A stretch of DNA of 64,000 nucleotides from Chrysomallon squamiferum. Taxonomy: Eukaryota > Animalia > Mollusca. A program made the translations under genes and the position numbers. The notes beneath the pieces were generated by a model, which was given only the letters and a program-made list of their open reading frames with translations, made no database searches and was not told the DNA's origin. The DNA lies in assembly GCA_012295275.1 (NCBI GenBank), contig CM022679.1, positions 26,350,001-26,414,000 of the forward strand, in the 5' to 3' direction. Below are positions 1-64,000 of this stretch, piece by piece (the stretch's first letter is position 1; each line of letters begins with the position of its first letter).

Positions 1-68
1 CCGATATAATACTTCACAACTGGAGTCGTTACCATTTACAAGAGAGTTGCATTTTAATAATAATAATG

Positions 69-101
<33 letters not shown>

Positions 102-498
102 TAACATAATTTGTACGTCTCAAAAAACTGTCACCAAATACACATGTTAAAATGATTTATTAGTAATACTGTATTAGACATTAAGGAGTTTAAATGATAC
201 GACTTTGTTCATAGTATTTAGGTATGTTAGGCTCTTTCCCAAGAGAAACTAACACAATACAGCGACTTTATCTAGAAACGACATCAGTTATTATATTTCA
301 CTTAATTATCGCTCGGATAATAAATAAACCTTTCAGTGGTACGTCAAAATATTTTACTGTTTTATTGATTTGATTTCTAAGTTGTTTTTCATATATTCGA
401 ACAGGTAATATGGAATGATATTGCACTGAAGATATGACAACCCTGCTTCTACAGATATTTCTTGATACGAATTCCACGATACTTTAATATGACCCACA

Positions 499-3290
499 AT
501 GGCTGAAAGTTGTGTTGTACCATTAATAGAAATTCGAGACGAGTTTGTTATTTGTGAAATTTGTTTAGACTATTTTAATGACGGAGATAAACTACCACGT
601 ATTTTACCATGTCACCACAGCTTTTGTTGTCAATGTTTGACGTCAGTGTGGAAGAATTTTCCAGAAGGACTAACATGTCCCAACTGTCGACAAATATGGC
701 CTGTTCAAAATAATATCGAGAAAACATTTCCACAAAACAAAGTGTTGACAGATTTGGTGGAGTATATAAGAATTAAAAATAATGCTGGAGAAATACTGTG
801 TCAAGTATGTTCCAGTAAACAGAAAGCAACGACCCGATGTTTCGATTGTGATACTCACGTGTGTGAAACATGCACATCATATCACATGAAATTTCCAAGT
901 ACAAAGCATCACAAGACAGTTTCTATATCGCAACTGGTGGAAATTCCACAATCTGAATTTTTCCAGAGAAAGGATATCTGTACATGTCACGAAAATATGA
1001 AAGTTGATGTTTACTGCAAGACGTGCTGTACAGCTGTCTGCTCTACGTGTGCATTCGTGTCTCACAAAGAACACGAAATCTGTAATCTGAAAGATGTCTA
1101 CAACGAGAAGAAGGAACAGATCAGAATCACTTTATGTAAGTTACAAACGTCCATAGAAAAATCTAAATCGTACACTGATAAACTGACTCGCGAGAAACAA
1201 ACATTGGAAGAGACACAAACACAAAGTCTAATGAAAATAGACAAAGCCAGTAAAGCAATCATTAAAAAGATTCAAGATTTGACACAACAGTTGAAAGATG
1301 AAATTGTTAGAAATGTTGACAAACAGAAATGTGATCGAGATGAACAGATAAAAGTGGTGAGTCAGTCGATAAATGAGAAAAGTGAACATCTTCTACACTG
1401 TCAACAAGCCTTGCAGTTCGCACGTCAAGTCGAATTTACTGAAATGTTCGAGTCTCTAGAAAACAAAACTAAACATTTGATTACGTCGTGTGTATTGTTT
1501 GAACTGCAGATGAAAAAGATCAACCTTGGTCTGGAGATATTTCGGGACTTTGAAATGATTTTGACCAAATCAAGACATATCGCTTGTTTCATGCAGAATA
1601 TTGACAAGACAGAGCAGGGTGGTGAAATGATGAGTGGTGTACTCTTACCACAGAAAATCAACGTTCCCGAGATGACGTCAGAAGATTTGGTTGAGTCTAT
1701 TTCAGAAAATGAGAAAAGGTCACTCGGTGCTGAACATGGATGTAGTAAAGACAATACTGAGATAACAGACGAACAAGGTGAATTTTCCGAATATTTCTCT
1801 GCATAAGCATTTTTTGTTTTTACCCCAAATAAACTGCAACTGTCAATTATCTTAAGAATTTAAAAGCTTTATCAAATTATTTTTCCCTTAATTTTGTTCA
1901 TTACTGATTGTTTGTATTTCAGAATATAGAGTTTCATCGGTTATTATTGAATTAACTCTAAATTTTGACGCATTTTTTTTCTAAGGATTCTTCAGCTGTT
2001 TCACTGATTGTTTAAATGTTCGATGTAAAATGTGATAAGGTTTTTTAGGTGCGGGTTTGATGCGGAAAATTCTAGTAGGTCAATACAAAGAAGTGTTTCG
2101 TAAGTAATTTTCATATTTTACAGACACACAGAGACAAATACACACACACACACATTAATATACACGTACACACACACAGACACAGAGGAAATGAGAATTG
2201 CCCCCGACTAGTATAATTAGATGTTCAGTTCAGGGAAAATAACTAATTAATAAAACTTTCCGGATTATTGTTCCTTGTATTGCAGAATTTACGTTGAAAA
2301 ATCTAATATATATTTATGTAAAATATCCCTAGAAATGATGTTATGAATTAATAACTTTATGAAAGTACAAGTTATTGCAAAAATACATTATCATTAGAGA
2401 TAGTTACGTATATAATTTATCTCCTCTTTATCTTTTGTTTATATTTGTATGTTTATTTATTTATTGATTTATTGATTTATTTGTATGTTATTGATTTATT
2501 TATTTATAGACAATGTGGAAGCTAAATTCGGTAACATTTGATTTGTAAAGAGAGGGAAAATATATTATTTGATGTCAGTAGAAAGTAATTCAAAGAAACA
2601 GAGATAATTATAGTTATATATGTATATTTTTATTTTACAGTACCCAGTATACAGTTTAATAAAAGTTATATGAACTGGGAATTTTGTACCATCACAGATT
2701 ATGGCGAATTGATCAACGAACCTTCACTTCAACCTGACACAGAACAAACCATCAAAGTTGAAACTTTTAATGGTGTTTTAGGAAACAAAACGTTTCACCA
2801 TCCAGTCTGTTATTACTGGCAGGTTGACGTTGTATGTAAAGTACTGGAAAATGCAGAACTTGACAAAATAGCAACTCAAATCGGTGTTTGCACAGAAGAA
2901 ACTTATGACGATGCCGATTTAATTTCAGAAAACAGACACGCCTGGTGTGTAAGTGTTGACACCTGCAGCGATCACAATAGTCTGTGTTTAGACGTTCATT
3001 CTCTTGGGGAGGAAATATCTGACAAACCTTTTGCAGATTTTGAAGAGAACAAAGAATTCATTCTGAATCTTGGGTTGCTGCTTGACACAAACAATAAAAC
3101 ATTTCACATTATTCGTTTAAATGAAAATAAATGTGAATACAGCATTCCTGACATTGATGTTTCAAAGCCTCTGATACCACTGTTTGGAGTTTATAGCTCT
3201 GCCATGTTTGATGTCAAAGTAGAAATTGTTTCTGCTGATCAAATGTTTCAAAACGATGAGTTACTCAAGTTAATATTTGACTTACTTTAA
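499..3290 (+). CDS. TRIM E3 ligase copy 1 (type A): RING-Bbox1-Bbox2-coiled coil-B30.2/SPRY-like, 3 coding exons, ~659 aa
   Basis: Exon 1 499-1777 (donor CAAG|gtgaat), exon 2 2049-2099 (ttttag|GTGCG...TTTC|gtaagt; GAGLMRKILVGQYKEVF), exon 3 2641-3290 (ttttacag|TACCC). Frames join without stops. C3HC4 RING (CEIC..PCHHSFCCQC..CPNC), B-box1 (CQVC..CFDC..CETC..H..H), B-box2 (CTCH..YCKTC..VCSTC..H..H), heptad-rich coiled coil, and SPRY hallmarks VLGNKTF..YYWQV, QIGV, LGLLLD, PLIPLFGV. Confidence 0.9.
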
Positions 3291-3981
3291 AAAAATTAAT
3301 GAAATCTATTGTGTGTGTTTGTGTGAAACTACCAATTTCAATAAACTAAATGAAAAATAGCTATGATAATATTAATTTTATTTGTTCATTATTACCTTTC
3401 TTTAGAATTTTTTTTATTATTATTATTATTATTAAATTTTACTATTAAATATGTCTTTGTAGTTTCTTTACACTTTTCATCTTCTTCCTCTTCTATTCTG
3501 TTTTATTTAAGTAATTATTAATAAATTGTTTCTTTAACTTCTTTTCATTATTATCGTTCTTATTGTTTGTAATATCTTGAATTTAATATCTAAGTAATTA
3601 TAAAGAACACTAAAAAATAAAAATTGTTTGGCTTCAGGTCATTTCCAATCATATTTTTGGTTGCGTTCGGAGACGAATGGTCGAAAATAATACGTATTCT
3701 CCCGTTCTCAGTAATTTCAATACGGTTTCAATAATTTCAGCATAACACCTTGTTATTCATCTTAACATCAAATGTGCATACAGTGTAAATATTCTTTGTA
3801 ATTGTAAATAGCAATAAAACTGATGACGTCAAAGATTTTACCTGTAATTAACGGACGATAGTTTGATATGTTGTAAGCGGCTTGCCCCGTGGATTCTATT
3901 CTTTGCGCTGAATTGACAAATGGTTGTAAGTACCAGTCAAACGACCTGATTTTCACATTTCGAATTAATTTGTCAAAACGT

Positions 3982-4030
<49 letters not shown>

Positions 4031-4447
4031 TAATAATAACAACAACAACAACAACAACAACAACAGTCAATGTAATATACCAATAACAATAATATTGATA
4101 AATAAGTAGTAAGTAAGTAAATATATTAATAAATAAATAAATACAATAAAAAATTTAAATTAAATCCATTACAGAAATAAATCATGCGAAGATTTTCTTT
4201 TATTATATTTTTATATGTATACAATAGAAATAAAAGTGTAGAAATGATATCTGAAAATTAAATAAATAAACATCATAGGAAAGAAATAGAAAACTAAAGT
4301 CGATATTACTGAAGATACAAATATATTTGTTGTGTGTAGTTATTCATTTTTTTTAAATTTTCTAATTATTATTTTCTCGTCTGATGTTGTTGTGGTTGTT
4401 GCTATTGATATTGTTGTTTTTCTTATTTTTGTTGTTGCTGTTGTTAG

Positions 4448-4508
<61 letters not shown>

Positions 4509-4639
4509 ATTATTATTATTATTATTACAAGCTTATTTATTTATTATGAATTTGTATTTGTATATATGTATATGTATGTGTAAATAAATATATGTATTTT
4601 TTTATGTAGAGATGTATAGATATATGTATGCATACATGT

Positions 4640-4857
4640 ATATATGTATGTGTATCAGTGTAAGTATTTTAGGACTGAATATTCTTTGTCTTATGTATGT
4701 CTGATTAGACAGGACACAAGGGAAGTCAGTGGCACAGGAAGACGACGTTCATTAAGACATCACAAACCACGTCAGTTGCGGCTACGAGACTTGAACGCAT
4801 GCTGCCTGTTCTCCTGCTCTCTCAACTCGGACCTTACCACGCGGCTATAACACAACC
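4640..4857 (-). mobile_element. tRNA-derived SINE-like element (other copies ~56630-56843 and ~63165-63378)
   Basis: Minus strand head has box A-like TAGCCGCGTGG (4847-4837), box B GTTCAAGTC (4796-4788) and acceptor-stem-like ends GTTGTG/CGCAAC. It is followed by a ~120-bp body and an ATAC-rich tail. Confidence 0.55.
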
Positions 4858-5504
4858 TTAAAACGTTTGCTCAGCAACCGAGACTAACCATCACTTCACA
4901 CGAAGCGTCATTCTTCTATGCTTCTTTTTTTTCTTTTTTTTTTTTTGGTATTATCTCTTTATCTTTGTATTTATTTATTTATTTGTATATTTTATTTATT
5001 TATTTATTTATTTTATTTTATTTATTTTTATTTATTTATTCATTATTTCATTAATTCATTCATCCATTCATTCTTTCATTCATTCATTTATTTATTTAGT
5101 TTCAGCCATATTTTCTGTACAATATATGTGTATATTTTTTTTTCAATTATCGTTGTTCTTATTCTTGACAGTATCTGGAATCTGGTATCCAATAAATTAG
5201 GAATGAACTATTTCAACAAGAAATTCTCTTTGCAATTAAAACTAATTAAAGATAAAATTGCTCTGGTATCACTAAAACGAGGGCTGGTCGAGCTGAATGC
5301 AAACTCACGACTGAACCGAGCTAATTTGTGCGGCAATGTAAACGTCGCTGTAGTATAAACATTAATAAAGAATTAGTTTACGATTTTCACACAGTTCATC
5401 TCTACTAATGAGAAACAACATAAATTTAATAATTGATTATAGAAAAAGTTTCTTCTTTTTTCTTCTTTTCACTCGAGACAACGGTTTAAACAGTTTGTAA
5501 TATA

Positions 5505-5830
5505 TATTTATGTCTGCCGCTCGAACTGAATCTGTCAGCGTGACCCAGTCGCTGATACAAGCTGCCCTTTGCGGTTAACACGTTGTTCAAGGTTGACCCA
5601 TTTTCACGATGATCGTGAAATATTTGTCGTGTGAGACAAGCTCCATAGAAAAGGGAGGATATTTACTTGTTAAGTGACAATTACGTTATAATGTCAATTT
5701 TCAGTATGCTCGGGTAAGTTAATGATAATTATATTGCTGTTGTCGTTTACAGTTTAAGCCATTAGTGACACTGAATACCGTGTCAGTCAAAACGCTGACA
5801 CTAATAATTAACTAGATAGTACTGTATTGG
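5505..5830 (+). promoter_or_regulatory. Conserved upstream block of TRIM units, with a conserved splice donor (candidate promoter/non-coding first exon)
   Basis: Paralogous blocks at ~24985-25265 (inverted), ~30190-30500, ~37243-37560 and ~57457-57790. Each retains G|GTAAGT (G|GTATGT in the inverted unit) about 1.4-2.7 kb upstream of the ATG. Confidence 0.45.
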
Positions 5831-8063
5831 AAAAGAGTTTACTAAATTTTAATTTTTTTATTCTTTTTATAGTTTGTTGTTATCATTTGAGTTATTTTCT
5901 TTCCTACATATATCGGTTTAAAGAACGGATTTAGCTTTTTAAAAAGAAGGAAAGGCAACTCTATTTTACGGTTCAGGAAATAGAATGTGAAACTAATAAA
6001 ACAGTTTTACATTAAACATGATAATATACTTATTATTATTATTATTTTGAAGAAAAAAATGTTATTTGTATTATATTCAAAATGTTCTCATTGTTTTATT
6101 CTTATATTAGTTATTAAAATGAAAATGTTATCAAAGTAAACGTGTAGTGTTTATCTTGATTCAACGAAAATACCACCACTGTAACTTCCTGCTTGCTATT
6201 ATTATGTTAACCGCTAAGCTATGGAGGCTAAGTTTTAAAATTCTTTAACTCCAGAAATCTTATCAAATCTATTTTTTGTAGCGGTATCTCTGTGTATAGA
6301 AGAAAAGAATGACACCAGTATAGTTAAACACAAATTGTTCATATGAAATAAACACAACAGCAGTCAACTGTAAGCGAGGAACAGGTTTAAGTAGGTGACA
6401 GCTTTAGCGTATTTGTTAATATTACTCTTATCTAACTGGCTAACACTGGTTTACACAAACAAACGATTAATTCCACTTAATAACATTAACTTTTAATACA
6501 GACGTAACAACAGTATCCTGATAGGGCTAGAATTGACAGCTTCAACGTAATTGCTCCAGATTCTGTTTTACACTGGTTTGTTCAAAGTAGAAGAAAGATA
6601 CAAACAAACACCTATTTATTTGCCTGAATATTCATTTCTGAGTACATTAGTTATAGTTACAATAAAACATTCCTGTTATGCATTATTTCCTCATTGCTAT
6701 TAGTAGTATTATTATAATTATGATCCGAGAGAGAGAAAAAAGGTTGTATGACATTTGAGAGACAGGTAAACGCAATTAACTTTGTCAAACTACTTCTGTA
6801 ATGATCTGTGTTTATTATTTCGATAAAGTTAAAGTTGGTGTCTCTCGGTTACAGTTTAACTGAGAGTTTTGGAGAAAAAGTCTTCTCTTGTAAATTTATT
6901 TAATGTTTTTACAGGTAAATGAATATTAAATGAACAACAAATGATTTCTACAAGTTTCACTGTATAGAGTAACAGAGGTGATAAGCACATAAATTGTTAT
7001 TTCATAGTTGCAGTCGATCTGTCGTCGTTCAGTGAAAATTGAGACAATAAAATAAAACTTTACAAAACATTTGAGCGCCGCCATTGTACACCTGGAGTCG
7101 TGACGTTATCATTAACATAACAGCTATATTTTATTCAAAGTACCAGGAGTTTTGATGAATAATCTTGATGATTTTTTCAATAAAGTTAAAGCTGCTTTCG
7201 ATCGAAAATGTTTCAAATGACAATTCTGAAAAATGTGTTCTCATTTAAATTTATTTTTTTGTTTTAATATTTATATAGAGAAATAAATGTGTAAAAACAT
7301 GTCACTATTGTTATTAAGTTAACAGGTTTCAATTTAAAGTGTCACACAGGCGATACAAAGAAAAGACCATTTTTTATGCTTTAAGTCTTTATTTTTAATT
7401 GTAGGCGACCTATCACAGCTCACTATCATATTGTGACAATAAAATTAAATAAAACTTTAAAAAAACAATACAACGCCGTCGTGACCATTTACAAGAGAGT
7501 TGCATTTTAATAATAATAATAATAATAAGAAGAAGAAGAAGAATAATAATACATAATTTGTACGTCTCAAAAAACACTTGACCATTTACAAGAGAGTTGT
7601 ATTTTAATAATAGTAATAATAATAATAATAGTAATAATAATAATAAGAAGAAGAAGAAGAATAATAATACATAACGTGTACGTCTCAAAAAACTGTCACC
7701 AAATACACATGTTAAAATGATTTATTAGTAATACTGTATTAGACATTAAGGAGTTTAAATGATACGACTTTGTTCATAGTATTTAGGTATGTTAGGCTCT
7801 TTCCCATGAGAAACTAACACAATACAGCGACTTTATCTAGAAACGACATCAGTTATTATATTTGACTTAATTATCGCTCGGATAATAAATAAACCTTTCA
7901 GTGGTACGTCAAAATATTTTACTGTTTTATTGATTTGATTTCTAAGTTGTTTTTCATATATTCGAACAGGTAATATGGAATGATATTGCACTGAAGATAT
8001 GACAAGCCTGCTTCTAAAGATATTTCTTGATACGAATTCCACGACACTTTAATATGACCCACA

Positions 8064-10562
8064 ATGGCTGAAAGTTGTGTTGTACCATTAATAGAAATTC
8101 AAGACGAGTTTGTTATATGTGAAATTTGTTTAGACTATTTTAATGACGGAGATAAACAACCACGTATTTTACCATGTCACCATAGCTTTTGTTGTCAATG
8201 TTTGACGTCAGTGTGGAAGAATTCGCCAGAGGGAGTAACATGTCCCAACTGTCGACAAATATGGCCTGTTCAAAATAATATCGAGAAAACATTTCCACAA
8301 AACAAAGTGTTGACAGATTTGGTTGAGTATGTAAGAATTAAGAATAATGCTGGAGAAATACCGTGTCAAGTATGTTCCAATAAACAGAAAGCAACCACCC
8401 AATGTTTCGATTGTGATACTCACATGTGTGAAACATGCACATCATATCACATGAAATTTCCAAGTTCAAAGCATCACAAGACAGTTTCTATATCACAACT
8501 GGCGGAAATTCCACAATCTGAATTTTTCCACAGGAAGGATATATGTACAAATCACGAAAATATGAAAGTTGATGTTTACTGCAAGACGTGCTGTACAGCT
8601 GTCTGCTCTACGTGTGCACTCGTGTCTCACAGAGATCACGAAATCTGTAATCTGAAAGATGTCTACAGCGAGAAGAAGGAAAAGATCAAATCCACTTTAT
8701 GTAAGTTACAGACGTCCATAGAGAAATCAAAATCGTACACTGATAAACTGACTCGCGAAAAACAAACACTGGATGAGACAGAAGAAGAAAGTCTAATGAA
8801 AATAGATGAAGCCAGTAAAGAAATCATTAAAAAGATTCAAGATTTGACACAACAGTTGAAAGACGAAGTTGTTAGAAATGTTGACAAACAGAAAAGTGAT
8901 CGAGATGAACAGATAAAAGTGGTGACTCGGTCGATAAAAGAGAAAAGTGAACATCTTCTACACTGTCAACAAGCCTTGCAGTTCGCACGTCAAGTCGAAT
9001 TTACTGAAATGTTTGAGTGTCTCAAAAACCAAACAACAAATTTGATCAAGTACGGAGAACTCGTTGATTTAAAGATAAAGAAAATCGACTTACAGTTGGA
9101 TGTATTTGAACGTGTTGATAATGTAATAAAGAAGACTGCACTGATGTTTGACAAGTCAGAGATGATACCCTGTATTGAGATGACAGATTCTATTGTAGAA
9201 CGAGAATCTTGCGTTCTCAAAGTCAGACTCATCTCAAAGAAAAACAAATCACAGTCAGAAGCTGTTATTGAAACTCCTGGTGAAAGACACGAAACTGATA
9301 GAAAACGTCTAACAACGTCCATTTGTGGAAAGCTGTTTTACAAGCCGCGAAGACTCGGTCTTCACAAGACATCAGTCAGTGTTGATAGTTTTTACATTGA
9401 ACATGGCAGTCTCACATTTCACAGCAGAGAGGAGAGTTAGTATTTCAATCTGTGTTTTTATAATTGTGATACAAAACACAAAACTGAGACAAAATACACA
9501 CACACATAAAATAACGAATAATTCGTTTTCTGTTTTCAGCTGTTTAAAAATGTTAAACTTTTCAATCTCAAACTATATGATATTTTCTGCCTATGTTGAT
9601 TTACTTGAACGATTCACTGCCATGTATGGGACTGTGTTTCCGTTCTAAATGACTTCTTTCACATTAACAAATATTATTATCGTTATTGTTTATTTTAGAT
9701 GCTGAACTGACGAGAAAAGTTCTGATTGGACTTAACGAGCAATCCAACACATTTACTGAAGTATTGTGTGAGTGCAATATGTTTAAATTTCGTTTATGCA
9801 TTAACTGAGAAATATATTTATTAATTTACATTAATTGCATGTCTTTCTATCCAAAAAATGATATGCACATATGATGATAGATATACATGCTTATTATTTA
9901 TTTTTTCAGTACCCAACGTACAGTTTGATAAAAATGCCTTAAACTGGAAGTATTGTAAGATCACAGATTGTGGTGAATTGATCAACATATCTTCACCACT
10001 GCCTGACACAGAACAGACCTCTTCACTTAAAACTCTGATAGGCGCCACAGGAAACAAGACTTTTCACCATCCAGGCTGTTATTACTGGCAGACTGGTGTT
10101 GTGTGTAAAGTCCTGTCAAAGGCAGAACTTCACAAAGTAGCAGCTCAAATCGGTGTTTCTACACAACAAAATTACGATGATACAGAATTAATTTCAGAAA
10201 ACAGACACGCCTGGTGTGTAAGTGTTGACACCTGTAGAAACCACAACAGTCTGTGTTTAGACGTTCATTCTCTTCGGAAGGAAATATCTGACAAACCCGT
10301 TGCAGATTTTAAAAAGAAGAAACAATTCACCGTGAATCTTGGGTTGCTGCTTGACACAAAAAACAAAAAGCTTCACATTATTCGTTTAAATGAAAACAAA
10401 TGTGAATACAGTATTCCTCATATCGATGTTTCAAAGCCTCTGATACCAGCATTTGGTGTCCACAATCCTGATATGTTTTGTGTTAAACTGAAAGTTGTGT
10501 CTGCTTATGATGTGTCTCTAAACGATGAGTTACTAAAATTAATCTCTAATTTACTAAAATAA
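8064..10562 (+). CDS. TRIM copy 2 (type B): RING-Bbox1-Bbox2-CC-filamin-like-B30.2/SPRY-like, ~697 aa
   Basis: Exon 1 8064-9435 (GAGA|gttagt), exon 2 9699-9767 (ttttag|ATGCT...TTGT|gtgagt; NAELTRKVLIGLNEQSNTFTEVL), exon 3 9910-10562 (ttttcag|TACCC). All phase 1 and open throughout. Confidence 0.88.
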
Positions 10563-10649
10563 TAAAATTATTCTACTGTTTAATTGACAAAAATATATTC
10601 TTATTTCATGACTTGTTCAAGATTAAATCAGAAACAGACCAGATAATTA

Positions 10650-10849
10650 NNNNNNNNNNNNNNNNNNNNNNNNNNNNNNNNNNNNNNNNNNNNNNNNNNN
10701 NNNNNNNNNNNNNNNNNNNNNNNNNNNNNNNNNNNNNNNNNNNNNNNNNNNNNNNNNNNNNNNNNNNNNNNNNNNNNNNNNNNNNNNNNNNNNNNNNNNN
10801 NNNNNNNNNNNNNNNNNNNNNNNNNNNNNNNNNNNNNNNNNNNNNNNNN
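10650..10849. other. Assembly gap (200 N)
   Basis: Run of exactly 200 N; a round number suggests a placeholder scaffold join of unknown true size. Confidence 0.99.
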
Positions 10850-11207
10850 AATTTCTGTTTTATTTGTCACTAGTGACCACCGTTTGATAATAATAAAGTA
10901 GGACAACATATAAAAATGTTCAAATCCTGACAATTTCTCTTTCATCATCACATCAGTTTATCTTTAACTTATGCCTCTCAACTTGTTTGTTAAAAGATTG
11001 TCATAATGTGGCTTTCATATTAATAGGAAGGTACATATAAATCATCTCATCCTGCTAATTAACATAAATACCTCACATATGAAAGACAAAATTTACAATA
11101 GACTGTTTGTTCAGACTACCAACCTTACACTTTATTAATAACTTACTGCATTTTTGTTGTAATAAAATGAATTTTTGTTATAGTTATTTTTTATTTTTTA
11201 CTTCTAG

Positions 11208-12321
11208 ATAACATTCCTTCACCTCCATTAAACATCTATGCTAAGTTGAAGAATGGAGCTATAGATGTGCACTGGAGTGCCCCAGCTAAGAATGCAGAGA
11301 AAGTGGACAAATACGATGTTTTCTTCAACTCATCCAAACTGAAGACTCAGCATCATTCTGTGGTAGGAACATATTTAACGAACTGTTTCACCAGCCATTT
11401 TGTTAATCTGGTTTTAACAGTATCGTCAGATTATATCTTCAAGTAACTTGTTAATACAGTTTTATTTGTTATTGTCGAATCACTTAATTTGTCAACGTTC
11501 TTTAAGTTGTATTGTCAAATTGTTTAAGTAAGTAAGTTGTTAACATCAGGTTAGTTGTATTGTCAAAAAATTCGTTAGTTTGGCTTAGTTGTAGTTTAAA
11601 GTGATTTGTAAGTTTTGTGTTTTGTGTCTTTATATGTAAGTTTGGTTTCCTTGCATTTAATTTGTTAGTCTGGTTTAGTTATAGTTATCACTAATAATAG
11701 TTTCAGGTTTGTACAGTCTATGAGGCATGAAATATAAGAACATTTAAATGCTTAATTTTTTCTAAATTTATTTTTTTACTAATTTTTTATTTTCAGTCTC
11801 GCACCATCTATAACTACATAATCCAGATTCCAGCCATGGAATCTCAAGGCTATGTTAATGTGTGGATTGTAGCCACCAATGACTTCGGCCAGTCCCAGAG
11901 ATCAAAAATAAAACACATTCTACTGAAAAGTAAGTGTCAACACAACTTTGCTTGTGCTTATTCAACCATCTAACATGAAATGCTTCTTACCAAAGTAGTT
12001 CATTCTGGTGTGAAATATAATGAACTGTTTTAATAAATATAATATTACATTAACCTCTTGAGTATATATGGTAATCACTGTATGTTCTTACTTTATCACG
12101 ATTTATGATACTGAGTTTATAACAAAATGTGTTAAATATTTTTAAAATATATTTTATGTTTTCAGTGGTCCACTAGAATGACTGGAGTATTACACTACCA
12201 TTAAAATTACTATCAAATTTTTTATCATTAGAAGGCAGTACCCACATTAAGTTAAAGAAACATGAAAAAATATTTTCCAAGGCATACAATTCTTCTTTAC
12301 ATAATTTGATGTTTTGCTCGC

Positions 12322-12387
<66 letters not shown>

Positions 12388-13868
12388 TTTCTGTCTTTAA
12401 TTGTTGTTCTCTCTTTTATTTGTCAGAATCCGAATTTGAAGTTTCAAGTAAGTATTGTAGTCTTTCTTTTTATCATTATTACTGCAACTGCTATCGATTC
12501 AAAATTGATTATAAATTTATAAGACACAATACAGTTATTTGTAAAATAAATAAATAAATAAAACCTAGTCAATGATATTTTGTTGACATATTTTTGCATT
12601 TAAAATAACAGTAGTGCTTGAGAAATAACTAAAGGCACATTCATCATTGAGAAAATAACAATAATAATAATAATAATAATAATTTGGAATATAGCAGATC
12701 TAGAAATGATCTGTAGATAATTTAGATAATTATCATTATATACTAACAGAACATTTTAAATATTTAATCTATATTTACACAAATACATAATAAAAACAAA
12801 TATTTATATTATTTATAATCACACACAAACACATTTATAACATCACTGATTTGTTTTTGTTTCTTTAGGATCATCATCAATGAAAGGTAACCTTATGTTA
12901 TATCTGCATGCATAGATCAAACTTCACTTAAATTCTTAATAACTAAAAAGACAGTTTATGTGTATAGCTGTCTAGCACTTCATTTATCTGTCTGTCTGTC
13001 TAGCTGTTCATCTATCTGTATGTCTGTCTATACATACATGCATGTAACAACAGTCAGTTTATAATGATCAGCGCAGTTTAATACCAAATGGCTGTGTAAG
13101 TTACGACTTGGGTGAGGCCTGATCAATCAGTCAACCAATCAATCAATCAATCAGTAAGTTAATCAGTCAATCCTTCTGAATATGATCAGACATATGTCCC
13201 ATTCTAGCCAATGCTCAATGACTGGTGTATCTGAAATAACACGGTAAGTGCTTTGCTGGTTATGGGAAGGTTTGTGTAAAAACATCCCTTACTGCTGATT
13301 GTTTAGAGCAGCTAGTGAACTGATGTTTTCCTCTCAGTCATTATTATTACATCAACAGCAAAATATCAATCTGAAATGTATGTGAACATCATCACATTTC
13401 AGTAATACATTCCACAATACAATACATTTGCAGAACTTTTAAACTCAGTTTTTTTGTTAGTCATTCTGAAATTGGACAAAGAGTTCTAAAATTTCAGCCT
13501 CAGATGTAAAACAATAAACATACAAAAACTTGTAACATATAATTCTTGGCATTAGTGTATTTGCCCTTAAAATACACTGATGTATTGTGGGTATTCTTGT
13601 TTGTTTTTTGCTTTTTAAATGTTCAGCAAAATTCTTTTTTCTATGAATTATAAGAAGCAAATTATGCTCTGAATGCATCAAGTAAATTCCTTGCATATCA
13701 ACTTGTTAAAAAAAATCTCTACTAATATTTTAATATTTTATTGTGTGTGTATGTCTATGTATGTATGTATGTATGTGTATATATATTTTACCATCAAAAT
13801 ATTAATGCAGCTGTTTTGGGGAATGTGTAATATATATTTATATCTGTATCTATATCTATCTATCTAAT

Positions 13869-13903
<35 letters not shown>

Positions 13904-14337
13904 GTGTTATGTGGTGTGTAATGTTTAGCTCTTGAATCGGCACAATCTTTGTCTTCACAATGCTATTCTGTGGGTTTCTAAAGTATATGTGATATCCATG
14001 CATTCACCATGTTTCAGAAAGGTCTGTGTTCTGTTTTCAGATAACAAACCTCTTGCTGTTGGTCTGGGACTTGGTATCACTATTGCTGTCCTCATAGCAA
14101 TAGCTGTGATTGTCTTCTTTGTTATCAGGTAATTTTCAAGTGTTACATTTAGCATTTAGTCCTGATACTTAAAGATACATGTTGTGTGTGTCTGTCTGTC
14201 TGTGTATTGTATGTACATACATATATATTTTATTTTATTTTTATCCAGAAAAACACAAGGTAAATCCAGTTTTGTCACTGAAACAGTTGCTTTTGAAAAC
14301 CCTGGCTATGGAAGAACACAACCTCAGGTACATATAC

Positions 14338-14379
<42 letters not shown>

Positions 14380-14459
14380 GCACTGGCCTTTTTACAGTTT
14401 CTAATATTTGATCATACTTTTTTGTATTCTAAATATATATATATATATAAGAGAGAAAG

Positions 14460-14528
<69 letters not shown>

Positions 14529-14781
14529 ACTTCGAATGATAGAAAAGAATTAGAAAAAGCTCTCTGTATTTCAGATAACTGGTCTTCCAGCAGACACAAT
14601 GCAGCCAGTTGGTCAGTTCGCCTATGACAAATTGGAAGAAAGCACAGATCATACAAACACTGAGCCTCTTCCTTCACATCCGTATGAGACAATTGACAAT
14701 GTTCACCTAGAATTAGAATCAAATGGGAACACACCAGCAACATTACCTGTAAACCAGGAAGATCACAAACCCACACAGTGA
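11208..14781 (+). CDS. 3' part of a single-pass membrane protein gene: fibronectin type III domain, TM helix, cytoplasmic NPxY and YxxL/I motifs; 5' exons not seen
   Basis: Exons 11208-11362 (NIPSPPLNIYAKLKNGAIDVHWSAP..YDVFF), 11797-11929 (..YVNVWIVATNDFGQSQRS..), microexons 12427-12447 and 12869-12886, TM exon 14041-14128 (LAVGLGLGITIAVLIAIAVIVFFVIR), 14249-14327 (VAFENPGY), and 14575-14781 (AYDKL..PYETI..stop). All have AG/GT ends and compatible phases. The FN3 pattern P..P.N, V.W..P, Y.V, V.A.N..G.S is present. Confidence 0.82.
13196..13335 (+). mobile_element. Degraded SINE core fragment resembling the Deu/Nin-domain SINEs of invertebrates
   Basis: Intronic stretch 'agccaatgctcaatgactggtgtat...ggtaagtgct...tgggaagg...aaaaacatcccttactgctgatt...agagcagc...tttcctctc' follows, from memory, the order of motifs in the Nin/Deu SINE core. 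Not verified by alignment. Confidence 0.5.
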
Positions 14782-15953
14782 AACAAAACAGAGATGAAAG
14801 GGAAAAACTGTGAGGAAAGGCAAAGAAAATATAATAAACTGGATAAAATATTAGAAATAAAGGGAAAGATGATAAAAAAAAAAAGAAGAAATAAAAGAAG
14901 GGAAAAAAAGAGAAAAAACTATGAAAAGGGGAAAGTCTTTTGATAGGGATACAAGAGCAGAAACTAGTTAAATAATATAAAACCTATGAAAAGAGACAGA
15001 AATTATAAAAAAAGGGGACAAACACTGCGTTGGGGAAGATATAAAAATAGAATCTTTAGTCAAAAACAAAAACTATGGAAAAAAAACAAAAAAACTAGGA
15101 AAGAGAATACAAATTAATAAAAAGAAATCATAAAAAAGGCTACAAAATGGAATATTCAATACAAATAAATTTTTATCTTATATTTTTGAGATCAGAGTAA
15201 AATAAGTTGTGTAAAGTAAGATTTAAATTTTTTTTCTGTTTTTGTTTTGTTTTGTTTTATATAAGATTTCAATTCTTCTTTCTAACATATGAAATATCAA
15301 ACAATGTTTTTATGTTTACACTATAGCCTGGTTTCTTTGCCTCTTAGTTTAGTTTATGTTGGGGATAGCAGAACAAACAAAAAATATATAATGAGCACCT
15401 GGTTCAAAAAGGCTAAATGAATTTTGTAAACTTGATACCAAAGAGCAACCTTTGCTAACAATAAAGGATGATAACAAAATAACAAAACTTGAGAAGATGC
15501 ATGAAACATGCAAATTCATTTTTCCCCCCACCCTAATATTTCAGATATTGAAGGAAAAAAAAGAATCTCCTAAAAGACTGATGGCAGTATTATACTCAGT
15601 CTGTTCATTTTATTTTGCATTAAACAAAGACAGTGAGGTTATTTTCTTTTCTTACTTTATTCTTGGTAAAGGTTGATGCTCAGTTACAGGTAAAAAGAAT
15701 TAATCTTGTTAATGTGGTTTAGTCACTTGTTAATATCATCACATTTTGTTGTATTTATTCAGAATCATTCCATTTACTCGGTAATCTCACACATTCACTT
15801 GCTAATGTGCTGGCATAGCAGTGGCCTTTTACACTTTGATCAAAGTTTTTATATTCTAAATATCTATATATATATATAATCAGATTATTTTATTTTTATC
15901 TTTGTATATACTGACCTGTTTTTATAGAAGAATCTGTACATTTGTTTATTTAT

Positions 15954-16053
<100 letters not shown>

Positions 16054-17155
16054 TGAGTGAGTAAATCTCTGTGTGTGAGTGAGTGAGTAATTGAGAGAGA
16101 CTATGTGTCCATGCAAACAAAAAAACATTCCTTTAAAACCTATTTTATATTCCAGTCAGACATTCCAATCTGAAAAAAGATTTTTCAGTATCAGTAATCT
16201 ATTGAAATGTTGTCAGTTTATAATAACTGTTGATTTGTGATTTAAGAATCCTTCCTTGTTACATCTATAGATGGCTCAAGTTCATATATCATTACACACA
16301 CACACACAGGTTTCGTTTTTTGTCTGCCTAAGAAGATGTTGTGAATGATTTAATAAGATAAAGATAGAGTAAAATTAATTCATTCTTAAATCAGATGAAA
16401 TAGCTAATATTGTTTAATACCTGGACCCACCTTGTCAGTTCTTTAACCTGATTGGTTTAAGATCATCACAGCCCTGTATCATTGGCTGCACTGAATTTTA
16501 CTCAGACATATTTTCCATTAAGAACTTCTCTCTTTTTTATGTGTGAAATTAGTAAGATTTTTATAAATTACTGAATCTTTTGTATGTTTGGTTTTTCGTA
16601 CGTTTTTGTTTTCTTCTTCTTCGATAAATGATTGTTTATATTAATATATTTGTATGAATTCTTGTGGAGTAATATAAAAATGTATTTTTTTAAAAGTAAT
16701 TTTCTAAAGTATTATACACATGAAAGGTTTTGTGTATGCAGTCTGACTAATGTATTGACTATTTAAATTAAATTATTTATGGCTGATTGTTTTGAACATT
16801 GTTTTCAAGGAGTATTTATATTTTTTATATATATTCATATTGTACAGTTTGTGTTGTTTATATATATATATATATCTGGAGGTGGTGGTATTTCTAATTT
16901 GTGATAAGTTTATTTTATAACCTGATTTGTTAAATAATTCTTGGATGTGCAAAGTATCATGATAAGTAACAATATTTGAAATGTCATAAGCTGTACATGG
17001 TCACACAAAAATGAGAGAAATTTTGCCCAAAATTTTATTAATACTTAAAATTCTTGTATACTGTTACAGGATAATTTTCTACTTTAACAAAATTTTGTGT
17101 TTGTTCTTTCTTTTTTATTGTGGTTGATTATGAGTCTTTGAAATAAGATATGTGA

Positions 17156-17209
<54 letters not shown>

Positions 17210-17883
17210 GAGGCAAAATGTAATCTCTAGTTTATATTGTAATTTTAGTTGTTTAGGTTTTTGTCTTTTTCTCTTTTTTTTTTCTTTTATTAAAGAATAA
17301 AACCACCTGTTATTATTCTATCAATGTAAATATAGAATTTTAATAATGAGTACATGTGTGTGTGTGTGTGTTTATGTTTTTGTGTGCTGTGTATTTAATT
17401 ACAGAAAGGATATTTATCACGTTCTCAGTAATTTTCTTTGCCTTTTCATAAAATGTTATTAGAGATGTAAATACCATATTGATGCAAGCTTATTATTATT
17501 ATTATTATTATTTTATCATAGACTTTTACCAGAATGTTATTTATAAATAAATAAAGTTTTGTTATAAAATGTTATTGCATATGTAAATACTCTATTCATA
17601 TATTTATATATATATATTAATGACACTTTTTACCAGAATATATTTATAAATAAATAAAGTTTTGTTGTAAAATCCACTTGCAAATGAAAATTTTAAAAAC
17701 TTATGCTTATGTGCACAGAGATTACTAGTTATCCCTAACTCAAGTTTAAAATACTCCAGGTTTTTGGCTTCATTAAAAAGACAGCTGTAATATTATTTTA
17801 GTTATGACATGTCTTGTGATTTCAAAACACAGCAGATTATTATTATACATATTTGTTTGCTGAAAATTTAAATAATTCCACTT

Positions 17884-17920
<37 letters not shown>

Positions 17921-20180
17921 GTAATAATAACACTTGTAATAATAATATTATCATGTTATTTATTATTATGTTAATCTACTTGAACAAGTTGATACAAAAA
18001 CCAAGAATAGTAAAAAAAAAAAAAAAAAAACCCAATGCAAACTAAATACTGATTTACAAATAAATAAACTTTAAATCATGACAGTAGTGACAATATGTAA
18101 TATGTTGCTGTATATGTATCTTCTTTTGTGTAATACAAACAACAGATTGTTTTTCATTTTAAAAACTCTCCATGTAGCTGGCTATCAAGATAACAACAGT
18201 GTTTTCTTTTCTTTTTTATCTTCTCTTTCTCTTTTTCTTTAGTGTGTGTGTGTGTGTGTGTTTCTTATCTCTCCTTTCTTTGTTCTGTTTGTTTACTAAA
18301 GAAACTATAATTTTCTAATATACCAATAAACTATAATATGCATTTTGTGTGCTTTTATATGATTATATTTTATTCCATTAATGTTGAAGTTTAACTCGTG
18401 TAGTATTTATAAAAGATCGAGAATATATTTTGTACATTTAAGTGTGTTTGTTTTTCTTTTTTTCTTTTTTTTTTTCTTAATGTTTATTTCTCTAGTGATA
18501 CAGTAACATTCTGAATATTCCAAAATATTATTATTATTATTATTATTTTGTTGTATTTAATTATTTGGCCAATCTTTACTAGAAATAAAGAAATAAAGTA
18601 TGACAACAAAATGAAGTTATGTTTGCTTTTTGGAATACTAATGCACACACACAATAATATACTGTTGATTTTGAAATGATGAAAACCTTTTTTCAAGTAG
18701 ATAAAGAAAATCATAAATAATAATCGATTTTATAATAAAAAAAAATTTAATCAGTTACAAAACAGACATCTGAATCTGTATATAAGTTCTACTAGTTCTG
18801 AATTCATTAAATATATTTAAGCAATATAAACAGAAAGATGTGTTATTGTAATAAAGCTTGCAAAAGTACATAATGGTTATATATATTATGAAACAGGATA
18901 TAATTAACATTTTCAAATAGATCAAGAAAATAATTTTTGTTTGTTATTGTTGAAAATATGGCTATACTAGTAATCAGAGACTTAATTGTACATTATTCGA
19001 ATAACATCCTTGATTAGCATTTTTAGTTTTTAATTTTTTTTTATTTCACCACAGAATATAGAACACAATAAGTACAACTGATACATGTTAAAGTAATCAA
19101 ATACAAAAATTAATATGAACGACTTACACATGATAAGATAACAAAATATAAAAGTAAATTAAAGTGATAAATTGTCTGGCTATTTGTAATATAAATCTAT
19201 AAATCAGTTCTAATAGTTTTGCAAAACTCACTAGTATTTAAGCCATGTAAATAATAACATGTTACTGCACATTAGAATATATAATGGTTAAAAATAAAGA
19301 AAAAATTAAAACTGTGGTTGTGTGTGTGTGTGTGTGTGCATGCATGAGTGTGTGCGTGTGTGTTTACATTTCATACAATACAATGAATATATACATATGT
19401 AAATATTTCATTTTTTACATTTTAGACAAATACTTTTGTCCAAATATTTCATTTATTTATCTTGAACATATAGTTATCTGTAATATAATAATACATGTTC
19501 AGAACATTTTGGAATCCAGTTAAAGTTAGTTTGTTAGTGTTTTCATTTTAATTTAGATATATATTGTTTGTATTGAGCAATATTAAGTTGATTACGTGAT
19601 CATTTTTAGAATAGCTTGTGCTGCCTAAAATAATTTTGTACCTTTAAGTCTCACTTTTGTTCTAAAAATGACCAGTTTGTAAGAGTATTCCAGAATCTCT
19701 GAACATGTTCACATAACCAAAAAATTACAATAATCTTCACTAAGCATATGAAGAAAAATTCACATTTATCTGAATCTTTTATTCAGTGTATTATCAAATA
19801 CTTATTTGAAATATGAATAGAAAAGATCAGAAAGCAAGAATGTTAGTTTTAATTTGAAAAAAAAAAAATGTATTGTCTTTTTTAAAATTTGGATTTTAAT
19901 TTCACGATATTAAATTCAATATAGTGCTGACAGTAAATATAATTACACTGAGAAGAAGTTAAACAAACACATTATTAATAACTTCTGAAATGGAATAGAT
20001 ATTACAAAAAAACATACACACACAAATACACAGAGTCGATTTAGCACTCGTAAATGGAACTGTGCAAATTGTTTCTTAACACACCATTTCAAAAAATTTA
20101 AGCTAGTATCTTTCTTTTCATACAACTGAACATAATCCAAATATGAATTAGCACAAATACTGCATGTCGTAGATTTTCTT

Positions 20181-22494
20181 TTACTTTTTAAGTAATTTAG
20201 ATATTAGCTTCTTATCTAGAGACACCTTATCAGCAGAAACAATTTTCACTTTGACATCAAACATGTCAGGATTGTGGACACCAAATACTGGTATCAGAGG
20301 CTTTGAAACATCGATATGAGGAATACTGTACACAAGCTTCTCATCATTTACATTAATAATGTGAAGTTTTCTCTTTTTTGTGACAAGCAACAATCCAAGT
20401 CTGACATTGAATTCTTTGTTCTTTTCAAAATCTGCAAACGGCTTGTCAGATATTTGCTTCCCACGAATGTCAATGGCTAAACACAGACTGTTGTGATCGC
20501 TACAGGTGTCAACACTTACACACCAGGCGTGAATGTTTTCTGAAATTAATTCGGCATCGTCGTAAGTTTCTTCTGTACAAACACCGATTTGCGCTGCTAC
20601 TTTGTCAAGTTCTGCATTTTCCACTACTTTACACACAACGTCAACCTGCCAGTAATAACAGCCAGGATGGTGAAAAGTCTTGTTTCCTAAAACACCTTTA
20701 AAAGTTTCAACTTTGATAGTCTGTTCTGTGTCAGGTTGTTCTGAAGCTTTGTTGATCAGTTCACCACAGGCTGTGATGGCACAGTCCTTCCAGTTTACAG
20801 TACTTGTTTCAAACTGTATGCCTGGTACTGCAAAAATAGAAATGTAAATTACAGAACTATAATTAAAGCTGGGTATGTTTATATGAGTATTTAGTTATTT
20901 GAAATTTTGCAGATAATTGTCGCTACGTTTCAAACTGCATAGCTAAATCTTTCTGTTTACACAGTGGATTTGATAAAAACTCTTCTAACAATGGAAAGCG
21001 AAAAGTACTTACGAAACACTTCTTTGAACTGACCTACAGCAATTGTCCGCATCAAATCCGCATCTGAAAAACATCATCACATTCTACAACGAATCAGTAT
21101 AAGCATTTAAATAATCCTCAGAAAAAGAATGCATAAACATTTACTGTTATTTCAGTAACAAACCTCTGTATTAAGAGAAGAAAAAAGTTATCAAAATATA
21201 AATAACCAAATAAAGGGTAAAATAATCACAAAATAACTGACAGGAGCAGTTTATCAAGAACTCAAAGAAAAAAGAAAAAGAAAAAGAAGAAGAACGAATT
21301 GAAAAATGTACCTTGTTGGCTGCTTATCTCAGTATTGTCTTCAATACATCCATGATCAGCATCCAGTGACATTTCTTCATTTTCTGAAAGAGTCTGAACA
21401 CAGTCTTCTGACGTCATCCCGGTAACTTTGATTTTCTTGTCAATGTCCCAAAATATTTTCAGACCAAGGTTGATCTTTCTCATCTGCACTTTTACCAATA
21501 CACTCGACGTAATCAAATGTTCAGTTTTGTTTTTCAGACACTCAAACATTTCAGTAAATTCGACTTGACGTGCGAACTGCAAGGCTTGTTGACAGTGTAA
21601 AAGATGTTCACTTTTCTCATTGATCGACCGAGTCACCACTTTTATCTCTTCATCTCGATCACATTTCTGTTTGTCAACATTTCTAACAACTTCATTTTTC
21701 AACTGTTGTGTCAAATCTTGAATCTTTTTAATGATTTCTTTACTGGCTTCATCTATTTTCATTATACTTTCTTCTTTTGTCTCATCCAGTGTTTGTTTTT
21801 CTTTAGTCAGTTTATCAGTGTACGACTTAGATTTTTCTATGGACGTCTGTAACTGACATAAAGTGGATTTGATCATTTCCTTCTTATCGTTGTAGACATC
21901 TTTCAAATTACAGATTTCGTGATCTCTGTGAGACAGAAGTGCACACGTAGAGCAGACAGCTGTACAGCACGTCTTGCAGTAAACATCAACTTTCATATTT
22001 TCGTGATTTGTACAGATATCCTTTCTCTGGAAAAATTCAGACTGTGGAATTTCTGCCAGCTGTGATATATCCACTGTTTTATGGTGTTTTGTACTTGAGA
22101 ATTTGATGTGAGAAGCTCTACATCTTTCACACATGTACTCGCAACAAGTGAGGCAATAAGCTATTGCTGTGGACCTGTCTGGACAGTCATGACATAATAT
22201 TTCACCAGGATTATTCTTAATTCTTATATATTCCATCAAATCTGTCAACAGTTTGTTTTGTGGAAATGTTTTCTCGATATTATTCTGAACAGGCCATATT
22301 TGTCGACAGTTGGGACATGTTACTCCTTCTGGTGAATTGTTCCACACTGATATCAAACATTGACAACAAAAGCTATGGTAACATGGTAAAATACGTGGTA
22401 GTTTATCTCCGTCATTAAAATAGTCTAAACAAATTTCACATAGAACAAACTCGTCTCGAATTTCTATTAATGGTACAACACAACTTTCAGCCAT
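20181..22494 (-). CDS. TRIM copy 3 (type A, inverted, variant B-box1, shortened linker), ~626 aa
   Basis: Minus strand. Exon 1 22494-21312 (ATGGCTGAA.. to CAAG|gtacat), exon 2 21063-21013 (DADLMRTIAVGQFKEVF, |gtaagt), exon 3 20827-20181 (tttgcag|TACCA). Open throughout. B-box1 is CHDCPDRSTAIAYCLTCCEYMCERCRASH. Confidence 0.88.
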
Positions 22495-24829
22495 TATGGA
22501 TAACTGAAAAAGCTGTGAACTGCTAATCAAGAAATATTTTTAGAAGTAGGCGTGAACATATCTTCTGTACAATGTCATTCAGAGTTACCTGTTCGAACAT
22601 ACAATAAAGAAGTTACCACTTCATATCTATCAAACATATTGAAATATTAATGTAACTTTTAAACTAATATGTGTTATGCCAGAGATAATTAAGAAAAGAT
22701 AATAAGAGAAATCATTTCTATATAGACTAATCTGTGCCAGGTTCTCTTTAAAGCCGTTCAAATTTGTTATATTTCAATAAACTTCTGGTAATGAAACACG
22801 ACAAATTCTATATTTGGTGAAATAAATGAGTAAATAAATAAGTAAATAAATAAATAAATGAATAGTGTGTTATTTGGAAACTTCAAAATTGTTTAGTATT
22901 ATTATTGTAGAAACTACAATGATTTACACTGATGTTTCATCTATTGCTGTTAGAACAGAATATAGCTGTAGAGATCATTTGCTGACTGCTGTTGTATTTA
23001 TTGGTGTACGGACAATTTCAAAATATCACATATCAAAATATCACATATTCAGTTAAAAGAAGGAGTATATATATCAACAATATATGGACATCTATGATTT
23101 TATTAAAATTTAAATATAATGCAGTTTGCTTATATTCAATCGTAAATCATATTAAATCAATAAATTAAAGGCTCTCAGAAAATAAGATTTTAACAATGGT
23201 AATAATAATCTATGCATTAAACTTTATTACGTTATAAAATGGATTTTATAATCCAATCTAAATTTAACAATTCTCGTTGTGTATGTAACTATATTTGACA
23301 TGTCTATATAACTATATATCAGAAAAAATGTTGTATTACATTTTATTATTTTTTTTATGTATTTATTTATTTATTTATTTGTTTATTTGTTTGTTTGTTT
23401 ATTAATTAATTAATTAATTAATTAATTTGTTTGTTTGTTTGTTTATTAATAATTAATTTATTTATGATAATAGCAATTAGATTCATAATTTACAATTTCA
23501 TTGTCCAAAAATATATGTAATTTTAGATCAAAGATCAGCCTTACAAAGAAGCTGTTCAGATATTGAACAACTAGCTTCAGAGTCACACTAAAGTAATCAT
23601 TTTATCATTTTACTATATCTGTAATTTAATTTGTTTATTTTATATGTATTTTTTTTCCTCTGTCCTTAATGATTTTGAGTAGACTGAGAAAGAATGGCAA
23701 TTGATAACAGTTGTGCATCTATTTATCTGTTTTTGTTTATTTATTTCATATAATTTCCTTTTGTAATCTTTACAGATGAAGCAGGCTTTTCTTATTAATT
23801 TCATTTTTATGTTAAATGGAAGTCTTTGTTTTCTTTGTTTCTTCTTTTTTCCAATCTTTTTTTTTAATTATTATTATTATTATTATTAATTTTTTTTTTC
23901 TTTTATCTAATCCTCTTTAGAAAGAATCTTTTCATTTAGACACCCATTTAAAGATGTTTCATTTCGTATGACATTCTGCAGGTTTTTCTTATATCTCGCT
24001 TCATAATTACACAGGATGGTATGTAATCTTTAACGTTAAAATGCGATCAACTGTTGTCAAGTATTCATTTATTTATTAACTAGGAATTAAAACATAACTT
24101 AAAATTTCAGCGAATAACAGGAATTTCTTATTGCAATTTTTACTAATGTAAATCGGAAATTAATGATCAGATTAATAAAACGTTTTTATACCATTTGTCT
24201 TCTACTTTTCATTTTGTGTGAAGAAACCAGTGTAAAACAAAACCTGGAGTAATTACGTTGAAGCTGAGTAACACACTGTGAATTATACTCCTGTCAGCAT
24301 ACTGTTGTTATGTCTGTATTAAAAGTTAATATTATTAAGTGGACTTTATCATCGTTTGTTCGTGTACACCAGTTTTTTACGAGTTAGATAAGAGTAATAC
24401 TGACAACTACACTAAAACTCTGTCACCTACTTAAAACATGTTACTCGCTTACAGCGGACAGCTGTTGTATTGATTACATGCATACACAATATCAGGTGTC
24501 ATTTTAACTAAACATTTAAATAAACACTGCTACAAACATTAACATTTATGCAGTAAAAGAATTAAAACTTACTCTGTCTCCATATCTAAGACTATTATTT
24601 TAATTTTTACAATTAATATAATAACAGCAACCAGGAAGTTGTGGTGGTTGCATTTTCGTTCTATTCAGATAAACACCGTTACAAACATTACACATCACGT
24701 TTACCTTGATAACATTTAGTCTCTATTATTTTCATTTCTTTTTTTTTCTGTTTTTTTAAACCAGTAATAACTGTGTTCACAGAAATATTCAGATTACAAA
24801 ACATAAAGCTTATTTGGAAGGAGTTCCTT

Positions 24830-24841
24830 AGTTTCACTTTC
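24830..24841. promoter_or_regulatory. ISRE/IRF-binding motif AGTTTCACTTTC upstream of TRIM copy 3
   Basis: Exact match to the AGTTTCNNTTTC consensus. The same position in paralogous upstream blocks carries the motif or a variant (37676-37687, 30643-30661, 5976-5994). Confidence 0.5.
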
Positions 24842-25630
24842 TATTTACTGAAGCATAATATACATACATATATATATTTATTTTCCTTCATTTTAAAAAG
24901 CTAAATCCGATGGATCTTTAAACCGATATATATAGGAAAGAAAATAATTCAGATGGTAAGAATTATAATATATATATATTTACTAACTAGTTAATTATTG
25001 GCGTTTCGACTGACACGGTATTCAATGTCACTAATGGCTGAAACTGTAAACGACCATAGTAATATAAATATCATTAACATACCTGAGTATACTGAACCTT
25101 TACATTATAATATATTTTCTTCCCAATAAGTAAATATCCTCCCTTTACCATCGAACTTGTGTTACACGACAACTACTTCACAAACGTCGTCAATGTGGGT
25201 CACCCTGATAAAGATGTTCACCTATTGGGTCAAGCGGGTAGATTCAGTTCGAGCGGCAGAAATAAATCTATTTTACAAACTGTTTAAACCGTTGTCACGA
25301 GTGAAAAGAAGAAGAAAAAATGGTGTCTTTTATATTAAATTTACATTATTTGTTATTAGAACACATAAAATGTGTTAAAATCTAAATAATTCACTGAAGA
25401 GTCCCTATCCAGTGTTCTCTCGGTCAGTGATAAACAAAGGTTTATTTAACGTTAATACTGTAATCACGTTTCCATTGCCATAAAAATTAACTCGAGTCCT
25501 GCTAGACAAGCTCTCATTTACCTTATACCAGAACAATTTTAACAGATAATAAATAAAATTAAATAATTGGTTAAGTAAATAAACAACCAGAAAAAATGTA
25601 ATTTCACAGAAAAGAAATAGATGCATAAAC

Positions 25631-27969
25631 AGAATAATCCTGGTGAAATATTATGTCATGATTGTCCAGACAGGTCCACAGCAATAGCTTATTGCCTCAC
25701 TTGTTGCGAGTACATGTGTGAAAGATGTAGAGCTTCTCACAGCAAATTCTCAAGTACAAGACACCATAAAACAGTGGATATATCACAGCTGGCAGAAATT
25801 CCACAGTCTGAATTTTTCCAGTGAAAGGATATCTGTACAAATCACGAAAATATGAAAGTTGATGTTTACTGCAAGACGTGCTGTACAGCTGTCTGCTCTA
25901 CGTGTGCACTTGTGTCTCACAAAGATCACGAAATCTGTAATCTAAAAGATGTCTACAGCGAGAAGAAGGAAAAGATCAAATCCACTTTATGTCAGTTACA
26001 GACGTCCATAGAAAAATCTAAATCGTGATAAACTGACTCGCGAAAAACAAACACTGGATGACACAGAAGAAGAAAGTCTAATAAAAATAGACGAAGCCAG
26101 TAAAGAAGTTATTAAAAAGATTCAAGATTTGACACACCAATTGAAAAAGGAAGTGTGTAGAAATGTTGACAAACAGAAATGTGTTCGAGATGAAGAGATA
26201 AAAGTGGTGACTCCGTCGATAAAAGAGAAAAGTGAACATCTTCTTCACTGTCAACAAGCCTTGCAGTTCGCACGTCAGGTCGAATTTACTGAAATGTTTG
26301 AGTGTCTGGAAAACAAAACAATAACTTTGATCAAGTGTGGAGAATTGGTTGATTTAAAGATACAGAAAATCGACTTACAGTTGGATGTATTTAAACGTAT
26401 TGATAATGTAATAAAGAAGACTGCAGAGATGTTTGACAAGTCAGAGATGATACCCTGTATTGAGATGACAGATGCTATTGTAGGGCGAGAATCTTGCGTT
26501 CTCAAAGTCAAACTCATCTCAAAGAAAAACAAATCACAGTCAGAAGCTGTTATTGGAACTCCTGGTCAAAGACACAAAACTGAAGAAAAAAAACGTTTCA
26601 CTACGTCCATTTGTGGAAACTGCTTTATACGCCGCTAAGACTTCACAAGGCTTCAGTCAGTGTTGGTAGTTTTCATTTTGTACATGACAGTCTTATATTT
26701 CACAGTTAGTATTTCAGTCTGTTTTTTAGATTTGAAATACAAAATGAGACGTGAGTTTCATGTAATTATATAAAGGGACGATTTTATTTTAGTTTCCAAA
26801 AGTAAATATATTATTATGTATATATATATTTTTAATGATTCTTCTTTTCCTAAAAGAAATCTCTCTCCCATCTAAAACTGTATTTCGGTGTCATATGATT
26901 TGTTTCACATTAACAAATATTATTTTCAGTATTGTTTGCTTTAGATGCTGAGCTCATGAGGAAAGTTCTGATTGGTCTGGACGTGCAGTCGAATACATTT
27001 AATGAAATACTGTGTGAGTAGAAAACATTTAATATTCGTTAATCCGTCATCTGAGAAATAAATGTATTAATTCATATGAATTGCATGTCTTTCTATCCAA
27101 AAACTGAATCCACACATCACCTTTTTTTTATGAGATCTATGAGGTTACAAGAGTGTCAAAATTATCTGTCCCATTCCGAATCCATCTATGTATTTTATTT
27201 TATTTTATTTTTTATTTTTTATGTGATATTAATCCAACGAAACACACAGAGATAATTATAGTTATATATGAATATTTTTATTATTGCAGTACCAAACGTA
27301 CAGTTTGATAAAAATGCAGTAAACAGGAAGAATTGTAACATCACAGACTGTGGTGAATTGATCAACACATTTTCAGTACGACCTTACACAGAACAGACCA
27401 TCAAAGTTCAAACGTTTAAAGGTGTTTTAGGAAACAAGATGTTTCACCATCCAGGCTGTTATTACTGGCAGGTTGACGTTGTATGTAAAGTACTGGAAAA
27501 TGCAGAACTTCACCATGTGGCAGCTCAAATCGGTGTTTGTACAGAACACAATTTCGATGATGCAGCTGCAATTTCACAGAATAGTCACGCCTGGTGTGTA
27601 AGTGTTGACACCTGTAGAGATCACAACAGTCATTGATGTTTAGTCATTGATTATTGTGGAGATGAAATAGATGACAAGCCGTTTGCAGATTTTGAAAAGA
27701 ACAAAGAGTTCATTGTGAATATTGGGTTGTTGCTTGACACGAAAAACAAAATGCTGCACATTATTGAGATAAATGCAAACAAATGTGAATACAGCATTCC
27801 TGATATTGATGTTTCAGAGCCTCTGATACCAGTATTTGGAGTCTATCGCCCTGACATGTTTGATGTTAAAGTAAAAGTTCTTTCTGGTGATGATGTGTCT
27901 CTAAACGACGAATTACTAAAATTAATCTTTAATATAATCAAAAAAAAAAAAATACATGAAAATGTGTAA
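25631..27969 (+). pseudogene. TRIM copy 4 pseudogene (type B tail; RING deleted)
   Basis: Homology starts just before B-box1 (~25631) with no RING upstream. Lesions: AGA>TGA stop at 25822-25824, 5-nt deletion near 26025 (tcgt[acact]gataaa), further indels ~26580-26705, and an insertion with stop in the SPRY exon ~27630. Exon 2 26945-27013 and the exon 3 acceptor at 27290 are retained. Confidence 0.88.
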
Positions 27970-28844
27970 CTGTTAGTGTTCATTTATATTTAGATTAAAT
28001 TCAAATATATAACAACAAGATAGTTATTTATTTATTTATTTATTTTTAATGGGGAGTCAGAAACCTTTTCATGGCTGTAGAAACAAATTCATTTGATAGA
28101 AAACTTTGGACAGTTCCGATTACGAGTGCTAAATCTATTGTGTGTGTTTGCCTTTTTTAATTTCGTTCTCTTGCAGTTTGTTTTAATTCAGACATTATTA
28201 GTAAGTTGTTTCTCTGACTTCTTTCCATTGTTATTGTTTGTATTGTTAGGAATATTATGGGTTTAATATCATGAAGTCAACATCAAAGTTAATATCATTA
28301 ATTAACATCAAAGTTAATATCATTAATTAACATCAAAGTTAATATTATGAAGTTTCTCAAAGAAATAATATAGAACTTAACAAAAATTATAAAGTTTTCA
28401 AGTTAAATCTAATATTCTTGCTTTTAGGTAATTTTAAAAACATTTTTGGTAAAATTCGCAGAGAAATGGGGGAAAACTGTAAGTACTTCTCCTGTTCTAG
28501 TTAACTATGGATTTAATACTTTCAGTATACTCTTTACAACAAACTAAGCATGTCGTATGCTTAGTGCATCTTAGTGAACATGTTCAGAGATTCTGTAATA
28601 CTGTTACAAACTGGTAATGTTTAGAATAAAAGTGAGACTTAAATGTACAAAATTATTTTAGTAACACAAGCTATTCTGAAAATGATAATGTAATCAATTT
28701 AATATTGCTCAATGCAAGCAGTACATATATCAAAATTAAACTAGAAACAGTAAATGTGAAGAAAAATGGAATATATGTGCAATACTATTTGTCTAAAATG
28801 TAAAAATGATAATATATTTTATATTTATTTCACCATAAGAAATG

Positions 28845-28878
<34 letters not shown>

Positions 28879-29187
28879 CAGTGGTACCTCGAGTTACGAC
28901 GTTAAAATAATTTCTAAGCTGCGGACCTCTGTCCATGGAAAGATGGAGAAACCCTGACCATGTACACTTTACAAAACCAGTTTATTTCTTTATATTCTCT
29001 TTCATTTTGTTTTTATACACTATTTGTCATTTATACATACATATTTCGTATTCCAAAACACGTTACAAAAAAATAGGGATGTTTTTCGGGGCTGGAACGG
29101 ATTAATGGTATTTCATATAATTTCAATTGGAAAACTGATTTGATATTCGAGCAAAAGTTGAGTTACGAGTAACTCAAGGTGCCACTG
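28879..29187. mobile_element. Non-autonomous Tc1/mariner (Tigger/pogo-like) MITE, 309 bp
   Basis: Terminal inverted repeats CAGTGGTACCTCGAGTTAC and GTAACTCAAGGTGCCACTG (17/19 match), flanked by TA on both sides. It interrupts sequence that is continuous in the inverted paralogous flank near 19300-19450. Confidence 0.82.
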
Positions 29188-30791
29188 TATATATACAAAT
29201 ATATAATTTTATTATTTTTAGTTCTTACCTTTTATGATTACGTATTTTATAAGTTTGTTACAATAGTATTTCTTTGTATTTATATGGCTTAAACAAATTT
29301 ACTACCAGGAATTACAAAACTGTTAGAACTTTTTTATAGATTTATATTTCGGATAATCAGCAGACTTCTGTTTTTTGTCATGTTAGTTTACTTTTACATT
29401 TAGTTATATTAAAATGTATAACTTGTACATATTAGTTCTATGTTCTGTGGTGAAATGAATAAAAAATCACGTTTGGTCTGCGATTACTTGTTTTATATTA
29501 TACCAACATTTTGAACAACAACAAACTTAAATTAGGTTGTCTTTTTTCATTTTTTTGTTTTTTTATCTACCTGAAAACCTTTTTATCCTTTACTTATTTT
29601 TCTCAATTGGACTGATGAAATAATTTTAATAATGTTCAAAATATGAGTTGGAAATAAATTTTATGCGATATTATTGGCGAGTTTTTATTCTAGTATATGT
29701 GGGTATCAGTGTGGGTATCAATATATATATATATATTTCCTTTGTTTTCTATCCTTTCCTTTGAAATTTTCGGATTATATTTTATTTTATTGTACGTTTG
29801 TTTTTCCTTTAGCTGTTTATTTTATGTGTTTCTTTAAATTTTGTTTTATAATATCAACTTGAATTCATTTTTATAATTTATCCAAGAAATTAGATTTAAA
29901 TTATTTCATCAACAACGTAACAGACATTATCTACCTGTCTGTCTGTCTGTGTGTTTAATGCAAATAAAGATGCATGTTAAACTGCACGCGAGCTGTACTC
30001 GGATCAGTGGAGTAAATGTAACTTGTATCACTGAGGTCGACCAGATCTGCATCGAGCGAGGCACCATCGAACAGAACTAATCTTTGTGGCAATGTACTAT
30101 CTACTAATAACAAACAATGCATAACCATATCAAATTTCTAATTCTTTTATTCACTCGTCACGAAGGTTTTAATATTTATACATTTATTTTTGCCCCTTGT
30201 ATTGAATCTTATCCGCTTGAACGAGTCACTGATACTTACTGCACTTTGCAGTTAACACGTTTCTCAAGGTGACCCGTCTGACGATGTTTGTGAAGTAGTT
30301 GTCGTGTAAGACAAATTGGATATAAATGCAGGACATTTACTTATTAGGTGAACATTATATTATAATGTAAAGGTTCAGTATACCAAGGTAAGTTAATGAT
30401 AATTTTATTGCTGTGAGCATTGGCAAACTGTGTACAGTGTCAGTCGAAGCGCTGACACTAATAATTAACTTGCTAATACTGTATTGGAAAAGAGGTGACT
30501 GAAGAAAACAAAATATATATTGTTTTTGTACTCTGTTGTTACCATTTGAGTTATTTTCTGTGATATATATATATATATATCAGTTTAAAGAACGGATTTA
30601 CGTTTTCAAAATGAAGGAAAAAGAAATCTATTTTACCATTAAGGAAATAGAAAGTTAAACTAAGGAAACATTTTCACATTGAACATGATGATACACTTGT
30701 TTGCAAGTGATAAAAATAGTATCATTACTGGATTAATTTAACAATTTTTACTTAAGATTTCCTTATGAAGACTCCACGGTAAATACTATTA

Positions 30792-30864
<73 letters not shown>

Positions 30865-30982
30865 TATTATTATCATCATCATCATCATTATTATTGTTAT
30901 TATTATTATTAATATTATTATTCTGGTTATTATTATTATTGTTATTATTATTATTTTTATTATTATTATAAATTTATGCTTT

Positions 30983-31109
<127 letters not shown>

Positions 31110-32329
31110 GCTTATTTTAATTTGAAAAAAATAATTGATTAGTTTTATTATATACAAAATGTTCTGGTTACTATATTATTATATTAATGATTGAAATTAA
31201 ACTAATTACCACTATTAATATAATAATACAAATAATAACAACAACAACAACAACAACAATAACAATAAAACTAATAAGAAGAACAAGAATAAGAGGAAAC
31301 TAACTAATTTCTGGTTAATAAATAAATGAATACTTGATCGCATTTTAACATTAAATATTACATAAACCATCCTGAGTAATCACGAAGCGATAAGTATATA
31401 AAAAAAAGAAAAGAAAAAAAAAAGAGCTTTTTAGACAAAGAAAATATAACAATGCAGTAGAGCGGACCTCAACAGATCAATAGCAATGTATTAACAAAGA
31501 AATGACGAAGATCAAAGTATCGCTGTGACTTCACATGGAAGGAAAATACCACAAATTTTGATAAATAATCTTGGTGATTTCTTCGAAAAAGTTAAAGTTC
31601 CTTTCGCTCAGAAATTTTTTAAATGACAATTTTCCAAAATGAGTTCTCCTGTAAATTTATTTTATTCATTTTTATTAATAAAAAAACTTACAGCGATAAA
31701 TGAATCTGTAAAAAGTTGTCATTCTTGTTGTTAAGTTAACAACGAACGATTTCTACAGATTTCAGCTTAAAGTGTAACAGAGGCGATAGAAATAAACACA
31801 GAGTTGTTTATACTTTAAATTATTTAATAATTGTAACCTGCAAACTTTAACAATAAAATAAAACTTTATAAAAGATTTGAAAGCCGTCAACGCAAAACTT
31901 TGCACCTGATATAGTGTCCACTTACACGAGTAGTAGTAGTAGTAGTAACAACAACAACAACAATAATAATAGTAACAACAACAAGAAGAACAACAAAAAT
32001 AATATGGATTATTATTACTGATGCACATTAAAGTGATTTATTACCAGGAATTTCTTAAAAATTAGCGAGGTAAAATTAAAAGCGTTTATTCGCTATATTT
32101 CGTGTGTTTCCTAAGAGAAATTAACACAGTATAGTCAGTTTATCTAGAAACAAGTTGTTAATTTTTTTAAATTATCTCTCGGATCTGTTTGATAGATTAT
32201 TAAGTGGTAATTAGCTTATTGTATGTTCGAACAGGTAACGTGGAATGATATTGTGCAGAAGATATGTTCACGCCTGCTTCTAAAGATATTTCTTCAGAGG
32301 AATTCCACGACACTTTAATATGACCCACG

Positions 32330-35212
32330 ATGGCTGAAAGTTGTGTTGTACCATTAATAGAAATTCGAGACGAGTTTGTTATATGTGAAATTTGTTTAGA
32401 CTATTTTAATGACCGAGATAAACTACCACGTATTTTACCATGTCACCATAGCTTTTGTTGTCAATGTTTGACATCTGTGTGGAACAATTCGCCAGAGGGA
32501 GTAACATGTCCCAACTGTCGACAAATATGGCCTGTTCAAAATAATATCGAGAAAACATTTCCACAAAACAAAGAATTCACAGATTTGGTGGAGTATATAA
32601 GAATTAAGAATAAAGTTGGAGAAATATCGTGTCAAGTATGTTCCAATAAACAGAAAGCAACGACCCAATGTTTCGATTGCGACACTTACATGTGTGAAAC
32701 ATGCACGTCATGGCACATGAAATTTCCAATATCAAAGCATCACAAGACAGTTTCCATATCGCAACTGGCGGAAATTCCACAGTCTGAATTTTTCCAGAGA
32801 AAGGATATCTGTACATATCACGAAAATATGAAAGTTGATGTTTACTGCAAGACGTGCTGTACAGCTGTCTGCTCTACGTGTGCACTTGTGTCTCACAAAG
32901 ATCACGAAATCTGTAATCTACAAGATGTCTACAACGATAAGAAGGTAAAGATCAAATCCACTTTATGTCAGTTAGAAAAATCTGAATCGTCCACTGATGA
33001 ACAGACAAAAGAAAAACAAACACTGGAAGAGATAAAAAAACGAAGTCTAATGAAAATAGATGAAGCCAGTAAAGAAGTTATTAAAAAGATTCAAGATTTG
33101 ACACAGCAATTGAAAAACGAAGTGTGTACAAATATTGACAAACAGAAATGCGATCGAGATGAACAGATAAAAGTGGTGACTCCGTTGATAAAAGAGAAAA
33201 GTGAACATCTTCTACACTGTCAACAAGCCTTGCAGTTCGAACGTCAAGTCGAATTTACTGAAATGTTTGAGTGTCTGGAAAACAAAATAACAACTTTGAT
33301 CAAGTGTGGAGAATTGGTTGATTTAAAGATAGAGAAAATCGACTTACAGATGGATGCATTTGAACGTATTGATAATGAGATAAAGCAGACTGCAGTGATG
33401 TTTGACAAGTCAGAGATGATACCCTGTATTGAGATGACAGATGCTATTGTAGAACGAGAATCTTGCGTTCTCAAAGTCAGACAAATCTCAGAGAAAAACA
33501 AATCACAGTTAGAAGCTGTTGTTCAAACTCCTGGTGAAATGTACGAAACTGATGGAGAACGTCTAACAACGTTCATTTGTGGAAAGCTGCTTTACACGCC
33601 GCTAAGACTCGGTCTTCACAAGACTTCAGTCAGTGTTGATAGTTTTCACATTGAACATGACAGTCTCACATTTCACAGCAGAGAGGAGAGTTAGTATTTC
33701 AGTCTGTATTTTAATATTTGTAATATACAATGGAAAACTGAGATTATGACATTTGTGTGTGTGTACACACATACATACACTTACCCAACATAGATAGATA
33801 GATATATATATATATAAAATAAAATAAAATAAAATGAAATAAAATAAAATAAAACAAGGAAAAGAAATAAAATAACGAATAATTCATTTTCTGTTTTCAG
33901 CTGTAAAACTTTTCAATTTGAAACAAAGTTTTTATAAAAGTAGCTTTTGTGTGATTTTTTCTGCCTGTGTTGTTTTACTTAAACGATTCACTGCCATGTA
34001 TGAATCTGTGTTTCCGTTTTAAATGACTTCTTTCACACTAACAAATATTATTATCGTTATTGTTTATTTTAGATGCTGAACTGACGAGAAAAGTTCTAAT
34101 TGGACTCAACGTGCAGTCCAACACGTTTACTGAAGTATTATGTGAGTAAAACATATTTAATATACGTTTATCCGATAACTCAGAACTAAATTTATTAATT
34201 TATATGAACTGCATGTCTTTCTATTGAAAAACTGAATGTACACATTATTAAAAAGTATTTAAAAAAAAACATTCATTCCAGATTTATGAAGAGAGAAGAA
34301 AGTATTAAAATTGTATATCCACTACGAATCCATCTGTGTATTTTATTTTTGATTTGTTTATTCCTTTGTCAGTTTAATTATTTATGAATATTTTCATTTC
34401 TTTCTTCATTTCTTTGTTTCTTTAACTATTTATTTTATTTTATACTACAAAAAAGGAGGATCAAGCGAGATTTAAAATATAAAATGTTATTTATCATCAG
34501 AACTTTTTCTTGCCGGAGATAATTATAGTTATAGACATGTATTTTTATTTTAACAGTACCCAATGTACAGTTTAATAAGAACTGTGTAAACTGGAGGTAT
34601 TGTAACATCACAGATTCTAATGGATTGACCAGGAAACCTCCACTACGACCTGACACAGAACAAACTTCCAAACTTAAATGTTTTGAAGGTGTTTTAGGAA
34701 ACAAGACTTTTCACCATCCTGGCTGTTATTACTGGCAGGCTCGCGTTGTCTGTAAAGTACTGGAAACTGCACAACTTAACACAGTGGCAGTTCAAATCGG
34801 TGTTTGTACAGAAGAAAATTATGACGATGCCGAATTAATTTCAGAAAACAGACACGCCTGGTGTGTAAGTGTTGATACCTGCAGTAATCACAAACGTCTG
34901 TGTTTAGACGTTTATTCTCTTGGGGAGGAAATATCTGACAGGCCGTTTGCACATTTTGAAAAGATCAAAGAATTCATTGTGAATCTTGGATTGTTGCTTG
35001 ACACAAAAAATAGAAAACTTCACATTATTCGTTTAAATGTAAACAAATGTGAATACAGCATTCCTGATATTGACGTTTCAAAGCCTCTGATACCAGTATT
35101 TGGAGTCTATAGCCCTGCCACGTTTGATGTCAAGGTGAAAGTTGTTTCTGCTGATAATATGTTTCAAAACGAAGAGTTACTCAAGTTAATCTCTAATTTA
35201 CTTAAAAAATAA
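32330..35212 (+). CDS. TRIM copy 5 (type B), ~694 aa
   Basis: Exon 1 32330-33689 (GAGA|gttagt; in-frame 12-nt deletion in the coiled coil), exon 2 34073-34141, exon 3 34557-35212 (taacag|TACCC). Open throughout. Confidence 0.88.
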
Positions 35213-35573
35213 TATTACGTTCTATAATTGACAACTAATCAATTTCTGTGTTCAAGATTTCTTAGCCATAATTGGTTCTTACCGATTTGTTTTTGATATT
35301 TCCCTGTATTTCTTCGTGTACTATAAATGTCAACGATAAATATATTTGCATTACTGCTTAGTCTGATATCAAAGTTTGGTGTCTACTGTCCTGTTTTGTT
35401 TTATGCCAACGTGAAGATTGTTTTTAGAGAGAAATTGTCACTGAGTGGTGAGAGCCTAGCATTAATCTGAATTGCTCTTCAGTGTTAGATTTATTGATCT
35501 ATTTATTTGTTTATTTGTTCATTTTTGTTCATTATTTTTTTTATTTTTTTTCATTTAATGATTGTTTGTTTAT

Positions 35574-36117
35574 TCACTTCAACCTGACACAGAACAAACC
35601 ATCAAAGTTGAAACTTTTAATGGTGTTTTAGGAAACAAAACGTTTCACCATCCAGTCTGTTATTACTGGCAGGTTGGCGCTGTATGTAAAGTACTGGATA
35701 AAGCAGAACTTCACAGTGTTGTAGCACAAATCGGTGTTTGTATAGAACAAAGATATGATGATACAAAACTAATTTCAGAAAACAGACACGCCTGGTGTGT
35801 AAGTGTTGACACCTGCAGTAATCACAACAGTCTGTGTTTAGACGTTCATTCTCTTGGGGAGGAAATATCTGACAAACCTTTTGCAGATTCTGAATCTTGG
35901 GTTGCTGCTTGACACAAACAATAAAACATTTCACATTATTCGTGTAAATGAAAACAAATGTGAATACAGCATTCCTGACATTGATGTTTCAAAGCCTCTG
36001 ATACCACTGTTTGGAGTTTATAGCTCTGCGATGTTTGATGTCAAAGTAGAAATTGTTTCTGCTGATCATATGTTTCAAAACGATGAGTTACTCAAGTTAA
36101 TGTTTAACTTACTTTAA
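35574..36117 (+). pseudogene. Orphan, 5'-truncated and frameshifted B30.2/SPRY exon (relic of a copy-1-like unit)
   Basis: Homology to exon 3 of copy 1 begins mid-exon (tcacttcaacctgacacag) with no acceptor. There is a 23-nt deletion at ~35890 relative to copy 1. The downstream 36118-36900 resembles 3291-4100. Confidence 0.85.
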
Positions 36118-36823
36118 AAAAATCAATGAAATCTATTGTGAGTGTTTGTGTGAAACTACCAATTTCAATAAATAAATGAAAAATAGCTATGATATAATAT
36201 CAATTTTATTTGTTCATTATTACCTTTCTTTAGAAATGTTTTATTATTATTACTATTATTAAATTTTACTATTAAATATGTCTTTGTAGTTTCTTTACAC
36301 TTTTTGTCTTCTTCCTCTTCTATTCTGTTTTATTTAAGTAATTATTAATAAATTGTTTCTTTTACTTCTTTTCATTATTATCGTTCTTATTGTTTGTAAC
36401 ATCTTGAATTTAATATCATGAACTTAATATCTAAGTAATTATAAAGAACACTAAAAAATAAAAATTGTTTGGCTTCAGGTCATTTCCAATCATATTTTTG
36501 GTTGCGTTCGGAGACGAATGGTGGAAAATAATACGTATTCTCCCGTTCTCAGTAATTTCAATACGGTTTCAATAATTTCAGCACAACATTTTGTTATTTA
36601 TCTTAACATCAAATATGCATACAGTGTAAATATTCTTTGTAATTGTAAATAGCAATAAAACTGATGACGTCAAAAAATTTACCTGTAATTAACGGACGAT
36701 AGTTTGATATGTTGTAAGCGGCTTGCCCCGTGGATTCTATTTTTTGCGCTGAATTGACAAATGGTTGTAAGTACCAGTCAAACGACCTGATTTTCACATT
36801 TCGAACTCATTTGTCAAAACGTG

Positions 36824-36896
<73 letters not shown>

Positions 36897-37669
36897 CTAC
36901 AACAACAGTCAATGTAACATATCAATCAGAATAATATAGATAAATAAGTAAGTAAGTAAGCAAATAAATTAATAAATCTCTTTTTATATTATTATTCTAT
37001 TTTTTTTTATTATTATCTGTTTATTTATTTATTTATTTGTATATATTATTTATTTATTTATTTAGTTTAGTTTATTTTTTTATTCATTATTTATTCATTC
37101 CTTCATTCATTTATTCTTTCATTCAATCATTTATTTATTTACTTTCAGCGATATTTTCTGTACAATATACATATATATATTTTCCATTATCGTATAAATT
37201 ACGAATGAACTATTTCAAAAAGAAACTGTCTGTAAAATAGATTTATGTCTGCCGCTCGAACTGAATCTACCCGCGTGACCCAGTCGCTGATACAAGCTGC
37301 CCTTTGCGGTTAAGACGTTTTTCAAGGTGGACCCATTTTGACGATGATCGTGAAATAGTTGTCGTGTGAGACAGGCTCCATGGTAAACATAGGATATTTA
37401 CTTGTTAAGTGACAAATACGTTATAATGTCAATTTTCAGTATACTCGGGTAAGTTAATGATAATTATATTGCTGTTGTCGTTTACAGTTTCAGCCATTAG
37501 TGACACTGAATACCGTGTCAGTGAAAACTAAGTAACTAGTTAGTAGTGCTGTGGAAAAGAATACACTGAGAATTTTACTTTTTATAGTTTGTTGTTACGA
37601 TTTGAATTATTTTCTTTCCTACATATATCGGTTTAAAGAATGAAGAAATAAGTATATTTTGCTATTCAG

Positions 37670-37687
37670 GAAATAGAAAGTGAAACT
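37670..37687. promoter_or_regulatory. ISRE/IRF-binding motif GAAATAGAAAGTGAAACT upstream of TRIM copy 6
   Basis: Three GAAA cores at 6-bp spacing; contains the reverse complement of AGTTTCACTTTC. Confidence 0.5.
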
Positions 37688-37881
37688 GATAAAACATTTT
37701 CACATGAAACATGACGACATACTTGTTTAGATGTGATAAAAATGTTAACATTTATGGGTAATTTTAGCAATTGTTCGTTAATAATTGAAACTGACAGAAA
37801 TTATCACAATATTGTACACTATTAGACTTTTTGCATACGATAAAATTTGTTTCTGAAGACTGTACGTTAAGTATTATTATG

Positions 37882-37913
<32 letters not shown>

Positions 37914-39293
37914 GATTATAAATGAACTTTATGTTTTCGAGTCTGGATTTCTCAATGTACGCTGTTTGCAGTAATTTTAAAAAATAGAAGAAATAAAAAT
38001 GATAAAAAAGAAGAAAATGTTAGTTGATATCAGTGTAATATTTTTTAACGCGGTCTATGTGAATAGAACGAAAAAAAACCCACACTAGTATATTTAAATA
38101 GAAATTGTTCATGCATGAAATATATACAAAAGCTGTGAGCTGTAAGCGAGTAACAGGTTTAAGGAGGTGACACTCTGTTAGTGTATTTGTCAGTATTACT
38201 CTTATCTAACTCGTAAAACACTGGGTACGCGAAAAAACGATGATATAGTTCACTTAATAATATTAACTTTTAATACAGACATAACAACAGTACTCTGACA
38301 GGAGTATAATTCACAGTGTGTTACTCAGCTTCAACGTAATTACTCCAGGTTTTGTTTTACACTGGTTTCTTCACACAAAATAAAAGTAGAAGCAGATAAA
38401 TGAAAGAAAAACTATTTTTATTCTTTGAACATTCTTTTCCTTGTTGTTTTAGTAATAATTATAATAACGAATTCCGGTTATCCATGGAAATTTGAAGTTA
38501 TGTGTTAATTCCTGGTTAATAAATAAATTAAATAAAAAACTTAATCTCATTTTAATATTAAATATTTACATCCACTGGTTTTCTCTTTAAAAAGAGCTAT
38601 AAATTCCACTTCATTTCCATTTAAGGAATAAATTAAAAACTAACGTAGAAAATACACTAACACAGTTTGTAAAAATAACACGAGAAAATAGTATTTTTCA
38701 AGATTCTTCTGTCAGTGTCTCCATTATGCTGAAGGCTCCTCACATTTATCTCAAAAAACAGCAATATATACACACTCGAAGGAAACATGGCGGAAAAAAT
38801 CCATAAAATATCTTCTGATGCACTGTGTATTAATCTGAGAAAGTATTTAGAGAAATGTTAACACAATTCTGTCCACACCGATAAAGCGATACCCTGACAC
38901 ACACATTTTACAACTAAGTGCAGACAGGGTTTTATTCAAAGAGGATCAGGGCTGACAGATGGTAAAGGAAACTAAACTTAACTTAAACCATTTAAAAACC
39001 AGGAATATAGCAACTGCGAAAGCATAACAAGAAGCGGATATCCGGAAAATGAGACATGCGCTTTAGAGAAATCGTCATTTTCTTAGCATGTGACAATGGT
39101 AAAGCGATAATTGCTTTTTCACTTCGATTAAAATCAAAATTCCGTTTTGAAAAACGATTTCCGTTCCAGAATGTGAATTCAGCAAATTCCGTCCGTTTAC
39201 CGCAACCGCGGAAAACCATTGGCTCTAAAGATACCGAGTGGGAAAAAAAAAACAATAATAATAAAAAATTAATTATAATAATAATAAAAATAA

Positions 39294-39340
<47 letters not shown>

Positions 39341-39681
39341 TATGTCATTTTTAACATTCACTGAGAGAAAGGAATCTGTAAAAAATGTCGTTGTTGTTAT
39401 TAAATTAAGAACACATGATTTCTACAGGTTTCATAGTAGAAAGTGTTAAGTGTAACATAGGCGATACATATAAACACACCATTATTAATACTTTAAGTTA
39501 TTATTTTATAATTATAATCTATCATAGCTCACTACAAACTGTGACAATAAAATAAAACCTGATAAAACATTTGAACGTCGTCAGTGTAATACTTCGAACT
39601 TGCAGTAGTGATCACTTACATGACAGCTGTAGCTTAGTAGTAGCAGTAGTAGTAGTGGTGGTGGTGGTAGTGGTAGTAGTG

Positions 39682-39741
<60 letters not shown>

Positions 39742-40155
39742 AGAAGAAGAAGAAAAAGAAGAAAAAGAAGAATAAACATAATTTGTACGTTTCAAAACTA
39801 AGCACTATTACCCGTGATGCAAATTGAACTGATTTATTACCAGTAATTGATTAGAAATTAGCGAGATTAAATTTAAAGACTTTATTCGCTATATTTGCTG
39901 TTAGGGTTCTTCCCTAGGAGAAATTAACACAGTACAGCAACAACTTCTGGATTTTCTTAATTATCTCTCGGATGATACATAAATCTTCAAATGTTACGTA
40001 AATATACTTAAATGTTTCATACATTATGAATCGGTAATTTGCTTATTGTATATTCAAGCAGGTAACATGGAGTGATATTGTACAGAAGATATGTTTAAGC
40101 CTGCTTCTAAAAATACTTCTTGAGCGGAATTCCACGTCATTTTCAGTGATCCACA

Positions 40156-43089
40156 ATGGTTGAAAGTTGTGTTGTACCATTAATAGAAATTCGAGACGAG
40201 TTTGTTATATGTGAAATTTGTTTAGACTATTTTAATGACGGAGATAAACTACCACGTATTTTACCATGTCATCATAGCTTTTGTTGTCAATGTTTGACTT
40301 CAGTGTGGAAGAATTCGCCAGAGGGAGTAATATGTCCCAACTGTCGACAAATATGGCCTGTTCAAAATAATATCGAGAAAACATTTCCACAAAATAAAGT
40401 ATTGACAGATTTGATGGAATATATAAGAATTAAGAATAATGCTGAACAAATACCGTGTCAAGTATGTTCCAATAAACAGAAAGCAACGACCCGATGTTTC
40501 GATTGTGATACTCACATGTGTGAAACATGCACATCATATCACATGAAATTTCCAAGTTCAAAGCATCACAAGACAGTTTCTATATCACAACTGGCGGAAC
40601 TTCCACAATCTGAATTTTTCCAGAGAAAGGATATCTGTACAAATCATGAAAATATGAAAGTTGATGTTTACTGCAAGACGTGCTGTACAGCTGTCTGCTC
40701 TACGTGTGCACTTGTGTCTCACAAAGATCACGAAATCAGTAATCTGAAAGATGTCTACAGCGAGAAGAAGGAAAAGATCAGATACACTTTGTGTCAGTTA
40801 CAGACGTCCATAGAGAAATCAAAATCGTACATTGATAAACTGACTTACGAGAAACAAACACTGGATGAGACAGAAGAACGAAGTCTAAAACAAATAAACG
40901 AAGCCAGTAAAAAAGTCATTAAAAAGACTCGAGATTTGACACGTCACTTGAAAGATGAAGTTGTTAGAAATGTTGAGAAACAGAAATGTGATCGAGATGA
41001 ACAGATAGAAGAGGTGACTCGGTCGATAAATGAGAAAAGTGAACATCTTCTACACTGTCAACAAGCCTTGCAGTTCGCACGTCAAGTCGAATTTACTGAA
41101 ATGTTTGAGTCTCTGGTAAACAAAACAACAACTTTGATCAAGTGCGGAGAACTTGTTGATTTAAAGATAAATAAAATCGACTTACAGTTGCAAACATTTG
41201 AACGTATTGATAATGTAATAGAGAAGACTGTAGAGATGTTTGACAAGTCAGAGATGATACCCTGTATTGAGATGATAGACGCAATTGTAGGACGAGAATC
41301 TTGCGTTCTCAAAGTCAGACTCATCTCAAAGAAAAACAAATCACAGTCAGAAGCTGTTATTGAAACTCCTGGTGAAAGACACGAAACTCATAGAAAACGT
41401 CTAACAACGTCCATTTGTGGAAAGTTGTTTTACAAGCCGCTAAGACTCGGTCTTCACAAGACTTCAGTCAGTGTTGATAGTTTTTACATTGAACATGACA
41501 GTCTCACATTTCACAGCAGAGAGGAGAGTTAGTATTTCAGTCTGTGTTTTTATAATTGTGATACAAAATACCAAACTGAGAAAAAATACACACACACATA
41601 CACATACACACCCTCCCCCACATACGCCCCCAACATAGCTAGATAGATATTGTTTAAAATCAAATAAAATAATGTACAATAAAATAAAAGGAAATAAAAT
41701 AACGAATAATTCTTTTTCTGTTTTCAGCTGTTTAAAAAGTTAAACTTTTCAATCTCAATCTATTATAAAAGTAGCTTTTGTTTGACTTTTTCTGCCTATG
41801 TTGTTTTACTTAAACGATTCACAGCCATGTATGAGTCTGTGTTTCCGTTTTAAATGACTTGTTTCACAATAACAAATATTAGTCTTTATTTTAGATGCCG
41901 AACTCATGAGAAAAGTTCTGATTGGTCACAGCGATGGGTCTAACACGTTTGACGAAGTACTGTGTGAGTAGAAAAGGTTTAATATACGTTTATCCGTTAA
42001 TTGGGAAATACATTTTTTAATTTACATGAATTACAAGTCTTTCTATCCAAAAACTGAATCCAAACACTATTATTATATCTATATCTTTTTCATTATTATT
42101 ATTCCCTAAAAGACTTGTGAGCATAGAACAAAGTGCTAAAAGATGCCCATACACCAACTGTTAATTCTGAATTTTGTTTGTTTATTTTTAAAATTATGTC
42201 TCTCTTCTATTTTTTTATCCGTCTGGCTGTTTATTTATTTATTAATATTTTTGTTTTTTCTTCGTTTGTCTGCTTATTCATTATTTGCTTTATTTTACAC
42301 TACAGATTGTTGGTAAAGCAATATATATAGCATAACATGTTATTTGTCATCACAACTGTTTCGTGTCCGCAGAAATTAAATTTAAAACAACAACAACAGT
42401 GATAGTTATAGTTATATATGTATATTTCTATTTTTACAGTACCCGATATACAGTTTGTTAGAAATACTTTGAACTGGAAGTATTGTAACATCACAGATTG
42501 TGGTGAATTGATCAACAAATCTTCAGTACGAACTGACTCAAAACAAACTTCCAAACTTAACTTTCTGATAGGTGTTTTAGGAAACAAGACTTTCCTCCAT
42601 CCAGACTGTTATTACTGGCAGGCTGATGTTGTGTGTAAAGTACTGGAAAAGGCAGAACTTCATAAAGTGGTCGCTCAAATCGGTGTTTGTACAGAAGAAA
42701 ATTACGATACTTCACATCTGATTTCAAAAAACAGACATGCGTGGTGTGTATCTGTGACGACTTGTCACAATCACAAAAGTTTTTGTCTGTATAGTTTTTC
42801 AAGAGAAAGAATTCGCACTGACAATCCGTTCACCGATTTTAAACAAGAGGCGCGGTTTGAACTTACACTGGGATTCTTGCTCGACTTAAAAAATAGAAAA
42901 CTTCACATTATTCGAGTAAATGAAAACAAATGTGAATACAGCATTCCTGATATTGACGTTTCAAAGCCTCTGATACCAGTATTTGGAGTCTATAGCCCTG
43001 ACATGTTTGATGTCAAAGTGAAAATTGTTTCTGGTGATGATATGTCTCTAAACGATGAGTTACTCAAGTTAATCTCTAATTTACTTTAA
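40156..43089 (+). CDS. TRIM copy 6 (type B) with a divergent SPRY patch, ~696 aa
   Basis: Exon 1 40156-41527, exon 2 41895-41963 (NAELMRKVLIGHSDGSNTFDEVL), exon 3 42440-43089. Canonical splice sites, open throughout. Confidence 0.88.
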
Positions 43090-44054
43090 AAATAGATGAA
43101 AATGTGTAACATGGAGTGTTTGTGATAATTCATACTTTATTAAATTCAAGTGCAGAAAATCAAAAAAAAATATAATTGAATCTTTTCCAATATGGAATTA
43201 TTAAGAAACCTTTAGGGATAAAAAAAAACATTCAGTTGATAGAATATTTTCCCCTGTATTGTTTGCGTGTTCTAAATCGTGTGTGTGTGTGTGTGTGTGT
43301 GTGTGTCAGTGTGAAACTACATTAAAATAGATGAAAAAGTGAGATGATAATATCAATCTGTTTTCATTGTTACTTTGTAAAAAAAATTACATTTTATTTT
43401 TAAATATACCTATGTTGTTTCTTTTCCTTTTTATTTTTGTCCTTTTCCATTTTAGAAAGTTTTAATATGTTGTTTCTTAATGTTTTTGTTTCTAGTTGGT
43501 AATATCGTGAATCAAATATCATGAATTTAAAATCCAAGAAATCATAGATAATATAAAAAAATATATATATTTTTCAAATTAAAACTAACATTTTTACTCT
43601 GAGATAATTTCGAATTACATTTTGATAGAGTTCTGAGACAAATGGTGGACAAATATGTATCATCTTCCTTTATATTCAACTACAGACACATGGCCCTAAC
43701 ACTTTCATCAAATCATAAAATAATTTTTGTTATCAATAATAAGTATTTGATATTACATGCTGTAAAATATTCAGATAAGTGTAAAGGTTGTCTTATGTTT
43801 AGTCTTCAGTATCAGTTCTTGTCAGTGAGTGGTGAGAGTCTAACGCTAATCTCAGCTTAACAGTCTGTTCTTCTGCATGTTATGTTGCTCACTGCTTATT
43901 CATTTATTTATTTGTTATTTTTATTTATTTACTTTTTTGTTTGTTTTGTTTTTTGTCTGTTTTATGTGTTTTGTTTATTTTAAGTTTTATTATATTTTGT
44001 TTATTTTTATTTATTTATTTGTTTGTTTATTTTATTATTTTATTTGATTTCATT

Positions 44055-45042
44055 TAAATAATATTTAAAAATACAAATGTTTGTTTTGAAGACAACATTT
44101 CTAAGCCTTGCTCAATAATTTCTGTAATTTTCTTTCTACTGTATGATGATGTCATGACAAGAATTAATAATGTGAATTTTTAAGCATTTCAGAATTTTGT
44201 TACGTTTATTCACAGACTTTAATATTAGCAACTATGTGTCACAAGTTACAAACAAAACTGCATGTTTTGAAACGATAAAGAATAAATTTCATACGTAGAA
44301 GATCACAACACTCATGGTAATGATGCTGGTATGATGGCGGTGATAATAAAGATGATGATCTTCATCGTTGTCATCATGAAAGTGTTGTGGTGGTGGTGCT
44401 GTGATTGAAGAAGTACATATCATATCTTACATCTTCTATAATCATTCATTAATTTAGATTACAGTATAAAATGTATACATCTTATTGAATTAATTAATGA
44501 ATTCATGTATTTCTTTATTCATTTTTTTTTTTTTTTTTGAAATCTAAATAATACTTAAGAATAAAAAAATTCGTTTTGAAAACAATTTTTTTTTGCTAAG
44601 CCTTATTCAGTAATGTCTGTAAATTTTTTTCTACTAAATGATGTCATGACAAAAATTAAAATGTCAGACATCAAGCATTTCAGAATTTTGTTAATTGTAT
44701 TCATGCAGCTTAATATTAGCAGCTATTTGTCTCAGGTTACAAACAAAACTGGACCTTTTGAAACAAAAAAGATTAAATTTTATACATAAAAGATGACTGA
44801 AATGTGAAAGGTGACACACATACGCACGCACTGTTTTGAGTATAATAATATTATTATTATTTGCATTAAGAACAACAATGATGATTATATGGTGGTGGTG
44901 ATAATAAAGATGATGATGATCATTATAACTGTGATAATAATGATGATCATCCTCATTATCATCATGAAATTGTTGTGGTGGTGATGAGATTGAAGAAGCA
45001 CATATCACATCATAGATCCTACAATCAATCATTCATTAATTT
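44055..45042. repeat. Diverged tandem duplication of a ~400-500 bp 3'-flank block
   Basis: ~44055-44455 and ~44545-45042 share ordered motifs (ctaagcctt..gatgtcatgacaa..aagcatttcagaattttgtta..gttacaaacaaaactg..attgaagaag..atcattcattaattt). Related blocks occur at ~48095-48345 and ~54765-55010. Confidence 0.7.
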
Positions 45043-45373
45043 TTATTATGCTGAAAAAAATATTTACATATTTTTATTAGAAATAGAATATTCACAGACC
45101 CACATTAACATATTACAATTTTTGATTCCATAGAAATCTGTCATCTTTCAATAAACTAGCCAGTTATCTGTTGGTTTCTTTGTAAGACAGATTTAAAACT
45201 ACGTGTCTGATACAATACACCTGATCGTTTCTGTTCGGTTAAACTGTCTTCTGAAACTGGCTAGTCTCTCTGTTTCTTGATCTGACAGTTGTTTTAGTAT
45301 TATTATTAATAGTAGAAGAAGCAGTAGTAGTAGGAGGAGTAGTATCATCATCATTATTAATGTCATTACCATT

Positions 45374-45404
<31 letters not shown>

Positions 45405-45917
45405 TTATTATTATTAATAGTATTAGTATTAGGAGCAGTAGCGGTGGTGAAGAATGCGGCTGTACAGTAATAATAATCGTAGTTGTAGTAGCAGAAGTAA
45501 CTGCAGAGTAATAACAGAATAATCGTAGGAGATGTACACAGTTGTACTAGATATGTAGTATTGGTAATAGCAGTAGTAGCAGCTGTAGAGTAATAGTCGT
45601 AAACAGCATGCATACAGACCATAAAATACTTAAAATGTATAAGAAAGAATGAAGTTAACTGTCGCCTACTAAGAGATAGACGTGTAAAATGTAATGTTTT
45701 CATTTTCTTTTCTTCTTTTTCCTTTTTCTTATGGCAACTAAAATTTAATAAATTTGATACAAGTACCCCGTATGTAGATATGAGTATTTCTATATGTGTG
45801 TATGTATTAATGCTTGTATACACGTATGTATGTTGCTTACAACCACAGTTTGTCTTCACCTAAATTATATGACACGAATAACAAACTGGTGACTTGAGTG
45901 AAGATAAACCTCTAACT

Positions 45918-46196
45918 TACGTCTCAAGGAGATACCATGTTTTTTTTTTAAATCCGCTGAATGTAGAAATGGAATTTGTTTGTTTACTTACCCAGATATT
46001 TTATTTTTTGCATTCATTTCTATTTATTCATTATATTTTTATTTTTAATTTGAAGGAGAATTAATTCTTAGTATGTTCTTATTGACATAGTAAAAATATA
46101 GTATCTATGTAGCGATTGTAAGGAATAGAGAAATTGTGAATTTTACCATATTTCCTTCAGGATACTTAATGAACTATTATTTTATTCTGTCTCTCA

Positions 46197-46239
<43 letters not shown>

Positions 46240-46728
46240 ATTACAACATCAGCCTTATTTGCTTTCTCATAACTGAATAATCAATAGTACCTTTTCTTTT
46301 ATAACTGATTGATTTGTACAGAGAGACAAAATAAATATTTTACAGACAGATATGATCTTTCTTAATTAATCCCCAATCGTTCATTTGTCATTAGTATATT
46401 CTTTATTACTTTTAGTTTGAATGAGAATTAATTTTTATTATCTACTTGCTGACATAGTACAATTTATTGGATATTAAATTCGAAATATTTTCAATAATAA
46501 GAACAGCGATAATGGAAAAAAATAATAAGTAAATAAAAAAATAATAAGTAAATAAAATAAATAATAAGTAAACAAACAAATTAATTAATTAAATAAAATA
46601 AATAAATAAATAAATAAAAATATATAAAAATAATTATGTAAAAAAATAAATAAACATCCATCGTGACTTCTACTTTCAGCGGATTTAAAAAAAACAAAAA
46701 AAATGTAATATCTTAAGCAGACGTTATC
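45918..46728. mobile_element. Possible degenerate foldback/MITE bounded by inverted repeats
   Basis: tttttttaaatccgctgaatgtagaa (~45943-45968) is the near-perfect reverse complement of ttctactttcagcggatttaaaaaaa (~46668-46693). Weaker symmetry extends ~25-35 bp outward. No TSD identified. Confidence 0.4.
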
Positions 46729-46823
46729 TGACAACATTTGGACTTCGTTAGATGAGGGGTGTATCTCCGCTCAGGTGACCAGTTCGTGTCACATCTGTTA
46801 GACGAAGACAAACTGTGGCAAAG

Positions 46824-46866
46824 ATGGACGCTTTTTTCTTTGAAAATGTAAGACATGAAGTGTTTG
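46824..46866 (+). pseudogene. Stray type-A exon-2-like segment with intact donor (reads MDAFFFENVRHEVF, phase 1)
   Basis: Ends GAAGTGTTTG|gtaagtaattttcatattt followed by (AC)n and gagaattg..ccc, matching the exon 2/intron 2 junction of copy 1 (GAAGTGTTTC|gtaagtaattttcatattt). No exon 1 or exon 3 of its own nearby. Confidence 0.5.
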
Positions 46867-46911
46867 GTAAGTAATTTTCATATTTAACATACGGACACAC
46901 ACACACAAACA

Positions 46912-46974
<63 letters not shown>

Positions 46975-47378
46975 CATGCGAGAATTGGTCCCGTGTAATA
47001 ACGTTGATGTAAAGTCGAGGGAACATCACAAACTAATACAATTTTCCGGATACAAGAATAAAACAATAATAATCCAAAACATCAGAACGCCAGTTTTTGA
47101 ACGCCACCATTTGGCCACATTAAAACTAAGGTCGTTACCTGATAGTCAAATCTGTTTTCGGCATGTGTAGAAGAGATTTTAGAGCAAATCGGTGTGCATT
47201 GTATGCGATGACGTCAAAAAGATGGCGGCACTCAGATATTTTAAATTCTAGTCACTTATTGTTATTCTTCGTTATTATTAGTGATGGAAGGCAAGCAAGC
47301 AAATGAAATATAATTTATTAGTATGCATAATATATTTAGACTGATTGTTTGTGTTTCTAAAGATACGTGTTTACTCAC

Positions 47379-47542
47379 AGGCATGTAGAGTTTTGTTATA
47401 GAGACAACTGTTGACTGTGTGTGTGAGTCGACAGTCGTTCCACATCTTGATGGACTGAATCACGGCGTAGTTGAAAGTCTCGGCTGAAAGTTTTCCTTGT
47501 TGTCCTCGGAATCGAGCTAGGAAAAGGTAATCCGAATACAGC
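47379..47542 (-). other. CHST15: Isolated coding-like exon of a CHST15 (GalNAc4S-6ST)-like carbohydrate sulfotransferase
   Basis: Minus strand reads (R)LYSDYLFLARFRGQQGKLSAETFNYAVIQSIKMWNDCRLTHTVNSCLYNKTLHA, then a gtgagt donor. This matches my recollection of the CHST15 segment RLYSDYLYF..SA.DF..V...C......C.YN.TL. The acceptor is weak (tttaaatgag). It is too short for the ORF track, and no other exons were found. Confidence 0.65.
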
Positions 47543-50010
47543 CTCATTTAAACAATATGCGTATTTACATTTTCGTTTGATTGTAGCTGTTTTGGTGAGT
47601 ATGTGTGTGTGTTTGTGTATATGTATGTGTGTGTATTTGAGGGTGAAATTCTACAACCTGTGTGCATATCAGGTTGAGTACAAGGTTTCTTTCTTTCACT
47701 GACTCTAACGTTAATCTCAGCTTGTCTTCAGTAACAGTTCTTGTCACTGAGTGGTGAGAGTCTAACGCTAATCTCAGTTTAACAGTCTGTTCTTCTGCAT
47801 GTTATGTTGCTCACTGCTTATTTATTTAGTTATTTATTTGTTTGTTTGTTTGTTATTTTTCTTTATTTATTCATTTTTATTTTATTTTTATTGTGTTTAT
47901 TTTTTGTTTGTTTCTTTTATTGTTTTATTTTGTTTTTTTGTTTCGTTCTTTCTATTTTAATTATTAGTTATTTAATTTAATTATTTTTTTCTTTAATTAT
48001 TAAGTGAATTATTTATTTAGTTGTTCGTTTATTGTTATATCTATTTATGAATTACTATATTTAACTATTTATTTATTGGTTTGTGTGTTTATTTAAATAA
48101 TATTTAAAAACGGAAATGTTTGTTTTGTTGACAACTTTCCTAAGCCTTGCTCAGTAATTTCTGTAATTTTCTTTCTACTGTAAGATGATGTCATGACAAG
48201 AATTAATAATGTCAGTTTTCAATCACTTCAGAATTTTGTTACGTTTATTCAAATCCTTGAATATTAGCAACTGTTTGTCAAAAGTTACAAACAAAACTGC
48301 ACGTTTTGAAACGATAAAGATTACATTTCATACCTAGTAGATTACATGGTAAATTGATATGTGAAAACTGATCTTGGGTGATCTTGCAGTTTGCAGTTTC
48401 AGCCATTAGTGACACTGAATACCGTGTCAGTCAAAACGCTGACCCTAATAATTAACTAGCTAGTACTGTATTGGAAAAGAGTTTACTAAATTTTAAAATG
48501 CCACCGCTACAACTTCCTCCTTTTATTATGTTAACCGCTAAAATAAAAAATAAGGTATTGAGACAGACTAAGTTTTAAAATTCTTTCACTCCAGAAATCT
48601 TATCAATCTATTTTTTGTAGCGGTGTCTCTGTGTATAGAAGAAAAGAATGACACCAGTTTAGTTAAACACAAATTCTTCATGTATGAAATAAACACAACA
48701 GCAGTCAACTGTAAGCGAGTAACAGGTTTAAGTAAGTGACACCTTTAGTGTATTTGTTAATATTACTCTTATCTAACTGGCTAACACTGGTTTACACAAA
48801 CAAACGATGATATGTTCCACTTAATAACATTAACTTTTGATACAGACATAACAACAGTATCCTGATAAGACTAGAATTGACAGCTTCAACATAATTGCTC
48901 CAGATTCTGTTTTACACTGGTTTGTTCAAAGTACAACAAAGATAGAAAAAAACTATTTATTTGCCTGAATATGTATTTCTGAGTTACATTAGTTATAGTT
49001 ATAACAGAAAATTCCTGTTATCCAATATTTCCTCATTGCTATTAATAGTATTATTATAATTATGATCCGAGAGAGGGAAAAAATTGTTGTGTGACATTTC
49101 AGAGACAGGTAAACACAACTAACCTTGTTAAACTGCTTCTGTAGTGATGTGTGTTTATTATTTCGATAAAGTTAAAGTTGGTTTCTCTCGGATACAGTTG
49201 AAATGAGAATTTTGAACAAAAAGTCTTCTCTTGTAAATTTATTTTAATACTTTTAAAATATTTTTACAGGTAAATGAATCTTAAGTTAACAACAAATGAT
49301 TTCTACAAGTTTTACTGTGTAGCGTAACACAGGTGATAAGCACACAATTGTTATTTCATAGCTGCAGTCGATCTGTCGTCGTTCAGTGAAAATTCAGCGC
49401 CGCCATTTTACACCTGGAGTCGTGACGTTATCATTAATATAACAGCTATATTTTATTGAAACGTTATCACACTTTGACATTATAGATTATAACGCGAGAA
49501 AACAACAAAACCCTCCCCCAAAACAACAACAAACAAACCCAAAACACACACACACACACACACACACAAACAAAAGAAAAAATCCAACAACATCGCTGTC
49601 ACTTTTCATAGAATGGAAAGTACCAGGAGTTTTGCTGAATAATCTTGGTGATTATTTCAATAAAGTTAAAGCTGCTTTCGATCGAAAATGTTTCAGATGA
49701 CAATTTTGAAAAATGTGTTATCATTTAAATTTATTTTATTGAGTTTTAACATTTATAGAGAAAAATAAATCTGTAAAAACATGTCATTATTGTCATTAAG
49801 TTAACAGGTTTCAATTTAAAGTGTCACACAGGCGATACAAAGAAAATACCATTTTTTATGCTTTACGTCCTTATTTTTAATCATCTCACTACATACTGTG
49901 ACAATAAAATAAAATAAAACTTTAATAAACAATACAACGCCGTCGATATAACATTTCACTACTGGAGACGTGACCATTTACACGAGAGTTGTATTTTAAT
50001 AATAGTAATG

Positions 50011-50080
<70 letters not shown>

Positions 50081-50145
50081 ATAATTTGTACGTCTCAAAA
50101 AACACTTGACCATTTACAAGAGAGTTGTATTTTAATAATAGTAAC

Positions 50146-50191
<46 letters not shown>

Positions 50192-50590
50192 CATAATTTG
50201 TACGTCTCAAAAAACACGCACTGTCACCAAGTACACATATTAAAATGATTTATTAGTAATACTGTATTAAACATTAAGGAGTTTAAATGATACAACTTTG
50301 TTCATAGTACTTAGATATATTAGCCTCTTTCCCAAGAGAAACTAACACAGTACAGTCACTTTATCTAGAAACGACATCAGTTCTTATATTTCACTTAATT
50401 ATCGCTCGGATAATAAATAAACCTTTCAGTGGTACGTTAAAATATTTTACTGTTTTATTGATTTGATTTCTAAGTTGTTTGTCATATGTTCAACAGGTAA
50501 TATGGAATGATATTGCACTGAAGATATGACAAGCCTGCTTCTACAGATATTTCTTGATACGAATTCCACGACACTTTAATATGACCCACA

Positions 50591-53500
50591 ATGGCTGAAA
50601 GTTGTGTTGTACCATTAATAGAAATTCGAGACGAGTTTGTTATATGTGAAATTTGTTTAGACTATTTTAATGACGGAGATAAACTACCACGTATTTTACC
50701 ATGTCACCATAGCTTTTGTTGTCATTGTTTGACTTCAGTGTGGAAGAATTCTCCAGAAGGAGTAACATGTCCCAACTGTCGACAAATATGGCCTGTTCAA
50801 AATACAATCGAGAAAACATTTCCACAAAACAAAGTATTGACAGATTTGGTGGAGTATATAAGAATTAAGAATAAAGTTGGAGAAATACTGTGTCAAGTAT
50901 GTTCCGAAAAAAGGAAAGCAACGATCCGATGTTTCGATTGCGATAGTCACATGTGTGAAACCTGCACCTCATGGCACATCAAATTTTCAATATCAAAGAA
51001 TCACAAGACAGTTTCTATATCGCATTTGGCGGAAATTCCAGAGTCTGAATTTTTCCAGAGGAAGGATATCTGTAAAAATCACGAAAATATGAAAGTTGAT
51101 GTTTACTGCAAAACGTGCTGTACAGCTGTCTGCTCTACGTGTGCACTTGTGTCTCACAGAAATCACGAAATCTGTAATCTCAAAGATGTCTACATCGAGA
51201 AGAAGGAACAGATCAAGTCCACTTTATATCAGTTACAGACGTCTATAGACAAATCAAAATCGTACACTGATAAACTGACTCGCGAAAAACAAACACTGGA
51301 TAAGACAGAGGAAGAAAGTATAATGAAAATAGACGAAGCCAGTAAAGAAGTGATTAAAAAGATTCAAGATTTGACACAACAGTTGAAAGATGAAGTTATT
51401 AGAAATGTTGACAAACAGAGATGTGATCGAGATCAACAGATAAAAGTGGTGACTTGGTCGATAAGAGAGAAAAGTGAACATCTTCTACACTGTCAACAAG
51501 CCTTGCAGTTCGCACGCCAGGTTGAATTTACTGAAATGTTTGAGTCTCTGAAAAACAAATCTAAATGTTTGGTTACATCTACTGTATTGGTTGAACTGCA
51601 AATGAAAAAGATCAACCTTGGTCTGAAAATATTTTGCGACTTTGAAAAGATTTTGAACAAATCAGCAGTCGTCTACAATGGATCAAGACGTATCGCTTGT
51701 TTTATACAGAATCGTGACAAGACAGAGCAGAATGGTGAAATGATGAGAGGTGTTCTGTTACCACAGAAAATCAAAGTTACCGAGATGACGTCAGAAGATT
51801 TTGTAGAGACTCTTTCAGAAAATGAAAAAATGTCACTCGCTCATGATCATGGATGTATTAAAAACAATACTGAAATAACCGAACAAGAAGGTAAAATTTC
51901 CAATTCTTTTTGCGCATAAACATCTTCTTCTTCTTTTTTTTTTTAATAAACTGCTAGTCACAAGTCTTTTAAGAATTTGAAATCATTTTCAAATTATTTC
52001 TCCCTTGATTTGGGTCATTGCTGGCTATTTGTATTTTAAGAACATTTTTCCTTCTTTTAATGACGTCCTTTAATTGATTTCGAAATAATTATTAATTCTG
52101 ATTATTTTTTTTTTTTCAATAATGATTGTTGAAGTGCTTATACTCATTATCTGAACATTGGATACAGAGTCCTGTGTTGTTTTTCAGATGGGTGTTTGAT
52201 GCTGAAACTTTTTGTAGGTCAATACAGAGAAGTTTTTCGTAAGTAATTTTCATGTCACACACACACAGACATACATACACACACATATACGCACAGATAT
52301 ACACACATATCACATCATACACATAGACGCACACATACACACATACACACAAAAGGACACGCATACAAACATATCACATCACTTATAGCATACACACATA
52401 TACACAAGCATGCACATACCCGGAAATACACATCACAAACACACATCACACAAACAAAAGCACACAGAAAAATAGATACACAGACACACACAAACACAGA
52501 CATGGACATACATAAACACAAACACACACACATACACACACTCATAGACATCATATGAAAATTGCCCCTTAATAATGTTTGATACAAAGCACAAATTTAT
52601 AAAACTTTCCAGATTATAGTTTCCTTGGATTGCACAATTTTCATTCAATGTAAGATATATTTATATTAAGTTTCGCTAGATATGAATTTAGTAATTAGTA
52701 ACTTTATAGAGGTACATGTTATTACAAAAATACAATATCATACGAGATACTGACGAACGTAAGTTATCTTCTCTTGACATACTTGTTTTCAGATAAGAAA
52801 AAACAAATATTAATATGTCATATTTTAAAATATATGCATAAACGTTTGGTCAGGATTGATGTTAAATAAAATTAAATAAAACAAACAAACAATCAGACAA
52901 TCATGTACATATACCCTACTTCTGCAGATGTTTTAAATAGATACATTTAATTATATTCATAAGTAAACACAGTCATTCAGAATATCCAAGCATTAAACAT
53001 CACATAATAGTTAGAATTAGAAATTTTATGTTACTACATATATTACGTGTTGCTCTTTAATGAAATATAATCGGTAGAATTGTATATAAAAACATTTTTA
53101 ATTCTTTAATTTTTTTTTAAATTTAATAGAAAAAATGGATGTTAAAATGGGTTAAATTTGATTTGTAAACATGGATAAAATATGTTTCATCAGAATATGT
53201 TAGAAGAAAGTAATTCAAAGTCATACAGATATAGTTAAGGTTTTATGTGTACTTATTTATTTTTGCAGTACCCAGTATACAGTTTGATAAAAATGCTGTA
53301 AACCGGAAGTGTTGTAACATCACAGAGTGTGATGAATTGATCAACAAACATTCACTACCACCAGACACAGAAGACACCTCCACACTTAAATGTTTTAAAG
53401 GTGTTTTAGGAAACAAGACTTTCCACCATCCAATCTGTTATTACTGGCAGGTTGACGTTGCAGGTAAAGTACTGTCAAAGGCAGAACTTGATACAGTGAC

Positions 53501-53942
53501 AGCTCAAGTCGGTGTTTGTACAGACCAAAATTATGATGATTTAGAACTAATTTCATACAACACACACGCCTGGTGTGTAAGTGTTGATACCTGCAGTAAT
53601 CACAACAGTCTGTGTTTAGACGTTAATTCTCTTGGTGAGGAAATATCTGACAAGCCGTTTGCAAATTTTGAAAAGAATAAAGAATTCATTGTGAATATTG
53701 GATTGTTGCTTGACACAAAAAATAGAAAATTTCACATAATTCGTTTAAATGTAAACAAGTGTGAATACAGCATTCCTGATATTGACGTTTCAAAGCCTCT
53801 GGTACCAGTATTTGGAGTCTACAGCCCTCGCACATTTGATATCAAAGTAAAAGTCGTTCCTGCTGCTGATGTGTTTCAAAATGACAAGTTACTTAGGTTA
53901 ATCTCTAATTTACTTAAAAATGATATTACATTGTATAATTGA
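50591..53942 (+). CDS. TRIM copy 7 (type A), ~674 aa
   Basis: Exon 1 50591-51890 (GAAG|gtaaaa), exon 2 52188-52238 (DGCLMLKLFVGQYREVF), exon 3 53269-53942 (ttttgcag|TACCC). Open throughout. Confidence 0.88.
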
Positions 53943-54140
53943 CAACAAATCTATTCTTGGGTTCACGATGTATTAGCGATATTGGGTTCTTAGCTATTTG
54001 TTTTGAACACTTCATCTGTTTCATTGTATATTATCAATTTAAATGATAAATATATTTGTATTAATGCTTAGTCTGTATTTGGTGTCTACTGTCCTATTTT
54101 GTTTTATGTGAAGGTAATAGTTGTTTTTTCTGGAGAGGTA

Positions 54141-54468
54141 TGTCATTGAATGATGAGAGTCTAACGTTAATCTCAGCTTGTCTTCAGTAACAGTTCTTGT
54201 CACTGAGTGGTGAGAGTCTAACGTTAATCTCAGCTTGTCTTCAGTAACAGTTCTTGTCAATGAGTGGTGAGAGTCTAACGTTAATCTCAGCTTGTCTTCA
54301 GTAACAGTTCTTGTCACTGAGTGGTGAGAGTCTAATGATATTCTCAGCTTGTCTTCGGTAACAGTTCTTGTCACTGAGTGGTGAGAGTCTAACGTTAATC
54401 TCAGCTTGTCTTCAGTAACAGTTCTTGTCACTGCGTGGTGAGAGTCTAATGTTAATCTCAGCCTAACA
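54141..54468. repeat. 57-bp minisatellite, ~5.7 copies
   Basis: Unit TTGTCACTGAGTGGTGAGAGTCTAACGTTAATCTCAGCTTGTCTTCAGTAACAGTTC repeated head to tail. Partial or 1-1.5 copy versions occur at ~35436, ~43800 and ~47700. Confidence 0.92.
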
Positions 54469-55958
54469 GTATCTGTGTTCTTCCGCATGTTATGCTACTG
54501 ACTGCTTATTTATTTATTTATTTGTTTGTTTGTTTGTTATTTTTATTTATTTATTCATTTTTATTTTATTTTTATTGTGTTTATGTTTTGTTTGTTTCTT
54601 TTATTGTTTTGTTTTGTTTTATTGTTTCGCTCTTTCTATTTTAATTATTATTTATTTAATTTAATTATTTTTTCTTTACTTATTAAGTGAATTATTTATT
54701 CATTTGTTCGATTTTTTTGTTATTCCTATTTATGAATTACTGTATTTAACTATTTATTTATTTAAATAATATTTAATAAAGCAAATGTTAGTTTTGTTGA
54801 CAACTTTGCTAAGCCTTGCTCAATAATTTCTGTAATTGACTTTCTACTGTATGATGTCATGACAAGAATTAATAATGTCAGTTTTCAAACATTTCAGAAT
54901 TTCGTTGTGTTTCTTCACATCCTTTAATATTAGCAACAATTTGTCACAATTTACAAACAAAACTGCACGTTTTGAAACGATACAGATTGCATATCATACA
55001 TAGGAGATTACATGGCAGATTTCATCTTTCAATAAATTTGCCAATTCTCTGTTGGCTTCTTAGTGAAAAGGATTTAAAACTGTACGTGTCTGATTCCACA
55101 TTGAACCAACAGAACGATCGTTTTTGTGTTCGCCTAAACTGTCTTCTCAAACTGGAGCTGATAGGAACTGTATTGGTTCTATTTTTGGCTGTATCAGCAA
55201 TAGTTGTATAAGATGGAACTTGTAGTAGTAGTAACTGTAGAGGAATAACAATATTGACAGCAGAGGCAGTGAAGTAGTAATGATAGGAGTAGCGGGAGCA
55301 GCAGCATCAGCAGGGATACAGAACATTAAATTTGAAGGATTTAAGATTTATAAATAGGAATAAACTTAATATTCGCCTAATAATAAATGTATGCATAAAA
55401 CTCAATATTTTCATTTTCTTTTTCTCTTTTTCCATGCCCACCTAAAAATTAATAAAGTGTTTTGAAAGTGCGAATACTACTACCATTATCATTTCCTCTT
55501 ATTAATAATACTACTGGTATTGCAGTACAACCACTGATATACAAACATATTTTTATTAATATACATAAATATCACTTTATGATACAATCCTAGATATAAA
55601 TTTGTAAATGTCACTGGATTTTAATAAAAATTTGGATTCTGATATATCAGAGCTTAGAAATGCTTTCAGTAAGCCGATATTCAATTTTGAAAACTGATCT
55701 GTAAGGTTTACATATTTTGTCATAATTACTTACTGATTCCCAGAAACTTGTATACTTGTTTGAGGTGGACTAAAATGTCGTTGGCATAATCTTGATGACG
55801 ACGACGATGATGATAGAATTACCATGACAGAGAGCACGTGGATTGTAAACAAATACTAGCGAACAACAACTCTTGCAACAGAATAATCTAATAGATTTAC
55901 GTCCCTTTAAATTAAACTTTAATATACTTTCGAGGCCAAATAGTAGAAATTTTAACAA

Positions 55959-56035
<77 letters not shown>

Positions 56036-58589
56036 TTTGGTGGATGCAAGAAAACTCGTACCACAACTCTGGATCATGCTGTCGAAGAGCACTGATAGAA
56101 CCGGATATAGTCGAAACGGAATTAAAAAAACAACAAACTCACTATCTCACTACTTCATAATGATTTCAAATGTTCAAACAATTAAGAAAGGATGACATAT
56201 AAATATTTTTTATTTTCATACAAATGTAAATATTCTTTGTAATTGTAAATAGCAATAAAAGTGATGACGTCAAAGACTTTACCTGTAATTCACGGATGAT
56301 AGTTTGATATGTTGTAAGCGGCTGGCAGCGTGGCTTGTATTTTCTGCGCTGATTTGTCAAATGGTTGCAAGTACCAGCCAGACGACCTGATTTACACATT
56401 TCGAATTAATATGTCAAAGCGTAATACAGAAATAAATCATATGAAGATTTTCTTTTATTATTTTTATACAATAGAAATAAAAGTGTAGACATGATATCTG
56501 AAAATTAAATAAATAAATAACATAGGAAAGAAATAGAAAACTAAAGTCGATATTACTGAAGATACAAATATATTTGTTGGGTCTTGTTATTCATTTTTGA
56601 AACCTTTTTCTAAATATTATTCTGTTTATATGTATGTGTATCGGTGTAAGTATTTCAGGATTGAATATTCTTTGTCTTATGTATGTCTGATTAGACAGGA
56701 CACAAGGGAAGTCAGTGGCACAGGAAGATGACGTTCATTAAGACTTCACAAACCACGTCAGTTGCGGCTACGAGACTTGAACGCATGCTGCCTGTTCTCC
56801 TGCTCTCTCAACTCGGACCTTACCACGCGGCTATAACACAACCTTAAAACGTTTGCTCAGTAACCGAGACTAACCATCACTTCCCACGAAGCGTCATTCT
56901 TCTATGCATCTATTTTTTTAATTATTATTATAATTTTTTTTATCATTATCTGTTTATTTATTTCTATGTATATTTTATTTATTTATTTTATTTTATTTTA
57001 TTTATTATTCTTTTATTCATTCATTCATTCATTTACTTATTTACTTTCTGCCATATTTTCTGTACAATATACATATATATATATATATATTCAATTATCG
57101 TTGTTTATATTCTTGACAGTATCTAGAATACGGTATCCAGTAAATTACGAATGAACTATTTCAACAAGAAATTCGCTTTGCAATTAAAAGTAATTCAGGA
57201 TGAAATTGCTCTGGTATCACTAAAACGAGGGCTGGTCGAGCTGAATGCAAACACACGACTGAACCGAGCTAATTTGTGCGGCAATGTAAACGTCGCTGTA
57301 GTATAAACATTAATAAAGAATTAGTTTACGATTTTCACACAGTTCATCTCTACTAATGAGAAACAACATAAATTTAATAATTGATTATAGAAAAAGTTTC
57401 TTCTTTTTTCTTCTTTTCACTCGAGACAACGGTTTAAACAGTTTGTAATATAGATTTATGTCTGCCGCTCGAACTGAATCTGTCAGCGTGACCCAGTCGC
57501 TGATACAAGATGGACTTTGCGGTTAACACGTTTTTCAAGGTGGACCCATTTTGACGATGATCGTGAAATAGTTGACGTATGAGACAGGCTCCAAGGTAAA
57601 GGGAGGATATTTACTTGTTAAGTGACAATTACGTTATAATGTTAATTTTCAGTATGCTCGGGTAAGTTAATGATAATTATATTGCTGTTGTCGTTTACAG
57701 TTTCAGCCATTAGTGACACTGAATACCGTGTCAGTCAAAACGCTGACACAAATAATTAACTAGCTAGTACTGTATTGGAAAAGAGTTTACTCAATTTTAA
57801 TTTTTTATTATTTTTATAGTTTGTTGTTATCATTTGAGTTATTTTCTTTCCTAAATATATCGGTTTAAAGAACGGATTTAGCTTTTTAAAATGAAGGACA
57901 AATGATTTCTACAAGTTTCACTGTATAGCGTAACACAGGTGATAAGCACACAATTGTTAATTCATAGTTGCAGTCGATCTGTCGTCGTTCAGTGAAAATT
58001 GAGACAATAAAATAAAACTTTACAAAACATTTGAGCGCCGCCATTGTACTCCTGGAGTCGTGACGTTATCATTAATATAACACTATATTTTATTGAAACG
58101 TTATCACAGTTTGACATTATAGATTATAACGCGAGAAAACAACAAAACCCTCCCCCAAAACAACAACAAACAAACCCAAAACACACACACAAGAACACAC
58201 ACACACAAACACAAACAAAAGAAGAAATCCAACAATAGAATGGAAAGAACCAGGAGTTTTGATGAATAATCTTGATGATTTTTTCAATAAAGTTAAAGCT
58301 GCTTTCGATCGAAAATGTTTCAAATGACAATTTTGAAAAATGTGTTTTCATTTAAATTGATTTTATTGAGTTTTAACATTTGTAGAGAGAAATAAATGTG
58401 TAAAAGCATGTCATTATTGTCATTAAGTTAACAGGTTTCAATTTAAAGTGTCACACAGGCGATACAAAGAAAATACCATTTTTGTATGCTTTAAGTCCTT
58501 ATTTTTAATTGTAAGCGACCTATCACAGCTCACTGCATACTGTGACAATAAAATAAAATAAAACTTTAAAAAACAATACAACGCCGTCG

Positions 58590-58654
58590 ATATAACACTT
58601 CACTACTGGAGTCGTCACCATTTACAAGAGAGTTGCATTTTAATAATAATAATG

Positions 58655-58685
<31 letters not shown>

Positions 58686-61600
58686 GAAGAAGAAGAATAC
58701 ATAATACATAATTTGTACGTCTCAAAAAACTGTCACCAAATACACATGTTAAAATGATTTATTAGTAATACTGTATTAGACATTAAGGAGTTTAAATGAT
58801 ACGACTTTGTTCATAGTATTTAGGTATGTTAGTCTCTTTCCCATGAGAAACTAACACAATACAGCGACTTTATCTAGAAACGACATCAGTTATTATATTT
58901 CACTTAATTATCGCTCGGATAATAAATAAACCTTTCAGTGGTACGTCAAAATATTTTACTGTTTTATTGATTTGATTTCTAAGTTGTTTTTCATATATTC
59001 GAACAGGTAATATGGAATGATATTGCACTGAAGATATGACAACCCTGCTTCTACAGATATTTCTTGATACGAATTCCACGATACTTTAATATGACCCACA
59101 ATGGCTGAAAGTTGTGTTGTACCATTAATAGAAATTCGAGACGAGTTTGTTATTTGTGAAATTTGTTTAGACTATTTTAATGACGGAGATAAACTACCAC
59201 GTATTTTACCATGTCACCACAGCTTTTGTTGTCAATGTTTGACTTCAGTGTGGAAGAATTTTCCAGAAGGACTAACATGTCCCAACTGTCGACAAATATG
59301 GCCTGTTCAAAATAATATCGAGAAAACATTTCCACAAAACAAAGTGTTGACAGATTTGGTGGAGTATATAAGAATTAAAAATAATGCTGGAGAAATACTG
59401 TGTCAAGTATGTTCCAGTAAACAGAAAGCAACGACCCGATGTTTCGATTGTGATACTCACGTGTGTGAAACATGCACATCATATCACATGAAATTTCCAA
59501 GTACAAAGCATCACAAGACAGTTTCTATATCGCAACTGGTGGAAATTCCACAATCTGAATTTTTCCAGAGAAAGGATATCTGTACATGTCACGAAAATAT
59601 GAAAGTTGATGTTTACTGCAAGACGTGCTGTACAGCTGTCTGCTCTACGTGTGCACTTGTGTCTCACAAAGATCACGAAATCTGTAATCTGAAAGATGTC
59701 TACAGCGAGAAGAAGGAAAAGATCAGAATCACTTTATGTAAGTTACAAACGTCCATAGAAAAATCTAAATCGTACACTGATAAACTGACTCGCGAGAAAC
59801 AAACACTGGAAGAGACACAAACACAAAGTCTAATGAAAATAGACAAAGCCAGTAAAGCAATCATTAAAAAGATTCAAGATTTGACACAACAGTTGAAAGA
59901 TGAAATTGTTAGAAATGTTGACAAACAGAAATGTGATCGAGATGAACAGATAAAAGTGGTGAGTCAGTCGATAAATGAGAAAAGTGAACATCTTCTACAC
60001 TGTCAACAAGCCTTGCAGTTCGCACGTCAAGTCGAATTTACTGAAATGTTCGAGTCTCTAGAAAACAAAACTAAACATTTGATTACGTCGTGTGTATTGT
60101 TTGAACTGCAGATGAAAAAGATCAACCTTGGTCTGGAGATATTTCGGGACTTTGAAATGATTTTGACCAAATCAAGACATATCGTTTGTTTCATGCAGAA
60201 TATTGACAAGACAGAGCAGGGTGGTGAAATGATGAGTGGTGTACTCTTACCACAGAAAATCAACGTTCCCGAGATGACGTCAGAAGATTTGGTTGAGTCT
60301 ATTTCAGAAAATGAGAAAAGGTCACTCGGTGCTGAACATGGATGTAGTAAAGACAATACTGAGATAACAGACGAACAAGGTGAATTTTCCGAATATTTCT
60401 CTGCATAAGCATTTTTTGTTTTTACCCCAAATAAACTGCAACTGTCAATTATCTTAAGAATTTAAAAGCTTTATCAAATTATTTCTCCCTTAATTTTGTT
60501 CATTACTGATTCTTTGTATTTCAGAATATAGAGTTTCATCGGTTATTATTGAATTAACTCTAAATTTTGACGCATTTTTTTTCTAAGGATTCTTCAGCTG
60601 TTTCACTGATTGTTTAAATGTAAAATGTGATAAGGTTTTTTAGGTGCGGGTTTGATGCGGAAAATTCTAGTAGGTCAATACAAAGAAGTGTTTCGTAAGT
60701 AATTTTCATATTTTACAGACACACAGAGACAAATACACACACACACATTAATATACACGTACACACACACAGACACAGAGGAAATGAGAATTGCCCCCAA
60801 CTAGTATAATTAGATGTTCAGTTCAGGGAAAATAACTAATTAATAAAACTTTCCGGATTATGTTCCTTGTATTGCAGAATTTACGTTGAAAAATCTAATA
60901 TATATTTATGTCAAATATCGCTAGAAATGATGTTATGAATTAATAACTTTATGAAAGTACAAGTTATTGCAAAAATACATTATCATTAGAGATAGTTACG
61001 TATATAATTTATCTCCTCTTTATCTTTTGTTTATATTTGTATGTTTATTTATTTATTGATTTATTGATTTATTTGTATGTTATTGATTTATTTATTTATA
61101 GACAATGCGGAAGCTAAATTCGGTAACATTTGATTTGTAAAGAGAGGGAAAATATATTATTTGATGTCAGTAGAAAGTAATTCAAAGAAACAGAGATAAT
61201 TATAGTTATATATGTATATTTTTATTTTACAGTACCCAGTATACAGTTTAATAAAAGTTATATGAACTGGGAATTTTGTACCATCACAGATTATGGCGAA
61301 TTGATCAACGAACCTTCACTTCAACCTGACACAGAACAAACCATCAAAGTTGAAACTTTTAATGGTGTTTTAGGAAACAAAACGTTTCACCATCCAGTCT
61401 GTTATTACTGGCAGGTTGACGTTGTATGTAAAGTACTGGAAAATGCAGAACTTGACAAAATAGCAACTCAAATCGGTGTTTGTACAGAAGAAACTTATGA
61501 CGATGCCGATTTAATTTCAGAAAACAGACACGCCTGGTGTGTAAGTGTTGACACCTGCAGCGATCACAACAGTCTGTGTTTAGACGTTCATTCTCTTGGG

Positions 61601-62572
61601 GAGGAAATATCTGACAAGCCTTTTGCAGATTTTGAAGAGAACAAAGAATTCATTCTGAATCTTGGGTTGCTGCTTGACACAAACAATAAAACATTTCACA
61701 TTATTCGTGTAAATGAAAACAAATGTGAATACAGCATTCCTGACATTGATGTTTCAAAGCCACTGATACCACTGTTTGGAGTTTATAGCTCTGCCATGTT
61801 TGATGTCAAAGTAGAAATTGTTTCTGCTGATCAAATGTTTCAAAACGATGAGTTACTCAAGTTAATATTTGACTTACTTTAAAAAAATTAATGAAATCTA
61901 TTGTGTGTGTTTGTGTGAAACTACCAATTTCAATAAACTAAATGAAAAATAGCTATGATAATATTAATTTTATTTGTTCATTATTACCTTTCTTTAGAAA
62001 TTTTTTATTATTATTATTATTATTAAATTTTACTATTAAATATGTCTTTGTAGTTTCTTTACACGTTTTATCTTCTTCCTCTTCTATTCTGTTTTATTTA
62101 AGTAATTATTAATAAATTGTTTCTTTAACTTCTTTTCATTATTATCGTTCTTATTGTTTGTAATATCTTGAATTTAATATCTAAGTAATTATAAAGAACA
62201 CTAAAAAATAAAAATTGTTTGGCTTCAGGTCATTTCCAATCATATTTTTGGTTGCGTTCGGAGACGAATGGTCGAAAATAATACGTATTCTCCCGTTCTC
62301 AGTAATTTCAATACGGTTTCAATAATTTCAGCATAACACCTTGTTATTCATCTTAACATCAAATGTGCATACAGTGTAAATATTCTTTATAATTGTAAAT
62401 AGCAATAAAACTGATGACGTCAAAGATTTTACCTGTAATTAACGGACGATAGTTCGATATGTTGTAAGCGGCTTGCCCCGTGGATTCTATTCTTTGCGCT
62501 GAATTGACAAATGGTTGTAAGTACCAGTCAAACGACCTGATTTTCACATTTCGAATTAATTTGTCAAAACGT

Positions 62573-62627
<55 letters not shown>

Positions 62628-63022
62628 TAATAATAACAACAACAACAACAACAACAGTCAATGTAATATACCAATAACAATAATATTGATAAATAAGTAG
62701 TAAGTAAGTAAATATATTAATAAATAAATAAATACAATAAAAAATTTAAATTAAATCCATTACAGAAATAAATCATGCGAAGATTTTCTTTTATTATATT
62801 TTTATATGTATACAATAGAAATAAAAGTGTAGAAATGATATCTGAAAATTAAATAAATAAACAACATAGGAAAGAAATAGAAAACTAAAGTCGATATTAC
62901 TGAAGATACAAATATATTTGTTGTGTGTAGTTATTCATTTTTTTTAAATTTTCTAATTATTATTTTCTCGTCTGATGTTGTTGTGGTTGTTGCTATTGAT
63001 ATTGTTGTTTTTCTTATTTTTG

Positions 63023-63060
<38 letters not shown>

Positions 63061-64000
63061 ATTATTATTATTATTATTACAAGCTTATTTATTTATTATG
63101 AATTTGTATTTGTATATATGTATTTTTTTATGTAGAGATGTATAGATATATGTATGCATACATGTATATATGTATGTGTATCAGTGTAAGTATTTTAGGA
63201 CTGAATATTCTTTGTCTTATGTATGTCTGATTAGACAGGACACAAGGGAAGTCAGTGGCACAGGAAGACGACGTTCATTAAGACATCACAAACCGTGTCA
63301 GCTACGAGACTTGAACGCATGCTGCCTGTTCTCCTGCTCTCTCAACTCGGACCTTACCACGCGGCTGTCAACACAACCTTAAAACGTTTGCTCAGCAACC
63401 GAGACTAACCATCACTTCACACGAAGCGTCATTCTTCTATGCTTCTTTTTTTTTTTTTTTTTTTTTTGGTATTATCTCTTTATCTCTGTATTTATTTATT
63501 TATTTGTATATTTTATTTATTTATTTATTTATTTTATTTTATTTATTTTTATTTATTTATTCATTATTTCATTAATTCATTCATCCATTCATTCTTTCAT
63601 TCATTCATTTATTTATTTAGTTTCAGCCATATTTTCTGTACAATATATGTGTATATTTTTTTTTCAATTATCGTTGTTCTTATTCTTGACAGTATCTGGA
63701 ATCTGGTATCCAATAAATTAGGAATGAACTATTTCAACAAGAAATTCTCTTTGCAATTAAAACTAATTAAAGATAAAATTTCTCTGGTATCATTAAAACA
63801 AGGGCTGGACGAGCTGGACTCGGTTCACTCGAGCTGAATGCAAACACACGACTGAACCGAGCTAATTTGTGCGGCAATGTAAACGTCGCTGTAGTATAAA
63901 CATTAATTAAGAATTGGTTTACGATTTTCACACAGTTCATCTCTATTAATGAGAAACAACATAAATTTAATAATTGATTATAGAAAAAGTTTCTTCTTTT
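58590..64000 (+). repeat. Near-identical duplicate of window positions ~1-5460
   Basis: Upstream region, exons, introns and 3' intergenic DNA are collinear at an offset of ~58.6 kb, differing by scattered SNPs, small indels and microsatellite lengths. Confidence 0.93.
59101..61882 (+). CDS. TRIM copy 8 (type A), near-identical to copy 1, ~659 aa
   Basis: Exon 1 59101-60379, exon 2 60644-60694, exon 3 61233-61882. The translated ORFs differ from copy 1 at only six residues. Confidence 0.9.

What the first reader, a model, noticed from the sequence alone, without database searches (positions are those of the whole stretch)
9168..9435. Type B copies appear to place a degenerate filamin-type Ig domain between the coiled coil and SPRY
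Seen: copies 2, 5, 6 and pseudogene 4 end exon 1 with ~90 beta-rich residues, e.g. CVLKVRLISK..AVIETPGE..GKLFYKPRRLGLHKTSVSVDSFYIEHGSLTF. Established: filamin repeats end in Y.P...G.h.i.V...g..I.GSPF, and filamin-bearing TRIMs (TRIM2/3/71 with NHL, TRIM45 alone) do not carry SPRY. Inference: RING-B1-B2-CC-filamin-SPRY is an unusual architecture, perhaps from a TRIM45/NHL-type ancestor acquiring a SPRY exon at a phase-1 junction.
Basis: partly seen in the sequence, partly recalled or inferred. Interest (0 to 1): 0.72.

Follow-up and report, generated by a model that had tools for sequence, protein, structure and literature searches.

The report
Mollusc TRIMs joining filamin and SPRY
A cluster of snail ubiquitin-ligase (TRIM) genes carries a worn-down filamin-type domain in front of a hard-to-detect SPRY domain, a pairing shared with abalone and bivalve proteins, and the filamin part likely acts as a dispensable spacer that has been swapped or lost repeatedly.

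Summary
Copies 2, 5 and 6, and broken copy 4, end their first coding exon with a ~97-residue segment homologous to filamin-type Ig domains. Pfam misses it. A profile of bivalve relatives' segments (6 named ones hit Pfam Filamin) scores the three copies 21-25 bits, with 0 of 500 shuffles as high. A model built on a deeper alignment returns filamin domains in 10 of the top 11 structural matches, at weak Z.

Corrections: a 69-nt mini-exon lies between this exon and the PRY/SPRY exon, and both joints appear in RNA contigs of 4 of 4 runs from one study. The architecture is not local. RING-B1-B2-CC-filamin-SPRY occurs in ten named gastropod and bivalve species, so the fusion is probably older than their split. 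The filamin part was lost or eroded repeatedly. In this array it sits in an A/B middle cassette that recombines independently of the RBCC and SPRY parts. No description turned up in ten literature searches. Function is untested; a ligase with SPRY as target reader and filamin as spacer is inferred. New variant of a known kind.

The parts
5516..5713 (+). Upstream non-coding exon region of copy 2 (5' end not mapped; donor after about 5713)
   Evidence: A loose end of an RNA contig at 7969 matches 5693-5712, followed by a GT donor; approximate
8064..9435 (+). Copy 2 first coding exon, CDS part: RING, B-box1, B-box2, coiled coil, filamin-derived domain; ends in phase 1
   Evidence: ORF, donor, RNA joint 9435->9699 in 4 of 4 runs
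8118..8255 (+). RING finger (residues 19-64), C3HC4 pattern with Arg after the last Cys
   Evidence: Pfam zf-C3HC4 30.4 bits, above cut-off; pattern in 7 of 7 models
8364..8654 (+). B-box1 (about 101-140) and B-box2 (157-197)
   Evidence: Pfam zf-B_box with 2 stretches; ANCHR-like_BBOX 101-140 below cut-off
8664..9044 (+). Coiled coil (about residues 201-327); A/B similarity breaks off at about 9046
   Evidence: Only weak coiled-coil family hits; family profile aligns to TRIM3/TRIM28 constructs over this part; breakpoint
9144..9434 (+). Eroded filamin-type Ig domain of copy 2 (residues 361-457); middle part (395-417) shortened and poorly modelled
9699..9767 (+).
   Evidence: RNA joints
9910..10562 (+). 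Divergent PRY/SPRY (B30.2) exon, 216 codons
   Evidence: No Pfam SPRY hit for this copy; copy 7 E 0.0023; family profile hits MID1, TRIM21, TRIM25 and butyrophilin B30.2 structures; Atlas
26429..26706 (+). Filamin-derived segment of broken copy 4 (frameshifted), type B
33398..33688 (+). Filamin-derived domain of copy 5 (gene 32330-35212, mini-exon 34073-34141)
   Evidence: RNA joints
41236..41526 (+). Filamin-derived domain of copy 6 (gene 40156-43089, mini-exon 41895-41963)
   Evidence: joint 41963->42440
499..3290 (+). Copy 1, type A: acidic linker and 51-nt mini-exon instead of the full filamin domain
20181..22494 (-). Copy 3, type A, inverted, linker about 39-46 residues shorter still
50591..53942 (+). 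Copy 7, type A; linker keeps a faint trace of the first half of the filamin domain
   Evidence: 6.6 bits, 3 of 1000 shuffles
59101..61882 (+). Copy 8, type A, 99-100% identical to copy 1 in coding DNA

Best explanation
The segment is an eroded filamin-type Ig domain in a spliced TRIM gene of a mollusc family built RING-B1-B2-coiled coil-filamin-SPRY; the protein likely works as a dimeric ubiquitin ligase that reads its targets through SPRY, with the filamin domain likely serving as a dispensable spacer or coiled-coil docking module. Shown: homology, three-coding-exon structure, presence in gastropods and bivalves, forms with and without the domain, and independent sorting of the middle cassette among the array's copies. 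Inferred: the fusion predates the gastropod-bivalve split; the domain still folds; paralogues heterodimerise; the targets are immune-related.
For: Homology: (21.5-24.5 bits, 0 of 500 shuffles; hhalign probability 96%, E 2e-9, neomphaline versus bivalve profiles). Pfam Filamin falls at the aligned position in 6 of the 9 relatives that match the profile end to end, 2 of them above the cut-off. For Gigantopelta P0001, the Atlas's ten best hits with a family share the filamin family or clan, best score 0.86, a lead only. Fold: Foldseek rank 1 is the Lin-41 filamin domain (probability 0.92, E 0.21, TM 0.48); VIA gives 10 filamin domains in the top 11 of 48,161 chains (Z 4.3-5.0, rmsd 2.8-4.0, 61-77 aligned). 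Splicing. Age: the SPRY tree divides into one side whose named rows are bivalve and one whose named rows are gastropod (support 100), each holding forms with and without filamin; the RBCC tree puts 16 of 16 filamin+SPRY rows in one 58-row group (SH 92). Dispensability: 33 of 180 proteins have this SPRY without a detectable filamin (three are SPRY-only fragments, four are window type A); relatives show internal deletion or a ~210-residue insertion. Ligase: intact RING, pN/pS 0.32 over RING and B-boxes. Precedent for filamin-coiled-coil contact: TRIM2/TRIM3 (PMC9732051, passages).
Against: No Pfam Filamin hit on any window or Gigantopelta protein scanned. The model from the 9-row neomphaline alignment was poor (pLDDT 51) and matched nothing. 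The better model (pLDDT 68, pTM 0.56) used an alignment that holds filamin-positive bivalve rows, so it is not independent of the sequence evidence; it leaves residues 395-417 under pLDDT 50, has no Foldseek E at or below 0.001, and its Z values tie with other Ig folds. Against canonical TRIM filamin domains from other architectures the window copies score only 4.6-8.2 bits (2-8 of 500 shuffles). pN/pS in the domain is 0.86 (6 synonymous, 19 non-synonymous), not distinguishable from neutral. There is no functional data. SPRY pN/pS is 0.47, so no overall signal of positive selection.
Confidence: 0.75

Rival explanations
1. The segment descends from a filamin domain but no longer folds or matters; it is a decaying linker on its way to the type A state.
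For: pN/pS 0.86, with 9 of 19 amino-acid changes in residues 395-421; 97 residues against 104-108 in bivalve and abalone relatives; model middle unresolved; four of seven open copies lack it.
Against: It keeps 29-40% identity to six Gigantopelta proteins, close to SPRY's 39-41%. There is no indel among the three open type B copies. The outer strands model at pLDDT 75-92. The coiled coil also shows pN/pS 1.0, so the small-sample ratio is weak evidence.
Confidence: 0.17
2. The filamin domain is itself a second target-binding surface, and its fast-changing middle reflects diversifying selection.
For: Changes cluster in 395-421 (9 non-synonymous, 1 synonymous; pN/pS 2.8). Filamin repeats bind peptides on the face formed by their middle strands (recalled).
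Against: Not significant (p 0.47). This part is the shortened and poorly modelled one. Type B copies are 93-97% identical in DNA here, far more uniform than SPRY at 75-86%.
Confidence: 0.05
3. The segment is not filamin-derived: another Ig-like fold, a degenerate C2H2 finger or an FN3-like unit.
For: No direct Pfam hit; two zinc-finger chains at E 0.47 and 1.5; structural Z values tie with RAGE, LigA and Rib domains.
Against: An aligned series runs from the window through Gigantopelta and abalone to Pfam-positive bivalve domains at the same position in collinear proteins. The finger-like residues are not kept in relatives.
Confidence: 0.03

Closest known systems
TRIM45 (R-B1-B2-CC-IGFLMN; class X, Marin subfamily C)
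   Same: Same order RING, two B-boxes, coiled coil, filamin (PMC2533329 Table 1). NCBI names two scallop members 'TRIM45-like'.
   Different: TRIM45 ends at filamin in that table; these continue through a mini-exon into PRY/SPRY. Orthology to TRIM45 was not shown.
TRIM2, TRIM3, TRIM71/LIN-41 (class VII, filamin + NHL)
   Same: Filamin directly after the coiled coil. Lin-41 and TRIM3 filamin structures are among the best fold matches; a TRIM3 construct is the top RBCC hit.
   Different: SPRY stands where NHL repeats stand. The filamin domain is eroded and often lost. These genes form a recombining tandem array.
Vertebrate class IV / group 2 TRIMs (TRIM5, TRIM21, TRIM25, fish finTRIMs)
   Same: RBCC plus C-terminal PRY/SPRY, clustered lineage-specific duplication, SPRY the most diverged module among copies. 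Type A copies approach this layout.
   Different: No filamin in any of them. Reported as absent from the invertebrates then studied (PMC2533329), though PMC3137616 notes trim-like B30.2 genes in several invertebrates. The SPRY here is a divergent type under the Pfam cut-off.
Class I TRIMs (MID1, TRIM9: R-B1-B2-CC-COS-FN3-SPRY)
   Same: A beta-sandwich spacer between coiled coil and SPRY; MID1 PRYSPRY is the best SPRY structure hit (E 4e-8).
   Different: The spacer is filamin-type, not COS-FN3; no FN3 or COS hit at this position.

Membership tests
TRIM/RBCC family | N-terminal RING, B-box(es), coiled coil in order | tested here: met
   Pfam RING and B-box above cut-off; profile aligns to TRIM3/TRIM28 constructs through the coiled coil
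TRIM/RBCC family | E3 ligase activity and dimerisation | not testable with these tools
   RING pattern intact in 7 of 7 models; activity needs an assay
Filamin/ABP280 repeat (PF00630) | Score at or above the Pfam cut-off (26.9 bits) | tested here: not met
   No hit for the window copies at E up to 10; met by relatives P0029, P0035, P0049 and P0041
Filamin/ABP280 repeat (PF00630) | Sequence homology to recognised filamin domains | tested here: met
   21.5-24.5 bits, 0 of 500 shuffles against the bivalve profile; hhalign 96%
Filamin/ABP280 repeat (PF00630) | Complete Ig-like beta-sandwich | tested here: inconclusive
   Outer strands modelled, residues 395-417 not; filamins rank first but Z 4.3-5.0, rmsd 2.8-4.0 over 61-77 residues
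PRY/SPRY (B30.2) | Homology to solved B30.2 domains | tested here: met
   Family profile hits MID1 (E 4e-8, profile 499-683), TRIM21, BTN3 and TRIM25; Pfam SPRY E 1e-4 to 3e-3 in several members and 6e-8 in the two-SPRY P0023. The window-only profile found nothing in the PDB.
Class VII TRIM-NHL | C-terminal NHL repeats | tested here: not met
   No NHL hit on window exons or on the full-length family members scanned
Class X / TRIM45 | Protein ends after the filamin domain | tested here: not met
   Spliced on to mini-exon and SPRY exon
Marin subfamily C (TRIM2/3/32/45/56/71) | RBCC groups with subfamily C sequences in a tree | tested here: inconclusive
   TRIM3 and TRIM28 tie; the FastTree has weak deep support and only one named non-mollusc row
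Class IV / group 2 | SPRY directly after RBCC, no other domain | tested here: not met
   Type B has filamin between; type A has an acidic linker with at most a faint remnant

The most novel reading that the evidence does not exclude
Molluscs evolved their own undescribed class of TRIM5/TRIM21-like sensors by placing SPRY where NHL sits on a filamin-bearing TRIM chassis, then reached the vertebrate RBCC-SPRY layout many times by shedding filamin. This array catches that in progress, with an exchangeable A/B middle cassette that resets SPRY spacing on shared ligase and sensor modules.
Probability: 0.35. Interest if true: 0.72.

Novelty: new variant of a known kind. Interest (0 to 1): 0.52.

Why it matters
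The TRIM classifications read here list no filamin+SPRY form and treat fast-duplicating RBCC-SPRY genes mainly as a vertebrate feature. This family gives molluscs, including farmed abalone and scallops, a candidate set of intracellular target-reading ligases. Annotation hides it: in none of the proteins scanned with Pfam did both domains pass their cut-offs, and only P0027 showed both at all. The array also offers natural with-and-without-filamin pairs on near-identical RBCC modules, a ready test of what the filamin domain does in TRIMs.

Tried and rejected
Direct Pfam scans of the segment gave no family. phmmer against PDB sequences gave only two zinc-finger chains at E 0.47 and 1.5, rejected as chance. 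A word-based homologue search on residues 330-458 found none of 47 candidates, and the SPRY alignment against longer proteins found none of 7996; both are weak negatives, as the profile search later found such proteins. The window-only SPRY profile had no PDB hit. The first fold (9 rows, pLDDT 51) gave no meaningful Foldseek or VIA match. A frameshift origin of the type A linker is not supported: 9 frames tested, only copy 7 in its own frame scored (6.6 bits, 3 of 1000 shuffles; copy 1, 439 of 1000), and DNA similarity to type B was marginal (51, 15 and 5 of 300 codon shuffles). Overall positive selection on SPRY was not seen (pN/pS 0.47); no site-level test was run. An assembly or exonised-intron artefact is rejected by the RNA joints and by Gigantopelta proteins with the same layout. 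No whole genome was available, so copy number outside the window is unknown. Two look-ups of earlier findings returned nothing. No complex was predicted.

Full report
What is there. The window holds a tandem array of TRIM genes: seven copies with open three-exon models (627-698 codons including the stop), one frameshifted copy and an orphan SPRY fragment. In copy 2 the first coding exon runs 8064-9435 and ends in phase 1. A 69-nt mini-exon (9699-9767) and a 216-codon last exon (9910-10562) follow. RNA contigs from 4 of 4 runs of one study skip 9436-9698 and 9768-9909 with GT..AG ends, while bins wholly inside the first intron have no cover. The short side of the first joint is only 20-29 letters, and close paralogues may contribute. 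Matching joints were seen for copies 5 and 6 in single contigs. The closest named relatives are seven Gigantopelta aegis proteins at 38-47% identity over residues 150-458; two full-length ones have the same layout including the mini-exon peptide. The window is therefore probably from a related gastropod (inference).

Is the segment filamin? Pfam and PDB sequence searches on the segment itself are blank. A full-length profile searched against 1.84 billion representatives returned 150 best hits, of which 9 match end to end in one stretch. Three are gastropod (two Gigantopelta, one Haliotis) and six bivalve (Solemya twice, Potamilus, Argopecten twice, Pinctada). All six bivalve proteins hit Pfam Filamin at the position aligned with the window segment, two above the cut-off; the three gastropod ones do not (29 of the 150 hits were scanned and 22 further proteins). 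An HMM from these six segments plus one unnamed protein scores copies 2, 6 and 5 at 24.4, 24.5 and 21.5 bits, 0 of 500 shuffles each. Type A linkers score below zero. Profile-profile comparison of neomphaline and bivalve segments gives probability 96%, E 2e-9. Against five filamin domains from other TRIM architectures the direct signal is weak (4.6-8.2 bits), so the link runs through the bivalve forms. The Atlas search with a Gigantopelta homologue points the same way but scores under 0.9.

Fold. With 9 neomphaline rows AlphaFold gave pLDDT 51 and no useful match. With 25 rows it gave pLDDT 68 and a beta-sandwich whose outer strands are confident and whose middle (protein residues 395-417) is not. 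Foldseek ranks the Lin-41 filamin domain first (E 0.21, probability 0.92) and filamin A domain 17 second. VIA lists filamin domains in 10 of its first 11 rows, at Z 4.3-5.0, tied with other Ig folds. This agrees with the sequence evidence but is not independent of it. The window domain is 97 residues against 104-108 in bivalves and abalone, the deletions lying in the unmodelled middle. That middle is the peptide-binding face in filamin repeats (recalled).

Is the last exon SPRY? One of three window exons scanned hits Pfam SPRY, at E 0.0023. The family profile hits the MID1, TRIM21, butyrophilin and TRIM25 B30.2 structures (best E 4e-8), and the Atlas returns SPRY clusters. In no protein scanned did filamin and SPRY both pass the Pfam cut-offs; only P0027 showed both at all. 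That probably explains why the sources call these proteins TRIM45-like, TRIM56-like, PML-like or uncharacterised.

How old and how stable? Family HMMs, partly built from the same proteins, label 28 of 180 sequences as filamin+SPRY (3 are window models; isoforms and near-copies are included) and 33 as SPRY without filamin. Named filamin+SPRY proteins come from ten species: G. aegis, four Haliotis, Solemya velum, Potamilus streckersoni, Sinanodonta woodiana, Argopecten irradians and Pinctada imbricata. In a 142-row RBCC FastTree (19 isoforms and near-copies dropped) the window copies group with Gigantopelta, then Haliotis, inside a 58-row group (SH 92) that holds 16 of 16 filamin+SPRY rows and 16 of 19 SPRY-only rows. 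The 40-row SPRY tree splits into a side whose named rows are bivalve and a side whose named rows are gastropod (support 100). Both sides mix the two forms, needing 9 changes (6 forced by starred branches; three rows are fragments that inflate this). The trees are unrooted, so gain and loss cannot be formally told apart. One old fusion with repeated loss is the simpler reading because the filamin segments are homologous on both sides. Nothing here tests presence outside Mollusca.

Within the array. Similarity between type B copy 2 and type A copies 7 and 8 stops at about 9032-9046 and resumes at about 9871-9894. Between these points A and B are about 45-57% identical in coding DNA, against 86-96% in RING and coiled coil and 75-86% in SPRY. 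The middle cassette separates A from B at 100/100, but type B as one clade is rejected for RBCC (p-AU 6e-11) and for SPRY (p-AU 0.025). So the three modules have different histories, as recombination or gene conversion would give. Among the three open type B copies pN/pS is 0.32 for RING and B-boxes, 0.47 for SPRY, 1.02 for the coiled coil and 0.86 for filamin (25 changes; not different from neutral, nor significantly from RING and B-boxes, Fisher p 0.13). Over longer time the domain is about as conserved as SPRY (29-40% versus 39-41% to Gigantopelta). The type A linker may be a further-decayed filamin; only copy 7 shows a trace.

Mechanism. From established TRIM biology (recalled): the coiled coil forms an antiparallel dimer, RING recruits E2, and the C-terminal domain selects targets. 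Here the RING is intact and constrained, SPRY is the most diverged module among copies, and filamin is eroded in its middle and absent from many relatives. The best reading is a spacer or docking module that sets SPRY position or paralogue pairing. TRIM2 contacts the TRIM3 coiled coil through its filamin domain (PMC9732051, passages seen). An immune role is inferred only from the clustered, recombining, SPRY-variable pattern.

Literature. PMC2533329 (passages and part 1 of 2 of section 6 with Table 1) lists IGFLMN only in TRIM2, 3, 45 and 71, none with SPRY, and reports SPRY-bearing group 2 absent from the invertebrates examined. PMC3503706 (passages) groups TRIM45 with TRIM2/3/32/56/71 as subfamily C and has no occurrence of 'mollusc' or 'Lottia'. 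PMC3137616 (passages) mentions trim-like B30.2 genes in several invertebrates. Ten searches turned up no title or abstract opening describing a filamin+SPRY TRIM; three with mollusc terms returned no paper. Other papers were seen as listings only, no supplements were read, subscription journals are not covered, and InterPro could not be queried, so absence from print is not established.

Verdict. A real and expressed feature, rightly read as filamin between coiled coil and SPRY. It belongs to an apparently undescribed but widespread molluscan TRIM architecture, here in an eroded, exchangeable form. New variant of a known kind; interest 0.52.

Noticed in passing
window 37448 -> 41895 -> 42440: One RNA contig (run X3, depth 6.4, 29 letters on the short side) joins the upstream non-coding exon directly to copy 6's mini-exon and SPRY exon, skipping the whole RBCC-filamin exon. 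An in-frame ATG in that mini-exon (about 41906) could give a SPRY-only product. Weak, single contig.
   Followed up: partly
P0009 (Gigantopelta, XP_041361079.1): A gene model joins RBCC plus the filamin-like domain to a PABP-type MLLE domain (E 2.5e-29) at the point where the window exon ends; a possible second domain swap at this junction, or a model error.
   Followed up: no
P0018, P0172, P0173 (Haliotis): The filamin domain appears split by a low-complexity insertion of about 210 residues in its middle.
   Followed up: partly
P0023: Family member without filamin that has two tandem SPRY domains.
   Followed up: no
P0036, P0038, P0051, P0053: Other TRIM fusions among the hits: RBCC-filamin repeated (with an HSP70 hit in P0038), and RBCC-filamin joined to RanBP2-like parts (P0053 is Branchiostoma).
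   Followed up: no
window 11200-11935 +: Two apparent exons that read like a fibronectin type III domain (by eye, not scanned) from another gene, next to the N gap at 10650-10849.
   Followed up: no
window 35568-36120 +: Orphan, frameshifted partial SPRY exon closest to copy 1's SPRY (100/100), with about 1.4 kb of shared sequence in all.
   Followed up: partly
window 2-5459 and 58588-64000: 97% identical over about 5.5 kb (copies 1 and 8): a very recent duplication or two haplotypes assembled in tandem.
   Followed up: no
window 20181-22494 (-) and 25630-27950 (+): Copies 3 and 4 are divergently oriented and share a distinct B-box1 region (100/100 in the RBCC tree), although one is type A and the other type B.
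   Followed up: partly
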